Assembly (NCBI GenBank): GCA_035385585.1
Contig: DAOOKJ010000003.1
Coordinates: 1 to 60,333, forward strand
Direction of reading: 5' to 3'
Length of the DNA stretch: 60,333 nt
Origin: Minisyncoccota bacterium
Lineage (GTDB): Bacteria > Patescibacteriota > Minisyncoccia > UBA6257
Within the stretch, counting starts at the first letter, position 1; each line of letters opens with the position of its first letter. The position numbers were made by a program, and so were the translations under genes. This document shows positions 1 through 60,333 of this stretch, one piece after another. The notes beneath the pieces are model-generated. The model searched no databases. It was given only the letters and a program-made list of their open reading frames with translations, and was not told the origin of the DNA.

Positions 1-280
1 GTTTTTTGACACTCCTAAAATCTCGTAGTAATCTTTCATAAAATTTTATTTGTAAGATTTACGATTATTATTTATATTGAAACTTATTACCCAGCCCTAA
101 TGAATAAGTTCTCGCTACCGTTCGCTCGCCCAACGTGCTCGCTTACTGGCGCTGCTCGCTCGCTCCCGAGCATTCAACTGCGTTGAGTGCTCGAACCATA
201 CCCGCTCGCTCGCAGAGCCGCGCTGCGAACTCATTCACCTGGACTGACGAAGGATGACTAGTGATATCCTTTCTTACTAT

Positions 281-1270
281 TTATTCTAATGTTAAAAACT
301 CTTTTTCTATTCCTTTTCTCTCTATCCTTACAACCTTCAAGCGGCTTAAGATCTCTTTCCCTATCCAGCTGAAAATAACCACTAAATATGAAAAAACAAA
401 ATTAAACAAACTCACCAGAGAATATAGTACCAGAAAAATGATTAAATAAAAAACCCATTTTAGAGCAGGAGAAATTGTCTGCCATTTGGTAAAAACAAAA
501 TTAATTAGAACCTGACTTACTTTTTCATTGCCTTTAAGCGGAACTGATAAAAACTTACTCACATTTGCTCTAGTCTCTTTTAATAAACTCTCTTCTAATG
601 ACTTTTGGACATTAGCTGAAACACCCATTTCTTGTTTTTTAATAAATCCTTTAAGTAGATCATCAACCGTACCGGAAAAATTTATTCCTTCCGGCGCTTT
701 CCAAAACCGGCTTAAAACAAAATCCAATCCCCCACTAAGTTTGGTCTTAAATTCTTCACCCTGACTTGTAAAAGTAAAATAAAAGAAAAAAATTAAAAGA
801 ATAACTACTGCCCAGCTCAAAAAAATGGATCCTTTTTTCACTATCCGCGGCCAATTTAAACTAGTTAAGACATTTGCCTCTCCCCTAATACTTAGACAAT
901 ATAATCCTAATAGAATGAAAACACCAACGATTACATACAAAAGCCAAACCTCAACAAACTTAGACAGAAAAACAGGCAGGAAAAAAGATAAAGTAAAAAT
1001 AATTAATCCAAAAAAAATATGCTTAAACCCAGCAGACAAAACAAAAATGGTTAAAAGAGCAAACCCAAAGATCCCCAGCAATGAACTGCTTATTAAAGAA
1101 AAGAGAGTAAAATTTCTAATCGTATTTATAACTAAAAGCGAAAAAAAAACAAAAATCGCCGCTAGAATTACGATTAAAAGAATTGATTTATAAAAGCCTT
1201 TTACATCTTTTTGAGCCAATCTATAAATCCGGTAAATATCACTTTCTTTAGAAGTATTTTTTTCTGACAT
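281..1270 (-). CDS. Polytopic membrane protein, function unknown
   Basis: 329-aa ORF with many hydrophobic segments and no motif I recognise. It lies directly downstream of dnaK. Confidence 0.55.
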   Translation of the reverse strand: MSEKNTSKESDIYRIYRLAQKDVKGFYKSILLIVILAAIFVFFSLLVINTIRNFTLFSLISSSLLGIFGFALLTIFVLSAGFKHIFFGLIIFTLSFFLPVFLSKFVEVWLLYVIVGVFILLGLYCLSIRGEANVLTSLNWPRIVKKGSIFLSWAVVILLIFFFYFTFTSQGEEFKTKLSGGLDFVLSRFWKAPEGINFSGTVDDLLKGFIKKQEMGVSANVQKSLEESLLKETRANVSKFLSVPLKGNEKVSQVLINFVFTKWQTISPALKWVFYLIIFLVLYSLVSLFNFVFSYLVVIFSWIGKEILSRLKVVRIERKGIEKEFLTLE

Positions 1271-1293
1271 AACAATTCCATTATATCATCTTT

Positions 1294-3219
1294 TTATTCC
1301 TCTTTAAAGTCTGCGTCTTGCGGTTTTTCTTTATTTTCATCTTCAGTTTTTTCTTCTGTCTCTGGCGGTGGTTGAGAAGATTCAGCCTGTTGGCTTTTAT
1401 ACAGTTCTTGGCCAATTTCAGAAAGAACTTGGGAAAACTCTTTAATCTTTGCCTCTATCTCCTCTTTGTCACCTTTATCTTTTACTTCTTTTAATTCTTT
1501 TATTCTTTCCTCCACTCTTTTTACCAAATCATCGGAAATTTTACCTTTAGCATCATTTAAAGTCTTTTCCGCAGTATAAATTAAGTTTTCGGCGTTATTT
1601 CGCACCTCAACTAATTCTTTCTTCTTTTTATCTTCTTCCGCATACATTTCTGCCTCTTTCTTTAATTTCTCTATTTCTTCCTTTGACAAACCGCTCGAAC
1701 CTTCAATCTTCACTGATTGGGATTTTGAAGTTGCTTTATCTTTTGCAGTTACTGATAAAATTCCATTAGCGTCAATATCAAAAGTCACTTCAATTTGAGG
1801 AAGACCACGAGGCGACGGAGGAATGCCATCTAAAATAAATTTGCCCAAACTTCGACAGTCGCTAGCCATTGGTCTTTCACCTTGTAAAACATTTATTTCA
1901 ACCGAGGTTTGATTATCGCTGGCAGTGGAAAAAATTTGGGTTTTTGAAACTGGAATAGTAGTATTTTTTGGAATCATAATTGTGTTAATCCCTCCTAAAG
2001 TTTCAATTCCCAATGACAGCGGTAAAACATCCAAAAGGAGAACATTTTTAATTTCTCCTTCTGGTACCCTCTTTTCCTGTGAAGCAGTAATAATTTCTGC
2101 TTCAATCGCGGCGCCAATTGCCACAATTTCTTCCGGATTAATTGACTTGTTTGGCTCTTTGCCAAAAAAGTTTTTTACTGCTTCTCGGACTTTTGGAATC
2201 AAGGTCGTTCCTCCCACTAACACTATTTCGTCTATTTGACTTTTGTCTAACTTCACTTCTTCTAAAGTTTTCTTTACTCTTTCAATTGATTTTTCTACTA
2301 GATCATTAATCAAATTTTCAAACTGGGCACGTTTTAATTTATAATATAAATGTTTTGGCCCGTTTGCATCAGCGGTAATATAGGGAAGGTTGATTTCTGT
2401 TTCTAAAACTGAAGAAAGTTCAATTTTCGCCTTTTCTACCGCTTCTTTCACCCGCTGTAAAGCCAGAGGATCTTTTGACAAATCAAATCCCTGCTCTTTC
2501 TTGAATTCTTCTAAGAGCCAATTGATTATCCGCTGATCAAAATCCTTTCCTCCTAAATGAGGTTCGCCTCCGGTGGCAAGTACTTCAACGGTTTCCGGCG
2601 CGACCTCTAAAATTGTCACGTCAAAAGTTCCACCCCCAAAATCATAAACTAACACTTTTTGTGATTGTTTTTTGCCTAATCCATAAGTTAGAGCCGCGGC
2701 AGTCGGCTCGTTTATTACTCTTAAAACCTTGAAACCGGCAATTTCCGCTGCTGTTTTCGTTGCTTTTCTTTGACTATCATCGAAATTTGCCGGACAAGTA
2801 ATGACAACTTTTTCTACCTTATCTGACAATTTATCCTCGGCGTCTATTTTGATTTTTTGCAGAATCATCGAAGAGATTTCAATCGGCGAATACCATTTAT
2901 CTCCCATTTTTACCTCTACTGAACCGTCGCTTGCTTTTCTTGTTTCGTAGGGAAGATTTTTTAATTCTTTTTGAATTTCTGGATCGTCGTATTTTCTACC
3001 GATAAATCTTTTCACTTCAAAAATGGTATTTTTAGGATTGGTGACTGCTTGTCTTTTTGCCAATTCACCAATCAATCTTTCGTTATTTTTAGTTAAAGCA
3101 ACAACAGAGGGAATCAAAATTGACCCCTCTCTTGATTCTAAGCATTTTGGCTCTCCATTTACAATGGAAGCCATTTTCGCAATAGATGTTCCTAAATCAA
3201 TTCCTAATATTTTAGACAT
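1294..3219 (-). CDS. dnaK: Chaperone DnaK (Hsp70)
   Basis: N-terminus ILGIDLGTS, DFGGGTFDV, VLVGGTTLIP, and an acidic C-terminal tail. Full-length Hsp70 architecture. Confidence 0.97.
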   Translation of the reverse strand: MSKILGIDLGTSIAKMASIVNGEPKCLESREGSILIPSVVALTKNNERLIGELAKRQAVTNPKNTIFEVKRFIGRKYDDPEIQKELKNLPYETRKASDGSVEVKMGDKWYSPIEISSMILQKIKIDAEDKLSDKVEKVVITCPANFDDSQRKATKTAAEIAGFKVLRVINEPTAAALTYGLGKKQSQKVLVYDFGGGTFDVTILEVAPETVEVLATGGEPHLGGKDFDQRIINWLLEEFKKEQGFDLSKDPLALQRVKEAVEKAKIELSSVLETEINLPYITADANGPKHLYYKLKRAQFENLINDLVEKSIERVKKTLEEVKLDKSQIDEIVLVGGTTLIPKVREAVKNFFGKEPNKSINPEEIVAIGAAIEAEIITASQEKRVPEGEIKNVLLLDVLPLSLGIETLGGINTIMIPKNTTIPVSKTQIFSTASDNQTSVEINVLQGERPMASDCRSLGKFILDGIPPSPRGLPQIEVTFDIDANGILSVTAKDKATSKSQSVKIEGSSGLSKEEIEKLKKEAEMYAEEDKKKKELVEVRNNAENLIYTAEKTLNDAKGKISDDLVKRVEERIKELKEVKDKGDKEEIEAKIKEFSQVLSEIGQELYKSQQAESSQPPPETEEKTEDENKEKPQDADFKEE

Positions 3220-3325
3220 AGTAGTAAATTAAATTAAATTAAATTGTTAAATTATTTAATAGTTTTATAGTTTACTCACCAAAATTTTTATCCACTCGCT
3301 TAAATTTCTTTGAAATTTTGGCAGG

Positions 3326-3835
3326 TTAATTCTTACTTTCTTTCTCAACTGCCACTCTCGCCGGCCTCAGCATCTTACCATTTAAAAGATATCCCTTCTG
3401 AAAAACTTCTGCTACACTGTTTGGCGGATATTTCTGGGTAACTATTTCTGAAACGATTTCCATATAATTTAAATCTGGGATTTTTCCTTTTTCAACAGGA
3501 ATTTCTTCCAATCCTTCTCTTTTTAGTATTTCTTCTAATTGACTTTTAATGAGAATAACTCCTTTCATATATTTCTCTTTTAGCGGTTCTCCTTCATTTC
3601 TTAAACTATTTAGAGCCAATTCAAAACTATCCAACACTGTTATAAGTTCTTTAATAATTCTCTCATTGGAAAAACGAATTACCTCTTCTAATCTTTCTCT
3701 TTCTTCTTTTTTATAATTAATCAAATCTGCCCGCGCCTTTTGCCAATCATTAAAAAGTTGCTCCTTTTCCTTTTTCAACTTTTCTAATTCTATCGCTAAT
3801 TCTTCAATATTTATTTCTTTTTTTTCTTCTTCCAT
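3326..3835 (-). CDS. grpE: Nucleotide exchange factor GrpE
   Basis: Coiled-coil N-terminus and a C-terminal QKGYLLNGKMLRPARVAV typical of GrpE. Sits between hrcA and dnaK. Confidence 0.9.
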   Translation of the reverse strand: MEEEKKEINIEELAIELEKLKKEKEQLFNDWQKARADLINYKKEERERLEEVIRFSNERIIKELITVLDSFELALNSLRNEGEPLKEKYMKGVILIKSQLEEILKREGLEEIPVEKGKIPDLNYMEIVSEIVTQKYPPNSVAEVFQKGYLLNGKMLRPARVAVEKESKN

Positions 3836-3894
3836 AATATTATTTTTAAGATTTTTAAGTTATAAGCCATATGTTACACGTTATATTCCGCTCA

Positions 3895-4605
3895 TTAAAT
3901 CACTTCCGCCATTGCTTGAATCAATCCTAAATTTTTCTCATAAGGCATTCTTTTAGAACCCAAAATGCCAAAAATTCCATCTCTAAAATGCGACTTTTCT
4001 CCTAAAAAACTCAAGCAATCAATTTTAACGAAAGGGTTCTCTCTCCCGATATAAACCAAAGGGCCCTCTTTTATCTCTAAATTTTTAACCTGATTGTCAA
4101 AACTTTCAAGAGATTCGGCAACTTTTTCTATTAATTCTAAAACATTATCTTGGCTATTATCAATATTAGCAAAAAGATATCGCAACCCTCTTTTAATTAA
4201 TAGTTGGTCATCCAAGAGATAAAAGAAACTAAACGATTTTGTTTCTTCAGACAGAAATTCAACCGCTTTCTCAAAATCCTTAAAAATCGATGTTCTTTCT
4301 TTTAACTTGTCAAACCATTTATTTTTCCACTCATCAATTTCGCCGCTTTCAAGAATATTGGAAATAAAAAATTTTAACGCCTTGTCAGTCGGCAAACGGC
4401 CGCTTGAGATATGGCTTTTATAGAGATACCCTTCTTTGCTCAGCTTCTGAAAATCATTTCTAATCGTTGCTGAACTTAAATCTAAATGATAATGATAAAC
4501 TAAAAAACTAGAAGCCACTGGCTCGCCTTTTTCCAAATAAGAACTGACTACTTTTTGGAGAATTCTTTGCTTTCTTTTTTGAAATTCCTCTTTTATCACT
4601 ATCAT
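3895..4605 (-). CDS. hrcA: Heat-inducible repressor HrcA (short form)
   Basis: N-terminal winged helix GEPVASS...SSATIRNDFQKLSKEGYL...SSGRLPT matches the HrcA signature. A CIRCE element lies upstream. Confidence 0.8.
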   Translation of the reverse strand: MIVIKEEFQKRKQRILQKVVSSYLEKGEPVASSFLVYHYHLDLSSATIRNDFQKLSKEGYLYKSHISSGRLPTDKALKFFISNILESGEIDEWKNKWFDKLKERTSIFKDFEKAVEFLSEETKSFSFFYLLDDQLLIKRGLRYLFANIDNSQDNVLELIEKVAESLESFDNQVKNLEIKEGPLVYIGRENPFVKIDCLSFLGEKSHFRDGIFGILGSKRMPYEKNLGLIQAMAEVI

Positions 4606-4660
4606 AAAGAAATTTGTCTGCCTACTTTTGACTTTTGACTTATCTAATATATTTTACTCA

Positions 4661-4687
4661 TTAGCAGTTAAAAGTCAAGAGTGCTAA
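4661..4687 (-). promoter_or_regulatory. CIRCE operator (HrcA binding site)
   Basis: TTAGCAGTT-N9-GAGTGCTAA against the consensus TTAGCACTC-N9-GAGTGCTAA. Located 56 nt upstream of the hrcA start. Confidence 0.75.
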
Positions 4688-4793
4688 CCAAAATTTTTTA
4701 TCCCCTTTTTTTCCACTTTAAAATTTTAAAATTCATTGCTTTAGAAAAACGCCCGTGCTAAAATGAAAATGTTAAATATTTAATCTCAAATTT

Positions 4794-5702
4794 ATGAAAC
4801 AAGTCTTTAGGGGCAAAATCATCTGGATAGATATTCACAATCCAACCAACCAAGATTTGGAGTATGTGGCTAAAAATTATAAGTTGCATCCTTTAATTTT
4901 AAAAGAATTAGGAACTCCCAGCCAGCGTTCTAAAGCAGAAATCTACAATGACTATATTTATCTAGTGACTCATTTTCCTTATTGGGATCCAGTAAAGCAA
5001 ACCTCTGTTCCTTGGGAATTAGATGTCATCATCGCCAAGCATTCTTTAATCACTTCCTCTTATGGCCCAATGATAGACGCCCATCAAGAAATTCTGGAAC
5101 AAGTTTATCAAAAAGATTTTGAAGACAATTATTTGAATGAAGTCTCAAAACTTTTTTATTTCATCTTCACTCAATATCTTAATTTTGCTATGCGTCAGAT
5201 TGTTCACATTCAAGAAAAAATAAATAAAATTGAAGGAGAGATTTTTGCCGGAAAACACCAGCAAGTTATTCCTTTAATTTCTTATACCAAAAGAGATGTT
5301 TTAAATTTTAGAAGAATCTTCCGTTATTTAAAAGAGGATATTAATTCTTTAGTGCGGCGGGGGCCGATGATTTTAGGCGAGGGCTCAAAAATTTATTTTG
5401 AAGATTTGATGGGAGAAAGTTTAAGAGTTGATAATATTATAGAAGGCTTTAAAGACACAATTGAATCTTTAGAAAATACCAATAATTCCTATATTGAATA
5501 TAAAATCAATCTTTTGACCAAGATTTTTACTGTCGTTTCTTTTATCGGTTGGCCAACTTTAATCATTATTAGCGCCTTTCAAATGAATGTTAAAAATCTA
5601 CCTTTGATCGGCAAACCATATGATTTCTTTTTAGTTTTAGGGGTTGCTCTTATTCCTGCTATTGTTTTTTATTTAATCCTCAAAAAGAAAAAATTGCTTT
5701 AA
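4794..5702 (+). CDS. CorA-family divalent cation transporter-like protein
   Basis: 302 aa with two C-terminal TM helices joined by FQMNVKNLP, where CorA has YGMNF..MP. Soluble N-terminal domain. Confidence 0.7.
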   Translation: MKQVFRGKIIWIDIHNPTNQDLEYVAKNYKLHPLILKELGTPSQRSKAEIYNDYIYLVTHFPYWDPVKQTSVPWELDVIIAKHSLITSSYGPMIDAHQEILEQVYQKDFEDNYLNEVSKLFYFIFTQYLNFAMRQIVHIQEKINKIEGEIFAGKHQQVIPLISYTKRDVLNFRRIFRYLKEDINSLVRRGPMILGEGSKIYFEDLMGESLRVDNIIEGFKDTIESLENTNNSYIEYKINLLTKIFTVVSFIGWPTLIIISAFQMNVKNLPLIGKPYDFFLVLGVALIPAIVFYLILKKKKLL

Positions 5703-5709
5703 AATCGCA

Positions 5710-7164
5710 ATGAAACTTTATAACACTCTTACTAAAAAAATTGAAGTTTTTAAACCCCTGAAAGACAGGCGTGTCGGCCTTTATACTTGCGGCCCGACAG
5801 TTTACGATTATGACCATATAGGCCATGCTTGGAACTACACTATGGCTGATTTATTGCGCCGAACGCTTGAATTTCTTGGCCACAAAGTAACTCATGTAAT
5901 GAATATTACTGACGTTGGCCATTTAACTTCAGATGCTGATACCGGTCAAGATAAAGTGGAACAAAGCGCTAAAGAACATAAAAAAACCGCTTTTGAAATT
6001 GCCCAATATTTCACTAATATTTATCTTTCAAATCGGCACAAAATGAATATGCTTGAACCAAATGTTATTTGTAAGGCAACTGACCATATAAAAGAAATGA
6101 TAAATCTAATAGAAAAAATTTATGAAAAAGGGGCGGCTTATATTATTGATGACGGTGTTTACTTTGATGTTTCAAAATATCCAAAATACGGTCAACTCTC
6201 TGGCAATACTTTAGAGAAATTAAAAGCCGGGGCAAGGATTGAAGTTAATCCTCAAAAAAAACATCCGGCAGATTTTGCTTTATGGAAATTTACTCCAAAA
6301 GGAGTAAAAAGGCAAATGGAGTGGGACTCGCACTGGGGTAAAGGTTTTCCCGGTTGGCATATTGAATGTTCAGCTATGTCAATGAAATATTTAGGAGAAA
6401 GCTTTGACATTCATACTGGTGGAGAGGATAACATTTTTCCCCATCATGAATCAGAAATTGCCCAGGCAGAAACTGCCACCGGAAAGCAATTTGTTAAATA
6501 TTGGTTTCACCCTCGCTTTTTACTGGTTGAAGGACAAAAAATGTCAAAATCTCTCAAAAATTTCTATACGATAAAAGACCTTGAAAATAAGGGATTCGAG
6601 CCTTTAAGTTTAAGGTATCTTTTTTTAACTAGCCACTATCGCCAGCGATTTAATTTCACCTTTAAGGGGCTGAAGGCAAGCCAGGTATCTTTGGAAAAAA
6701 TAAGAGAATTTATAAACAAAATTGTAGCAGAAGCAAAATTAACAAAAAAACAAACGGAAAAAAATATTTCAAAAAAGAAAACAGTCAGTCTCAAAAAATA
6801 CCAAGAAGAGTTCAGAAAAGCGATTGAAAACGATTTAAACATTCCAAAAGCCTTAAGCACTTTATGGAAACTTATAAAAGATTATAATAAAAATCCGTCT
6901 AAATTTGATCCTAAAAAAGTTTATGCTTTAATTTTAGAATGGGATAAAGTTTTCGGTTTAAATCTTAAAGAAGTAAAACCAATTAAAATTCCAAAGCAAG
7001 TTGCTGAACTGGTCAAAAAACGAGAGGAATATCGTAAGAACAAAGACTTCAAGAAAGCTGATGAAATCAGAAAAACAATAGAAAAATTAGGATATTTAAT
7101 TGAAGATACAATAAAAGGACCAAAAATATGCCTCCGGAAGAAAAATTACCACCTCAAAACATAG
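5710..7164 (+). CDS. cysS: Cysteine--tRNA ligase
   Basis: HIGH-type motif (DHIGHAWNY), KMSKS present, WHIECS zinc site. Confidence 0.95.
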   Translation: MKLYNTLTKKIEVFKPLKDRRVGLYTCGPTVYDYDHIGHAWNYTMADLLRRTLEFLGHKVTHVMNITDVGHLTSDADTGQDKVEQSAKEHKKTAFEIAQYFTNIYLSNRHKMNMLEPNVICKATDHIKEMINLIEKIYEKGAAYIIDDGVYFDVSKYPKYGQLSGNTLEKLKAGARIEVNPQKKHPADFALWKFTPKGVKRQMEWDSHWGKGFPGWHIECSAMSMKYLGESFDIHTGGEDNIFPHHESEIAQAETATGKQFVKYWFHPRFLLVEGQKMSKSLKNFYTIKDLENKGFEPLSLRYLFLTSHYRQRFNFTFKGLKASQVSLEKIREFINKIVAEAKLTKKQTEKNISKKKTVSLKKYQEEFRKAIENDLNIPKALSTLWKLIKDYNKNPSKFDPKKVYALILEWDKVFGLNLKEVKPIKIPKQVAELVKKREEYRKNKDFKKADEIRKTIEKLGYLIEDTIKGPKICLRKKNYHLKT

Positions 7165-8501
7165 AAGCAGAAGAATCTGTTTTGGGCGCTTTAATTATAG
7201 ACAATAATGCTATTGTTAAAATTGCCGATATTTTATTTCCAGAAGATTTTTATTTACCAAAACACCAGCAGATTTTTGAAGCAATTTTGGATTTATACAA
7301 AAAAAATGAGCCGGTTGATGTTCTATCTTTGACTAACAGGTTAGAAGAAAAAAATCTTTTAAAAGAGATAGGCGGAGTTAGTTTTCTAACTTCTCTTGTT
7401 AATAAAACTCCAACCAGCGCTCATGTTGTTCATTACGCTAAAATTGTTCATGATAAAAAGATACTAAGAGATTTAGTAAGCGCTTCTTACCAAATCGCAG
7501 AATTGGGTTTTAATGAAGAAGAGGATGTGAGTAATGTTTTAGACAATGCCGAGCAAATTATCTTTAATATTTCGCAAAAATCTATCAGTTATGAATTTAT
7601 TCCTTTAAAAGAAGAGTTAGTCAAAGCCTTTGAAAGAATTGACCAACTCCATAAAGGCGGCGGTAAATTACGAGGACTAACAACTGGCTTTAGCCAGTTA
7701 GATAAATATTTGGCTGGCCTGCAAAAATCAGATTTAATTGTTTTAGGGGCAAGGCCTTCTTTAGGAAAAACTTCTTTGGCTTTGGATATCGCCCGCCATG
7801 TCGCTTTAAGGGAAAGAGTACCTGTTGGAATTTTTAGTTTAGAAATGTCTCGCGACCAAATTGTTGACAGATTAATTGCCGCTGAGTCGACTGTTGACTT
7901 ATGGAGAATTAGAACTGGTAGCCTTTCTACCGAAGGAGAAATAAATGACTTTACTTTAATTCAAGACGCATTATCGCGCTTAGCCGAAGCGCCTATCTAT
8001 ATTGACGATGCGCCTTCGCCAACTGTAATGCAAATGAGAACTGTTGCCAGAAGACTCCAAGCAGAAACAGGGTTAGGATTACTTGTCGTTGATTATCTCC
8101 AATTAATTACCCCTTCCTCTCTTAAAGAAAGCGCGGTCCAACAATATTCTGAAATCTCTCGTTCGCTCAAAGCGCTATCCCGAGAACTTAATGTTCCAGT
8201 TTTAACAGTTTCCCAGTTGTCGCGGGCAGTTGAGCAGCGTTCACCCCCAATTCCCAGACTTTCTGACTTAAGAGAAACCGGCGCCATTGAACAAGATTGC
8301 GACGTGGCAATGTTTATTTATCGGGAAGATAGATATAATCCTGACTCCGAAAAGAAAAATATCGCTGACATTATAATCGCCAAGCACCGCAATGGTCCCT
8401 TAGGCCACATTTCTTTGTACTTCAACGAACAATTAACCAGTTTTAGAAATCTGGAAAGAGAAGAATATACCAGTGAATTTGAAGAATTAGAAGGAGAGTA
8501 A
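7128..8501 (+). CDS. dnaB: Replicative DNA helicase DnaB
   Basis: PPQNIEAEESVLGALI N-terminus, Walker A GARPSLGKTS, RecA-like C-terminal domain. Overlaps the cysS 3' end by 37 nt. Confidence 0.95.
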   Translation: MPPEEKLPPQNIEAEESVLGALIIDNNAIVKIADILFPEDFYLPKHQQIFEAILDLYKKNEPVDVLSLTNRLEEKNLLKEIGGVSFLTSLVNKTPTSAHVVHYAKIVHDKKILRDLVSASYQIAELGFNEEEDVSNVLDNAEQIIFNISQKSISYEFIPLKEELVKAFERIDQLHKGGGKLRGLTTGFSQLDKYLAGLQKSDLIVLGARPSLGKTSLALDIARHVALRERVPVGIFSLEMSRDQIVDRLIAAESTVDLWRIRTGSLSTEGEINDFTLIQDALSRLAEAPIYIDDAPSPTVMQMRTVARRLQAETGLGLLVVDYLQLITPSSLKESAVQQYSEISRSLKALSRELNVPVLTVSQLSRAVEQRSPPIPRLSDLRETGAIEQDCDVAMFIYREDRYNPDSEKKNIADIIIAKHRNGPLGHISLYFNEQLTSFRNLEREEYTSEFEELEGE

Positions 8502-8642
8502 AAAATAATAAATAAAAAATAAAAAACACAAATTAAAAATCAAAAATTTGTCCTCTCTTTTCTCTTTTATTTTTTATTTTTTATCTTTTATTTATTATTT
8601 ATTATTTATTATTTTTTATTTTTTATTTATTATTTTATTTTT

Positions 8643-9266
8643 ATGTCCTTACCTAAACCAATTAAAAATTTAGCCGATTCCTTGGCGCAATTTCCCGGTA
8701 TCGGTCCACGCCAGGCTTTAAGACTGACTTTTTGGCTTTTGCATCAAAAAAAAGAAGTCCAAACAGAAGTACTAAAAAACTTTAATGATTTATTTTTGAA
8801 AATAAAACTTTGTCCTGAATGCGCATTTCCCTTTGAAATAAAAAACAATGATACCCTCTGCGAATTTTGCCGGGACAAAAGAAGAAATCACGCGATAATC
8901 TGTATTGTTGAAAAAGAAACTGATGTTTTATCTATTGAAAAAACAAATAAATACACCGGCCTTTATCATATTTTGGGAGGGCTTATTTCAGAAATAGACA
9001 AAGAAACAATCAAAAATTTAAACTTAACTACCCTAATTTCAAGAATAAAAAATAAAAGTAAAACCAATCAACCAGTTCGCGAATTGATTTTGGCTTTGAA
9101 TCCGACTTCAGAAGGAAATCTTACCAGTTATTACTTGGAAAAAGAAATAAAGAATCTCAATCTAAAAATAAAAATTACAAAACTCGCCAAAGGAATACCG
9201 ACTGGCGGAGATATTGAATTTGCTGATAGCGAAACTTTAATCAGCGCGCTGGAAGGAAGAAAGTAA
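8643..9266 (+). CDS. recR: Recombination protein RecR
   Basis: FPGIGPRQALRL helix-hairpin-helix, CPEC...CEFC zinc finger, Toprim-like core. Confidence 0.93.
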   Translation: MSLPKPIKNLADSLAQFPGIGPRQALRLTFWLLHQKKEVQTEVLKNFNDLFLKIKLCPECAFPFEIKNNDTLCEFCRDKRRNHAIICIVEKETDVLSIEKTNKYTGLYHILGGLISEIDKETIKNLNLTTLISRIKNKSKTNQPVRELILALNPTSEGNLTSYYLEKEIKNLNLKIKITKLAKGIPTGGDIEFADSETLISALEGRK

Positions 9267-9295
9267 CGCATCAAGAAAAAATATTTTCTTTATCC

Positions 9296-9610
9296 CTATT
9301 GTATTTCTTTTATCAAAACTTCCATATATGGCTGACGATGACCTTTCTTTTTGCGATAGCGGGTTTTTGAATGATATTTAAAGACAATTATTTTTTTCCC
9401 TTTTCCAACTTTCAGAATTTCACCAATTACTTTTTTTCCCTCTAAATAGGGTTTGCCAATCAAGGTTTTTCCTTTTTCGTCGGAAATTAAAAGCACTTTT
9501 TCAAACTCAACCTTATCCCCTTGTTTAAGGTCTTTTATTTTTTCTATCTTAATTTTTTGATTTGGGGAAACCAAATACTCCTTTCCGCCAGTCTCAATAA
9601 CTGCTAACAT
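9296..9610 (-). CDS. rplU: 50S ribosomal protein L21
   Basis: MLAVIETGGKEY...KHRQPY pattern typical of L21. Confidence 0.92.
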   Translation of the reverse strand: MLAVIETGGKEYLVSPNQKIKIEKIKDLKQGDKVEFEKVLLISDEKGKTLIGKPYLEGKKVIGEILKVGKGKKIIVFKYHSKTRYRKKKGHRQPYMEVLIKEIQ

Positions 9611-9614
9611 TTTA

Positions 9615-9947
9615 TTATAAATTTAAAAAATAAATTTGAAGACTAATCAGAAAAACTAAAACAACAATCACTATATTAGCATAATTTAAAATCTTTTTCA
9701 AATTTACTCCCTTTATTTCTACTTTCTTGTTTATTAAAAAATTAACTAAAATAAAAATAATTCCCAAAATATAAAAATTAAAAACCCTCTGCCTTTGAGT
9801 TAAAAAGTTAAAACCTAATTCATTTCTTTTTAAAACCACCGGAAAATTCGGCGCTGATTTTAAGTAAACTTTCAATATTAAAACAAAAGAGATTATAAGG
9901 AAAATTATCAAAAATAAATTAACCTTCTTTAAGTTATAAATCTTCAT
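9615..9947 (-). CDS. Small membrane protein, function unknown
   Basis: 110 aa with three hydrophobic segments. The gap to rplU is only 4 nt. Confidence 0.5.
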   Translation of the reverse strand: MKIYNLKKVNLFLIIFLIISFVLILKVYLKSAPNFPVVLKRNELGFNFLTQRQRVFNFYILGIIFILVNFLINKKVEIKGVNLKKILNYANIVIVVLVFLISLQIYFLNL

Positions 9948-9995
9948 TGTTCTTTGTATCTCTATTTTTTGCTTAATAATTTCAACTTCTTAATA

Positions 9996-10871
9996 TTACA
10001 ATCTTTCCTTCATCCCATAAAAAAATTGCTGTTTTATCTCTTCTCCTTCCTTTTTGATTTTCTCCAGATCGTCATTTCTTACTATATCTTGAGACTCAAA
10101 ATAGTCCCAAGGAGGAACTAATTCGCTCTTTATTTTATTTTTAAGCTCTTTATCATTTATCTTCAATAAAGCTTCATTTATCATAGAACTGTTTTCCTCT
10201 TTCTTTATAAAAGAATTATAATACTCTAAATACTTTTCAACTAATAGCCTAACAGTTCCCGCTTTCACCGTTAACAAAATTCCTTGGTTTTTTTCTGTTT
10301 GTTGCATCTTTTTCTGCAAAACATCCTGAGCAATCGCAGTTGTAATTTGAATCGGGATAGCTTTTATTAATTCCTCTTTATTCTCATTTAACCTTTTTAC
10401 TACTAGAAAAGCGTCCGTGCCCTCCATCCGATCATCATAAGGAGAAGCCTGTTGGATTTCTACTTTGATATTATCCTCAGCTTTTATTAATCTGTCTTTT
10501 ATTAATTTCTCCTTTATCGCCTTTTGCATTTCCTCGCTGTTAATGTTCTTATGAAGATAACCAATGATTATCTTTTCACAAACAAAAGGAAAATTGATAG
10601 TTCTTTCCTTTTCTTTTTTATCAGCTATATTGGCCTCGCTCTCTCTTACCGCTTTAATGGTTTCTGGATTAGCACAGCCGCTTAATTTTCCCTTCCCTTG
10701 ATAAGTGGGAATATCATCAAAAAAAATTTGGAGGCTTGGCCAGATTTTTTTACAAAGGTCTCCTTCTTCTATTCTTTCATTTTCTTCTTTAGTAATTTCT
10801 TCGTTCTCCATTCTTATTATTTTTTCTTCCTCTCCAATAAAATTTAATTCTGAATAAGATTCTAAAGCCAT
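9996..10871 (-). CDS. Hypothetical protein (ORFan, Lys/Glu-rich)
   Basis: 291-aa uninterrupted ORF with host-like AT-rich composition and no motif recognised. Confidence 0.55.
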   Translation of the reverse strand: MALESYSELNFIGEEEKIIRMENEEITKEENERIEEGDLCKKIWPSLQIFFDDIPTYQGKGKLSGCANPETIKAVRESEANIADKKEKERTINFPFVCEKIIIGYLHKNINSEEMQKAIKEKLIKDRLIKAEDNIKVEIQQASPYDDRMEGTDAFLVVKRLNENKEELIKAIPIQITTAIAQDVLQKKMQQTEKNQGILLTVKAGTVRLLVEKYLEYYNSFIKKEENSSMINEALLKINDKELKNKIKSELVPPWDYFESQDIVRNDDLEKIKKEGEEIKQQFFYGMKERL

Positions 10872-10886
10872 ATTTTAAATAATTTA

Positions 10887-10966
10887 TGGTGGCATGTGCG
10901 GGATTTGGACCCACGTTTCATCCGTGAGAGGGATGCGTCCTAGACCGGGCTAGACGAACATGCCAC
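10887..10966 (-). tRNA. tRNA-Glu (anticodon CUC), CCA encoded
   Basis: Minus-strand GTGGCAT...ATGCCAC acceptor stem, TTCGTCTAG..GGAC D-arm typical of tRNA-Glu, anticodon stem-loop CATCC-CTCTCAC-GGATG, GGGTCCAAATCCC T-arm, terminal CCA. Confidence 0.85.
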
Positions 10967-11137
10967 ATAACTTTCAAGAGCCTTTCTGTTTTTTATTCTT
11001 TTAAGCCTCCTTTCCCACTGTCTTGCTTTTTTTAAAGTAAGAAATTCCTCCTGAGGTATTAAAATCCATAGGGAATAAAGCTTAGTCGAAAATACTTTAC
11101 CCTGGATCAGTAAAAGCTTCTTTTTCCGCAATAACAC
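10940..11137 (-). pseudogene. 5'-truncated GIY-YIG (UPF0213-like) nuclease remnant running into tRNA-Glu
   Basis: GKVFSTKLYSLWILIPQEEFLTLKKARQWERRLKRIKNRKALE resembles the C-terminal two thirds of short GIY-YIG proteins. The GIY/YIG N-terminal motifs are absent, there is only a GTG start, and the 3' end overlaps the tRNA by 27 nt. Confidence 0.4.
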
Positions 11138-11155
11138 CCTAAAAAATTTTTAGGA

Positions 11156-11557
11156 CTAAAAATATTCTTCTAAAAATCTCTTTAACTCCTCATTGGTTCT
11201 CTCATTTGAAGAAATCGTTTTTTCCATCCGTTCTTTTAACCATTGTTCAAACTTATTTTTGTCATCAAATTCTTCTTTATTTATAACCCAATGTTCATCG
11301 TGCATTGTTGAACCTAAAATCTGAATAATTATTTTATTTTTATCATCTTTATATAATCTGTAATCTTGTCCATATATCAAATTTAATATTTCTTCATATG
11401 TCTTCCATTTATCTCCATTTTCAGGTGAGGGGGGCGGTGGTGGTGGTGCTTCGGTTGTAAGCTCTGGCAAGTTTTTTGTTGGATTTTGTTCCATCTCTTT
11501 TGCTTCCTTCTCTTTTTCTTTTTTTTGAGGAGGCATTGACTCGAATTCAATAGGCAT
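11156..11557 (-). CDS. Hypothetical protein with poly-proline tract
   Basis: 133-aa ORF with a PPPPPPSP linker followed by a small globular part. No motif recognised. Confidence 0.55.
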   Translation of the reverse strand: MPIEFESMPPQKKEKEKEAKEMEQNPTKNLPELTTEAPPPPPPSPENGDKWKTYEEILNLIYGQDYRLYKDDKNKIIIQILGSTMHDEHWVINKEEFDDKNKFEQWLKERMEKTISSNERTNEELKRFLEEYF

Positions 11558-11664
11558 AATATCATTTTGAAGTTAAAGTTTAAATTCGACCTTTATAATT
11601 GTATAATTATTATTATTTATTTTCAATTAAAAATTTCTCTACTAAGGTCTTCATTTCTTCAGGA

Positions 11665-11838
11665 CTAATTAGAAATAATTGTTCCATTTGGCCATCTATA
11701 TGATGGATTGTAAGCAATAATCACATCAGCATAATTATACCCTATTTCCATAGATTTTTTGCAGGAACTTTCTATAAATACAGCTTTGCCGTTTAAAATT
11801 GTTTTTATTTTAGAGTTCTTTCTGGCTTTTTCTTTCAC
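11665..11838 (-). pseudogene. Decayed fragment paralogous to the middle of the 400-aa ORF at 15010-16212
   Basis: Translates to ARKNSKIKTILNGKAVFIESSCKKSMEIGYNYADVIIAYNPSYRWPNGTI against ARKNSKIELFADNTIAFIEGTHKRAMEIGYENADIIVAYNPKFDWGNGII in the 400-aa protein, about half identical. It has no proper start and begins 1 nt after the stop of the 672-aa gene. Confidence 0.6.
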
Positions 11839-11839
11839 G

Positions 11840-13858
11840 TTATTTTGTAATTTTAATTTTTTCTCGAAATAAGGGATATTGATTTTTGAAATTTTCTATC
11901 TCCTGCATTTTTTTATAAGCATCATTTTTAGGGATAAAAATATTAATGTCGTCTACTTCTTCCAAATTTATGGCTCCTTTAATTACTGCTACGATATAAG
12001 GTTCTATCTGTGGATTATCATTCAGTGTAGTAATTGGTTCTAATACTAATCCTGGTAATGCTCTTTTAATATTAAGTATAGATTTTATTATAGAAATATG
12101 TTCTAATGAAAATGAAAAGTAATCCTTGTTATGACCTTCAAAATAAAAAAAGATGCGATCTTTAAGATTTATCGGTTTTATTAAGAAGAAAACGTCGCCA
12201 TACCCTCCCCCTGTACCCCCTCTTTTAAACTCGTTGAAATTTACTGTTTGTCGCCCCCCGATAAAAGTTCCATAAACTAATGGAGTGCCACGTTCAAAAC
12301 CAAAGTCCATTTCTTGAGGATGTATGGCATTTCCCTTAAGTTCTAATTCACCCCAATATAGAGGATCCTTTTCCCTCATCTTTATTAGCTCTAGAGTCGG
12401 ATAAATATATCCTGTGTCTAAAATCTTTTCTAAACTCTTAAAATCTCGATTAGTACAAATATAATTCTGTTTGTTAACTAACTCTTGTTGCTGTTTTAGC
12501 AGTTGAAAAACTAATTTCTTATCAAACTTTTTTGTATATCTTTCTTTATTTTTATAAAATATTTTTTGACTCTCTTGATCAGCTTCGATTTGATCTTGTG
12601 CACTAATGGCTTTTTCTCGTACTTTATCTCCCATTGTATTAGAAATTAAATAAAACAAACTATGATATAAACCATTATCAGATACGTTACGTAATAACTG
12701 TTCTTGTCCAATGTAAGGTATTGGTTTGTCTAAAATTTTTGTTATACCTTCATCTAATAAAATCGATATATTCTCTTTTGGGGCACGACTTACTTCTTCC
12801 ATTTTTATTAAGTCGGGTAAGTGTGACACTGCAAAATCTTTTAATTTCACTGATAGATTATGTATTTGTATTATATTAAGATTTTTTTTCTTGTTATCAG
12901 ACGTTATATTCATCATTTGCTCGAGATTAATATCTTGCTCCTTGAAATCATCTAATGCCTTATGAATATGGTAGATAACCCACTCTAAATCTTTTTTCAA
13001 TGTTCCAAAACCATTATCAGTATAGTAATCGATATCTATATCTATTAAATTTCCTTTCTGAATTTGTTCCTCTAAATTTTGTCTTTGATTTTCTCGTTCC
13101 TTTTGTTTGTTTAATAGTAACGAAAAGTACTCTAATTTTCTTTTGTCTCCATTTTGCCCATACTGTTTTTGTAAAATTTGACTCGCACCTTCTAAAGTAT
13201 TAATTAATTTATTCGCTACTTCGGAAATGGTTTCTTCTTTATAAGAAGATACAATATCTTCTAATGCTTTATCTAAAGCAACAGAATCTCTTTTGTCTAT
13301 TATATTCATTAATTCGGTAATCTCTGATTTAATCAATTGCATTTCTTTACTTAATCGTGTTTCTGCAAATAACTTATTTTTTTGTTTAACCTTAATACCG
13401 CCATAGATAGAGGATACAGTAAAAAATTCCGCTAATTGTGTTCTTGTATTTTTGAAAGACTCAATATTTATTCTCTTAATATTAGAATCTATTTTTGAAT
13501 CGTTTTCTATATTTTGTTTATAATATTCTTCGTCCCTCAATGTTACTTTAAAGTATGGGAATACTTCTGCCTCTAAATAATCCATAAGCTCTTTTTTCTC
13601 AAGGGAATCTCCGTACAAACCTTTGTTTATTAACCAATAGGAATTGAACATTTCACTTAGATATTCTTTGGAATAATTTGCATTTGCTCCTCGCTTATCT
13701 GGAGTTTTTTGAACTTTATCTTCTGGTTTATAAGTATCCTCATTTAACTTATTTAAAACATTAGGAGATTGATTTTCTATCTGTTGATCAGGATTATCCA
13801 GCGAACCGCTTCCGCTAAATACCTCTGGTGAATAATTAATTTGATTGAAATTAGGCAT
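11840..13858 (-). CDS. Large hypothetical protein (672 aa from the internal ATG)
   Basis: Long uninterrupted ORF. I prefer the start MPNFNQINYSPE at 13858 because it matches the N-terminus of the 400-aa ORF. The track start at 13909 would overlap the dehydratase remnant. Confidence 0.65.
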   Translation of the reverse strand: MPNFNQINYSPEVFSGSGSLDNPDQQIENQSPNVLNKLNEDTYKPEDKVQKTPDKRGANANYSKEYLSEMFNSYWLINKGLYGDSLEKKELMDYLEAEVFPYFKVTLRDEEYYKQNIENDSKIDSNIKRINIESFKNTRTQLAEFFTVSSIYGGIKVKQKNKLFAETRLSKEMQLIKSEITELMNIIDKRDSVALDKALEDIVSSYKEETISEVANKLINTLEGASQILQKQYGQNGDKRKLEYFSLLLNKQKERENQRQNLEEQIQKGNLIDIDIDYYTDNGFGTLKKDLEWVIYHIHKALDDFKEQDINLEQMMNITSDNKKKNLNIIQIHNLSVKLKDFAVSHLPDLIKMEEVSRAPKENISILLDEGITKILDKPIPYIGQEQLLRNVSDNGLYHSLFYLISNTMGDKVREKAISAQDQIEADQESQKIFYKNKERYTKKFDKKLVFQLLKQQQELVNKQNYICTNRDFKSLEKILDTGYIYPTLELIKMREKDPLYWGELELKGNAIHPQEMDFGFERGTPLVYGTFIGGRQTVNFNEFKRGGTGGGYGDVFFLIKPINLKDRIFFYFEGHNKDYFSFSLEHISIIKSILNIKRALPGLVLEPITTLNDNPQIEPYIVAVIKGAINLEEVDDINIFIPKNDAYKKMQEIENFKNQYPLFREKIKITK

Positions 13859-13862
13859 AATT

Positions 13863-14228
13863 TTATATTTCTGAGCAATTAGTGGCACCCATAATAGCAT
13901 CATCGCCATAATTAATTTTTATTCGTTCCCTATTAGTTATAATATCTCTTCTACCTTTAGCACAGATAGTAATTCCAATTGTTTTAGAAAGATTTTTAAC
14001 AAATTCAACTTTATCTAAAAAATTCTCTGGCATTTGCAAATTGTAATAATCACTCATTGATTTTAATTCACCGCTATTTGGTGTTACTATTACTTTTGCC
14101 TTTTTTAATTTATCAATATATTTTGTTTCTAAAATAATACCTATTGCATTAGCATCTATATAGAAAAACCAGGTTATTCTCTCTTTCGCTGTTCTTATAT
14201 TTATTGACTTTTTCTGCTCTAAATTGAA
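13863..14228 (-). pseudogene. NAD(P)HX dehydratase (YjeF C-terminal/NnrD-like) internal fragment
   Basis: The open frame reads ...FYIDANAIGIIL...KAKVIVTPNSGELKSM...ITICAKGRRDIITN...INYGDDAIMGATNCSEI*. This matches the vIDADAL / LTPHxGE / vlKG..tvI / tGnpgmatgGsGDvL order of the family, but about 80 N-terminal and about 70 C-terminal residues are missing, and the only Met gives 64 aa. Confidence 0.6.
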
Positions 14229-14251
14229 TTACATAAATTCTATTCTAAAAT

Positions 14252-14965
14252 TTAGCTATTTTTATTGTTTGGATTCTTAACATTTTTTTCTTTTTCTCTT
14301 TTATCATCCTCCTTAAAACCGATTTCCTCCCCGGGCTCCTCTGGTTCCAATTCCCCTAAAATTTCCTCTTCTAAAGTTTGGCTACTACCCTCCTTTTTAT
14401 TTACAACATCTATTGTAATTTCATCTAGTGGAACAGCCGCCTTCAAGGGGCCGTGTCTATACCGCACAGATTCTCTTATGAATTCTTTAATATATATATA
14501 ATATTGAGAAAACCGCCAACTTTTATCCTCTCTTGCCTTATAACCACTTTTTCCCAACATTTGGGTTAAGACATGTTCTATTAAGTCTTCCTCATCAAAA
14601 GGATAAAGATATTTATTAATTTCACCTTTTAAAACCCCCATCTGTCCAAAATGAGAAATCATAGCTTGTTTAATTTCTTCTTTAAGCAATTCATAATTTT
14701 CTTCAAACCACTTATCATCTCTTTTTTCTATCCGAGTATGGTAATTAAGATAAAGCCACCCCCTCTTTTTTGCTCTTAAAGCAGTATCCTTTGAAACACC
14801 AAACTTTTTCCTAATCTCTTGAGTAGTTAGTTGAGGGTCAATAAGAATCTTTTTTCTTTCTATTGATTCGCCTCTTTTTTGGTTAGAACCATTTTCTTCA
14901 TTTTCTTCATCTTCTTTTTTTTTATCTTTCATTTGACTCTGATAAATTTTGTCTAAATTTTCCAT
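14252..14965 (-). CDS. Hypothetical protein with N-terminal helix-turn-helix, acidic tail
   Basis: LTTQEIRKKFGVSKDTALRAKKRGW looks like a sigma-region-4/terminase-small-subunit style HTH. The rest is unassigned. Confidence 0.55.
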   Translation of the reverse strand: MENLDKIYQSQMKDKKKEDEENEENGSNQKRGESIERKKILIDPQLTTQEIRKKFGVSKDTALRAKKRGWLYLNYHTRIEKRDDKWFEENYELLKEEIKQAMISHFGQMGVLKGEINKYLYPFDEEDLIEHVLTQMLGKSGYKAREDKSWRFSQYYIYIKEFIRESVRYRHGPLKAAVPLDEITIDVVNKKEGSSQTLEEEILGELEPEEPGEEIGFKEDDKREKEKNVKNPNNKNS

Positions 14966-15009
14966 GAATTTAAATGTTTTATATTTATATTACGCCCTTA
15001 AAAATTAAA

Positions 15010-16212
15010 TTAGCCTTCTTTAAAACGTAATTCTATCTCCTCTCTCAATTCTCTCAACTGCTTCAATCTTTCTTCCTTACTTTTTATCAAATTTTTCAAA
15101 TTATTCATTTTTTCCTCTAAATCTCCTAAAGTACTATCATCACGCAACCCAAAAATTTTTTTAATTTCTTCAACCGCTGTCCCCCTCCTGTAATTACTAT
15201 CTTTTATAGAAAGAGTTATTTCATTCTCTAAACGCCTTAAACTCACTATTTTATCTTCTAGCATTACTTCTTCCATATAATTTTTAATTTGTTCCGGAGT
15301 AAGCAAGGGGTCTTTTCCAATCGGTGAACCAATAATATTCTGCTGACCGCCCCACTTTGGGTCAATTTTTTTTAATCTCTCTAATAATTTTTTAATATCA
15401 AAATCTACATTATTATCTCTTCTTGCAATGGTAAACTTTGGCGTAATAATTCCGTTTCCCCAATCAAACTTAGGATTATAAGCAACAATTATATCGGCAT
15501 TTTCATATCCTATCTCCATTGCTCTCTTATGCGTTCCTTCTATAAAAGCAATTGTATTGTCAGCGAATAATTCTATTTTAGAATTTTTTCTTGCTTCTTC
15601 TAAACTTTCCTTATCTTTTAAATATAATTCTTCAATTTCTTTGTCTTCCACTTCATTTGTCAAAAGTTTTTTAACAAACAAAAGATTCTCTTCTATTGGT
15701 TTCCTTTCTTCAAAAACTTTATAATAAGCGGCTCGCAATTTCTGATTTGCCTCAGTCCAATCTTTATCTTCAATTTTTAATAATTCTTGTCCTTGTTCTT
15801 TAAAAACTTTTGGTCCTAATCTATCTAAAATTCCTATTGCCTTGGCTAAATTTTCATCAAAATTTTTATTTTCTTTTCTTAGCATTAAAACCGCCATTGC
15901 GCCTAAAGAATCCAAATCCTGACGAACAGTTGCCATTTTCCCTTCTGAAACTTTAGATAAATCAAATTCTAAAGCCTGTTCAATTGCTGAAGGAGTTTCG
16001 GGAGTATCATTATCTTTATGATGGTCAAGATTTATTCCTTCAAAACCAGGAGTGGTAATTTCTATCCCTATTTCAATTCCTTCGTAATTAGGTTCTTTCG
16101 GGTTTATAATAGTGACTTCGGATTTAATTTTTTCTAACTCAATTTTATCTTTGTTATCCGGGCCACCACCTCCTTCTTCAGGTGAATAAAAAGTTTGATT
16201 TAAATTAAGCAT
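15010..16212 (-). CDS. Hypothetical protein (400 aa)
   Basis: Uninterrupted ORF. Its N-terminus MLNLNQTFYSPE is shared with the 672-aa ORF. It contains NLDHH and DLDSLGAMAVL strings reminiscent of DHH-family motifs but in non-canonical order, so it is not assigned. Confidence 0.65.
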   Translation of the reverse strand: MLNLNQTFYSPEEGGGGPDNKDKIELEKIKSEVTIINPKEPNYEGIEIGIEITTPGFEGINLDHHKDNDTPETPSAIEQALEFDLSKVSEGKMATVRQDLDSLGAMAVLMLRKENKNFDENLAKAIGILDRLGPKVFKEQGQELLKIEDKDWTEANQKLRAAYYKVFEERKPIEENLLFVKKLLTNEVEDKEIEELYLKDKESLEEARKNSKIELFADNTIAFIEGTHKRAMEIGYENADIIVAYNPKFDWGNGIITPKFTIARRDNNVDFDIKKLLERLKKIDPKWGGQQNIIGSPIGKDPLLTPEQIKNYMEEVMLEDKIVSLRRLENEITLSIKDSNYRRGTAVEEIKKIFGLRDDSTLGDLEEKMNNLKNLIKSKEERLKQLRELREEIELRFKEG

Positions 16213-16284
16213 ATTTTTTATTAATTTATATTTACCTCTACATTATATCACTCATATCTAGAATTATCAAAGAATTATGATAAA

Positions 16285-16470
16285 CCTCTGAAGGGCAGAC
16301 TAATCGGATAAAATATTTAAAAAAGTAGTGAAGGAGAGAGTTTTTTATCCTCCATAGCTTTAAGCGTAGGGGGATTCCTTCGTTCCTGAAAATCAGGGGA
16401 AGGGGCACTACTCTTTTTATATCCTTTTTGTCTGCCCTTCAGAGGTAACGACTGAAATTTAAGTCGCTAC
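16285..16470 (-). promoter_or_regulatory. Structured 5' leader domain upstream of the 400-aa ORF
   Basis: A perfect 16-bp closing helix, cctctgaagggcagac (16285-16300) with gtctgcccttcagagg (16430-16445), encloses 129 nt with nested helices (gtagtg/cactac, cctga-aaa-tcagg, ggata/tatcc). A further hairpin follows at 16445-16470. Confidence 0.45.
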
Positions 16471-16484
16471 TTAATTACTGATGT

Positions 16485-16515
16485 ATTATAGCACATTACT
16501 TCTCTCCTCCTTCAA
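16485..16515 (-). promoter_or_regulatory. Putative extended -10 promoter for the 400-aa ORF
   Basis: Minus strand reads GTAATGTGCTATAAT, the same 15-mer as promoter P1 at 22583-22597. The -35 is weak (TTGAAG at 19-nt spacing). Confidence 0.4.
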
Positions 16516-16600
16516 ACCTAAGATAAAAAATCTTAAACTTGAAGGAAGAAAGGAGGTTTTAACCCAATTATGGAAACCTCCCAAAAACTCCATTTAAACC
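16499..16600 (-). repeat. Hairpin module copy 1 (long hairpin H1 plus GGAGGTTT/AAACCTCC extension)
   Basis: Arms cttctctcctccttcaa and ttgaaggaagaaaggagg, followed by ttttaacccaattatggaaacctcc. This copy lacks the second, shorter hairpin H2 that accompanies H1 in copies 2-5; the promoter above replaces it. Confidence 0.7.
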
Positions 16601-16623
16601 CATTTACTCGTTCGATTTTATAT

Positions 16624-16800
16624 TTATAGAACTACCTGTGTAGCGATGAGAACAACGAAAATCCACAAGAAAAACTTAAGGGTGAACTTTACAAATTCAT
16701 CCTCATCGTCCACTAGCTCATTTATCGTAAGGTGAAGAAAGCCACCAAGATAGGAGAGCACTAAACAAAACAAAATTTTTAAAATGATCTCCTTCACCAT
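16624..16800 (-). CDS. 58-aa two-TM mini-protein (below the ORF-track cutoff)
   Basis: AAGGAGG, then 5 nt, then ATG. Translates to MVKEIILKILFCLVLSYLGGFLHLTINELVDDEDEFVKFTLKFFLWIFVVLIATQVVL. Paralogous to the 50-aa ORF at 17939-18091. Confidence 0.6.
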   Translation of the reverse strand: MVKEIILKILFCLVLSYLGGFLHLTINELVDDEDEFVKFTLKFFLWIFVVLIATQVVL

Positions 16801-16805
16801 CTTTA

Positions 16806-17044
16806 CCTCCTTTTTCTCCTTTTGTTCCCTGCTATTACTGGTCAGGTATCCAGGAGAAACTGGATCTCAGATCCTCTAAGATCCAGTATTAAAAAGACAA
16901 TGATTTTTCTTCTTAATGCTGAATCTTAGAACTCATTCCAAGAAGTTTTTCTCTTCCTTTTCAAGGTGCTAAGAGGATTTCTCCTCCTTCAAATCTAAGA
17001 CTCATTGTCTTAAACTTGAAGAAAGAGAGGAGGTTTTAACCCAA
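16806..17044 (-). repeat. 239-bp direct repeat, copy A (leader of the 58-aa ORF; contains module copy 2)
   Basis: Base-for-base identical to 17669-17907 by manual comparison. Begins at the SD (cctcc) and ends at ttttaacccaa. Confidence 0.9.
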
Positions 17045-17102
17045 CTTTGCTACCAAGCACCTCCTCAAAAAAATTAAACTTGATAGCAAAACAATATAGC
17101 TA

Positions 17103-17663
17103 CTAGCTAATTATTATATCTATAATTCTCCCCTCTGGAGGGGGAGAAAAGAACCCTAATATTCTTCTTTTTACCACTATATTCTTCCCTTCTTTGAGGG
17201 CTCTATAAGCCCTCAATTCATTGTGGCACCATCCACATAATTTTAAAAAGGATTCGAGATCATTCTCTGTTGTCCCTATAAACTTTAGAGACACTATTTC
17301 TCCCTCGAAATTCGCTTTGACTATTTTTTTCAAGTTAACTGAATCTAAAAAACTCTTTAAGTAATCTGTCATACTGGAAGTGTTAACTGCATCTACTCTT
17401 CTTCTAATATCTTCAAACAGGTCTCCTAAATTTTTATAAATATCAATTCCTGTTTGAGATAGGATGAACTCTCTAACTTTTTCATATTCTTCCCATGTGC
17501 CTGTCATTAATCCTTTCACCCAATCACTTTTCAATGTAAAAGTGATTGGGGATACTTGTGGGATACGCAAATAGTATCCTGTTCCTGCGTTCCATCCTTT
17601 ACTGCCGAAGCTTTCATACCCGGCCTCGGCATCTATTAATCCAAATAATTTTATTTGGACCAT
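17103..17663 (-). CDS. Hypothetical protein (186 aa)
   Basis: AAGGAGG, then 5 nt, then ATG. Uninterrupted ORF, G+C-richer than host genes, no motif recognised. Confidence 0.65.
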   Translation of the reverse strand: MVQIKLFGLIDAEAGYESFGSKGWNAGTGYYLRIPQVSPITFTLKSDWVKGLMTGTWEEYEKVREFILSQTGIDIYKNLGDLFEDIRRRVDAVNTSSMTDYLKSFLDSVNLKKIVKANFEGEIVSLKFIGTTENDLESFLKLCGWCHNELRAYRALKEGKNIVVKRRILGFFSPPPEGRIIDIIIS

Positions 17664-17668
17664 CTCTT

Positions 17669-17907
17669 CCTCCTTTTTCTCCTTTTGTTCCCTGCTATTA
17701 CTGGTCAGGTATCCAGGAGAAACTGGATCTCAGATCCTCTAAGATCCAGTATTAAAAAGACAATGATTTTTCTTCTTAATGCTGAATCTTAGAACTCATT
17801 CCAAGAAGTTTTTCTCTTCCTTTTCAAGGTGCTAAGAGGATTTCTCCTCCTTCAAATCTAAGACTCATTGTCTTAAACTTGAAGAAAGAGAGGAGGTTTT
17901 AACCCAA
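17669..17907 (-). repeat. 239-bp direct repeat, copy B (leader of the 186-aa ORF; contains module copy 3)
   Basis: Identical to 16806-17044. Confidence 0.9.
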
Positions 17908-17938
17908 TTATGGAGACCTCCTAAAACTCCATAACCCA

Positions 17939-18091
17939 TTATAAGGCACTCATCAGGAGAAGAATTATAAGACACCAAGAAAATACTTGGAGCCTCGTCT
18001 TTCTCCTTTTATCCTCCACTTCCATAGAGATGAGGAGATGGAGGATCAACCCGTAACCAATAATGAGGCCACAAATAACAACGTATCTCAA
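17939..18091 (-). CDS. 50-aa two-TM mini-protein (TTG start, below the ORF-track cutoff)
   Basis: AAGGAGA, then 7 nt, then TTG. Translates to (M)RYVVICGLIIGYGLILHLLISMEVEDKRRKTRLQVFSWCLIILLLMSAL. It shares a C..G..LHL.I...V.D...F.W pattern with the 58-aa ORF. Confidence 0.5.
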   Translation of the reverse strand: MRYVVICGLIIGYGLILHLLISMEVEDKRRKTRLQVFSWCLIILLLMSAL

Positions 18092-18163
18092 TTTTTATTC
18101 TCCTTTGTCCCTGGCCTTAAAGGTTTAAGGGAGTTATCTCCCACCAGAGGGGTAGCTCAATAC

Positions 18164-18218
18164 ATCTTGCCACCATAAAAATTCTTAAAGATTTTATGAA
18201 TCTTTATGGTGGCAAGAT
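18164..18218 (-). repeat. Conserved hairpin H3, copy a
   Basis: atcttgccaccataaa pairs perfectly with tttatggtggcaagat. Repeated at 19018-19074. Confidence 0.7.
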
Positions 18219-18240
18219 ACAAAATAAGACATAGATAAAT

Positions 18241-18374
18241 TTCTCTTCCTTTTCAAGGTACTAAGAGGATTTCTCCTCCTTCAAACCTAATATCGGAATA
18301 ATAAGCTTGAAGGAAGAGAGGAGGTTTTAATTTTTTAAGCGGAGACCTCCTACTAATTTATAATGCAACTCCGC
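18241..18374 (-). repeat. Hairpin module copy 4 (H2 plus H1 plus gcggag/ctccgc hairpin)
   Basis: ttctcttccttttcaaggtactaagagga, then tttctcctccttcaa...ttgaaggaagagaggagg, then gcggagacctcc...ctccgc. Confidence 0.7.
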
Positions 18375-18387
18375 AAAATTCTACAAG

Positions 18388-18939
18388 TTAGTCTAGTAAG
18401 TCATTTTCCTCCCCTGTCAGAGCAAGAACACCATCTGAACTAATTTTATAAATGTATTCACTTGGTGCCCCGTATAATCGTCCCCCAACAGTCATTTTTA
18501 TCGTACTACCAAATCTACATTTTAATATCCACTGTCCACCACTACCCATTGCCCCTGCTGCTCCTTGAGCAATAACACCACTTAAAATCTCCTTTACTCC
18601 TTCTGATATTGTTATATCATTACTGCCTCGAAATCCAATATGTCCTCTAAGAACAATAATACATTCATTCTCTGTTTTATTCTCGTGAGCAATCAATTTT
18701 GGACGACCAGAATGAGTTTCACCTATCTCTCCATCAAATATTATAACATTTCCTTTTTCATCTAGTTCGTTCATCTCTTCCGGGGTCAAACCACTTACGG
18801 GTAAAACCCCGAGACGTCTTCCTCTTCCCTCTTCTCCTACCAAAATTGCGGGTATTGTGATTTCTTTATTGTGAAATATAAACAATTGCACAATACCTCC
18901 CATAAATACTGTTGAACCTTTAATTGTAAAAATCTTCAT
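18388..18939 (-). CDS. Hypothetical protein (183 aa, Gly-rich AQGAAGAMGSGGQ segment)
   Basis: AAGGAGG, then 5 nt, then ATG. Uninterrupted ORF, no motif recognised. Confidence 0.65.
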   Translation of the reverse strand: MKIFTIKGSTVFMGGIVQLFIFHNKEITIPAILVGEEGRGRRLGVLPVSGLTPEEMNELDEKGNVIIFDGEIGETHSGRPKLIAHENKTENECIIVLRGHIGFRGSNDITISEGVKEILSGVIAQGAAGAMGSGGQWILKCRFGSTIKMTVGGRLYGAPSEYIYKISSDGVLALTGEENDLLD

Positions 18940-19017
18940 TATATCCTCCTTTTACCCACCTGTATCTTTCGATATTCAGGCGTTCTAGTTGGATCCTAGA
19001 ACTTTTGGGTGTGGTAG

Positions 19018-19074
19018 CATCTTGCCACCATAAAAACTCCTAAAGATTTTATGAATCTTTATGGTAGCAAGATG
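19018..19074 (-). repeat. Conserved hairpin H3, copy b
   Basis: catcttgccaccataaa pairs with tttatggtagcaagatg. The single change relative to copy a is a C.A mismatch in plus sense but a G.U wobble in minus-sense RNA. Confidence 0.7.
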
Positions 19075-19093
19075 TAATTAGACAGTTCTGCAC

Positions 19094-19232
19094 TTCTCTT
19101 CCTTTTCAAGGTACTAAGAGGATTTCTCCTCCTTCAAGCTTAATATCCAACATATTAAACTTGAAGGAAGAGAGGAGGTTTTAACCCAACTTATAATTTA
19201 TATGGAGACCTCCCAAAACTCCACCTAAACCC
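19094..19232 (-). repeat. Hairpin module copy 5 (H2 plus H1 plus extension)
   Basis: ttctcttccttttcaaggtactaagagga, then tttctcctccttcaag...cttgaaggaagagaggagg, then ttttaaccc...atggagacctcccaaaactccac. Confidence 0.7.
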
Positions 19233-19442
19233 CTCGCTCTTTTCACAGTAGGTTAGCAAAACCTACCAACCTGGCTTTTGGTCTTTTATGGCCAGGTTAC
19301 TTATCGTCTTTCTCAGCCCTCTATTTTATCAAGGTGAGAAATAGCGATAGTCCCTCTTTGCTTCGGCTTTGGAGATGGTTCTCGCGAACCAGCCGATTCC
19401 CGCGGTCTGACGAGGGTTCCGCGGGAGATTACTTATAAAGTC

Positions 19443-19676
19443 CTACAACTCGACTTTATAAGTAATCTTTGCCTCTTTTCTCTCCAACACCCACCAGGGG
19501 TGGTGGAGAGCAATGAGGTCCTTCGCCTCTTCTTCCTCCCAGAGAATCTCCTCTGAGAGATTCCCTACGGAAGAAAGAGAAGCCATCGAGAAAACTACCC
19601 AACCGTAGTTCCTCGATAGAACCTCAAATTCCTTCTCCCCCATCCTAAGGAGAAGAAATTTTTTCTTTCCTTCCAT
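19443..19676 (-). CDS. Hypothetical protein (77 aa from the internal ATG)
   Basis: The track ORF starts at TTG 19700, but AAGGAGG sits 8 nt upstream of the ATG at 19676 (MEGKKKFLLL...). No motif recognised. Confidence 0.5.
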   Translation of the reverse strand: MEGKKKFLLLRMGEKEFEVLSRNYGWVVFSMASLSSVGNLSEEILWEEEEAKDLIALHHPWWVLERKEAKITYKVEL

Positions 19677-19968
19677 TTTTCTTTCCTCCTTCTGACTCAA
19701 AATTTCCCTGAGGGGCGAGTCACTCCTTGTTGATGGTTCAAACGGCTAAATTTAGCCTCCCACCGCACTAGCATTTTACTAGCCTCAGGTAGTTAGTTTT
19801 TTCTTTTTTGTCTTATTAAAAGCTCAAGACAAAAAAGAAAAATTTAGCTTTCCAGGGCTGCTAACCACAACCCCAACCAAGCTGGCTGCCTCATCAGTTT
19901 CAAGTAGCCAACCTGGAAAACCATTAGAAATGGTTTCGGCTTTGCTTGGTTGAAATAAAAAGATAAAA

Positions 19969-20000
19969 AAAGAGGGCTATACAAATATTTGTAGCCCTCT
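19969..20000 (-). terminator. Intrinsic terminator downstream of the 416-aa ORF
   Basis: Minus sense reads AAGAGGGCUAC-AAAUAUUUGUA-UAGCCCUCUU followed by UUUUUUAUCUUUUU. Confidence 0.6.
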
Positions 20001-20055
20001 TTTTTATTAATTTTTCTTATCTTATTTTCCTTATCTTAAGTTTTTTACTCTTTCT

Positions 20056-20156
20056 AACAAGTAGAGAGAGAATTAAGAGGGCTACTCAGAAATTCTCTCT
20101 CCACTTGTTAAAATCCTACTTTCAAAGTAAGCGATAAGCAAAATTGTAGCCCTCTT
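20056..20156 (-). promoter_or_regulatory. Set of mutually exclusive helices upstream of that terminator (attenuator-like)
   Basis: aacaagtagagagagaatt (20056-74) pairs with aattctctctccacttgtt (20091-109). This pair is interleaved with aagagggctac (20075-85) and gtagccctctt (20146-56). The latter 11-mers are the same as the two terminator arms. Confidence 0.3.
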
Positions 20157-20354
20157 TGCCTGCCTAAATTTTTGCTTCTCAAAAATTTAGGCAGGTAGAT
20201 TTTTCAATTTTCTCCTAATTTGAATCTACTATTTTCTAAATAATAAACTCAAAGGGCAAACTCTTTCTAAATTCGCCATATCTTGGTGAACTTGGATAGA
20301 GAAGGGAAGAGGAAGAAAGCCTCTTCCCTTACAACCCTTTATAACCCACTGCCA

Positions 20355-21605
20355 TTAGTCCCTTTCCTCCGTAGGGGGTCTATAATGTGTACGACCCCCT
20401 ACAGATCTTATTCCGAGTCCTACTCTACCCAGATTCACCCTTACGGTAGGGTGATCTGGGTGTTTAATTTCAATTATTTTTACATCATCGGGGAAAATAG
20501 CTATATAGCGTTGATGCCAACGACTATATAGCCACTGAACAGGAGAAGGAGAAAAAGTACAAGAAGAAGGATTAGGGGGGTCCTCTCCCACATAGCTGGG
20601 AGGGGGGATCTTTTTGACTTCATAATAATACTTCCCCTCCCCTATTCCATAATCATTGTCCACGGGGTAAAAATAGAGATCCCCTTGACGGGTTTCTCCT
20701 CCCCATTCATTTAACTTAGGATCTTCTCTCACTAAACTAAAAGAGAGAGAAGAATCTTCTCCTATTTTGATCTCCCACGCGAATTTTTTTCTTAGTGTGG
20801 TCCAGATGACTTCAACTCCCCAGAAACTCTTCTTATTATCTCCTTCATCATATAAAGGATTAACAACAAGACTTCCTTTTCCAGAAACAGTCCCAGCAAG
20901 GATGTAATAGGCTGATTTCCTCACACTATTATCATTATCATAGTAACAAAAGGGGAACCAACGAGGATCACATGCTTCCCTATAGACACCGACGGTGATT
21001 TTTCCCACCGGGGTGTCTAAAGTAGTTTGAAGACATTGGGAGCTTCTAAAAGCCCTTGCCCTCCAAAATAACGGCTGCATTTCTTGGGGAAAGAGGGAGG
21101 CATAACCCTTTTTATCTAGGGTCTCAATTAATTTTTGAAACCCCGATTCTTCTTCTATACCTCCTCTAGAAACATGTTGGGAATTAAAATACCCTAAGGC
21201 ATTTTTAGCTTCGCGGTAAACACTAATCCCAATTTCTAAATCCAATTCGGATTCTTCAACCACTTCTCTTAGCCCCTCAATGTAACAATAAATTGCTTTA
21301 TTGAGGGCTATTTGTTCCTCAGAATCCGAAACTAAGTAAGACCTTTTTATAATTCCAACCTCCACTAAGTAGGTCGGATTAGGCACGGAGGCCAATGCCT
21401 TACGTAATTCTTCACTCTTTAAAAAAGGAGTTATTATCCTTTTTTCTTCAATAAATTCTATCTTTTCTCCTTCTTGGGGAATATAATTTTCCCCATAACA
21501 CTTTATGTCTATAAACTTACCTTTATCCACACCCAACTCCCTACGAAGCTGGGCAATGCTTTTGCCGACGAAATCGCCGGCAACAAATATAATTATCTTC
21601 TCCAT
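20355..21605 (-). CDS. Hypothetical protein (416 aa from ATG 21605)
   Basis: AAGGAGG, then 5 nt, then ATG; the track GTG start at 21611 abuts the SD. Long uninterrupted ORF, roughly 45-50% G+C by spot counts, no motif recognised. Confidence 0.7.
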   Translation of the reverse strand: MEKIIIFVAGDFVGKSIAQLRRELGVDKGKFIDIKCYGENYIPQEGEKIEFIEEKRIITPFLKSEELRKALASVPNPTYLVEVGIIKRSYLVSDSEEQIALNKAIYCYIEGLREVVEESELDLEIGISVYREAKNALGYFNSQHVSRGGIEEESGFQKLIETLDKKGYASLFPQEMQPLFWRARAFRSSQCLQTTLDTPVGKITVGVYREACDPRWFPFCYYDNDNSVRKSAYYILAGTVSGKGSLVVNPLYDEGDNKKSFWGVEVIWTTLRKKFAWEIKIGEDSSLSFSLVREDPKLNEWGGETRQGDLYFYPVDNDYGIGEGKYYYEVKKIPPPSYVGEDPPNPSSCTFSPSPVQWLYSRWHQRYIAIFPDDVKIIEIKHPDHPTVRVNLGRVGLGIRSVGGRTHYRPPTEERD

Positions 21606-21611
21606 AGCCAC

Positions 21612-22495
21612 CTCCTTGCCCCTACCTGCCTCTTTTATGAGGTCAGGGCTTATGGGGTGCTAAATCCTTTCAGATTCGGCTTTAAAAAGATAAAGAATTA
21701 TCTCCTTAAAGCCGAATCTGAGAATTCATTTCAAAGAATTTCAAGGTATTTCTCTAAATCAAACAATACCTTAGTTTGATTTAGATATTACTAAGATTCT
21801 TGGGGATTTTATATTTTAAAGGTGCGAGAGGGTAAGGGCACGGATTGGATTGTGCCCTTACCATAAGTTGTGTCGAGTAAGCAAGGTCCCGCTTGCTTAC
21901 CCGCCTTGCTTTTTCAATTGTCTGAAAAAGCAAGGCGGACAAGCAAAGAAAAGTGGGTTAGGCTTTTCTTCTTGTCCCTCCTAATCGGATTTTTAATCCT
22001 AATTAGGGGTGATAGGGGTTAAAGAATTAAAAGGAGCAAAACTCAACAATTAATTCATTTAACGAAATTGAAATTAAACCCTCGTCTTGGTTTAATCCCA
22101 ATTATTTTCCCCTATCAATTTAAGACGAGAAAACTAAAAAATATTTATTTTTCAATTCACTCTCTCCTTGAATACTCTCTCCTTAAAGAAAGTGAAAGGT
22201 AAATATTTTTTAGTTTTTATTTCAAGGTGCTATATTTTGCTTATTTTGATAAAACGCTATCTCCCCAAGCTGAGGAGAGAATTAAGGATTAATTTAAATA
22301 ATTTAAATCCCTAATTTTCTCATTACCTTGGAATAAAAAAGCGGCTAAAGTTTATTTTCTAAGAAGAGAAATCGGGCTCTAATATCAAACTTTTAACCGC
22401 TTTTGCTTAATTTCCGGTATTAAGCTCACCGACTCTCTCCTTAAGTTATTTAATTATAGGGTGCTTTTTTTCTTTATTCTGCCTATTTTTTAAGT
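21612..22495 (-). other. ORF-free, hairpin-dense ~0.9-kb leader or candidate large structured RNA
   Basis: No minus-strand ORF of 60 aa or more. At least 12 helices of 9-18 bp, mostly perfect, for example 21671-85/21706-20, 21831-41/21852-62, 21901-14/21925-38, 22130-47/22200-17, 22337-53/22388-405. Lies downstream of two consensus promoters. Confidence 0.4.
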
Positions 22496-22501
22496 ATCTC
22501 A

Positions 22502-22530
22502 ACTATAGCACACTTTTAATAAAATGTCAA
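22502..22530 (-). promoter_or_regulatory. Sigma70-type promoter P2
   Basis: Minus strand reads TTGACA, then 17 nt ending in TGTGC, then TATAGT. Confidence 0.6.
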
Positions 22531-22582
22531 ATAGAAATTCCTCTTTAAGTTAGTTTTAACTTCTCACTTTATTTTGTCTTTA

Positions 22583-22611
22583 ATTATAGCACATTACAGC
22601 AAAAATGTCAA
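22583..22611 (-). promoter_or_regulatory. Sigma70-type promoter P1
   Basis: Minus strand reads TTGACA, then 17 nt ending in TGTGC, then TATAAT. Perfect hexamers with an extended -10. Confidence 0.65.
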
Positions 22612-22646
22612 GAAAAATTAAAAAAGGGGCAACTCCTTCCCCTTTT
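22612..22646 (-). terminator. Intrinsic terminator of the mraZ-ftsI operon
   Basis: Minus sense reads AAAAGGGG-AAGGAGUUG-CCCCUUUU followed by UUAAUUUUU, 33 nt after the ftsI stop. Confidence 0.7.
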
Positions 22647-22678
22647 CCTGTTTTCATTTTATTTTCAAATTCAATTTT

Positions 22679-24451
22679 TTACTCTATCTTCTCATCTGGG
22701 GGAATGTTGTAATAATTAATTAAAAATTGCTCTACTTCTTTAAAGGCTAAAGTCACGGTATGGCTGGCAGCGCTATTTGGGTCTATAGGCTTGTCCATTT
22801 TCACTAATATTAGGAAGCGAGGGTCTGAAGCCGGAAAAAATCCAACAAAAGTATGAATCTGATCATCTGAATATCCTCCTTTTCCAAATAAAGGAATCTG
22901 AGCTGTGCCAGTTTTTCCCCCTAAACTGTAACCTTTTATTTTGGCATTTCCTCCAAAACCATTTTCAATTACGGAAACAAGCATTGTGGTTAATGTCTGG
23001 GCAGTTTCTTTAGAAATTACCTGTTTTTGCTCTGGTTGGTCAATGGAATGATACACGCCATTTGAGTCTTCTATTGCCTCGACAATATATGGATTTACCA
23101 CTTTCCCTTCGTTTAAAAAAGCAGAATAAGCCCTTAATAAACCAATTGGAGTAACCGTAATTCCCTCGCCATAAGAGGCGGTTGCCAAATGGCTGGGGTT
23201 GGCTTTTGGATATTCCAAATTAGATAAATCGCCAGTAATTTCATTTGGCAGGTCAATGCCGGTTTTTTCATCTAAACCGAACTTTTTAAAATATTCTCTT
23301 AAATTTTGCATTCCAACTCTCTGGCCCACAAAAATCGCGCCGGTGTTAATAGAACGCTCTAAAACTTTTGTCATCGTCACATTTTTTCCATAAACTTCAT
23401 TCCGATAATTATTAATTCTATAACCAGAAATTTCAAAATACCCTTTATCATCATAAGTGGTCTCCGGCGTCACTTTTTTCAAGTCTATTCCTGCTGCCAT
23501 TGTTAAAGGTTTAATTACTGAACCTGGTTCATACATTTCTTCAACCGCGTAATTTTTATAAACTGAATAATCCTTGACTTCATTAAACTTATTTAAATTG
23601 AAAGTTGGCCAATTTGCCAAAGCTAAAATTCTGCCGGATTTTGCTTCCATTACAATGATTGAGCCTTTTACTGCCCCTCGGCCTTTGATTAAATTTTCTA
23701 AAGCCTCTTCGGTCTTAAACTGAACATTTTTATCAATAGTAATAATAAGATTTGCTCCTTCAACTGGGGCTTTATTTGAAGAAAAAAGAGAATAAATTAA
23801 TCTACCCAAAGCATCTCTAACGCCGGAATATTCACCAGGCTGACCAGATAAAATATCTTCATAATAAGATTCAAGTCCGTATCTGCCTTTTATTTTCCCA
23901 TCTTCTCCCTGAGAAACAAAGCCAATTGTTTGACTCAATAGACTATCAAATGGCCAGTAGCGAAATCTTTCTTCCTTAAAATAAATTCCCTTTATTGCCA
24001 TTTCTTTTATAATAGTCATTAGTTCTTCATCTTCAATCCTATTTACTAATGGTTCATAAGGATCGCCCTCTTTATTTAATCTATTAAAAATTTCTTCCTT
24101 CTTCAGGGACACATATGGAGCCAAAGCCTCACTTGTTTTCTGAGGGTCTTCTATTTCTTTTGGAACCGCATAAAGAGACCAATATTTTTTATTAATCGCC
24201 ACCGCGATCTTTTCCTTATCTTTGTCCTGGGTATAAATTAAACCCCGCTGGGGTAAAAGGGTGGCTTTGGCAGAATGAGTAACTTCCGCCAAAGCCCGAT
24301 ACTCTTCATGTTTTAAAATTTGGAGGTCAAATAAACGCACAGTTAAAATCGCAAAAAGGACAATAAAACCTAAATAAATAAAAAAAACTCTTCCAGAAGG
24401 ATTGATTTCTTCATTTGGAAGAATAATTTTTCGTTTATAAGACCGACGCAT
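22679..24451 (-). CDS. ftsI: Penicillin-binding protein, class B transpeptidase (FtsI/PBP2-like)
   Basis: N-terminal TM segment, SVIKP (SxxK), SIN (SxN) and KTGTA (KTG) motifs. Position follows ftsL. Confidence 0.9.
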   Translation of the reverse strand: MRRSYKRKIILPNEEINPSGRVFFIYLGFIVLFAILTVRLFDLQILKHEEYRALAEVTHSAKATLLPQRGLIYTQDKDKEKIAVAINKKYWSLYAVPKEIEDPQKTSEALAPYVSLKKEEIFNRLNKEGDPYEPLVNRIEDEELMTIIKEMAIKGIYFKEERFRYWPFDSLLSQTIGFVSQGEDGKIKGRYGLESYYEDILSGQPGEYSGVRDALGRLIYSLFSSNKAPVEGANLIITIDKNVQFKTEEALENLIKGRGAVKGSIIVMEAKSGRILALANWPTFNLNKFNEVKDYSVYKNYAVEEMYEPGSVIKPLTMAAGIDLKKVTPETTYDDKGYFEISGYRINNYRNEVYGKNVTMTKVLERSINTGAIFVGQRVGMQNLREYFKKFGLDEKTGIDLPNEITGDLSNLEYPKANPSHLATASYGEGITVTPIGLLRAYSAFLNEGKVVNPYIVEAIEDSNGVYHSIDQPEQKQVISKETAQTLTTMLVSVIENGFGGNAKIKGYSLGGKTGTAQIPLFGKGGYSDDQIHTFVGFFPASDPRFLILVKMDKPIDPNSAASHTVTLAFKEVEQFLINYYNIPPDEKIE

Positions 24452-24460
24452 ACCTAGATA

Positions 24461-24883
24461 TTAAAATCTTACCAAAGAGTTCTTAGCAAGATTGTCTTCT
24501 TTTAAATTCAAATAACTTATATTTTTTACTGGAACAAAATGATTTTCTTCTGCCCATTTATTAATCTCAACAGTTGATTGAGCATCGGCTAATTCTTCTT
24601 GAAGAGTGGCTAATTTTTCTTCTGTTTGACTAATTTCGTTTCTAAGTTTATAAATCTGGTAATCTAAAGAAATATTCTGACCATATAAAATAAGCCAAAA
24701 AATGAGAAAGGTTATCAGTGGAGCGAAAAGAAACACCGCTAATTTGATATGACCAAAATGTTTCTTAATGTCTAAAATTGGAGAAAAGAAGTGAAATTTC
24801 TTGCTGGGATATTTACGGCTTGAAACAAGAACAATTGGCCGCCTGATTTTTTTTGAATTGGAGTAATCGTAGATAATTGTCAT
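24461..24883 (-). CDS. ftsL: Cell division protein FtsL-like
   Basis: 140 aa with a single TM segment plus coiled coil. Located between rsmH and ftsI. Call rests on synteny. Confidence 0.55.
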   Translation of the reverse strand: MTIIYDYSNSKKIRRPIVLVSSRKYPSKKFHFFSPILDIKKHFGHIKLAVFLFAPLITFLIFWLILYGQNISLDYQIYKLRNEISQTEEKLATLQEELADAQSTVEINKWAEENHFVPVKNISYLNLKEDNLAKNSLVRF

Positions 24884-24887
24884 ATTT

Positions 24888-25787
24888 TTATTTATTAATT
24901 TTTTTTATTGTCCTTAATTTTGCTGAACTAGATTTAGGATTTAGTGAAATTTCTTCTTTTGAGGGAGTAATTGGTTTTTTTGTGAGAATTTCACCCTTGT
25001 TTTGTTTTTCTAATTCTTTAAAAAAATTTTTGATAATTCTATCTTCGAGCGAATGAAAAGAAATGACAACTAATCTTCCATTTGGTTTCAAAACTTCAAA
25101 AGCCTCATCTATCCCTTTTTTGATATTTTCTAATTCGTTATTAGTTGCGATTCTTAAGGCCTGAAAAGTTCTGGTAGGAAAAGGGAGGCGATGTTTATCA
25201 TAGTTTCTGGGTAGGACTCTTTTTAAAAGTTCAACCAAATCCATTGTTGTTTCAAACTTTTTCTCTTTTCTTGTTTTGACAACTGCCTTCGCTATTTTAA
25301 AAGAATATCTTTCTTCACCAAATTCTCTTAAAATTTTTTCAATTTCTTTCTCCGGATACCAGTTAAGAATATCTTTGGCTGTTAAATCCTGATTAACATC
25401 AAATCTCATATCAAGCGGCTCGTTTTTTTTGTAAGTGAAACCGCGGCCGGATTCTTCTAAGTGATAGGTGCAAATCCCAAAGTCAAAGAGAACTCCATTT
25501 ACTTCATAAAACTGATAATCTTTTACTATTTCTTTTAAATTGGTGTAACTACCGTTAACTAAAATCAATCTCTTAATATCTTTAAACCTCTCTTTAACTT
25601 TTTCATAAATTTCTTTGTCAATTTCTATGCCCAAAACTTTTCCCTGAAGCTTATTATGTTCTAAAATTTTTAACGAATGCCCGCCTTCGCCAAATGTCGC
25701 ATCAATAAAATCTTCGTTGGCTTGCGGTTTAAGATATTGGATTACTTCTTTTAAAAGAACGGGTAAATGCATGAAAAAATAAGTCAA
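24888..25787 (-). CDS. rsmH: 16S rRNA (cytosine1402-N4)-methyltransferase RsmH
   Basis: HLPVLLKEV, DATFGEGGHS, ISFHSLEDR motifs. Confidence 0.95.
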   Translation of the reverse strand: MTYFFMHLPVLLKEVIQYLKPQANEDFIDATFGEGGHSLKILEHNKLQGKVLGIEIDKEIYEKVKERFKDIKRLILVNGSYTNLKEIVKDYQFYEVNGVLFDFGICTYHLEESGRGFTYKKNEPLDMRFDVNQDLTAKDILNWYPEKEIEKILREFGEERYSFKIAKAVVKTRKEKKFETTMDLVELLKRVLPRNYDKHRLPFPTRTFQALRIATNNELENIKKGIDEAFEVLKPNGRLVVISFHSLEDRIIKNFFKELEKQNKGEILTKKPITPSKEEISLNPKSSSAKLRTIKKINK

Positions 25788-25841
25788 ATTTCAAAGGTCA
25801 AAAGCCTAAATTAATGGTTAATAAAACTGTCATCCTGAATA

Positions 25842-26273
25842 TTATATCCCTAAGTCACTCAGTTTTTCCGCAATATCACTTGATTCTTTTTCCGTGCGTT
25901 TTTTATATTCTTCCCAAAGTTCTTCATCCCAAATTTCCAACCGGTTATAAACACCGGCAATTACAATTCTTTTTTTTAAATTGGCAAATTTTCGCAGATA
26001 ATCAGGAATAACAATTCTTCCCTGGTTATCTAACAAAACATTCATTGCGCCAGCCAGCATTAATCTTTGAAAAGCCCGAGAATTTGCCTGACTCAAAGGT
26101 AAATTTTTAATTTTTGATACTATCTCCTCCCAATCTTTTTTCGGAAAAATAAATAAACAATTATCAAGTCCCCGAGTAATAGTTACCTCTTCGCCTAAAA
26201 GAGTTCTCAATTTTGCCGGCATTGCGATTCTTCCTTTTGAATCTAAATTGTAATGATATTCGCCAATTAACAT
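25842..26273 (-). CDS. mraZ: Transcriptional regulator MraZ
   Basis: Two SpoVT/AbrB-like halves: LDSKGRIAMPAKLR and LDNQGRIVIPDYLR. Confidence 0.93.
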   Translation of the reverse strand: MLIGEYHYNLDSKGRIAMPAKLRTLLGEEVTITRGLDNCLFIFPKKDWEEIVSKIKNLPLSQANSRAFQRLMLAGAMNVLLDNQGRIVIPDYLRKFANLKKRIVIAGVYNRLEIWDEELWEEYKKRTEKESSDIAEKLSDLGI

Positions 26274-26281
26274 ATTTTAAG

Positions 26282-26472
26282 TTATCCACAATTACCCTTA
26301 GTTATCCCCACAGTTATCCACAATCATCCACTTTCCTCCATTTTATTATTTTTTCAACCCTAAAGTCAAGAGTAAATACCACTAAAAAACACCCTTTGAA
26401 TAAAGGGTGTTTTTTTGCTTTAATAATAGATATTCCTTTTTTACCTGTTTACTTATCCACTATTTATTCACA
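26282..26472 (+). promoter_or_regulatory. Cluster of co-oriented TTATCCACA-like 9-mers (DnaA boxes and/or MraZ operator repeats)
   Basis: TTATCCACA at 26282-90, TTATCCCCA at 26302-10, TTATCCACA at 26314-22, TCATCCACT at 26324-32, TTATCCACT at 26453-61, TTATTCACA at 26464-72. AT-rich stretch at 26580-26640. Confidence 0.5.
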
Positions 26473-26755
26473 TCAACTTTTGCTTCTTTTCATTTGCCAA
26501 AAATTCTTTTTTAGTTTCTTCAAAAAAAGACTTGCTGTCAAATTGTTCCGAGGATTTTGGCATAAATTTTATCTATCACATATTATATCACTTTTTAAAA
26601 ATATTATAAACTCACTAATATTTTTAGAACTAAAAAAGGCGGCTAATGATTCCCCGCTTTTTGCCACCTCTCGTATATCAAATTTCAATTGAATCTTTTC
26701 CGCTTAATGCTCCCGCAAACCTCTGAAATTCAAGTAAAGTAAGGTAAGACTTCTG

Positions 26756-26830
26756 TGGTGGGCAATGCAGGATTCGAACCTGCGACCTCGTCGATGTGAA
26801 CGACGCGCTCTGCCACTGAGCTAATTACCC
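26756..26830 (-). tRNA. tRNA-Val (anticodon CAC), CCA encoded
   Basis: Minus strand reads GGGTAAT-TA-GCTC..GAGC-G-CGTCG-TTCACAT-CGACG-AGGTC-GCAGG-TTCGAAT-CCTGC-ATTGCCC-A-CCA. 75 nt. Confidence 0.9.
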
Positions 26831-26938
26831 AATGATGCAAAAGCAAATTAAGATATACACTCTTTTTAATAAATCATAGCAAAATTTCTATAAAAAAGAA
26901 ACTCTATTATTAGAGTTTCTTTCATCCTATCGTCTTTT

Positions 26939-27340
26939 TTATTTTATTTCAACGCTTGCTCCGGCTTCTTCTAATTTCATTTTAATCTCTTCTGCTTCGG
27001 CTAAAGAGATATTTTCTTTAACCGGCTTTGGCGCGGCGTCAACCAAATCTTTTGATTCTTTAAGGCCTAAACCTAACAAATCCTTTACCACTTTAATAAC
27101 TTGTAATTTTGATTGTCCGCTATCTTTTAAAATCACGGAAACTGTTTCTTTCTGAGCCGCTTCCCCGGCATCAGATTGAGACGCATTAGCGGCGCCAGTA
27201 TTAGATATTACCGGCATGGCGGAAACGCCAAATTTCTCTTCCAAGGCCTTTACTAAATCATTTAATTCTAAAACTGAAAGTTCTTCTATTTCTTTAATGA
27301 TTTTTTCCAATTTTTCTGATAGTTTTTTTTCTTCTGCCAT
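26939..27340 (-). CDS. rplL: 50S ribosomal protein L7/L12
   Basis: Ala-rich hinge and a C-terminal LKESKDLVD...LEEAGASVEIK. Confidence 0.95.
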   Translation of the reverse strand: MAEEKKLSEKLEKIIKEIEELSVLELNDLVKALEEKFGVSAMPVISNTGAANASQSDAGEAAQKETVSVILKDSGQSKLQVIKVVKDLLGLGLKESKDLVDAAPKPVKENISLAEAEEIKMKLEEAGASVEIK

Positions 27341-27428
27341 ATTTTTAGTTTAAAATTATTTTAAGGTATCTGAAACAAGTTCAGAGATCCCTCGCTTTGC
27401 TCGGGATGACAACTTAGTTGTCATTTTT

Positions 27429-27959
27429 TTATTGTTTTCCTACTGATTGTTTTCCTATTGCATTGATTACCATCGCTAATCTAAAAAGATTGCTTTTCAA
27501 AGAATAAGCTAAACGATAAAAGGGTGAATAAACTGCTCCTGCTAACCGACCATATAAAACATTTTTAGCAGGGATATTTGCCAACTCTTCTACCACGCTG
27601 GCTGTCAAAAACTCATTGTTTAACAAACCTCCTATAATTTTGAAATTTTCATTCTGTTTGGAAAATTCTTTTACAATCTTGGCTGGGGCAAGGGGGTCTT
27701 CAAAAGCAAAATTAACCAATACTGACCCTTCTAATTTTTCTCGCCAATCCTCCTTTAATCCCTTTCTTTTCAAAGCCAAATCTAAAAGAGTTTTCTTAAT
27801 TACCTTCGCCTTACCGCCAACTTCTTTTAATTTCGCTTTGTAATTGTTTAACTGGGAAGTTTTCACTCCATTAATTGATGAGAAATAAAGAGCAGTGGCT
27901 TCGCCTAAATCCTCTTCCAGTTCTTTTATAATCTCCCGTTTTTTATCTTTTGAAATCAT
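27429..27959 (-). CDS. rplJ: 50S ribosomal protein L10
   Basis: 176 aa immediately upstream of rplL, with L10-like N-terminal domain features. Confidence 0.9.
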   Translation of the reverse strand: MISKDKKREIIKELEEDLGEATALYFSSINGVKTSQLNNYKAKLKEVGGKAKVIKKTLLDLALKRKGLKEDWREKLEGSVLVNFAFEDPLAPAKIVKEFSKQNENFKIIGGLLNNEFLTASVVEELANIPAKNVLYGRLAGAVYSPFYRLAYSLKSNLFRLAMVINAIGKQSVGKQ

Positions 27960-28079
27960 AATAAAAAATGTCTATTAGTTTAATAGACATTAGGCTCTTT
28001 TAAAAGCAGAAAAGCCGATTTTCCCTCGTTAGGCTTTACCCCTTAAAGGCACCTAATGTCTTCGGAATAGATATAATTA

Positions 28080-28108
28080 AGTGTAGCAAAATATTAAAAT
28101 AAAGTCAA
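28080..28108 (-). promoter_or_regulatory. Putative rplJL promoter
   Basis: Minus strand reads TTGACT-17 nt-TACACT, directly after the tRNA-Thr terminator hairpin. It is followed by a ~110-nt leader with a hairpin at 27966-27990. Confidence 0.4.
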
Positions 28109-28173
28109 CCCCGCACCTTTAAAGATTGATTTTATAAATATGCCTTTGGCATTTATCTTCTAAAGGTGCGGGG
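28109..28173 (-). terminator. Long hairpin downstream of tRNA-Thr
   Basis: ccccgcaccttta pairs with taaaggtgcgggg (13 bp perfect), with an inner aaatatgcc/ggcatttat helix. Confidence 0.5.
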
Positions 28174-28181
28174 CAACTCAG

Positions 28182-28254
28182 AGCCGATGGTCGGAATCGA
28201 ACCGACAACCTTACCCTTACGAAGGGTCTGCTCTTCCTATTGAGCTACATCGGC
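28182..28254 (-). tRNA. tRNA-Thr (anticodon CGU), no encoded CCA
   Basis: Minus strand reads GCCGATG-TA-GCTC..GAGC-A-GACCC-TTCGTAA-GGGTA-AGGTT-GTCGG-TTCGATT-CCGAC-CATCGGC-T. 73 nt. Confidence 0.88.
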
Positions 28255-28324
28255 TTTTTATTTTTATTTTACCACAAATTAGTAAAATTGCCAGACAATT
28301 CAATTTTTGTTAGAATGAGTCTGA

Positions 28325-29404
28325 ATGACTGATTATAATAAAAAAGTAGTTTTGGGAATGTCCGGAGGCGTAGACTCTTCAATGAGTTTAATTTTACTTA
28401 AAAAAAGAGGTTATGAGCCTATTGGAATAACTCTCAAACTTCCTGTTTGGAAAAATCAAAAAAATCTTTTAAGAGAAAATATCTGCTGTACTACAGAATC
28501 TATTAATTTGGCAAAGTCAATCTGCCAACAATTTGACGTTCCGTATTTTATTCTAAATAAACAAAAAGAATTTAAAAAAACAGTAGTCAATTATTTTAAA
28601 AAAGAAATTAAAAATAACAGAACGCCGAACCCCTGCGTAATTTGCAATCGTTATTTTAAATTTAAATATTTGATTGATTGGGCAAAAAAACATAAAATTT
28701 TTTATATTGCAACTGGCCATTACGCTAAAATCAAATACAATCCGAAAACAAAAAAATATGAACTATTCAGGGCAAAAGACAAAAAAAAAGACCAAAGTTA
28801 TAATTTATCTTTTCTAACCCAGAATCAGTTAAAACGCCTTATTTTCCCCATTGGTAATTTATATAAAAAAGAGGTTTATAAATTAATAGAAAAAGAAAGA
28901 TTCTCCATTTTTTGCCAAAAACCTCAGAGCCAGGATTTTTGTTTTGTTTCCGGCAAATCGCTTCAGGAATTCATTAAAAGTTATCTAAAACCAAAACCAG
29001 GATTAATCATTGATAAATCGGGAAAGATTCTCGGCAAACACAATGGCTTAAATTTCTATACTTTAGGCCAAAGAAAAGGCTTAAAATTGGCGAACGGTCC
29101 TTTTTATGTTTTAAATTTTAAACCGAAAGAAAATACCCTTGTTGTTACTAATAATAAAAGGGATTTATTAAAAAGAGAAATTGTTATTTCACCAATAAAT
29201 TTTATTAGCGGTATTCCGCCTAAAAAGCCAATTGAAGTAATGGTCAAAACTCGTTCGCAGCAAAAATTAAGCAAAGCAAATCTGATTCCTTTTAGAAGAA
29301 AATATAAAATAAAATTTAAAAAACCAGTTCTTTCGCCAACTCCTGGGCAATTCGCAGTTTTCTATCAAAACAACAAGTGTCTTGGAGGTGGCGTAATAAA
29401 CTAG
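28325..29404 (+). CDS. mnmA: tRNA-specific 2-thiouridylase MnmA
   Basis: PP-loop GMSGGVDSS, NPCVICN, GHYA motifs. Confidence 0.93.
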   Translation: MTDYNKKVVLGMSGGVDSSMSLILLKKRGYEPIGITLKLPVWKNQKNLLRENICCTTESINLAKSICQQFDVPYFILNKQKEFKKTVVNYFKKEIKNNRTPNPCVICNRYFKFKYLIDWAKKHKIFYIATGHYAKIKYNPKTKKYELFRAKDKKKDQSYNLSFLTQNQLKRLIFPIGNLYKKEVYKLIEKERFSIFCQKPQSQDFCFVSGKSLQEFIKSYLKPKPGLIIDKSGKILGKHNGLNFYTLGQRKGLKLANGPFYVLNFKPKENTLVVTNNKRDLLKREIVISPINFISGIPPKKPIEVMVKTRSQQKLSKANLIPFRRKYKIKFKKPVLSPTPGQFAVFYQNNKCLGGGVIN

Positions 29405-29782
29405 GCTGTCTGCCTCCAATACTGCTTCAGCGCTGGTTGTCAACTCGCTCCAGCCGCTGAGTCGCAGCCTAAACTCTTGGGTTAACGGCTTTCGCTTCGC
29501 TCTAGAAAAAGCCTATTGAGATTACAAGGCTTGCCTCAAAAATATTGGGGCAAATTTTAAAACAATGAATATACAATCACTAACATTTAATCTAAATTAA
29601 GAGTTACTTATAAGATAAGGAGGCAATATGGCAACGGTTTCAGTTCTAAAAGTTAAAAGAAACAAACTGACAATCAAAAAATCATTTCTTTATTAAAAAT
29701 TATTAGCTAGCTTCCTTTTTTTAATTCCAAAACATTTCTTATTTGATGAATAATTTCTTAAATAAAGGAGGTTAAATTATTG

Positions 29783-29853
29783 AGCGGGTGAAGGGAATCG
29801 AACCCTCTCCTTGACCTTGGGAAGGTCACGTACTGCCAATATACTACACCCGC
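29783..29853 (-). tRNA. tRNA-Gly (anticodon CCC), no encoded CCA
   Basis: Minus strand reads GCGGGTG-TA-GTAT..GTAC-G-TGACC-TTCCCAA-GGTCA-..-GAGGG-TTCGATT-CCCTT-CACCCGC-T. 71 nt. Confidence 0.88.
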
Positions 29854-29872
29854 ATTTTTCTCTCTTACCTTT

Positions 29873-30283
29873 CTAATTCGTTTTAAATATTTTTAAAATA
29901 TTATACCATAAGTCTTTTAAAGCCTCAAAAAAACTCTTTGTCTCTAATGTATTTTCGGTAGTTGTTGATGTAATTGAGGTTTCTGGAATAGTTCCCTTTG
30001 GCGGAATGACTAAAACAACTTCTTCGCCTTCTTTTTTTAGACCAAGCATCAGTCTTGCCTGTTTTTCTAATTTTTCTTTAAGGTTGCTTTCGCTTTTAAT
30101 TTTTTCTAAATTGCTTATTTCTTCTTCTAATTGCTTTTCTCTTGCTAATAATTTTGAAATTTCTTGTTTGAGATATTGCCGACGTTGGTAATCTTGGTAT
30201 AACCGATAGAAAAGTCCCCCTAAAAGAAGTAAAACTATAATTACAAAAAAGAAGTTTCTAATTTTTATTAGTAAATTTTTCAT
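29873..30283 (-). CDS. Septum formation initiator (FtsB/DivIC-like)
   Basis: N-terminal TM segment, leucine-zipper coiled coil, ARLMLGLKKEGEEVV motif. Confidence 0.65.
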   Translation of the reverse strand: MKNLLIKIRNFFFVIIVLLLLGGLFYRLYQDYQRRQYLKQEISKLLAREKQLEEEISNLEKIKSESNLKEKLEKQARLMLGLKKEGEEVVLVIPPKGTIPETSITSTTTENTLETKSFFEALKDLWYNILKIFKTN

Positions 30284-30345
30284 AATGTAGGTCTTGTATA
30301 ATAATTATAACTATTTGCCTAGATGTAATTCTCAACTAAATCCAT

Positions 30346-32142
30346 TTAATGTTCGTCTTTTTTGGTGAATAATTTGACAAAAACCGAGGAGGGAATTTCT
30401 AAATCTGCTTGTTGGAGCAGTTTCTTTTTTCCTTTTTTTTGTTTTTTCCAAAGTTTTTCCTTTCGCGTTCTGTCGCCGCCGTATAAATGGCCAGTAACAT
30501 CTTTTTTTAAAGCCGGGATTGTTTCTCGGGCAATAATCCTCCCTAACCCCCTTATCTGAATGGCAACTGGATAATTTTGCCGCGGAATTAATTCTTTTAA
30601 TCTTAACGCCAAAGACCGCGCTTCTTTTTCTATTTTCTCTTTTAAAACTATCTGACTTAAGCTTTCAAAGACCTTGCCCGCTAAAAGCACTTCCATTTTT
30701 TCCAAGTTTGCCGGTTTATAAAACTCTTCTCTTTTATAATCCATTGAGCCGTAGCCAGAAGAAACTGATTTTAAATCATCATAAAAATTTCGAACAACTT
30801 CTTCAAGCGGTAAGTCTAATTTAATTTCTAATTTCTCATTAAAAGTATTAGTAATAATATTTTCTCCTCTTTTAAATGAGATTAATTTTAAAACTGGCGC
30901 TAAATATAAAGAGGGGGTAATAATTTCTGCTTCAACCCACGGCTCTTCGCTTTGTTCAATCAGTTCTTCTTCTGGCCATTGATTTGGATTAGTAATAATT
31001 AAGGGCTCTTTTTGATTTTTGATTTTTACCCGGTATGGCACTGTTGGATTTACCACTACTAGATCAAGGCCATATTCTTCCTTTAATCTCTCCTGGATTA
31101 TTTCTAAGTGAAAAAGGCCTAAAAAACCCAAACGAAAACCTCTTCCCAATACCTCGGAAGTCTCGGGCATATACTCCAACGCCCAATCATTTAGTTTTAA
31201 TTTTAAAAGGGCTGTACGGAAATTTTCAAACTCTTTTGAAGAATCCCCCTTCTTTAAATAAAAACTGGCATAGACCATTGGCTTTGGTTGACTATATTCT
31301 ATTTCTTTTAAATTATAACTTTTATTTTCTAAAATTAAATAATCCCCCACTCTGATTTTATCCGGCTCTTTTAAGCCGGTGGCCAACCATCCAATTTCTC
31401 CTGCCTCAAGTGTTTCTTTCTCTTTTAATTCAGGGGAAAAATAACCTAAACTCAAAACTTCTCCTTTACTTTTGTTAAACCAGAGACAAAATCTCTCCCC
31501 TTTTTTTATTTTTCCTTCGAGCACTCTAATATAAGCAATAATTCCCTTAAAATAATCAAATTTGCTGTCAAAAATTAAAGCGCAAAAATTTTGATCTATT
31601 TCTGTTTTTGGGGGAGGAATTTCCCTAATAATTCTTTCCAACAATTCTTTTACTCCTGTTCCGTTTTTAGCAGAGATTAAAGAAATTTCTTCTGGTTTGA
31701 TATTTAAAAGTTTTACCAATTCTTTTTTTCTATCTTCTAAATTATAATTTTCTAAATCAATTTTATTTAAAACTGGAATAATTTTTAAATTTTGCTTTAA
31801 AGCCAAATTTAAATGGGAAATCGTTTGAGCCTGAATTCCCTGACCGATGTCAACCAAAAGAATAGCGCCTTCAACTGCCTTTAAAGCCCTTGAAACTTCA
31901 AAAGAAAAATCAACGTGGCCGGGGGTATCAATTAAATTCAAAATACAATTATGGTAGCGCATTGTTACCGGATGCATTTTAATTGTTACACCGTGCTCTT
32001 TTTCCAAATTCATTTTGTCTAAATACTGTGGTTCTAACTTTAATCGAGGGACTGTTTCAGTTAATTCCAAAAACCTGTCTGCCAAAGTAGACTTCCCGTG
32101 ATCGATGTGGGCAATAATGACGAAATTACGAATGTTGGTCAT
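30346..32142 (-). CDS. lepA: Elongation factor 4 (LepA)
   Basis: IRNFVIIAHIDHGKSTLADR, DTPGHVDF, NKID, and the LepA C-terminal domain. Confidence 0.95.
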   Translation of the reverse strand: MTNIRNFVIIAHIDHGKSTLADRFLELTETVPRLKLEPQYLDKMNLEKEHGVTIKMHPVTMRYHNCILNLIDTPGHVDFSFEVSRALKAVEGAILLVDIGQGIQAQTISHLNLALKQNLKIIPVLNKIDLENYNLEDRKKELVKLLNIKPEEISLISAKNGTGVKELLERIIREIPPPKTEIDQNFCALIFDSKFDYFKGIIAYIRVLEGKIKKGERFCLWFNKSKGEVLSLGYFSPELKEKETLEAGEIGWLATGLKEPDKIRVGDYLILENKSYNLKEIEYSQPKPMVYASFYLKKGDSSKEFENFRTALLKLKLNDWALEYMPETSEVLGRGFRLGFLGLFHLEIIQERLKEEYGLDLVVVNPTVPYRVKIKNQKEPLIITNPNQWPEEELIEQSEEPWVEAEIITPSLYLAPVLKLISFKRGENIITNTFNEKLEIKLDLPLEEVVRNFYDDLKSVSSGYGSMDYKREEFYKPANLEKMEVLLAGKVFESLSQIVLKEKIEKEARSLALRLKELIPRQNYPVAIQIRGLGRIIARETIPALKKDVTGHLYGGDRTRKEKLWKKQKKGKKKLLQQADLEIPSSVFVKLFTKKDEH

Positions 32143-33727
32143 TTTTTCTAATAATCCTCTTTTTGAAATAACCTAAAATATCTTTAACTTCTTTAATCTC
32201 TAAAATTTTACAAACTATTAAAAAAATTAAAAGAGTTAAAGCAAAAGAAATAATACTGGAAAAAACTAAATTTTTTACTTTTGAAAAAGGATAAATTCCC
32301 CTCAAGAAACTTATAGAAAGAAAACCAATTACACTACTTAAAATTGAAGCAGTTAATATTTTTATTAAAGACTTTAAAAATTCTTTTTTATTTTCTAGGG
32401 GAATCTGCAAATGTTTTCTAAGAAAAAGAAATAAAAGCAAAGAATAGATAATATAAGTAAGAAGAATTCCCAGGGCTAAACCGCTTGCTTTTAGTTTTAA
32501 ACCAAGATAAAAACAGATTAAAAGTCCAGCGCCATAAGATAAAAGACTAGCAAAAAATGGCCTTTTAGCGTCTTTTTTGGCAAAAAACACTTTTAAAAGA
32601 TAATAATTTAAACTCTGAAAAATCATTGCCAAAGACATAATTTCTAACACCTTCATCGTGTTTAAAGTCGCCTGCCAATCAAATTTCCCATAGCCTAAAA
32701 GCAGTCTTACAATCGGCTCCCTAAAAACAATCATCCAAAAAGATAAGGGAATGATAAAAAACAAAATCAAAAGCAAGGTTTTTTCGTAATTAAAAATAAA
32801 CTCGTCTTTTTTCTTCTCTGATTCAAGTCTGGATAAATAAGGAAAAGCGGCATCAGCCAAAGGTAAAGCAAAAATAGTATAAGGCAAAATATTATCAACA
32901 AAACTGAAAATAGTAATCGTTCCTTCTTTTAAAAGAGTGGCTATTGAGGTTACCCCGAGCAAAAAAATTTGTGAGATAATTATGCTCAAAGTTCGAGAAG
33001 ACATCACTGCAAATAATTTTTTTATACTAAAAACAAAAGTTGAGATTTTAAATCTTTTAAATCGATATCCTAAGTTTAAAAGTGACGGCACCTGAATTAA
33101 AACATGAGCTACAGCGCCTAAAATTACGCCGAAAATCAATCCATTTAAACCAAATTTAGGAGTAAGAAATAAAATTCCGAAAATAATTCCCAGATTATAA
33201 ACTACTGGCGTCAGGGCGCTGATGAAAAAAAGCCGAAAACTTCTTAAAATAGAAGAAAAAACTGCGGAAATTCCCAAAAGAAGCGGTTGAATCATCAGTA
33301 ATCGAGTCAGAAAAACTGTCATTTTTAAACTTTCTTCGTTAAAGCCAACCAATATTTTTTTCAACAGAGGATAAGCGAAAATAATAACGATTAAACCAAC
33401 TATGATTAAAAGAAAAGAAATCAAGGATAAAATTAAAGAAGAAAATTGCCAGGCTTTTTCTTTATTTTCAACTAAATAATCATTTAAAAGCGGAATAAAA
33501 GCCGCCGAAATGGTGCCAATAATAAAAACATTATAAATAAAATCGGGCAGCCTGAAAGAAGCATAATAAATATCTAAAGCAGCTGAGGCACCAAATTGCG
33601 AAGCAAGCAAAGCGTTTCTTATGAATCCTAAAACAGAACTTAAAAGAGCAAAAACCGAAGTAATTAAACCTGCGCCTAAAATTGTTTCTGTCTGATGATT
33701 CAAAATTTTTTTAAAAATTTGATTCAT
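32126..33727 (-). CDS. murJ: Lipid II flippase MurJ (MviN)
   Basis: 533 aa, about 14 TM segments, N-terminal LLASQFGAS..DIYYASFRLPDF signature. Confidence 0.85.
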   Translation of the reverse strand: MNQIFKKILNHQTETILGAGLITSVFALLSSVLGFIRNALLASQFGASAALDIYYASFRLPDFIYNVFIIGTISAAFIPLLNDYLVENKEKAWQFSSLILSLISFLLIIVGLIVIIFAYPLLKKILVGFNEESLKMTVFLTRLLMIQPLLLGISAVFSSILRSFRLFFISALTPVVYNLGIIFGILFLTPKFGLNGLIFGVILGAVAHVLIQVPSLLNLGYRFKRFKISTFVFSIKKLFAVMSSRTLSIIISQIFLLGVTSIATLLKEGTITIFSFVDNILPYTIFALPLADAAFPYLSRLESEKKKDEFIFNYEKTLLLILFFIIPLSFWMIVFREPIVRLLLGYGKFDWQATLNTMKVLEIMSLAMIFQSLNYYLLKVFFAKKDAKRPFFASLLSYGAGLLICFYLGLKLKASGLALGILLTYIIYSLLLFLFLRKHLQIPLENKKEFLKSLIKILTASILSSVIGFLSISFLRGIYPFSKVKNLVFSSIISFALTLLIFLIVCKILEIKEVKDILGYFKKRIIRKNDQHS

Positions 33728-35469
33728 TTTTTTTCAATATTTACTTTGATATTCAAATCTTTGTCTAAAGGAATCCATTTGTCAAAAGAAAAAAGAGTTG
33801 GCGACAAACTTAATTCATTAGGTAAAATCATTTTATAAAGAAAATTGATATTTTGACCGCTCTGTTTATAAATATTTGTTTCAACTAACTGAGGTAAATT
33901 TTCTTCTTTCAAATTAAAAGGCAAAACATAATCCAGGATTACCGGTGCTTGAAACAAACAAGCAAAACCGCCAACAACAAGCTTCCCGTTTTCTTTATAA
34001 ATTTCTGCATTTTCCCCTTCTCTTATAATCCTACTTTGTTCAATTAGGCTTAAATCGCTATCTTTCGCATAATTGAGTTTCTCATAATACCTGGAATTAT
34101 CTTCTTTTGCCACCTTAACCAATCCTTCAATCTTTAAAACATCAGCCCCCTCTGGCAGATAAATTTTTAAATAATTAAGAATTTTTTTATCAGCTGATGT
34201 TTTAGATTCTGCATTAACTATTAAGTGATTAATGTATTGACCTTCTTCTGTTATTTTTGTTTTTAAGATAATTTTTTTCAGGCGACTGTCGGTTTTTAAT
34301 TCTTTATCTAATAAACTAAATGCGACTGTCAAAAAATTACTGTAATTGTTTTCTTTACTCGCTTCTTCCTGTAAATATCTGGAAAAATACTGATTGAATT
34401 TTTTATCTTTAAAATAAAATTGGATATCTTTTTTTAATACCTGATTTTGAAAATCATCAATTAAATTCGTTATTTTTTCTGGCTTTTGGCCTTTCAGTTT
34501 CTCAAAAATTGAATTGAAGAAGGTGTCTAAAACCAGAGGACTACCGCGTAAAGGCCCCGACTTAAAACCAATTTCTGTTTGTTCTCTTAAAAACTCAGAA
34601 AAATTATTAGCGGTAACGGCATACGGATAATTTTCTATAGTAATTTCACCGAGAGCATTCATTATTGCTATAATAGTTTCAGGGTTAATTAAAATCACTC
34701 CATCAATTTTATCTTGGGTGCTTTCTTCGTAAAACTGGATGATTTTTTTGGCAGTAAAATCGAAATCGTAAAACCACCCTAAATCATGGAAAAACCATTG
34801 ATTAGAAATAGTTTTAAGAGGTTCTGGGGGAATTATTTTGGAAACGAAAATATTATCCAAATCGCTAATATGGCTGCCAGAAAAATTAATTTTGCCTTTA
34901 TCGAAACTTAATATTCCATAAGAAGAAAATATGCCCCCGCTTGGTCTAGGTATTAATGGATATTGAACCAAAACTAAATAATCCATTTTTTGATTTTCAC
35001 CAAAAAAATCCAAAAGAGTTAAGATATCTTGCTCGTAAGTTATATCAAGAGAAATATCTAATTTCTTTAAATCTTCAAAATTATTATAAAGATTTTTTAG
35101 ACAATTTAGATTTCCTTCTTTTTGATTTAAACCGTCCAAAAGAAATTCGAACTGATTTAAACAATCTAAATTATCAACAATTTCTGTAAAAGTTTCTTGT
35201 AATTTTACATCATCTTTTAGTCTGGGAATTAGACTGATAAATTTTTCTATTTCTCCCTTTGTTTGGCTCAGCCCTTCTTTTAAGTTTTTAAATTCCTCAA
35301 AAACATCCGAAATTTCTATTTGATTTTTATTTTTATTTTGTTCTTTTAATAATGTTATAATTTTCTCGTTACTATACCTTAAGTTGGTAATATAATTACC
35401 AAAATAAAAAATACCCCCCAGCAAAGCGAGAATAATAAGAAAAAAAGTTATTTTTTTTATCAGTCGCAT
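33724..35469 (-). CDS. Membrane-anchored hypothetical protein (DUF4012-like)
   Basis: N-terminal TM segment. The RPSGGIFSSYGILSFDKGKI segment resembles the DUF4012 core as I recall it; this was not verified. Confidence 0.5.
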   Translation of the reverse strand: MRLIKKITFFLIILALLGGIFYFGNYITNLRYSNEKIITLLKEQNKNKNQIEISDVFEEFKNLKEGLSQTKGEIEKFISLIPRLKDDVKLQETFTEIVDNLDCLNQFEFLLDGLNQKEGNLNCLKNLYNNFEDLKKLDISLDITYEQDILTLLDFFGENQKMDYLVLVQYPLIPRPSGGIFSSYGILSFDKGKINFSGSHISDLDNIFVSKIIPPEPLKTISNQWFFHDLGWFYDFDFTAKKIIQFYEESTQDKIDGVILINPETIIAIMNALGEITIENYPYAVTANNFSEFLREQTEIGFKSGPLRGSPLVLDTFFNSIFEKLKGQKPEKITNLIDDFQNQVLKKDIQFYFKDKKFNQYFSRYLQEEASKENNYSNFLTVAFSLLDKELKTDSRLKKIILKTKITEEGQYINHLIVNAESKTSADKKILNYLKIYLPEGADVLKIEGLVKVAKEDNSRYYEKLNYAKDSDLSLIEQSRIIREGENAEIYKENGKLVVGGFACLFQAPVILDYVLPFNLKEENLPQLVETNIYKQSGQNINFLYKMILPNELSLSPTLFSFDKWIPLDKDLNIKVNIEKK

Positions 35470-35515
35470 TTTGTTTCTTAAATATCTTACTATATTTTTC
35501 CAAATTTAGCAATTG

Positions 35516-35545
35516 TTGACTTTTCTTTTACTTTTATGCTATAAT
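35516..35545 (+). promoter_or_regulatory. rnpB promoter
   Basis: TTGACT-18 nt-(TGC)TATAAT, 6-7 nt before the RNA 5' end. Confidence 0.6.
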
Positions 35546-35551
35546 ATGAAA

Positions 35552-36018
35552 GGGTTTGTTGGGCAGTTGCTGAGCGTTCATTTACTTGGGCGCTTGGAGG
35601 AAAGTCTGAACATCCCTCTGTGCTTTAACAGAGACAAAAGCAGTGGTTAAAAGCCACCATTTTAAACCGCTTGATTTAATAACTGGTAACAGTTATTAAA
35701 GATGGTTTAAAAGAGAGGTGCGAACAGAGACGTTTTAATCCGAAAGGATTAAAACCCCCACTTTTAGAGGAGGGGTGAGCCCTGATAGTAATATCGGGGA
35801 TGAAACGGCTAAATCCTTGCTGGATGCAAGAGTCGTGCCCCCCACTTGAAATGGATAATTAAGTGAATCATGGTATCTTATTCTCAATTCTTGGTAATAA
35901 CCAATCCATTTCAAGTGGGGGGAGTGCTCGCTTGATTCCGATGGCAACATCGGAACTAGAAAAATAACTGCCTCCTTGTTTAATTCAAGAAGACAGAATT
36001 CGGCTTACAAACAAACCC
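35552..36018 (+). ncRNA. rnpB: RNase P RNA (bacterial type), enlarged to about 467 nt
   Basis: P1 pairing GGGUUUGUU/AACAAACCC, CR-I GGAGGAAAGUCUGAAC, CR-V GACAGAAUUCGGCUUAC. An extra perfect 18-bp helix at 35838-55/35905-22. Confidence 0.85.
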
Positions 36019-36030
36019 ATTATTTTATCA

Positions 36031-36060
36031 AAAATTCCGGCCAAAAGCCGGAATTTTTGA
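36031..36060 (+). terminator. Intrinsic terminator after rnpB
   Basis: aaaattccggc-caaaa-gccggaatttt followed by a T-run. Confidence 0.7.
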
Positions 36061-36402
36061 TTAGTATTTATTTAGTTTTTATCTATCTAGAAACAAAATT
36101 AATCAGAGAAGTCATTAGATTTTTTATCGTCTCTTTTATTAAAGCGAATTGGCTTTGAATATTTTCTAAGAGATTTGAGGACACAGGATTATTTAATACA
36201 AGATGGACATTCGCTATAATTATAACAAGCCTGCAAGATACCAGGCATAATCGCGGTATCCAGGGCAAACATCTCCTTCAAAAATGGTGACTTAACACAA
36301 CCAGTTTGAGTATGATAAATATAAGCTGAACTAATAATCAATGAACCTATAAATTTGTTTTATTAGAGTTAATATCAATAGTTAAATCTGGTTTTTGAAC
36401 TA

Positions 36403-37950
36403 TTACTTGCGGAGACAACTAAAACTTATAGTTTTCTTATTGTTATTTTCATTCAATTCAACTATATAATTATAAGGGTCAACTTCTGCTTCAAGGGTAT
36501 AATAACCCGGAGCTATACACTGCCAATCAAAACGTTCTGTTTCACGTGCGCCGGCGGGAAGTGAAGGATAAATTAAAGTCCCTACGCCTCCTGTGTTTAC
36601 TTCAGAAGGAGCCGAAATAACTTTCAAATTAACATAATTTGGGGAATCTGCTTGTAACTCTCCATCATTTTGTATCTCTATTTTAAAATTTATAGGTTTA
36701 TCCACTTCAGGGTAATCCGAGAGAACTATGCTCTTTACAATCAAATCTGGCTTCTGATTAACCGGGGTACCACAATTAATTGCTATAGGAAAAACATTAT
36801 TAGATTCATTTGATTCATCTATCGCTTGTTGACCATAGTAATAATCAACATAGACTTGCATTGCATAGCTTCCTCCAGTAGACGGGCATGTCCAAAAAGG
36901 CGCCGCGGGAAATTGGCTGGCTATTGTTTGACCTGGCGGAACTTGCCGAGTTTCCAGCCAAGAACTCACTGGTGTTCCGTCAATAGTGACACTAATATAA
37001 TATCCTTGATCAACAGTTGTATCACCTATGTTACGAACATATACCACAAAATCACTAATTTTTGTTCCTGGTGTTAGGGGTAAAGAGGGTTTAAATGTTA
37101 TTTTATCAATTACTAAATCAGGTTTTGCAGAAATTGGAACACAACCACAACACATTTCTATAATTTTTTCGTTATTATCTTCTCTTACTTCATTTATTAA
37201 ATTATCTTTATCAATTGATGCCTGAAATCCATAATCACCAGCGGTCCAAGAAGGACAATTCCAAGAAAAATTAAATTGTTTCGTTTCGCCTGCTTTTAAA
37301 ATAATCTCAGTATTGTATATTATTTGACTTCCCAAAAATACTTCTAATTTGGAAAAAGGAGCATTGCCTAAACCACTATTCGCTACTTTTAGAGTAAAAT
37401 AAACTGATTGTCCAGGCTGAGGAAAAGAAGGTGAATAATAAAATTCAGTTATTGTTAGGTCTGGTAAATAAGGAGTTGGATAAGAAGTAGTGGTAGTAAT
37501 AGTTTCGGTAGTGGTTGGCGATGGAAACCTTGAAAGATAAACTTCGCAAAGCTTCTGACGAGTTGCCTCATCTACAATTCCGCTCTGAGATAAATTATAT
37601 TTGGCCTGAAATCTTTTTAATGCCGTCTCGGTCAACCTTCCGAAATAACCAGTTACTAGCCCCTCGGGATAAATAGATTTGTCTTGTTTTAATAATTTTT
37701 GAAGTTCTTTTACCTCGGAAGTTGGCTCATCAAAATATCCTTTGCTTAAACCAACAGTAACAAATGGGCAACTTTTTAATTGTTGGGCCACAAGTTGACT
37801 TAATTGCTGTTGTAAATATTTAATTTGACTTTGAAGAGCCTCAATAAGTTTCTGTAATTCTTCTTGGGTTGCAGCAGATGATTGATAAAAAGTTCCAAAA
37901 AAGATAGTAAAAACGACTAATAAACTCAAAAATATTTTATATTTTTTCAT
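36403..37950 (-). CDS. Secreted protein with peptidoglycan-binding domain and three CARDB-like repeats
   Basis: Signal peptide. PG_binding_1-like LQKLL..GLVTGYFG..T..ALKRFQ. Three repeats begin with PDL(T/V/I)I... and show CARDB-like beta-sandwich patterns. Confidence 0.7.
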   Translation of the reverse strand: MKKYKIFLSLLVVFTIFFGTFYQSSAATQEELQKLIEALQSQIKYLQQQLSQLVAQQLKSCPFVTVGLSKGYFDEPTSEVKELQKLLKQDKSIYPEGLVTGYFGRLTETALKRFQAKYNLSQSGIVDEATRQKLCEVYLSRFPSPTTTETITTTTSYPTPYLPDLTITEFYYSPSFPQPGQSVYFTLKVANSGLGNAPFSKLEVFLGSQIIYNTEIILKAGETKQFNFSWNCPSWTAGDYGFQASIDKDNLINEVREDNNEKIIEMCCGCVPISAKPDLVIDKITFKPSLPLTPGTKISDFVVYVRNIGDTTVDQGYYISVTIDGTPVSSWLETRQVPPGQTIASQFPAAPFWTCPSTGGSYAMQVYVDYYYGQQAIDESNESNNVFPIAINCGTPVNQKPDLIVKSIVLSDYPEVDKPINFKIEIQNDGELQADSPNYVNLKVISAPSEVNTGGVGTLIYPSLPAGARETERFDWQCIAPGYYTLEAEVDPYNYIVELNENNNKKTISFSCLRK

Positions 37951-38036
37951 ATTTTTTATTGCTTAATTTTTTATTATATTTAAGTTAATTTGTCGACCGT
38001 TTTGAATGTTTCTTTAGTATATCACTTTTTTTCTTG

Positions 38037-39155
38037 TCAAGCCAAATAGGTTGGGTGCTGCCTCTTAATTAATTGCTTTTTTAATTCCTCTATCTCTCTT
38101 TCAAAAATCTCTTTGTGCCAATTCTTAAACCACCCCTCATTTTTAGAGATTTCATATAAACTCTTGATGAATTTAAGGCTATTTTTTAAATGCTTTAAAA
38201 TATCTCCTTTTTCCATCTCTAAACCATTGTCAACATAAGTTTGCCTAGCAGACCAGTCCCCTGGTTGGTCAGAGCCAGGCGGAAAAGTCAATAGATATTC
38301 TTCCAAAATTTCTTGAGGAATAATGCCAGCAATTTTTCTTATTTTTCCTGTTTCTCTAAAATAGGCTTCGTCAATTCCATAAAGCGGCATATCATAACCA
38401 TTAGAATATAAAGCGGTTAAATTTCCCCAGGCTAAAATTTTAACTTGAAAACCGTATTTCTCTGCTAAATTCTGCAGAATATTTAAAGAAGGAACAGAAA
38501 TAAAACCAGTGCAAACAATTGCTTTAATTTTAGTATTTTTTTGTTTTGCTACTTCCATTAATCTCTCAATGGCGATTTTTGAGGTGCCGCCACTTGCTTC
38601 GGTATCTGGTTTAATTACAGTTATTTCTTTATTTTCATCAAAATCTTTAAAATCTTCATAAATTAGTTCTAATTGACCACAGGTGCCGTTGTGATGCCGA
38701 TAAGAAGGCAATTTATAATGGGGCCTAATTCTAATTTTTAATAAATCGATTCCTATTTTTTTGAATCCCTCATAAAGACGATAGCCTGGCCCTGCTCTTA
38801 AAACATCATAAAGCAAACTATTTTTTGGATCTATCGGCCAAAGTTCGTTAATCGCTAACGCTGCCGCCTCGCCTATTTTTAAACATTTTTTATCAAGTTC
38901 TTTTCCTACCAAATGAGGAAATGAAGCAATTTCTTTTATTTCTTTTAAATAAAGAATATAAATTTCTATTGGATATTTTACTGATTGATATAAAGGGTTT
39001 TTAATTTTTGAAGGTTCTACTTTAAATAATTCTGCCTCTAAATTATTAGAAAAAGCCACCTTATTGGTGGCTAAAGTATCGAGTTTAAACTCATTTATTA
39101 TCTCTTCAATGTCAATTTGATTGAGATGGGACTTATAGTTTTTTATCATAAACAT
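38037..39155 (-). CDS. Hypothetical protein with phosphoribosyltransferase-like loop
   Basis: ITVIKPDTEASGGTSKIAIERL resembles a PRPP-binding loop. The rest is unassigned. Confidence 0.4.
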   Translation of the reverse strand: MFMIKNYKSHLNQIDIEEIINEFKLDTLATNKVAFSNNLEAELFKVEPSKIKNPLYQSVKYPIEIYILYLKEIKEIASFPHLVGKELDKKCLKIGEAAALAINELWPIDPKNSLLYDVLRAGPGYRLYEGFKKIGIDLLKIRIRPHYKLPSYRHHNGTCGQLELIYEDFKDFDENKEITVIKPDTEASGGTSKIAIERLMEVAKQKNTKIKAIVCTGFISVPSLNILQNLAEKYGFQVKILAWGNLTALYSNGYDMPLYGIDEAYFRETGKIRKIAGIIPQEILEEYLLTFPPGSDQPGDWSARQTYVDNGLEMEKGDILKHLKNSLKFIKSLYEISKNEGWFKNWHKEIFEREIEELKKQLIKRQHPTYLA

Positions 39156-39188
39156 TTCATATTTAATCTAAGTATCTATTTTAAGGGT

Positions 39189-39629
39189 TTAAAATAATTT
39201 GTCAAGAGAATTATCCAATGCCTTATTAACTAAATAGTCTGCTCTTTTGTTTTGTTCGCGGTCAATATGAATAAATTTTAAATAAGGAAAATCTATTTTC
39301 AAATTCCAAACTTCAATAAATAAAAAAATCAATTCTTTTTCCAAAATTTTATAATTGCCATTTAACTGATTAACTACTAAATCAGAATCAGAATAAATAA
39401 TTACTTCGGTATTTTTTAATTTTTCCTTTCCTAACAAATGTTTTACTTTTTTTAAAGCCGCAATAATTGCCTTATATTCAGCAATATTGTTAGTTGCTTC
39501 CCCTATCAATTCTTTATATTCTTTGCTGCCAATAATAAACCCAATGGCTGCTGGGCCAGGATTTCCTCGAGAACCTCCGTCAACATAAACTTCTAATTTA
39601 TTCATAAAGCAACTTAATTCGTTTTCCAT
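39189..39629 (-). CDS. rnhA: Ribonuclease HI
   Basis: VYVDGGSRGNPGPAAIG, NNIAEYKA, SDSDLVVNQ, and DREQNKRAD catalytic pattern. Confidence 0.85.
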   Translation of the reverse strand: MENELSCFMNKLEVYVDGGSRGNPGPAAIGFIIGSKEYKELIGEATNNIAEYKAIIAALKKVKHLLGKEKLKNTEVIIYSDSDLVVNQLNGNYKILEKELIFLFIEVWNLKIDFPYLKFIHIDREQNKRADYLVNKALDNSLDKLF

Positions 39630-40459
39630 GGGAACGGTTTATGAAGAGGCAAAACAAAACTTGCCGCTCCCTTATGTCCGCCTCCTCCATATTTTTCCGC
39701 AATTTTAGAAACATCAACTGAACCGTCTGAACGCAAAGAAATTTTTTTCTTTTTGCCATTAAGAGAGTAAATTATTGCGATTGGGGGATGTTTTTTGCAC
39801 AAAGCATTTCCCACTTCAGAAATTAAAACTGGCGAATTAACAGCTAACGCGCTATATCCCTCAAATTTCACCAAAATCGCCTGACAAATTATCTGGTTGA
39901 TTAAATACTGACGGTATTTTATCAATACTTCTCCTTGCTTTATTATCTTTTTTAATTCTATTTCTTTCTCTATTTTCTTTATATATTCTTGCCATTTTTC
40001 AAAATCATTTTCCAGTAAATCTATAACAATATTTAACTTTTCGCTAGAGGGTAATTTAAATTTCCACAAATCCTGGTCTTCAATGTAAAATAATAACTTT
40101 GGCACCTTTTTCTTTTTGAAGAAGTATTTAAAAGTTAAAACCGCGGCTGAATGGTTAATATCAACAACAAACTCGTCAACTAAATTTTTCAATTTCAAAG
40201 AAGAGAGATGGTGGTCAATTAAAATTATTCGATTCTTATTATTTTTAAGAATTTTTAATTTTTCTGGAGAGGGAGAAATATCTAATAAATAAACAGTTTT
40301 TCCCTTGATATCCAAAGACAAACCATTAAGATAATCGAAGCCTAAATAATTTGCTTTATCTTTAAACTTTAACCAAGCGCTAAAACAAGCGCCGAAACCA
40401 TCCGTGTCTGAACGATGATAAATAACAAAAACATCTTTATCTCTTTTTAGTTTTTTCAT
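39614..40459 (-). CDS. DHH-family phosphoesterase (NrnA-like)
   Basis: HRSDTDGFGA, LIDHH, and GGGGHKGAASF motifs in canonical order. Confidence 0.8.
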   Translation of the reverse strand: MKKLKRDKDVFVIYHRSDTDGFGACFSAWLKFKDKANYLGFDYLNGLSLDIKGKTVYLLDISPSPEKLKILKNNKNRIILIDHHLSSLKLKNLVDEFVVDINHSAAVLTFKYFFKKKKVPKLLFYIEDQDLWKFKLPSSEKLNIVIDLLENDFEKWQEYIKKIEKEIELKKIIKQGEVLIKYRQYLINQIICQAILVKFEGYSALAVNSPVLISEVGNALCKKHPPIAIIYSLNGKKKKISLRSDGSVDVSKIAEKYGGGGHKGAASFVLPLHKPFPWKTN

Positions 40460-40467
40460 AAATAAGC

Positions 40468-41652
40468 CTACGAAGAATAAAAATTAAGCGCTACTAACCC
40501 TGGCAATTTTTGACCAGCCAGAAAATTAAGCATAGCGCCGCCGCCGGTAGAGAAAAAAATATTTTCTTGAAATGGTTCTTTTATTTTTAAGAGTTTTATA
40601 GTTTTTAAAGTATCACCACCGCCTATCACTGAATTTGAAATCTTATTATTTAATATCCCCTCTAAAACTTCTTTCGTCCCTTCTCTAAATTGCCTATCTT
40701 CAACCTTCCCCATTGGCCCGTTGAAAAAAATCGTTTTAGCTTTTCCAATAAACTGTTTATAATTTTTAGCGGCAACAGGACCAATATCTAAAATTTTATC
40801 TGTTTTTTTAACGGCGCTTACATCTCGTATTTCCACTTTGCCTTCTTTGGATAAAACCATTAAATCACCTGGTAAAATTAGTTCTGCTTTTTTAAAACCA
40901 ATGACTTTGATTTTTTCTACCGCTAACGGAGAATAAAACGAGTCTCCGATTTCAAAGCCGAATGCTTTCAAAACTGTATTAGCAATCGCCCCTCCAATTA
41001 AAATATAATCTGCAATTTCAGAAAAATTTGAAAGCAAAGGAAGCTTATCTTCAATTTTGCTTCCGCCTAAAATAACTACCATTGGCTTTTGAGGGTTATC
41101 AATAACTCCTTTAAGTTTTGTGACCTCTTCTTCTAAAAGAAATCCTGGATAAGAAGGTAAAAATTTTGTAATGGCAGAAATAGTTGCTGATTGACGATGA
41201 GAGACTGAAAATGCTTCATTAATGTAGATATCACCTAATTCCGATATTTTTTTTGCAAACTTTTTGTCATTTTTTTCTTCTTCTTTAAAGAAACGAATGT
41301 TTTCTAAAAAAATTAACTCGCCATTTTTAAATTCTTGTGTTTTTTCTTTCAACTCTTTGAAATTTCTAAACGAAACAAAATAAACTTTTGTTTTTAATAT
41401 CTTTTCCAAATATCTGGCAACTGGCTCTAAACTAAAATCTTTCTGGAAAAAATCATTCGGAGTCGGCTGGCCCAAATGAGAGATTAAAATAATTCTTTTG
41501 GCCATATTTTCTTTTAAAAACTCAATCGTTTTTAAACTCCTTCTAACTCTAAAATCATCTATAATTTCCCCTTTATCATTAATTTCCACATTAAAATCCA
41601 CCCGCACTACAATATTCTTGTTTTTTACCACTGAGGGAGAAAGGTGATGCAT
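40468..41652 (-). CDS. pgk: Phosphoglycerate kinase
   Basis: VRVDFNV, SHLGQP, AFSVSHR, GGGDT... motifs. Confidence 0.95.
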   Translation of the reverse strand: MHHLSPSVVKNKNIVVRVDFNVEINDKGEIIDDFRVRRSLKTIEFLKENMAKRIILISHLGQPTPNDFFQKDFSLEPVARYLEKILKTKVYFVSFRNFKELKEKTQEFKNGELIFLENIRFFKEEEKNDKKFAKKISELGDIYINEAFSVSHRQSATISAITKFLPSYPGFLLEEEVTKLKGVIDNPQKPMVVILGGSKIEDKLPLLSNFSEIADYILIGGAIANTVLKAFGFEIGDSFYSPLAVEKIKVIGFKKAELILPGDLMVLSKEGKVEIRDVSAVKKTDKILDIGPVAAKNYKQFIGKAKTIFFNGPMGKVEDRQFREGTKEVLEGILNNKISNSVIGGGDTLKTIKLLKIKEPFQENIFFSTGGGAMLNFLAGQKLPGLVALNFYSS

Positions 41653-41722
41653 AAAACTACTGTATTTTCATATAAAAGATTAAAAACACATATCAAAGAT
41701 TTTGATATTTTCTTTACATTTT

Positions 41723-42505
41723 TTATTTCAAGGCATAATTTACAATTAGATTGACAGTAATCTCATTTGTTCCGGGCTCAATGGCTGAAACCGGAGTTGG
41801 AGCGGCGCCCATTGAGAGACTCGCTTCCTTAACAGCACTCCGATATAAAGGAACATATCCTCCTTCTTCAGAAATACTAATAATCTTTCCTATTTTAACG
41901 CCCGTTTCTGCTTCAAAAAGTTTTACTCTGTTTTTAATTTTATTAAAAGCCTCAACTCTGGCTAAATTCTTGTAATCTTCTTGGTCATCGATTTCAAAAC
42001 TGATATCAGATATTTCATTTGCGCCTTTTAAAGATAATTGCCCTACTAAAGAATTGATTTTGTCAAAATCTCTGATTTTAATTTCTATCGCCTGATCCAA
42101 CTGATAACCAATAATTTTTGGAGGACAACTGTTAAAATCCTTTGTATCTTTCCTACACCAAGAGTAATCATATTGCGGATTCAAAGAATAATTGATAGTT
42201 TTAATGTCTTTGTCTTCAATCCCCTCGCTTTTCACAAAATCCACAAGAGTTTTAATCTTTTGGTCGTTTTCTTTTTGCGCTTCTTCGGCTTTTTCTTTTT
42301 GAGTAATGACAGAAAAAGTTAATCTGGCAATGTCCGGTTTGGCAAAAACTTTACCTTGGGCTGAAAAGGAAATTACCCTTTCTGGATTAACAATATTTTC
42401 CGCCTGTCGCCAGTTTAAATAAGCCCAACTCAAAATTCCAATTGCTGTCACAATAAGAAAAATGGCTAAAAAATAAATAAGATAATTTTTAAATTTTTCC
42501 GACAT
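41723..42505 (-). CDS. SIMPL/DUF541-domain protein
   Basis: N-terminal TM segment. GKVFAKPDIARLTFSV...AEEAQKEN... pattern typical of the 26-kDa periplasmic immunogenic protein family. Confidence 0.7.
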   Translation of the reverse strand: MSEKFKNYLIYFLAIFLIVTAIGILSWAYLNWRQAENIVNPERVISFSAQGKVFAKPDIARLTFSVITQKEKAEEAQKENDQKIKTLVDFVKSEGIEDKDIKTINYSLNPQYDYSWCRKDTKDFNSCPPKIIGYQLDQAIEIKIRDFDKINSLVGQLSLKGANEISDISFEIDDQEDYKNLARVEAFNKIKNRVKLFEAETGVKIGKIISISEEGGYVPLYRSAVKEASLSMGAAPTPVSAIEPGTNEITVNLIVNYALK

Positions 42506-42529
42506 AATTTTTGTAAGATTAAATTTGAT

Positions 42530-43285
42530 TTATTGAACTAAAGATAAAATTTTCTTTAATTCAGTTTTATTAGTGGAGGCGCTACCGACCAAAACGCCAC
42601 TAATGTTTTTTAGGCTTAAAAACTCAATGATATTTTGGGCTTTTACTGAACCGCCATAAAGAATGGGAATGGATAGGGCTATTGACTCACTGAATCTTCT
42701 TAAAAGCCAAAAACGAATCAAATCTGAAATTTTTTCCGTTTCTTGAACAGTTTCCGGTATTTTGCCTCCAATCGCCCAAACCGGTTCATAAGCAATAATA
42801 ACTGAACTCTTTTTATTTAGTTTTATTCCCCTAAACGCTTTATTTAACTGGTCAAATAAAATTTTTTTAACCTTAAAATTAGAACTGCTTTCTTTTTCAC
42901 CTCTTTTCTCCTCACCGATACAAAGAATGGGAATTAAACCATTATTAAGACAACCTTTCATTTTTAGATTTATCATCTCATCTGTTTCTTTAAAATAATG
43001 GCGTCTTTCTGAATGACCAATAATCGCATACTCTAAAGATAACGATTTTAACATTTTAGGAGAAATTTCACCAGTGGCGAAAGTCCTATCCTGCCAAAAA
43101 ACATCCTGAGCGCAAAGAGAATATTTGTTTTGTAATATCTTCCTTGCCATTTCTAAATAAATAAAAGGCGGAGCAACAATGATTTTTAAAGAGGGGTTAT
43201 TTTTAACTAAAATTTTAAAAAGAACCTCTGCTTCTTTTAAAGAAGACGGAGACATTTTCCAGTTAAACACAAGATATTTCTTCAT
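42530..43285 (-). CDS. tpiA: Triosephosphate isomerase
   Basis: NWKM, IGHSERR, AYEPVWAIG, YGGSV motifs. Confidence 0.95.
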   Translation of the reverse strand: MKKYLVFNWKMSPSSLKEAEVLFKILVKNNPSLKIIVAPPFIYLEMARKILQNKYSLCAQDVFWQDRTFATGEISPKMLKSLSLEYAIIGHSERRHYFKETDEMINLKMKGCLNNGLIPILCIGEEKRGEKESSSNFKVKKILFDQLNKAFRGIKLNKKSSVIIAYEPVWAIGGKIPETVQETEKISDLIRFWLLRRFSESIALSIPILYGGSVKAQNIIEFLSLKNISGVLVGSASTNKTELKKILSLVQ

Positions 43286-43305
43286 TTAAATAAAATTATA
43301 CTTTT

Positions 43306-43761
43306 TTAAACTAATTTTACTCCTAAAATAGTTAAAAAGCTCACTATAATTCCGGCAATTAACACCCCTAAAACAATTAGCCAAAAAGCCTCTTTTTTCT
43401 TAAAGCCAAAAAGAAAAGCCGCCAAACTGCCTGTCCAAGCGCCGGTTAAAGGCAGAGGGATGGCAACAAAAATTACCAGCGCTAATTTTCCCCATTTCAA
43501 ATAACTATCTTGAAATTTTCTGCGTGTCCTTTGAAATAACCACTTAAAAAATCTTTCAAAAAACAGAAATCTTTTACTTAAAAAATTAGAGATACCTTCT
43601 AAAAAATATAAAATTGGCAAGATAGGCAAAATATTTCCCAAAACTGAAATTACAAATGATTTTATAAGAGGAAATTTATAGACTAAAATTGCCAAAGGAA
43701 TTGCGCCTCTCAATTCTACTAAAGGAGAAGCAGCGGTAAAAAAAACTATTAGTTCTTTCAT
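43306..43761 (-). CDS. Small membrane protein (putative small multidrug export, PF06695-like)
   Basis: 151 aa, 4 TM segments, VELRGAIPLA motif. Confidence 0.55.
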   Translation of the reverse strand: MKELIVFFTAASPLVELRGAIPLAILVYKFPLIKSFVISVLGNILPILPILYFLEGISNFLSKRFLFFERFFKWLFQRTRRKFQDSYLKWGKLALVIFVAIPLPLTGAWTGSLAAFLFGFKKKEAFWLIVLGVLIAGIIVSFLTILGVKLV

Positions 43762-43771
43762 ATTATCACTT

Positions 43772-44533
43772 TTAAGGAGTAATTACTAAGGCTTTATTTT
43801 TTAAAACCGCCACCGTTTTTTCGAAATGAACCGCTACTTCATTATTTAAGGTAGAAAAAGAACCATCACTATTTTCTCTAATCGCTCCATTTTTTAAAGT
43901 AATCATCGGTTCAATCGCAATAACCATTCCTTCTTTTAAAACTAAACCGGTATTTTTTTCTCCAAAATTATAAACAAGAGGGTCTTCATGAGGCTTATAG
44001 CCAACACCGTGGCCAACTAGTTCTTTCACCACCACAAAATTGTTCTTTTTGGCGTAATTTTCAATTGCCCAGCCAATATCCCCAATTCTTTTGTTTGCCC
44101 TGATAGTCTTTATGGCTTCATTCAAAGCCCCGCGGCCTACTCTAATCAGTTTTTGATAAAGAGATTTTACTTTACCGACGCCAACTGTAAGCGCCATATC
44201 GGTAAATAAATTTTTATATTTTATTCCTAAATCTAAAGAAACTACATCTCCATTTTTAAAAATCAAATCTTCTTTTGGCAAACCATGAACAATTACTTCA
44301 TTCACAGAAACGCATAAACTATTAGGAAATGGTTTTAAAGAAAAATCAGGCTTATAATTTAAAAAAGACGGTTCACTTCCACTTTTTTTAATAAGTTTAT
44401 AAGCAAAATCGTCAAGGTATTTCGCCGAAACGCCAACCTTCACTTCCAGAGCTACTCTCTTTAAAATTCTAGAAAGAATTCTCCCACCCTGTTTTAAAAT
44501 TTTAATCTCCTCTTTGCTTTTAATTGAATACAC
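43772..44533 (-). CDS. map: Methionine aminopeptidase type I
   Basis: VIVHGLP, D..lG, HGVG, EP metal-ligand pattern. Confidence 0.93.
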   Translation of the reverse strand: MYSIKSKEEIKILKQGGRILSRILKRVALEVKVGVSAKYLDDFAYKLIKKSGSEPSFLNYKPDFSLKPFPNSLCVSVNEVIVHGLPKEDLIFKNGDVVSLDLGIKYKNLFTDMALTVGVGKVKSLYQKLIRVGRGALNEAIKTIRANKRIGDIGWAIENYAKKNNFVVVKELVGHGVGYKPHEDPLVYNFGEKNTGLVLKEGMVIAIEPMITLKNGAIRENSDGSFSTLNNEVAVHFEKTVAVLKNKALVITP

Positions 44534-44553
44534 GATATATTTAAAAATTAAAA

Positions 44554-45228
44554 CTAAATCTTGAGTTTTTTTACAATTCTTTCAAAGACTTCATTTACGC
44601 TTCCCACACCTTCAACTTCTATCAATTTCTTTTTTTTCTTAAAATACCTAATTACTAACATTACTTCTTTGTCAAAATAATTCATTCTGTTTTTAATAGC
44701 TTTTAGATTATCGTCTTTTCTTTTTACCAGTTTTCCTCCGCAAGCAGAGCATTTTAAAGTTTTAACTAGTTTTTGATTCAATTCTAAAGAATATTCTCTA
44801 CCACAATTTTGACAAATTCTTCTTAAATTTAATCTTCTTATCACCTCTTCTTTTGGCACATTAATATAAATCGCCTTAAAATTATCCCGGTCCATTAAAT
44901 TAAGTGCTTCTTCCAAAATAATGGCCTCATCTAAGCATCTAGGACTCCCCTCAAAAATTAAGCCAAATTTTTCTGCTCCTGCTTTCAAATTTAAAATTTT
45001 TTTTAACCACAAACTGACTACTAACCATGTTGGCGCCGGCAAACCATTATTTATTATTTTTGCCATTGATTTAGCCAAAGAATTCTTTTGTTTTATAAAC
45101 TGTCTTAAAAGTCCGCCAGTATCAATCTCTATAAGGGGCAATTTTTTCTTTAGCAAATTAAGTTGGGTTCCTTTTCCGGAACCAGGCCGTCCTAATAGAA
45201 TTATATTTAACGGTTTAGACGTTTTCAT
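44554..45228 (-). CDS. adk: Adenylate kinase (zinc-lid type)
   Basis: GRPGSGKGTQ P-loop. CQNC...CSAC lid. Confidence 0.92.
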   Translation of the reverse strand: MKTSKPLNIILLGRPGSGKGTQLNLLKKKLPLIEIDTGGLLRQFIKQKNSLAKSMAKIINNGLPAPTWLVVSLWLKKILNLKAGAEKFGLIFEGSPRCLDEAIILEEALNLMDRDNFKAIYINVPKEEVIRRLNLRRICQNCGREYSLELNQKLVKTLKCSACGGKLVKRKDDNLKAIKNRMNYFDKEVMLVIRYFKKKKKLIEVEGVGSVNEVFERIVKKLKI

Positions 45229-46510
45229 ATTCGCGCATAATTAATTGGGCATCAATTGCTTTCATTGTTTCAATTGCTACTTCAACCATAATCAAAAGCG
45301 AAGTTCCGCCAATTGCCAAGGTCGTAATTCCTGAAGCCTTTTCTAAAAGTATTGGGAGCACGGCGATTACCCCTAGGAAGAAAGCACCAAACAGAGTAAT
45401 TCTGGAACTTAATGAAGCTAAATAATTAGCTGTAGTTTTCCCCGGTCGGTAGCCAGGAACAAAACCTCCTCTCTTTTGTAAATTATCGGCAATTGATTCA
45501 GGTTCAAAAGTAACGGAAGTATAAAAAAAGGTAAAAAGAAAAACAAAAACAAAATATAATATCAAATAGAGTGGCGACTGGGTATTAAATCCTTTCAAAA
45601 ATAGAGCCATCTTCAAAAGGAAAGGATTTGTTGAGGTAGATAAAAACTGACCGATCATTTGGGGAAACATTAAGATAGATAAAGCAAAAATAATTGGTAT
45701 TACTCCTGCTTGATTGACTTTCATTGGTAAATAAGTAGTTGCTCCTCCGTAAATCTTTGTGCCACGGACTTGTTTTGCGTAATTAACAGGAATCCTCCTT
45801 TCTCCTTGAGAAACAACAACTACCCCAATAATAATCAAAAAGGCAACTGCCAGAAAAACAATTAGATTCGGCAACCTCTCAAGAGTCAAATTCATAAAAG
45901 TTGCCATTAATTGACGGGGTAAATCAATTACAATCCCAGCAAAAATAATCAAAGAAATGCCATTGCCTAATTTTTGTTCAGTAATCAACTCCCCTATCCA
46001 CATTAAAATCATTGTTGAAGCGACAACAACAGTAAGATTCCTTATCAAATCAAAAGGGCTTAAAATAGTTACCACTCCCTGACTTTTTAACAAATTAAGC
46101 ATCGCAAAACCCTGAAGTAAAGCCAGCGGAATGGTAAACATCCGTGAATATTGTTCAAATCGCTTTCTTTCTTTTTCTGTCCCCTCTTGAAGCATTTGCT
46201 TTAAAGATGGAAAAACCATTGTCAAGAGTTGAAAAATAATACTGGAGGTAATATAAGGGCCTATTCCTAAAAAGGCAATAGAAATGTTAGACATTGCACC
46301 GCCGGTAAATATATTAAACAAACCAAAAATCTGATTCTGCTCAAAGAATGCCTGAAGTTTTGCTTGATCAACTCCTGGTAAAGGAATGCTGGCCATCACC
46401 CGAAAGACAAACAAAAGCAACAGAATAGTGAAAATTTTTTTTCTCAATTCTTTAAGACGAAAAAGATTGATAAATTTTTTAAACATAGGCAAAAATAAGT
46501 TAAAGTTCAA
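45215..46510 (-). CDS. secY: Preprotein translocase SecY
   Basis: 10-TM pattern with conserved SecY segments. Position follows rplO. The true start may be the second Met (MFKKFINLF). Confidence 0.95.
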   Translation of the reverse strand: MNFNLFLPMFKKFINLFRLKELRKKIFTILLLLFVFRVMASIPLPGVDQAKLQAFFEQNQIFGLFNIFTGGAMSNISIAFLGIGPYITSSIIFQLLTMVFPSLKQMLQEGTEKERKRFEQYSRMFTIPLALLQGFAMLNLLKSQGVVTILSPFDLIRNLTVVVASTMILMWIGELITEQKLGNGISLIIFAGIVIDLPRQLMATFMNLTLERLPNLIVFLAVAFLIIIGVVVVSQGERRIPVNYAKQVRGTKIYGGATTYLPMKVNQAGVIPIIFALSILMFPQMIGQFLSTSTNPFLLKMALFLKGFNTQSPLYLILYFVFVFLFTFFYTSVTFEPESIADNLQKRGGFVPGYRPGKTTANYLASLSSRITLFGAFFLGVIAVLPILLEKASGITTLAIGGTSLLIMVEVAIETMKAIDAQLIMREYENV

Positions 46511-46541
46511 AAGTCAAAAGTCAAAATTAAAATCCTCGCTA

Positions 46542-46991
46542 TCATTTTTTATTTTTTTGATTTTCTATTTTTCCGCCTGCTTTAAGAATCGACTCTTTGG
46601 CTTTTTGGGAAACTAAGCAGTTTTCTACATTATATTTATATTTAAGCTCGGCTGAACCAAGAATTTTTAGAGTTCTTGTTTCTCCTTGAGGAATTTCTAC
46701 TAATCCTAATTTTTTTAATCTTTTTGGGTTAATAACGGAATCGTTTTGAATTTTTTTTTGAATATCGCTTAAAAGAACTGTAACAGGTTTCTTGACTATT
46801 TTTTGAAATTTTACTCCCCTTTTCTTGGGAAATTTCAAAATTGTCTCCCTTATTTGAGGTTTAATCTTGTGGCCTGCTCTTGATTTCTGTCCTTTCATTC
46901 CTCGGCCAGAATAAGTTCCTCTTTTCCCTCCTCTGCCAATTCTTTTCTTTTTGGGAGTTTTATAGGTTTTTTTTAATTGATGGACCTGCAT
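46542..46991 (-). CDS. rplO: 50S ribosomal protein L15
   Basis: GRGGKRGTYSGRGMKGQKSR motif. Operon position. Confidence 0.93.
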   Translation of the reverse strand: MQVHQLKKTYKTPKKKRIGRGGKRGTYSGRGMKGQKSRAGHKIKPQIRETILKFPKKRGVKFQKIVKKPVTVLLSDIQKKIQNDSVINPKRLKKLGLVEIPQGETRTLKILGSAELKYKYNVENCLVSQKAKESILKAGGKIENQKNKK

Positions 46992-46995
46992 AGAG

Positions 46996-47505
46996 TTAAA
47001 TCTGATTATTTTCTTTTTGATCCTTATTGATTTCTTCTTTTGGAACTTTTAATTTCGAAATTGCAATCAGTACTGCCTTTGCATTATTGATTGCATTATT
47101 AGTTCTACCCAATACCTTAGAACTGATGTTGGGAATACCTGCTAATTTAAAAATTGTTCTGGAGACACCGCCAGCCACTATCCCTTTTCCTTCTCTTGCG
47201 GGCTTTAAAAGTATTTCTGCTGCCCCATATTTTGCCTTCACTTCATGAGGAATAGTATTTTTGACTACTGGGATTTTCATTAAATTCTTTTTTGCCTGAT
47301 TAGTTGCTTTTTCTATTGCCGTAGCGACATCACGACCTTTTCCTACTCCAAAACCTATTTCATAATTTTTTCTTCTTCCAACCAATACCGTTGCCCTAAA
47401 ACTTAATCTTTTTCCTCCGCCGGTTACTCTAGCCACTCGACTGATATCCAAAACTTGGGTTTCAAAATCAGGAGTAATTTTTTGGAAATTTTTTCTTGAG
47501 TTCAT
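46996..47505 (-). CDS. rpsE: 30S ribosomal protein S5
   Basis: ISRVARVTGGGKRLSFRATVLVG... motif. Operon position. Confidence 0.95.
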   Translation of the reverse strand: MNSRKNFQKITPDFETQVLDISRVARVTGGGKRLSFRATVLVGRRKNYEIGFGVGKGRDVATAIEKATNQAKKNLMKIPVVKNTIPHEVKAKYGAAEILLKPAREGKGIVAGGVSRTIFKLAGIPNISSKVLGRTNNAINNAKAVLIAISKLKVPKEEINKDQKENNQI

Positions 47506-47510
47506 ATTTA

Positions 47511-47888
47511 TTAAAATTCTAAACCTGTCTCTTTGGCTTTTTCTGCCAGTATTTTAATTCGACCATGATATTTAAATCCCCCCCTATCAAAAACCACTTT
47601 TTTAATTCCTTTTTCCTTTGCTTTTTGGGCTATTAATTCTCCAACTTTTTGAGCAATTTCTTGTTTTGTCGCTTTTTTATTATCTTTTCTATTTTTTATT
47701 TCAAAATCTGAAGCAGAAACTAATGTTTCTCCTTTCTCATCATCAATGATCTGAACATAAATATGTTTTAAAGAACGAAAAACAGATAATCTAGGTTTTT
47801 CTTTACTACCTTTAATTTTAGCTCGCACTCGGCGATGTCTAATTTCTCTTTTTTCTTTTTTGTTAATTTTTTTCATATAATTGTTCAC
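47511..47888 (-). CDS. rplR: 50S ribosomal protein L18
   Basis: [10 protein letters not shown]...[17 protein letters not shown] and [11 protein letters not shown] motifs. Confidence 0.95.
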
Positions 47889-47894
47889 CTAAAC

Positions 47895-48440
47895 CTAAGC
47901 GGCGGTAGTGGCTATTTTCTTGCCAGCTTTCCGCCTTATCTTTTCACCAACGTAATAAATTCCTTTACCTTTATAAGGCTCAACAGGTCTCACCTGGCGA
48001 AGTTTGGCAGCAAACGAACTGACTAATTCTTTTGAAACACCGTTTATGGTAATAATATTCTTATCAACTGAAACATTTAATCCTTTTGGAATTTCTAAAA
48101 TTACAGGGTTAATATAACCTATTTTAAGTATTAATTGATCTCCTTCTAAATTTGCTCTGAAGCCAACTCCATTAATTTCCAATTGCTTACTAAATCCTTG
48201 ACTCACTCCCTCTATTAAATTATTTAGTAATGCTTTGGTCGTTCCCCATAGTTTATAAGTATTTTTTTGCTGAATCAATGGTTTGACAAAAATAAGATTA
48301 TTTTTTAGTTCAATGGCAAAATAGGGGGAGATTTTTAAAGATAGTTCCCCCTTTGGACCTTTGGCAATAAAAGTATTATTTTCAATTTTTACTTCTACAC
48401 CAGTCGGTATTTCTATTGGTTTTTTCCCTATTCTGGACAT
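47895..48440 (-). CDS. rplF: 50S ribosomal protein L6
   Basis: MSRIGKKPIEIP start. Two-domain L6 pattern. Confidence 0.95.
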   Translation of the reverse strand: MSRIGKKPIEIPTGVEVKIENNTFIAKGPKGELSLKISPYFAIELKNNLIFVKPLIQQKNTYKLWGTTKALLNNLIEGVSQGFSKQLEINGVGFRANLEGDQLILKIGYINPVILEIPKGLNVSVDKNIITINGVSKELVSSFAAKLRQVRPVEPYKGKGIYYVGEKIRRKAGKKIATTAA

Positions 48441-48514
48441 AATGATTTATAACAAATAATTTTTAAACATTAAAAATTACAAAATTAAAAATTTAAAAAA
48501 TTTGTTAGTTCGAG

Positions 48515-48907
48515 TTACCATACTTCTAATAAAATTTCTCCTCCTAAATTTTTCTTTTTTGCTTCCTTATTAGTCATCACTCCTTGAGGAGTAGAAATAA
48601 TATATATTCCGAAACCTCCCTTAGCCGGCCAAATCTGTTTTGATTTTCTATATACTCTTTGAGATGGCTTTGAAACTTTTCTTATTTCAGTAATTTTTGG
48701 TGTCTTATCTTCATTATACATTAAAGTTATCTCTATCATCCTTTTTGGTTCACGGCCAACTTTCGTAAAATCTTTAATATAACCATTTTTTTTCAAAACA
48801 TTTAAAATATCCATTTTGAATTTGGAAAAAGGAACTTTAATGGTTTCTTTCTTAACCATTTGACCGTTCCTTATTCTCGTTATCATATCTGCAATTGGAT
48901 CATTCAT
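48515..48907 (-). CDS. rpsH: 30S ribosomal protein S8
   Basis: DPIADMITRIRNG start. C-terminal GGEILLEVW. Confidence 0.95.
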   Translation of the reverse strand: MNDPIADMITRIRNGQMVKKETIKVPFSKFKMDILNVLKKNGYIKDFTKVGREPKRMIEITLMYNEDKTPKITEIRKVSKPSQRVYRKSKQIWPAKGGFGIYIISTPQGVMTNKEAKKKNLGGEILLEVW

Positions 48908-48920
48908 AAATTTTTTTAAA

Positions 48921-49106
48921 TTACCAACTGGCTTTTTTAATGCCCGGGATTTCCCCTTTTGAAGCCAACTCCCGAAAACAAATTCGGCATAAGCCGAAAT
49001 CTCTCATATACCCCCTTTTTCGACCGCAACGCCAACATCGCCTCACCGTCCTCGTGGAATACTTTGGTTTTTTTAGGGCTCTAGCAATAACAGATTTTTT
49101 TGCCAT
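48921..49106 (-). CDS. rpsN: 30S ribosomal protein S14, short zinc-binding type
   Basis: 61 aa, CWRCGR...CRIC, ending KASW. Confidence 0.95.
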
Positions 49107-49118
49107 AAATTTGAAAAA

Positions 49119-49679
49119 TTATTTTACCTTTTGAAATGGAAGTCCTAAAAGAGTAAATAGTTCTTTTGCCATTTGGCGGTTTTTGGCATTAGTAACAAAA
49201 CTTACCTCTAAACCGAAAATAAAACTCGCTTCTTCTTTGCTTATTTCCGGAAAAACTATTTGTTCTTTTAGACCATAATTCAAATTTCCTGAAGCATCTA
49301 TCGCAGATTCCTTTATTCCTCCAAAATCTCTGATTCTCGGCAAAACCACATTTATAAATTTATAAATAAAATCTTCCATTTTTTTTCCCCTTAAAGTAAC
49401 CTTCAAACCCACCGGCATTCCTTCTCTTAATTTAAAACTGGCAATAGAAACTCTTGAAAGTCTTAATGAGGGCTTTAAACCGGTAATCATTTTTAGTTGC
49501 TGAGACACTTTTTCAACAATCTCATCACTGTTTTTGCCTGAAGTTACTAATCTGCCTATGCCAGTATTGACTACTACTTTCACAATTGTCGGAACAGACC
49601 TTTCTGTTTTAAGGTTAAACTTTTTTTTCATTTCCGGTACAACAATTTCTTTCCACTGCTGTTTATAAGGTAATTTCAT
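49119..49679 (-). CDS. rplE: 50S ribosomal protein L5
   Basis: L5 core (VVVNTGIG, GMPVG.KVTLRG). Start moved to the Met at 49679, which avoids overlapping the L24 coding end; the track ORF extends to 49736. Confidence 0.92.
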   Translation of the reverse strand: MKLPYKQQWKEIVVPEMKKKFNLKTERSVPTIVKVVVNTGIGRLVTSGKNSDEIVEKVSQQLKMITGLKPSLRLSRVSIASFKLREGMPVGLKVTLRGKKMEDFIYKFINVVLPRIRDFGGIKESAIDASGNLNYGLKEQIVFPEISKEEASFIFGLEVSFVTNAKNRQMAKELFTLLGLPFQKVK

Positions 49680-49683
49680 AGTA

Positions 49684-49995
49684 TCAAATTTTTGTTTTAC
49701 ATTTTTTACACTGACGACAATTTTTTCCACCTTCAAAAGTATGAGATATTCTCGTTGGCTTTTTACAATTCGGACAAACTAATTTTACATTTGCCCGATT
49801 AATCGGTCCAGGTACAGACATTATTTCTCCCTTTTCACCAGTCTTTTTCGGTTTTTTAATCTTTTTTATTAAATTCAGGCCGTCAACTATTAAACGGTTC
49901 TCCTTGGGCAAAACTTTTATAACTTTCCCTGATTTTCCTCTATCTTTACCCTTTGTAATTAAAATCAAATCTCCTTTTTTAATTTCCATTTTCAT
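49684..49995 (-). CDS. rplX: 50S ribosomal protein L24 with Cys-rich C-terminus
   Basis: KKGDLILITKGKDRGKSGKV KOW motif. The C-terminus carries CPNC...CRQCKKC. Confidence 0.92.
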   Translation of the reverse strand: MKMEIKKGDLILITKGKDRGKSGKVIKVLPKENRLIVDGLNLIKKIKKPKKTGEKGEIMSVPGPINRANVKLVCPNCKKPTRISHTFEGGKNCRQCKKCKTKI

Positions 49996-50075
49996 ATTTA
50001 AAGATGTAAAATTTCTAAAGATAGTTTAATTATTTTGTCTGTCCTAATACTGCTGAATTTCATTTATATTATTTA

Positions 50076-50444
50076 TTAAACAAAATCAGAAGCTAAAGCA
50101 ACTAATTTATCATAACCCTTTTCCTTTATCTCCCGAGGCAATACTCCCAATAAACGATTGCCAATCGGTTCCTTTTTTTCATTTATTAAAACTACGGCAT
50201 TTTCATCAAATCTAATATAACTTCCATCTTTCCGGCGATATGGCTGTTTCTGCCAAACAACTACTGCCTTAACTACATCGCCTTTCTTTATTGCTCTTCG
50301 CGGTTCAGCCGCCCGAACTGAAGCTACAATAATATTACCAATTCTTGCGTATTTCCTATAACTTCCGCCTAAAACTCTAAAACAACGAACAGTTTTCGCT
50401 CCACTATTATCTATTACTTTTAAAATTGTTCTTGGTTGAATCAT
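50076..50444 (-). CDS. rplN: 50S ribosomal protein L14
   Basis: MIQPRTILKVIDNSGAK start. Confidence 0.96.
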   Translation of the reverse strand: MIQPRTILKVIDNSGAKTVRCFRVLGGSYRKYARIGNIIVASVRAAEPRRAIKKGDVVKAVVVWQKQPYRRKDGSYIRFDENAVVLINEKKEPIGNRLLGVLPREIKEKGYDKLVALASDFV

Positions 50445-50449
50445 AATTG

Positions 50450-50698
50450 TTAAGCGCTATAACTAATAATTTTCCATCTTTTCTCTTTAGATAGGGGTCT
50501 TGTTTCCTCAATTACAACTTTATCCCCTTCTTTGTATTTATTGTTATCGTTTTGAGCCTTAAATCTTTTCGTCACTTTGTAATATTTTTTATATTTTGGG
50601 TGAAATTTTAAAGAATCTACTGCCACTACTGCAGTCTTCGTCATTTTGGCACTTACTACCCTTCCTTTTAATCTTCTTTTTATAGTTTTTTTTGTCAT
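50450..50698 (-). CDS. rpsQ: 30S ribosomal protein S17
   Basis: [14 protein letters not shown]...HPKYKKY pattern. Confidence 0.93.
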
Positions 50699-50708
50699 AA
50701 TAAATATC

Positions 50709-50903
50709 CTAAGAAGTTATTTTCATTTCATTTAAGATAGTTAAAATTCTAGCGATATCCTTTTTTAACATTTTTACCGCTTTAACATTTTTTACTTTGC
50801 CACTCGCTAAACTAATTTTTAACTCAATTAATTTCTTCCTGGAATCTGTTAGTAAATTCAGCAATTCATCTGACTTCTTATTTTTTAATTCTTTTGTCTT
50901 CAT
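50709..50903 (-). CDS. rpmC: 50S ribosomal protein L29
   Basis: 64-aa helical protein. Position between rplP and rpsQ. Confidence 0.88.
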
Positions 50904-50906
50904 AAT

Positions 50907-51317
50907 TTAATCTTTAACAATCATAGTTTTAATTGGCAATTTAGAGGTAGCGGCCTTTAATGCTTGACGCGCCATATTCTCGGAAACTCCATCTATTTCA
51001 AAAATTATTCTGCCGGGCTTAACTGGGAAGACATAGTATTCTACTGTTCCCTTTCCTCCCCCCATTGTTACTTCGGGTGGTTTTTTAGTAATTGGTTTGT
51101 CAGGAAAAATTCTCATCCAAACCTTACCCTCTTTTTTTAGAACAATGGCAATAGCCTTTCTTGCCGCTTCTATTTGACGGCTAGTAAGCCATTTTTCTTC
51201 TAAAGATTTTAAACCAAAACTGCCAAAATCTAAAGCGGTTCCTCGACCCTCTATCTCGCGGAATCTTCCTCTTCCTTTTTGCGTTTTTCGATGTTTTACT
51301 TTTTTTGGCGCCAACAT
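50907..51317 (-). CDS. rplP: 50S ribosomal protein L16
   Basis: [11 protein letters not shown] start; the track ORF begins 4 codons earlier. L16 core present. Confidence 0.94.
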
Positions 51318-51341
51318 ATCTATTCTCAATAATTTAAAAAT

Positions 51342-51986
51342 TTATTTTTTTGGCTCTTCCTCATTTAATTTGTATATCCAGACTTTAATTCCCACTACTC
51401 CATAAGGGCAATGGGCTTCGCTAAATCCATAATCAATATCTGCCCGAATTGTTTGCTGGGGCAACTTTCCTTCTAAAAGCCACTCTTCTCTGGCGATTTC
51501 GTTGCCATCTAAGCGACCGGAAATCATAATTTTTGCCCCTCCTACATTTTTATGTTGAATAATCCTTGCCATATTTCTTTTCATCGCTAAGCGGTAAGGA
51601 ATCCTTTTTTCAATGTCTTCAGCAATATTCTGAGCCATAATTTGGGCTGAGGTTTCCGGTCTTCTTATCTCTTCAATGGAAAGGCTTACTTTGTATTTAT
51701 TGTTTAATAATTTAGAAATGCCTCTCTCAATTTTTGAAATTCCTTGCCCCCCTCTCCCAATTAACAATCCCGGCCTAGCAGTTTTAATTATAATTTTAAT
51801 ATTGTCAATTTTTCTTTCTATTTCGATATTTTCAATTCTTAATTCTTTTCCTCCTTTTAAAATAAACTGTCTTATCAGATAATCCTCTTTTAATAATTGA
51901 GGCATTTTTTTAAAATTTAACCAGCGGGAATTCCATTGATGTGTTATTCCTGTTCTGAAACTTTTTGGATTAGTATATTGAGCCAT
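51342..51986 (-). CDS. rpsC: 30S ribosomal protein S3
   Basis: KH domain GRGG.GI. C-terminal domain with GRL.G.EIAR. Confidence 0.95.
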   Translation of the reverse strand: MAQYTNPKSFRTGITHQWNSRWLNFKKMPQLLKEDYLIRQFILKGGKELRIENIEIERKIDNIKIIIKTARPGLLIGRGGQGISKIERGISKLLNNKYKVSLSIEEIRRPETSAQIMAQNIAEDIEKRIPYRLAMKRNMARIIQHKNVGGAKIMISGRLDGNEIAREEWLLEGKLPQQTIRADIDYGFSEAHCPYGVVGIKVWIYKLNEEEPKK

Positions 51987-52045
51987 AACTGCTTTTATTT
52001 TTATCTTTTATCTTTTATTTTTTATTTTTTATTTTTTATTTTTCT

Positions 52046-52561
52046 TTAGATTGCTTTTCTTCTAAAAACTCTCTGTCTGGCTAAAACCGGAGTTTTAACC
52101 CTTTCTTTTTTTGTTTCTTCCTTAACGCCAGCCTTTCTTTCTTTTTTTGTTTCCTTTAATATCGTTTCTTTTGTTTTTTCCTCTTTCTCGCTTATTTCCT
52201 CTTTCTTTTCTTCTTTTTTAGCGCTTGGCGATTTTTCTTTTAAAATTAAGGTAATATGTGAACTTCTTTTTCTGATTTCATTAGCCACCCCTCTGGCTCT
52301 AGGCATATATCGTACAAGTGTCGGCCCCTGGTCAACTTTAATTTGGTAAACAAACAAATTATCGTAACTTAAGTTAAAATTATGTTCTGCATTTTTAATC
52401 GCTGACTTTAAGAGTTTTAAAATTTCTGGGCTCGGCCTTTTATTAGAAGACTTAAGTTGATATTCGGCTTCTTTAACGTCTAATCCCTTGATAAGGTTAG
52501 CGGTTAACCTAACTTTTCGGGGGCTCATTCTTAAATATTTTAAAGATGCTTTAACTTCCAT
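52046..52561 (-). CDS. rplV: 50S ribosomal protein L22 with Lys/Glu-rich C-terminal extension
   Basis: LRMSPRKVRLTANLIKG start. About 60 extra charged residues at the C-terminus. Confidence 0.93.
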   Translation of the reverse strand: MEVKASLKYLRMSPRKVRLTANLIKGLDVKEAEYQLKSSNKRPSPEILKLLKSAIKNAEHNFNLSYDNLFVYQIKVDQGPTLVRYMPRARGVANEIRKRSSHITLILKEKSPSAKKEEKKEEISEKEEKTKETILKETKKERKAGVKEETKKERVKTPVLARQRVFRRKAI

Positions 52562-52573
52562 AAATTGTACAAA

Positions 52574-52903
52574 TTAAACCTTAATTTTAGTGACTTTAGT
52601 TTCTTCAGTCTTTGTTTCTCCTGTTTTAGACTCTAACGCTCGCTGCATTTTGCCGCCATGCTTTATAAATTTTCTCGTGGGAGAAAACTCTCCCAATCTA
52701 TGGCCCACCATTTCTTCTTTTATTTCCACTCGAAGAAAATCTTTACCATTATGAACAGCAAAAACAAAACCAATCATCTCGGGTGTAATCATTGAATCTC
52801 GCGAATAGGTTTTGATTGGAGTTTTATCCCCTGCTTTTAACCGAGACAATTTCTTTAACAATTTTGAATCGACAAAAGGACCTTTTTTAACTGAACGTGC
52901 CAT
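52574..52903 (-). CDS. rpsS: 30S ribosomal protein S19
   Basis: [27 protein letters not shown] motifs. Confidence 0.96.
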
Positions 52904-52924
52904 AAAAATTAATATTTTATCTTA

Positions 52925-53749
52925 TTATTTTTTCTTTCTTCTTGCAATAATAAATTTATTAGAATATTTGTCTTTTTTCCTGGTTTTTCTACCGCCAGTG
53001 ACATTGCCATAAATATCTTTTGGCCTTTTAGTTCCTCTCTGAGTTCTTCCTTCGCCTCCGCCATAAGGATGCTCCCGCGGATTCATTACTTTGCCTCTTA
53101 CTGTTGGCCGAATCCCCTTTGCTCTCACCCTGCCAGCTTTACCATAACTAACTAAACTATGTTCAACATTGGAAAGTTGACCAATTGAAGCGAAGCAATT
53201 ACTTAAAACTTTCCTTACCTCAGAAGAGGGCATTTTTAAATAAGTATAGTCTTCTTCTTGACCAGCGACTTGAACCGCTGTTCCGGCAGACCTGGCTAAT
53301 TTTCCTCCTGTATTAGGCTGAATTTCAACATTATAAACCATTGTGCCAATAGGAATGTTTTTTAGCTTCATTCGATTACCTTCTTTAAGCGGAACACTAT
53401 CGTCACAGACTATTTCATCTCCAACCTTCAGATTATTAGGCGCTAAAATATAGCGCCAATCCCCATCTTTATACGAAACTAAAGCAATAAAAGCGGAACG
53501 ATTCGGGTCATATTCAATGCTTTTTACTATTCCTTTTACTTTCAGTTTTTCTTCCCCGAAAATAATTTCTCGATATAATCTTTTATTACCCCCTCCTTTA
53601 TGGCGAACAGTCACTAACCCCTTTGTTCTTCCTTTTGCTTTTTTATTAAATGTTGTTAACGGCTTAAATGGCTCGTCTTTTGTTATCATCTGACGGTCTT
53701 CAACTGTATAATGTCTTCTTCCAGGAGTTGTTGGTTTATATCTTTTCAT
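52925..53749 (-). CDS. rplB: 50S ribosomal protein L2
   Basis: YKPTTPGRR, GGGNKR, and GRT..G...PK.RG motifs. Confidence 0.96.
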   Translation of the reverse strand: MKRYKPTTPGRRHYTVEDRQMITKDEPFKPLTTFNKKAKGRTKGLVTVRHKGGGNKRLYREIIFGEEKLKVKGIVKSIEYDPNRSAFIALVSYKDGDWRYILAPNNLKVGDEIVCDDSVPLKEGNRMKLKNIPIGTMVYNVEIQPNTGGKLARSAGTAVQVAGQEEDYTYLKMPSSEVRKVLSNCFASIGQLSNVEHSLVSYGKAGRVRAKGIRPTVRGKVMNPREHPYGGGEGRTQRGTKRPKDIYGNVTGGRKTRKKDKYSNKFIIARRKKK

Positions 53750-53778
53750 TATTTTTGACTTTTAAATTTTGACTTTTA

Positions 53779-54180
53779 TTATATTTCTATCTTCTCTCCT
53801 TCTTTTAAAGTAACTATTGCTTTCTTTTTTGGTTGAAACCGCGAAACTTTTCGACCAAATCTCTTTTTTTCTCTTTTCGAAATAGTAAGATTAATTTTTT
53901 CCACTTTCACTTTATAAAATTTTTCAATTACTTTCTTAATCTCGTTTTTATTTACATCTTTTTCAACTTCAAATACGTATTGGTTTACCTTTTTTAAAGC
54001 CGTTGCTTTTTCACTCAAATAGGGCATAATTGAAATTGGCGTTTTGGACAAAAACAATGTTTTTGACCCAGTTGAAACTTTTTCCTGTTCCTTTTCTTGT
54101 ATTTTCTCTGCTTCTTTTATTTCCTTCTTTTCTTCTTGTAAATTTTTATTCTTTTTTTGAAATATTCTAAAAGCGACCAT
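53779..54180 (-). CDS. rplW: 50S ribosomal protein L23 with N-terminal extension
   Basis: L23 core from PYLSEKAT...FEV. About 50 extra charged residues upstream. Tightly packed against the rplD stop. Confidence 0.85.
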   Translation of the reverse strand: MVAFRIFQKKNKNLQEEKKEIKEAEKIQEKEQEKVSTGSKTLFLSKTPISIMPYLSEKATALKKVNQYVFEVEKDVNKNEIKKVIEKFYKVKVEKINLTISKREKKRFGRKVSRFQPKKKAIVTLKEGEKIEI

Positions 54181-54182
54181 AT

Positions 54183-54833
54183 CTATTTAATAATTAATTT
54201 TTGCTCCAAAAGCGACAAAATATCTTTTTTCAATATCAAATATTTACAATTTAATAATTCTATTAAATCAATACTTTCTGCTGTCATTACTTTTAAGGAA
54301 GGTATATTTCGGCTGATTCTTTTAATTTCTTTATCTTTTGATTCTATCAAAAGAACTGTTTTTTTTAAAGGTTTGCCTTTTTCTTTCTTAATTAGATTAT
54401 TCAAAAGAGAATAGACTTCTTTTGTTTTTAATTGTTCAATTTCCAGATTTTCCAAAATTATAATTTCTTTATCTTTTAATTTTTGGGAAAGAATCTGGCT
54501 TAAAGCGATTTTTTTTTCTTTTTTATTAATTTTCTTTTTAAAATTTCTTTCTTTTTGGCGGGGGCCAAAAGTTACTCCTCCTCCTTTCCATAATGGCGAA
54601 CGAATAGAAGAATGACGTGCCCTGCCAGTTCCTTTTTGCGGCCAAGGTTTTCTACCGCCACCCCTTACTTCCGACCTATCTTTAGTTGAGGCAATCGGTT
54701 GTCGTTTATTTGACAATGTTTTTGTATAAATTTGATGAATAAAATGACTATTAAATTTCTGGCCGAAAATCTGGTCGTTTAATTCAATTTCTTTCGTTAG
54801 TTCTCCTTTTTGATTGTAAACTGATACTTTCAT
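54183..54833 (-). CDS. rplD: 50S ribosomal protein L4
   Basis: RGGGRKPWPQKGTGRAR motif. Confidence 0.95.
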   Translation of the reverse strand: MKVSVYNQKGELTKEIELNDQIFGQKFNSHFIHQIYTKTLSNKRQPIASTKDRSEVRGGGRKPWPQKGTGRARHSSIRSPLWKGGGVTFGPRQKERNFKKKINKKEKKIALSQILSQKLKDKEIIILENLEIEQLKTKEVYSLLNNLIKKEKGKPLKKTVLLIESKDKEIKRISRNIPSLKVMTAESIDLIELLNCKYLILKKDILSLLEQKLIIK

Positions 54834-54838
54834 AAATT

Positions 54839-55450
54839 TTATTGACCTTGTATTAAAACTAAAGAACCCTTATGCCCTGGAATTGCCCCTTTAAAATAAA
54901 GAAGATTTTTTTCCTTATCTATTTTAATTATCGGCACATTTTTTAAAGTAATTCTTTTTAAACCTGTATGGCCTGCCATTTTTCTTCCTTTTGTCACATG
55001 CTGAGGGTGAGTAGCACCAATTGAACCTGGTGCTCGCAATCTATCTTTAGTGCCATGAGAAGCATCGCTGCCATGAAAACCGTATCTTTTGACCACCCCT
55101 TGAAAACCTTTACCTTTGCTAATTCCTATAACTTTCACTTTATCTCCTTCCTTAAAAACATCAACTTTAATCTCATCGCCAACTTTGACTTCTTTAATTA
55201 AATTCTCATCTATTTTAAATTCTTTTAGATAGCGGAAATTTCCTAAATCTTTCAAGTGACCCCTTAAAGGTTTATTTATATTCTTTTTTGTTCCATATCC
55301 TACTTGGGCTGCCGAATATCCATCCTTTTGAATAGTTTTTATTTGGGTAATTTTAACCGGTCCAGTTTTAACTACGGTTACTGGAATAACTTTTCCTTCC
55401 TCGTCAAATACTTCTGACATTTTTTCTTTTGTTCCTAAAATAATTTTCAT
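54839..55450 (-). CDS. rplC: 50S ribosomal protein L3
   Basis: Start at MKIILGTKEKMSEVF, as in typical L3; the track ORF has 17 extra codons. FQGVVKRYGF motif. Confidence 0.93.
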   Translation of the reverse strand: MKIILGTKEKMSEVFDEEGKVIPVTVVKTGPVKITQIKTIQKDGYSAAQVGYGTKKNINKPLRGHLKDLGNFRYLKEFKIDENLIKEVKVGDEIKVDVFKEGDKVKVIGISKGKGFQGVVKRYGFHGSDASHGTKDRLRAPGSIGATHPQHVTKGRKMAGHTGLKRITLKNVPIIKIDKEKNLLYFKGAIPGHKGSLVLIQGQ

Positions 55451-55514
55451 ACTAATGTAATTAAAACTCATTGAAAAACTGGGCTTGAGCCCAGTTTTCA
55501 TTCCTTTTTCTTTT

Positions 55515-55850
55515 CTACATCTTTACCTCTATTTCCACTCCTGCTGGTAAACTCAAATTTGATAAGGCTTCAATTATTTTCTGGTTTGGATTAAGGATTT
55601 CTATTAGGCGCTTATGAATTCTCATTTCAAACTGTTCTCTCGCATCCTTTTTAATAAAGGTAGCACGATTTACTGTATAACGACGAGTTTCAGTTGGTAG
55701 AGGGATTGGGCCATTAGATTCCCCTCCCTGTCTTATAACTGCTTCAATAATCTGAGAACAAGAGTTATCCAAAATTCGATGGTCATAACCCTTAATTTTA
55801 ATTCTAATCTTTGACTGAGCTTCAGTTTTTATCCTTTTAGAATCTGCCAC
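55515..55850 (-). CDS. rpsJ: 30S ribosomal protein S10
   Basis: IRIKIKGYDHRILD...GPIPLPT pattern. Confidence 0.95.
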   Translation of the reverse strand: MADSKRIKTEAQSKIRIKIKGYDHRILDNSCSQIIEAVIRQGGESNGPIPLPTETRRYTVNRATFIKKDAREQFEMRIHKRLIEILNPNQKIIEALSNLSLPAGVEIEVKM

Positions 55851-55931
55851 AAATTAAATTTTAAATTTTTAATTTCTCAAATTATTTGCAGGAATTAAAT
55901 GCATTTTATATTTCAATTACTAAATAAATTC

Positions 55932-57131
55932 CTATTTTATTATCTTTGTTACTACTCCGGCGCCGACAGTTCTTCCTCCTTCTCTAATAGCGAATCTTGA
56001 ACCTTCATCTAAGGCAACCGGCACTATTAATTTCACTGTAAATTTAACATTATCGCCCGGCATTACCATTTCCACTCCTTCCGGTAAAGTAACTTCTCCG
56101 GTTACATCAGCGGTGCGAATATAAAATTGAGGTTTATAGCCAGTGAAAAACGGAGTGTGCCTGCCCCCTTCTTCTTTGGTCAAAATATATGCTTCTGCTT
56201 CAAATTCGGTATGGGGAGTAATTGAACCGGGCTTGGCAATTATTTGCCCCCTTCTTACATCTTCTTTTTTAGTTCCTCTCATTAGTAATCCGACATTATC
56301 CCCAGCCATTGCCTCATCCATGCTCTTATTGAACATCTCAATTCCCGTAACAACTGTTTTTATTGTCGGCCGATAACCTATAATTTCTACTTCATCATTA
56401 AGTTTTAATTTTCCTCTTTCTACTCTTCCGGTAACAACTGTTCCCCGACCCTCGATTGAGAAAATATCTTCTATTGGCATTAAAAATGGTTTATCTACAT
56501 CTCGCACTGGATCTGGAAGATAAGTATCAATAGCGTTTAATAATTCTAAAATTGGTTTAACTGCTTCATCGTCTAAAGAAGTTGCTTCTAATGCTTTTAA
56601 AGCCGAACCCCGAATAACTGGCACTTCTTTGCCGGGAAAACCATGCTTTGTTAAAAGTTCTCTCACTTCTGTTTCCACTAAATCAATCATTTCTTTATCA
56701 TCTACCATATCAACTTTATTTAAGAAAACAACCATTGCCGGCACGCCAACTTGTTTTGCTAAAAGAATGTGTTCATAAGTTTGAGGCATTGGACCATCAG
56801 CTGCAGAAACTACCAAAATCGCTCCATCCATCTGGGCAGAACCGGTAATCATATTTTTAATATAATCAATATGCCCCGGGCAATCAATATGAGCATAATG
56901 CCTCTTATCAGTTTCGTATTCTGAATGATGAACATTAATGGTAATGCCCCGATTTTTTTCTTCAGGCGCATTATCAATTTCATTAACATTTAAACTTCTT
57001 TTCGCTAAACCCTTCAAATAAAGAACATGGGAAATAGCAGCGGTCAAAGTGGTTTTGCCATGATCAATATGACCAATCGTTCCAATATTCATATGGGGCT
57101 TAGTTCTCACAAATTTTTCTTTTTCTGCCAT
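55932..57131 (-). CDS. tuf: Elongation factor Tu
   Basis: [19 protein letters not shown] motifs. Full-length EF-Tu. Confidence 0.98.
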
Positions 57132-57279
57132 ATTATTTTTTTTATTTTTTTTCCCTTACATGAAAAAGATTGGTTTTTTTTATGTAAGAGGTTTTTAATT
57201 CTTTTTAAAACGACCTTAATTTATATTATTTAATTTATATTATCTTAAAGCATTTATTAAAAAAAGTCAAATTTTAAAA

Positions 57280-59379
57280 CTATTTTTTACCTTCAATAAT
57301 TTGCTGACTAACATTTGGAGGCACTTCCTCGTAGTGATCAAATTCCATAGTAAAAGTTCCTCTTCCCTCGGTCATTGAGCGTAATTTTGTGGCATAACCG
57401 AACATTTCTCCCAAAGGAACCATTGCATCAATCACTTTCATCATCCCCCTTTCATACATTTCATTTATCTTTCCTCTTTTTGCCGATAAATCCCCAATAA
57501 CGTCGCCTAAAAATTGCTCTGGAATAACAACTTCAACTTTCATAATCGGCTCTATAAGCACTGGTTTTGCTCTTTTTGCTCCATCCTGAAAAGCCATTGA
57601 ACCGGCAATCTTAAAAGCAAAATCAGAAGAATCAACTTCATGAAATGAACCATCATATAAAGTAACCCTTACATCGGTCACTGGATAACCGGCAATAATT
57701 CCTTTTTCCATTGCCTCCTTTACTCCTTTTTCTACTGCCGGAATAAATTCTTGAGGAATAATTCCGCCTTTAATTCGGTTAACAAATTCAAAACCCTTTC
57801 CTCTTTCAAGCGGTTCTATTTTAAGCCAAACATGACCATATTGACCACGACCGCCAGATTGACGAATATATTTCCCTTCGCTTTCAACTTCGCTTCTAAC
57901 TGTTTCTTTATAGGCGACCTGAGGTTTACCAGTCTTTACATTTACATTGAATTCCCTTTTCATCCTATCAACCAAAACCTCAAGGTGAAGTTCACCCATG
58001 CCAGAAATAATTGTCTCAAGCGTCTCTTGATCTGTTTTTACTTGAAAAGTCGGGTCCTCTTCAGAAAGTTTTTTCAAAACTAAACTCATTTTTTCCTGAT
58101 CTGCTTTTGTTTCTGGTTCAACTTTCATTGAAATCACTGGCTCAGGAAAACTAATTTTTTCTAAAATAATTGGATTATTGGGGTCGCATAAAGTATCTCC
58201 AGTCATTGTTTCTTTTAAACCGACAGTGGCAGCAATATCGCCGGCCTCAATTTCTTCAATTTCTTCACGATGATTGGCATGCATTCTTAATAGCCTTCCA
58301 ATTCTTTCTTGAGAATTTTTAGTGGCGTTTAAAACATAATTTCCTTTTTTAAATTGGCCGGAGTAAACTCTAAAATAAGTTAAAACGCCTACATAAGGAT
58401 CGGCTGAGGCTTTAAAAACCAAAGCAGCGAATGGTTCAGAAACCGAAGGTTTTCTAGTAATTTTTTCCCCGGTTTTCGGGTCAGTTCCTTCAACCGCCTC
58501 TAAATCAATCGGCGATGGTAAATACTCAACAATCGCATCAATTACTGGTTGAACTCCTTTATTTCTAAAAGAAGCGCCAGTTAAAACTGGGACAATCTTT
58601 CCTTCAATTGTCGTTTTTCTTAAAATTTTTCTTAATTCTTCTTCAGTTGGTTCTTGACCCTCAAAAAATTTATGCATCAAAGTTTCATCTTCGGCGCTTA
58701 TTTTTTCAATTAATTCTTTGTGCCATTTTAAAGCCGATTCTTTTAAGTTTTCCGGAATTTCTTTCAAGACAATCTTTTCTCCGTTATCCCCTTCAAAATA
58801 AACCGCCTTCATTAAAATTAAATCAATTATTCCTTCTAATTTATCTTCCGCTCCAATCGGAATATTAATAGGCTGGGCATTTATTGTTAATCTCTCTCTA
58901 ATTGTTTTTAAACTAAATTCAAAATTAGCGCCAATCCTATCCATTTTATTAATATAACACATTCGCGGAACTTTAAACTTGTCTGCCTGATGCCAAACTG
59001 TCTCTGACTGGGGTTCTACTCCCTGAACGCCATCAAAAATCACTACTGCCCCGTCCAAAACTCTTAAAGAGCGCTGGACCTCGGCAGTAAAATCAATATG
59101 ACCAGGAGTATCAATAATATTGATTCTTGTTTTATAACTGTTATCATTTCCTCTATAAGTTGGAATCCAAAAACAAGTCGTCGCCGCAGAAGTAATAGTA
59201 ATTCCTCTTTCTCTTTCCTGCGGCATCCAATCCATCACTGTTGTTCCTTCGTCTATATCTCCTATTTTGTGAGAAATGCCAGTATAATACAAAACCCGCT
59301 CGGTAGTCGTAGTTTTACCAGCATCAATATGAGCAATAAAACCAATATTCCTAATTTTATCTATAGGATATTTTCCCAT
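57280..59379 (-). CDS. fusA: Elongation factor G
   Basis: [21 protein letters not shown], and five-domain length of 699 aa. Confidence 0.98.
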
Positions 59380-59391
59380 GATTTATTTCCT

Positions 59392-59865
59392 CTATAGTCT
59401 TCTCGCCAAAGAAGCAAAGGCTTTATTGGCTTCGGCCATTCTTTCAGTGTCGGCTTTCTTTTTGATTGCCAACCCTTCGTTTTGATAAGCAGCGATTAAT
59501 TCCTCGGCTAATTTTTCCGCCATTGGTTTTCCTTTTTTCGCCCTACTAAATTGAATAATCCACTTAGAGGCCAAAGTAGTTTTACGATAATCCGGCACTG
59601 GTCGAGGAATCTGGTAATTGGCGCCGCCAATTCTTCTTGTTATTAGTTCCAATTCAGGTGAAGCATTTTCAATTGCTATTTTAAAAACACTGACAGGATC
59701 TTTTTTTGTTTTTTCTTTAATGATATCTAAAGCTTTATACATTACTTTTTGTGCCATTGTCTTTTTTCCATCCTTCATTAAATAGTTAATAAACCTTGTG
59801 ACTGAGGGTTCTTTATAAACCAAATCGGGTTCGTATTCTTTTTCTTGCCTGTGTTTTCTCCGCAT
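59392..59865 (-). CDS. rpsG: 30S ribosomal protein S7
   Basis: S7 pattern LMKDGKK..A and an ending ...KAFASLARRL. Sits between rpsL and fusA. Confidence 0.95.
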   Translation of the reverse strand: MRRKHRQEKEYEPDLVYKEPSVTRFINYLMKDGKKTMAQKVMYKALDIIKEKTKKDPVSVFKIAIENASPELELITRRIGGANYQIPRPVPDYRKTTLASKWIIQFSRAKKGKPMAEKLAEELIAAYQNEGLAIKKKADTERMAEANKAFASLARRL

Positions 59866-59908
59866 AATTTTAAAGAATTATGAATTTTGAATTTTTTCTA
59901 ATGAATTT

Positions 59909-60319
59909 CTATTTATTTTTCTTTACTCCGTATTTGCTCCTTTGCTGTTTTCTGTTCTCCACTCCCGCCGTGTCATATTTTCCCCTTACAATATGATATC
60001 TTACTCCTGGTAAATCCTTAACCCTGCCCCCTCTTACTAAAACAATAGAATGTTCTTGCAAATTATGACCCTCGCCTGGAATATAAGCAGTAATTTCTTG
60101 GCCATTAGACAATCTTACTCTCGCAACTTTTCTTAAAGCAGAGTTTGGCTTCTTGGGGGTAGTGGTGAAAACCCTGACGCAAACTCCTTTTTTAAAAGAT
60201 GAAGGAAAATCTTTTGGTCTATTTTTTTTCACATTAAAACCAAAAGAAAGAGCAACTGCTTTGCTCTTTTTTATAATAGGTTTTCTTCCTTTTCTAATCA
60301 ACTGCGTTAATGTTGGCAT
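59909..60319 (-). CDS. rpsL: 30S ribosomal protein S12
   Basis: [12 protein letters not shown] start, [10 protein letters not shown], and GVRYHIVRG motifs. Confidence 0.97.
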
Positions 60320-60333
60320 TTGAATAATTACTT

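Follow-up and report, generated by a model that had tools for sequence, protein, structure and literature searches.

Two tandem consensus promoters at the edge of a chromosomal island point into about 0.9 kb of hairpin-rich DNA before the first island gene, an orphan ORF of 416 aa. What is this stretch? The original prediction offered an exceptionally long regulatory leader or an independent large structured RNA. Its description of a long, strongly promoted, ORF-free and structured stretch before the first island gene stood up, and between its two options our analysis favours the leader. We see about an even chance that the region acts in cis as a leader, serving attenuation, RNA processing, stability and masking of the ribosome-binding site, in a module of promoters, leader, ORF, conserved 3' RNA and terminator.

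Promoters and borders of the proposed transcription unit

The following features frame the leader within the window (the whole 60,333-nt stretch of DNA analysed).

10965 to 22675, ORFs on the minus strand throughout: island of 11.7 kb between ftsI and tRNA-Glu(CUC), from comparison with the relative L036
22620 to 22648, minus strand: terminator-like hairpin past the ftsI stop codon and before P1, AAAGGGG-9 nt-CCCCTTT plus a T-run (read from the sequence)
22611 to 22583, minus strand: promoter P1, TTGACA-17-TATAAT with a TGTGC extended -10 (promoter scan, 12/12)
22530 to 22502, minus strand: promoter P2, TTGACA-17-TATAGT with a TGTGC extended -10 (promoter scan, 11/12)
20355 to 21605, minus strand: 416-aa ORF, SD AAGGAGG 6 nt 5' of the ATG (ORF list, homology searches)
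19960 to 20354, minus strand: conserved structured 3' element (~300 nt of RNA) with a strong intrinsic terminator at 20005-19966 (terminator scan, homologue comparison)

L036, a Ca. Paceibacterota MAG with ~87% nucleotide identity, aligns to the window as far as 22676 and resumes at 10965, with its own 180-nt spacer instead of the island. The leader region therefore sits at the upstream end of this insertion, a horizontally acquired island. None of the island ORFs had a match in Pfam, PHROG, PADLOC or NCBIfam.

Our minus-strand scan re-found both predicted promoters, 81 bp apart and each with the TGTGC extended -10; their inferred TSSs lie at ~22576 (P1) and ~22495 (P2). P1 is the sole 12/12 site of the window. 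Five sites score at least 11/12, and four of these have the TG, the promoter of the RNase P RNA among them. Mononucleotide shuffles of this AT-rich DNA gave ~5 matches of 11/12 per window, and a lone 11/12 match is within chance expectation. P1 and P2 have TGTGCTATA in common and lie on the same strand in an intergenic spacer, directly past the terminator-like hairpin. Their spacing, strand, common TGTGCTATA and spacer position, together with the recurrence of tandem promoters at homologous loci, are beyond chance. Both match the host's strong-promoter form, represented by TATGCTATAAT at the RNase P RNA gene.

The hairpin upstream of P1 is missing from the list of the terminator scan because its loop exceeds 8 nt. 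That scan listed nothing terminator-like on the minus strand from P2 to the 416-aa ORF, and the sole terminator candidate of this interval is a large-loop hairpin at 22404-22326. The 3' element with its terminator closes the transcription unit opened by P1/P2, whose full transcript would measure ~2.6 kb (inferred ends 22576 and 19966). The order of the unit is P1/P2, a ~0.9-kb hairpin array, the orphan ORF, the structured 3' element and the intrinsic terminator.

Length and structure of the leader

Measured to the AAGGAGG (21620-21614), the leader is ~875 nt long from P2 and ~955 nt from P1. The predicted lack of any ORF of at least 60 aa was confirmed on the sense (minus) strand, where the longest ORFs have 53 aa (TTG start) and 24 aa in a check that covered ORFs of at least 20 aa. 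The plus strand has a 101-aa TTG ORF at 21474-21779, probably spurious, that extends over the beginning of the 416-aa gene.

In the minus sense, the leader had an MFE of -318 kcal/mol, compared with -210 ± 10 kcal/mol in shuffles (z = -10.8). The plus sense gave z = -15.8 against shuffles, and the minus-sense fold is better than the plus by only 8-11 kcal/mol. At least 12 helices had been proposed from the sequence; folding gave 14-16 local stem-loop domains, with stems of up to 31 bp. A crude stem scan counted 10 hairpins with at least nine Watson-Crick pairs per 975 nt; coding DNA had ~5 per kb. As modelled, the leader is a chain of simple, independent, near-perfect local hairpins with no ornate fold. 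From 5' to 3' its predicted domains are:

22326 to 22467, minus strand: first leader domain, an A-rich start, then polypurine AAGGAGAGAGU paired with UUUCUCUUCUU (folding)
22216 to 22337, minus strand: multi-hairpin domain of 122 nt (folding)
22132 to 22215, minus strand: long hairpin of 84 nt with arms of 28 nt (89% complementary) and two AAGGAGAGAG copies near the apex (inverted-repeat search and folding)
22010 to 22117, minus strand: Y-shaped domain of 108 nt, -36 kcal/mol (folding)
21831 to 22007, minus strand: five successive simple stem-loops, each of 28-41 nt with a stem of 11-14 bp and an energy of -9 to -20 kcal/mol (folding)
21732 to 21803, minus strand: hairpin of 72 nt with a perfect 12-bp apical stem (folding)
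21661 to 21728, minus strand: hairpin of 68 nt with 31 pairs, -37.7 kcal/mol; 4 G.U and 0 A.C in the minus sense (folding)
21609 to 21659, minus strand: SD-proximal hairpin, its CACCCC pairing with part of the AAGGAGGUG ribosome-binding site (folding)

The five simple stem-loops make up the GC-richer part of the leader, and the strongest window of the structure scan lies at 21801-22000 (z -15.7). GC content is 28-31% over 22000-22800. Stability windows with z < -4 run nearly unbroken over 16300-22300, ~6 kb of gene-poor island DNA, and the unusual structure therefore extends beyond 21612-22611.

Several mismatches had been read as giving G.U pairs in the minus sense only. The example cited for this, 22345 with 22396, is correct, but over all leader stems there are 12 G.U vs 11 A.C, a count that shows no bias and is uninformative as a strand test. 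Since its near-perfect stems fold as well on the plus strand, they could also be palindromes that act at the DNA level or are neutral. The 22 contigs with the locus are 99.9%-100% identical, all from the same strain and with 0 SNPs in the leader, and hence carry no population signal. Anaerobic-digester samples contain this strain, among them JGI 3300009664, 3300009667, 3300010311, 3300010347 and 3300025638. Nucleotide homologues of the leader were found only in these same-strain contigs; BLASTN and nhmmer against the homologous loci gave only the promoter and the SD, and a distant-mode search of a phage collection was negative. Covariation could therefore be assessed only in one hairpin, which has paralogues in the island.

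Homologous loci and a candidate attenuator

The 416-aa family is very rare, with 32 cluster representatives in 1.8 billion. The protein had no match in Pfam, PHROG, NCBIfam or PADLOC, and a profile of the family alignment had none among PDB sequences. Its AlphaFold model (pLDDT 77) retrieved nothing from PDB or BFVD by Foldseek at E <= 0.001; the product has no signal peptide and no known structural role. Viral, genome and metagenome scans added to the family only a phage-like contig and one short contig. In the former (48.6 kb), the homologue lies in an early or replication region beside RecT and PD-(D/E)XK genes, with no comparable leader region.

The promoter and leader arrangement recurs in relatives of the gene. 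L023 (~44% identical) has four tandem TG promoters of 11-12/12, 65-80 bp apart, followed by ~700 nt of hairpins; L028 (~44% identical) has a pair of 12/12 TG promoters at a spacing of 75 bp, followed by ~620 nt of hairpins; and L027, the closest homologue, has a hairpin leader of 367 nt. This recurrence argues for a selected architecture and against an accident. In all four leaders the gene-sense fold beats the antisense fold (by 11, 22, 16 and 42 kcal/mol). Among the homologous loci, leader sequence is unconserved save for the promoters and ~55 nt beside the SD, the latter conserved at the SD-proximal hairpin between the window and L027. The 3' element is conserved among the window, L023, L027 and L028, and exact-pattern scans of viral contigs gave no match to it. 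Besides the 416-aa family, no island protein is shared with these loci. More distant members (L020, L031, L032-35 and L042-L047) have a short leader or none, and further members (P0008-P0012) lie in contexts without a long leader.

Close parallels include phage and ribosomal ones. In the T7 early region, the tandem strong host promoters A1-A3 are followed by an RNase III stem-loop ahead of gene one, and rrn operons combine tandem P1-P2 promoters with a structured leader. The loci described here likewise have consensus sigma-70 promoters in sets of two to four, spaced by 65-81 bp and placed as in T7 at the leading edge where the foreign element is entered, long duplex hairpins ahead of the first gene and a gene homologue in a phage early region. 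They differ in a leader of 0.6-0.95 kb with ~14 hairpins vs one processing site, in the lack of a recognised boxA or nut-like motif, and in the nature of the element, an island integrated in a Paceibacterota chromosome. Leader stems of 24-31 bp are predicted candidates for RNase III-type substrates.

All three copies of the polypurine string AAGGAGAGAG noted earlier are present. The related GGAGAGAG occurs six times in the window vs 1.56 expected, five of the six in the island, and GAGAGAG, an SD-like motif, occurs 10 times in the non-coding flanks of homologous loci vs 0.64 expected (~15-fold). In the first leader domain, the AAGGAGAGAGU/UUUCUCUUCUU fold and a terminator-like hairpin, AAAAGCGGUUAAAAGUUU / AAACUUUAGCCGCUUUU plus UUAUU (the large-loop hairpin at 22404-22326), are mutually exclusive, which makes 22326-22467 a candidate attenuator as modelled. 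The predicted competition is weak in the window (antiterminator -32.6 vs terminator -29.9 kcal/mol, each with z only ~-1.8 vs shuffles). In L028 it is clear: a 14-bp terminator (-17.6) that ends in a U6 tail stands against a purine:pyrimidine helix (-39.7), and both reach z ~-5.5. The terminator-like site of L023 is weak. Such a site lies 110-165 nt past the last TSS in all three promoter-bearing loci; a structural alignment of their first leader domains reached a consensus of only -6 kcal/mol, which is unconvincing.

Protein-mediated attenuation offers a model. TRAP binds GAG/UAG repeats on the B. subtilis trp leader, and PyrR is another case. As there, the GGAGAGAG purine tract would supply the 5' strand of a helix in competition with a terminator-like hairpin, most clearly in L028; unlike there, the window's version is energetically marginal and another 700 nt of leader follow the putative attenuator. 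Long multi-promoter 5' UTRs of highly expressed genes, such as S-layer genes and ompA-type stabilisers, are similar in their tandem promoters and in stable 5' hairpins abutting the RBS, but at tens to a few hundred nt they are much shorter than the window's ~0.9 kb.

Transcription of the unit, its read-through into the ORF, attenuation, RNA processing and whatever the protein contributes are steps that we infer, and a cis-acting leader would most likely work as follows. The first ~160 nt would form the GGAGAGAG polypurine:polypyrimidine helix in competition with the terminator-like hairpin, and a factor on the SD-like purine tract, either the 30S subunit or a protein (perhaps that of the 416-aa ORF), would choose between early termination and read-through. 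The dense chain of stem-loops would then shield the long untranslated RNA from degradation or Rho termination, its perfect 24-31 bp duplexes serving as RNase III-type processing sites, and the last, conserved hairpin would mask the ribosome-binding site. In favour of this reading we also count the repeated hairpins described below and a near-threshold hammerhead ribozyme on the same strand (19950-19870, Rfam search of the island at E <= 0.01), which indicates that island spacers carry functional RNA elements. Several observations weigh against a cis-acting role. At 0.9 kb, the leader far exceeds any obvious cis-regulatory need; its sequence is unconserved, and distant family members manage with a short leader or none; and the window's attenuator candidate is indistinguishable from shuffles.

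Alternative readings of the hairpin array

We consider it unlikely that the leader or its fragments are themselves the product, with P1/P2 yielding an abundant structured RNA that acts in trans, or several hairpin RNAs (for example an SD-mimic, a dsRNA decoy or an RNA partner for the 416-aa protein), and with the ORF reached by read-through only. Two to four tandem consensus promoters do resemble those of stable-RNA genes, the same extended -10 is seen at the RNase P RNA promoter, and the SD-like GAGAGAG is enriched. Given the terminator-like site shortly after the last TSS in three of three loci, release of a short RNA is possible. Next to the gene lies, in addition, the conserved structured 3' RNA, which makes RNA partners for the protein family plausible. 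The 3' element and the hammerhead are better RNA candidates than the leader itself. Against this reading, the leader has simple serial hairpins instead of conserved junctions or loops, no sequence conservation among loci, the purine tract as its only recurring motif and no counterpart in more distant family members.

Known RNA families give the array no home either. At gathering score, cmscan of the whole window returned only RNase P, four tRNAs and the L10 leader; the models of OLE, GOLLD, ROOL, HEARO and raiA, which the original prediction had named for comparison or as a check, did not match, and kinship with these families is not supported. At E <= 10, Rfam gave only miRNA-/snoRNA-type hairpin noise over 21400-22800, far below gathering, and at E <= 0.01 it gave no match to the leader in the island scan and nothing in L023, L027 or L028. 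No known cis-regulatory leader or aptamer family in Rfam was matched. The leader shares with OLE, GOLLD, ROOL and raiA/HEARO a size of 0.6-1 kb, strong structure and a link to mobile or prophage DNA; it differs in its serial hairpins, in the lack of sequence conserved among loci and in being followed directly by an ORF in the same orientation. A single large ornate RNA is not supported, as MFE and span-limited folds gave 14-16 independent local stem-loops and no multi-junction architecture.

That the hairpins are selfish or neutral palindromic repeats (REP-/MITE-like, or local inverted duplications) in a dispensable island spacer, through which the promoters drive the ORF, strikes us as rather improbable. 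The array does share with REP/BIME, ERIC and Correia-type MITEs near-perfect palindromes in intergenic DNA; its stems fold on both strands with balanced G.U and A.C, and it belongs to a gene-poor, highly structured island. Two repeat families, found only inside the island, are a 249-nt pair (99% identity) and a five-copy hairpin element, and one family includes a leader hairpin. Assemblies break at these repeats, and an exact-pattern scan of viral contigs gave no match to the island repeat. Unlike such elements, ~13 of 14 leader hairpins are unique, with no copies in the 60-kb window, in L036 or at the other loci; many dispersed copies were thus not seen within the window, where ~1 of 14 hairpins has paralogues, confined to the island, and no RAYT or transposase accompanies them. 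Other organisms' loci with the same gene family have equally hairpin-rich leaders of unrelated sequence.

The repeated hairpins, moreover, sit at fixed positions just 5' of ORFs and retain minus-sense G.U pairs and compensatory changes. The hairpin at 21661-21728 is 77% identical to 16871-16941 and 17734-17804, just 5' of two other island ORFs; in its two distinct copies 95% of cells pair, with three compensatory double and four compatible single changes. On this modelling we regard it as a candidate for RNase III-type processing or for stabilisation of the RNA. A second hairpin repeat has five copies, with 4-5 G.U pairs kept in all five, in the minus sense only.

A bolder reading, distinctly improbable in our judgement, takes the promoters, leader, ORF and 3' element as an RNA-protein module, so far overlooked, that belongs to CPR bacteria and their phages, with the hairpin array, massively transcribed and fast-evolving, as a functional product. 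The array would be cut into hairpin or duplex RNAs, or would be a GGAGAGAG-rich decoy or scaffold, acting with the 416-aa protein and the 3' RNA, for example in a ribonucleoprotein for defence or counter-defence. Known RNA-protein systems were tried and rejected. For type III toxin-antitoxin (ToxIN-like) loci, TRF gave only two-copy arrays of 8-14 nt with low score and PADLOC no protein match; in the database and structure searches given above, the 416-aa protein showed no RT, RuvC/TnpB, IscB or IS110 domain such as would mark a group II intron IEP, a retron RT or the partner of a TnpB/IscB omega RNA or an IS110 bridge RNA.

Finally, it is very improbable that the region is a DNA-level element of a mobile island (a replication origin, packaging or recombination site) using hairpins or cruciforms plus promoter transcription: the T7 primary origin also has tandem promoters followed by an AT-rich segment, and the region is AT-rich with symmetric palindromes at the very edge of the insertion, its gene having that homologue in a phage-like replication region, but the phage copy has no such region, there are no iterons or tandem repeats and no att-type direct repeats at the island ends, no integrase, replication or terminase gene was recognised in the island, and an origin was rejected by skew for want of a GC-skew inflection.

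To our knowledge, almost nothing is known of gene regulation, RNA processing and mobile elements in Paceibacterota and other CPR bacteria. The locus is a compact, testable unit: its consensus promoters can be used in E. coli, and with them come the 0.9-kb leader, the orphan protein, the conserved 3' RNA and a nearby hammerhead. If the region is a cis regulator, it would be among the longest bacterial 5' leaders and would show how a minimal cell keeps a long untranslated RNA intact; if the array or the 3' element partners the orphan protein, the locus would represent a new RNA-protein system on CPR phages and islands.

An island insertion and its upstream promoters

We compared the window with L036, a Candidatus Paceibacterota MAG contig that lacks the island (PBP 93% identical; ~87% nucleotide identity). 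L036 is collinear with the window to 22,676 and resumes at 10,965 (the 5' end of tRNA-Glu(CUC)), with its own 180-nt spacer between; the window therefore holds an 11.7-kb insertion (10965–22675) between ftsI and this tRNA gene, with the promoters P1 and P2 at its upstream edge. The island ORFs are all on the minus strand, and every one is an orphan, with zero matches in Pfam, PHROGs, PADLOC, and NCBIfam. The island has no recognizable integrase and no att-like direct repeats. Across 19 same-population contigs, we found two SNPs in the 11.7-kb island compared with ~14 in 4 kb of flanking host genes, which suggests recent acquisition.

A spacer (21612–22678) separates ftsI from the 416-aa ORF, all on the minus strand.

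Features around the spacer
22679–24451, minus strand: ftsI, last gene of the mraZ-mraW-ftsL-ftsI cluster
22648–22620: terminator-like hairpin between the ftsI stop and P1
22611..22583, minus strand: P1, TTGACA-17-TATAAT, 12/12, TG (promoter scan)
22530..22502, minus strand: P2, TTGACA-17-TATAGT, 11/12, TG (promoter scan)
20355–21605, minus strand: 416-aa ORF, with the SD AAGGAGG 6 nt ahead of its ATG

The scan bore out the tandem consensus promoters of the original prediction, with P1 the sole 12/12 site in the window. Five sites, P1 included, score 11/12 or more, compared with 5.1 in mononucleotide shuffles, and a lone promoter match therefore means little. The TG extension was present in four out of five sites, the RNase P RNA gene promoter being among those that bear it (TATGCTATAAT, 35535–35545); P1 and P2 have TGTGCTATA in common. 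A second strong promoter (TTGATA-17-TATAAT, TG; 16242–16270, minus) lies upstream of a 400-aa ORF, and an extra exact TGTGCTATAAT without a good -35 ends one repeat copy (16485–16495, minus). Inside the leader, the ~0.9-kb stretch between P1/P2 and the SD, TGCTATATT (22228–22236, plus) resembles an extended -10 of the opposite strand; its -35 is poor, and it forms an inverted repeat with the P1 and P2 -10 regions. It could be an antisense promoter, directed at the bidirectional terminator-like hairpin at 22620–22648.

A hairpin-rich leader and its relatives

The leader was predicted to carry no ORF of 60 aa or more, and its longest sense-strand ORF is indeed 53 aa. On the plus strand, a 101-aa TTG-start ORF (21474–21779) runs opposite the beginning of the 416-aa gene and the last leader hairpins; it is probably spurious. 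The predicted packing into at least 12 helices agrees with a fold of -318 kcal/mol compared with -210 ± 10 in dinucleotide shuffles (z -10.8), and with 14–16 local stem-loops (stems ≤31 bp) in a span-limited fold; the plus strand of the region gave a z of -15.8. All three predicted leader copies of the polypurine AAGGAGAGAG are real, and the window has six copies of GGAGAGAG where 1.56 are expected, with all but one inside the island. The proposal that several mismatches give G.U only in the minus sense was correct for its example (22345 with 22396) but did not extend to the leader stems as a whole, which are balanced (12 G.U vs. 11 A.C); the minus sense is more stable by only 8–11 kcal/mol.

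The family of the 416-aa protein is very small (seven to eight clusters in a word search; 32 representatives in 1.8 billion by full HMMER). In its AlphaFold model (pLDDT 77), the N-terminal part is helical and the C-terminal part is rich in beta structure; the model has no structural match in PDB or BFVD. A homolog with 38% identity is carried by a 48.6-kb phage-like IMG/VR contig (L020/L021/L029; UViG 3300031463_000011), where it sits without a long leader in an early or replication block with AAA, DUF2201, RecT, and PD-(D/E)XK genes, which suggests that the gene family came from phages. In more distant members (L031, L032–35, L042, L043–45, and L047), the leader is short or the gene sits in an ordinary operon. 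The closest subclade shows the same architecture as the window.

Loci of the closest homologs, with protein identity
L023/L024 (44%): four tandem promoters (12, 12, 11, and 11 of 12; all TG; 65–80 bp apart), then ~700 nt of ORF-free hairpins
L028 (44%): a pair of 12/12 TG promoters separated by 75 bp, of which one carries the same TGTGCTATAAT; ~620 nt of hairpins follow
L027 (45%): 367-nt hairpin leader, including a 121-nt perfect hairpin

The leaders of the window, L023, L027, and L028 share no sequence beyond the promoters and ~55 nt by the SD (window and L027). In all four, folding favors the gene-sense strand over the antisense by 11–42 kcal/mol, and GAGAGAG occurs 10 times in the noncoding flanks of these loci (0.64 expected).

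A candidate attenuator was seen in L028, where GAGGAGAGAGU pairs with ACUCUCUCUUC (-39.7 kcal/mol, z -5.5); alternatively, ACUCUCUCUUC can fold on itself into a hairpin of 14 bp with U6 behind it (-17.6, z -5.6), flagged as a terminator by the scan. Analogous folds compete in the window 90–170 nt downstream of the P2 start (AAGGAGAGAGUCGG with CCGAUUUCUCUUCUU vs. AAAAGCGGUUAAAAGUUU with AAACUUUAGCCGCUUUU and a U-run), differing by <3 kcal/mol, with neither distinct from shuffles. In L023, the terminator-like site found at this distance is weaker. This attenuator part of the leader model is suggestive, not established.

Structured elements elsewhere in the island

When z-scores were taken in 200-nt frames slid along the whole window, z < -4 was nearly unbroken over 16300–22300, and structure is thus wider than the leader. 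Outside this zone, the only prominent signals came from tRNAs, the RNase P RNA, the L10 leader, and a handful of isolated frames. The RNase P RNA match (35551–36023, plus; 111.5 bits vs. gathering 100) spans 473 nt for a 367-position model, which suggests that the CPR RNase P RNA here contains sizeable insertions. Two repeat families are restricted to the island, both within the structured zone.

Structured and repeated elements
19960–20354, minus strand: 3' element, directly 3' of the 416-aa ORF (counterparts: L023 3118–3470; L027 2076–2390; L028 3040–3310)
20005–19966: strong terminator closing the 3' element
19941–19880, minus strand: type II hammerhead candidate (33.9 bits vs. gathering 37), ~25 nt past the terminator
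17659–17907 and 16796–17044: 249-nt repeat pair, 99% identity
16503–16604, 16949–17047, 17812–17940, 18240–18330, and 19094–19232: five-copy hairpin element

The noncoding 3' element is conserved at the nucleotide level though the proteins are only ~45% identical. L023 and L027 share ~300 near-identical nt, for which RNAalifold gave 93 pairs with one double and ~17 single changes, all pairing-preserving. The first ~100 nt of the window element are common to these two; with L028 it has in common the GGAGAGAGAA/UUCUCUCUC hairpin, repeated AGAGGGCUA words, and AGAGGGCTA repeats (four exact copies in the window, all within 19971–20155). The element has no Rfam match. The hammerhead candidate has both cores, CGAAAC and CUGAUGA, intact and an extended stem II; the UGGCU of its loop I complements the AGCCA of its 3' tail. 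The 3' element and the hammerhead candidate make a stronger case for functional structured RNA than the leader does, and they indicate that the island spacers would be RNA-active on the minus strand.

The five-copy hairpin has two pairs preserved by double changes, and four to five G.U pairs in every copy, in the minus sense only. Its arms, CCUCCUCUCUUCCUUCAAG.../...CUUGAAGGAGGAGA, pair an anti-SD-like with an SD-like sequence. The 249-nt repeat lies directly 5' of both a 186-aa and a 58-aa ORF, a 5'-UTR module ahead of two different ORFs. The 58-aa ORF, previously unlisted (16626–16800, minus), follows the duplicated module. Its SD (AAGGAGAAAAAGGAGGTAAAGATG) is strong, and its product contains two hydrophobic segments and looks like a small membrane protein. 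Several public assemblies end at island repeats (contig ends 17767–17785 and 19108). The leader hairpin at 21661–21728 has 77% similarity to part of the 249-nt repeat; against this paralog, pairing holds in 95% of cells, and three double changes are compensatory and four single ones compatible, in a comparison of two distinct sequences for which the shuffle control is weak (64/500).

Readings of the leader

The original prediction had left two options, a long regulatory leader or an independent large RNA of OLE/GOLLD/ROOL size, and had named GOLLD, ROOL, OLE, HEARO, and raiA for an Rfam search. No Rfam family reached its gathering score in the leader, E ≤ 10 gave only miRNA-type hairpin matches, and nothing appeared at the homologous loci at E ≤ 0.01. 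Nor did we find tandem repeats like those of type III antitoxins, and the 416-aa partner has no domain typical of known ORF-adjacent ncRNA systems. Serial hairpins and the absence of sequence conservation distinguish the leader from OLE, GOLLD, and ROOL. Its membership in, or analogy with, the giant ornate RNAs is not supported. The reading with the best support is that of an exceptionally long structured leader, which we hold at roughly even confidence.

That the leader yields a trans-acting or processed RNA product is unlikely. Slightly less probable is that the hairpins are neutral or selfish palindromes, and a DNA-level element is very improbable.

Phage early leaders and rrn leaders have tandem promoters plus processing stems. 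They appear to be the closest functional likeness of the long structured leader, which by this analogy would add to their layout a beginning of the attenuation type and an end that masks the RBS. The arrangement itself is of a known kind; attached to it is an uncharacterized protein–RNA module of CPR bacteria and their phages.
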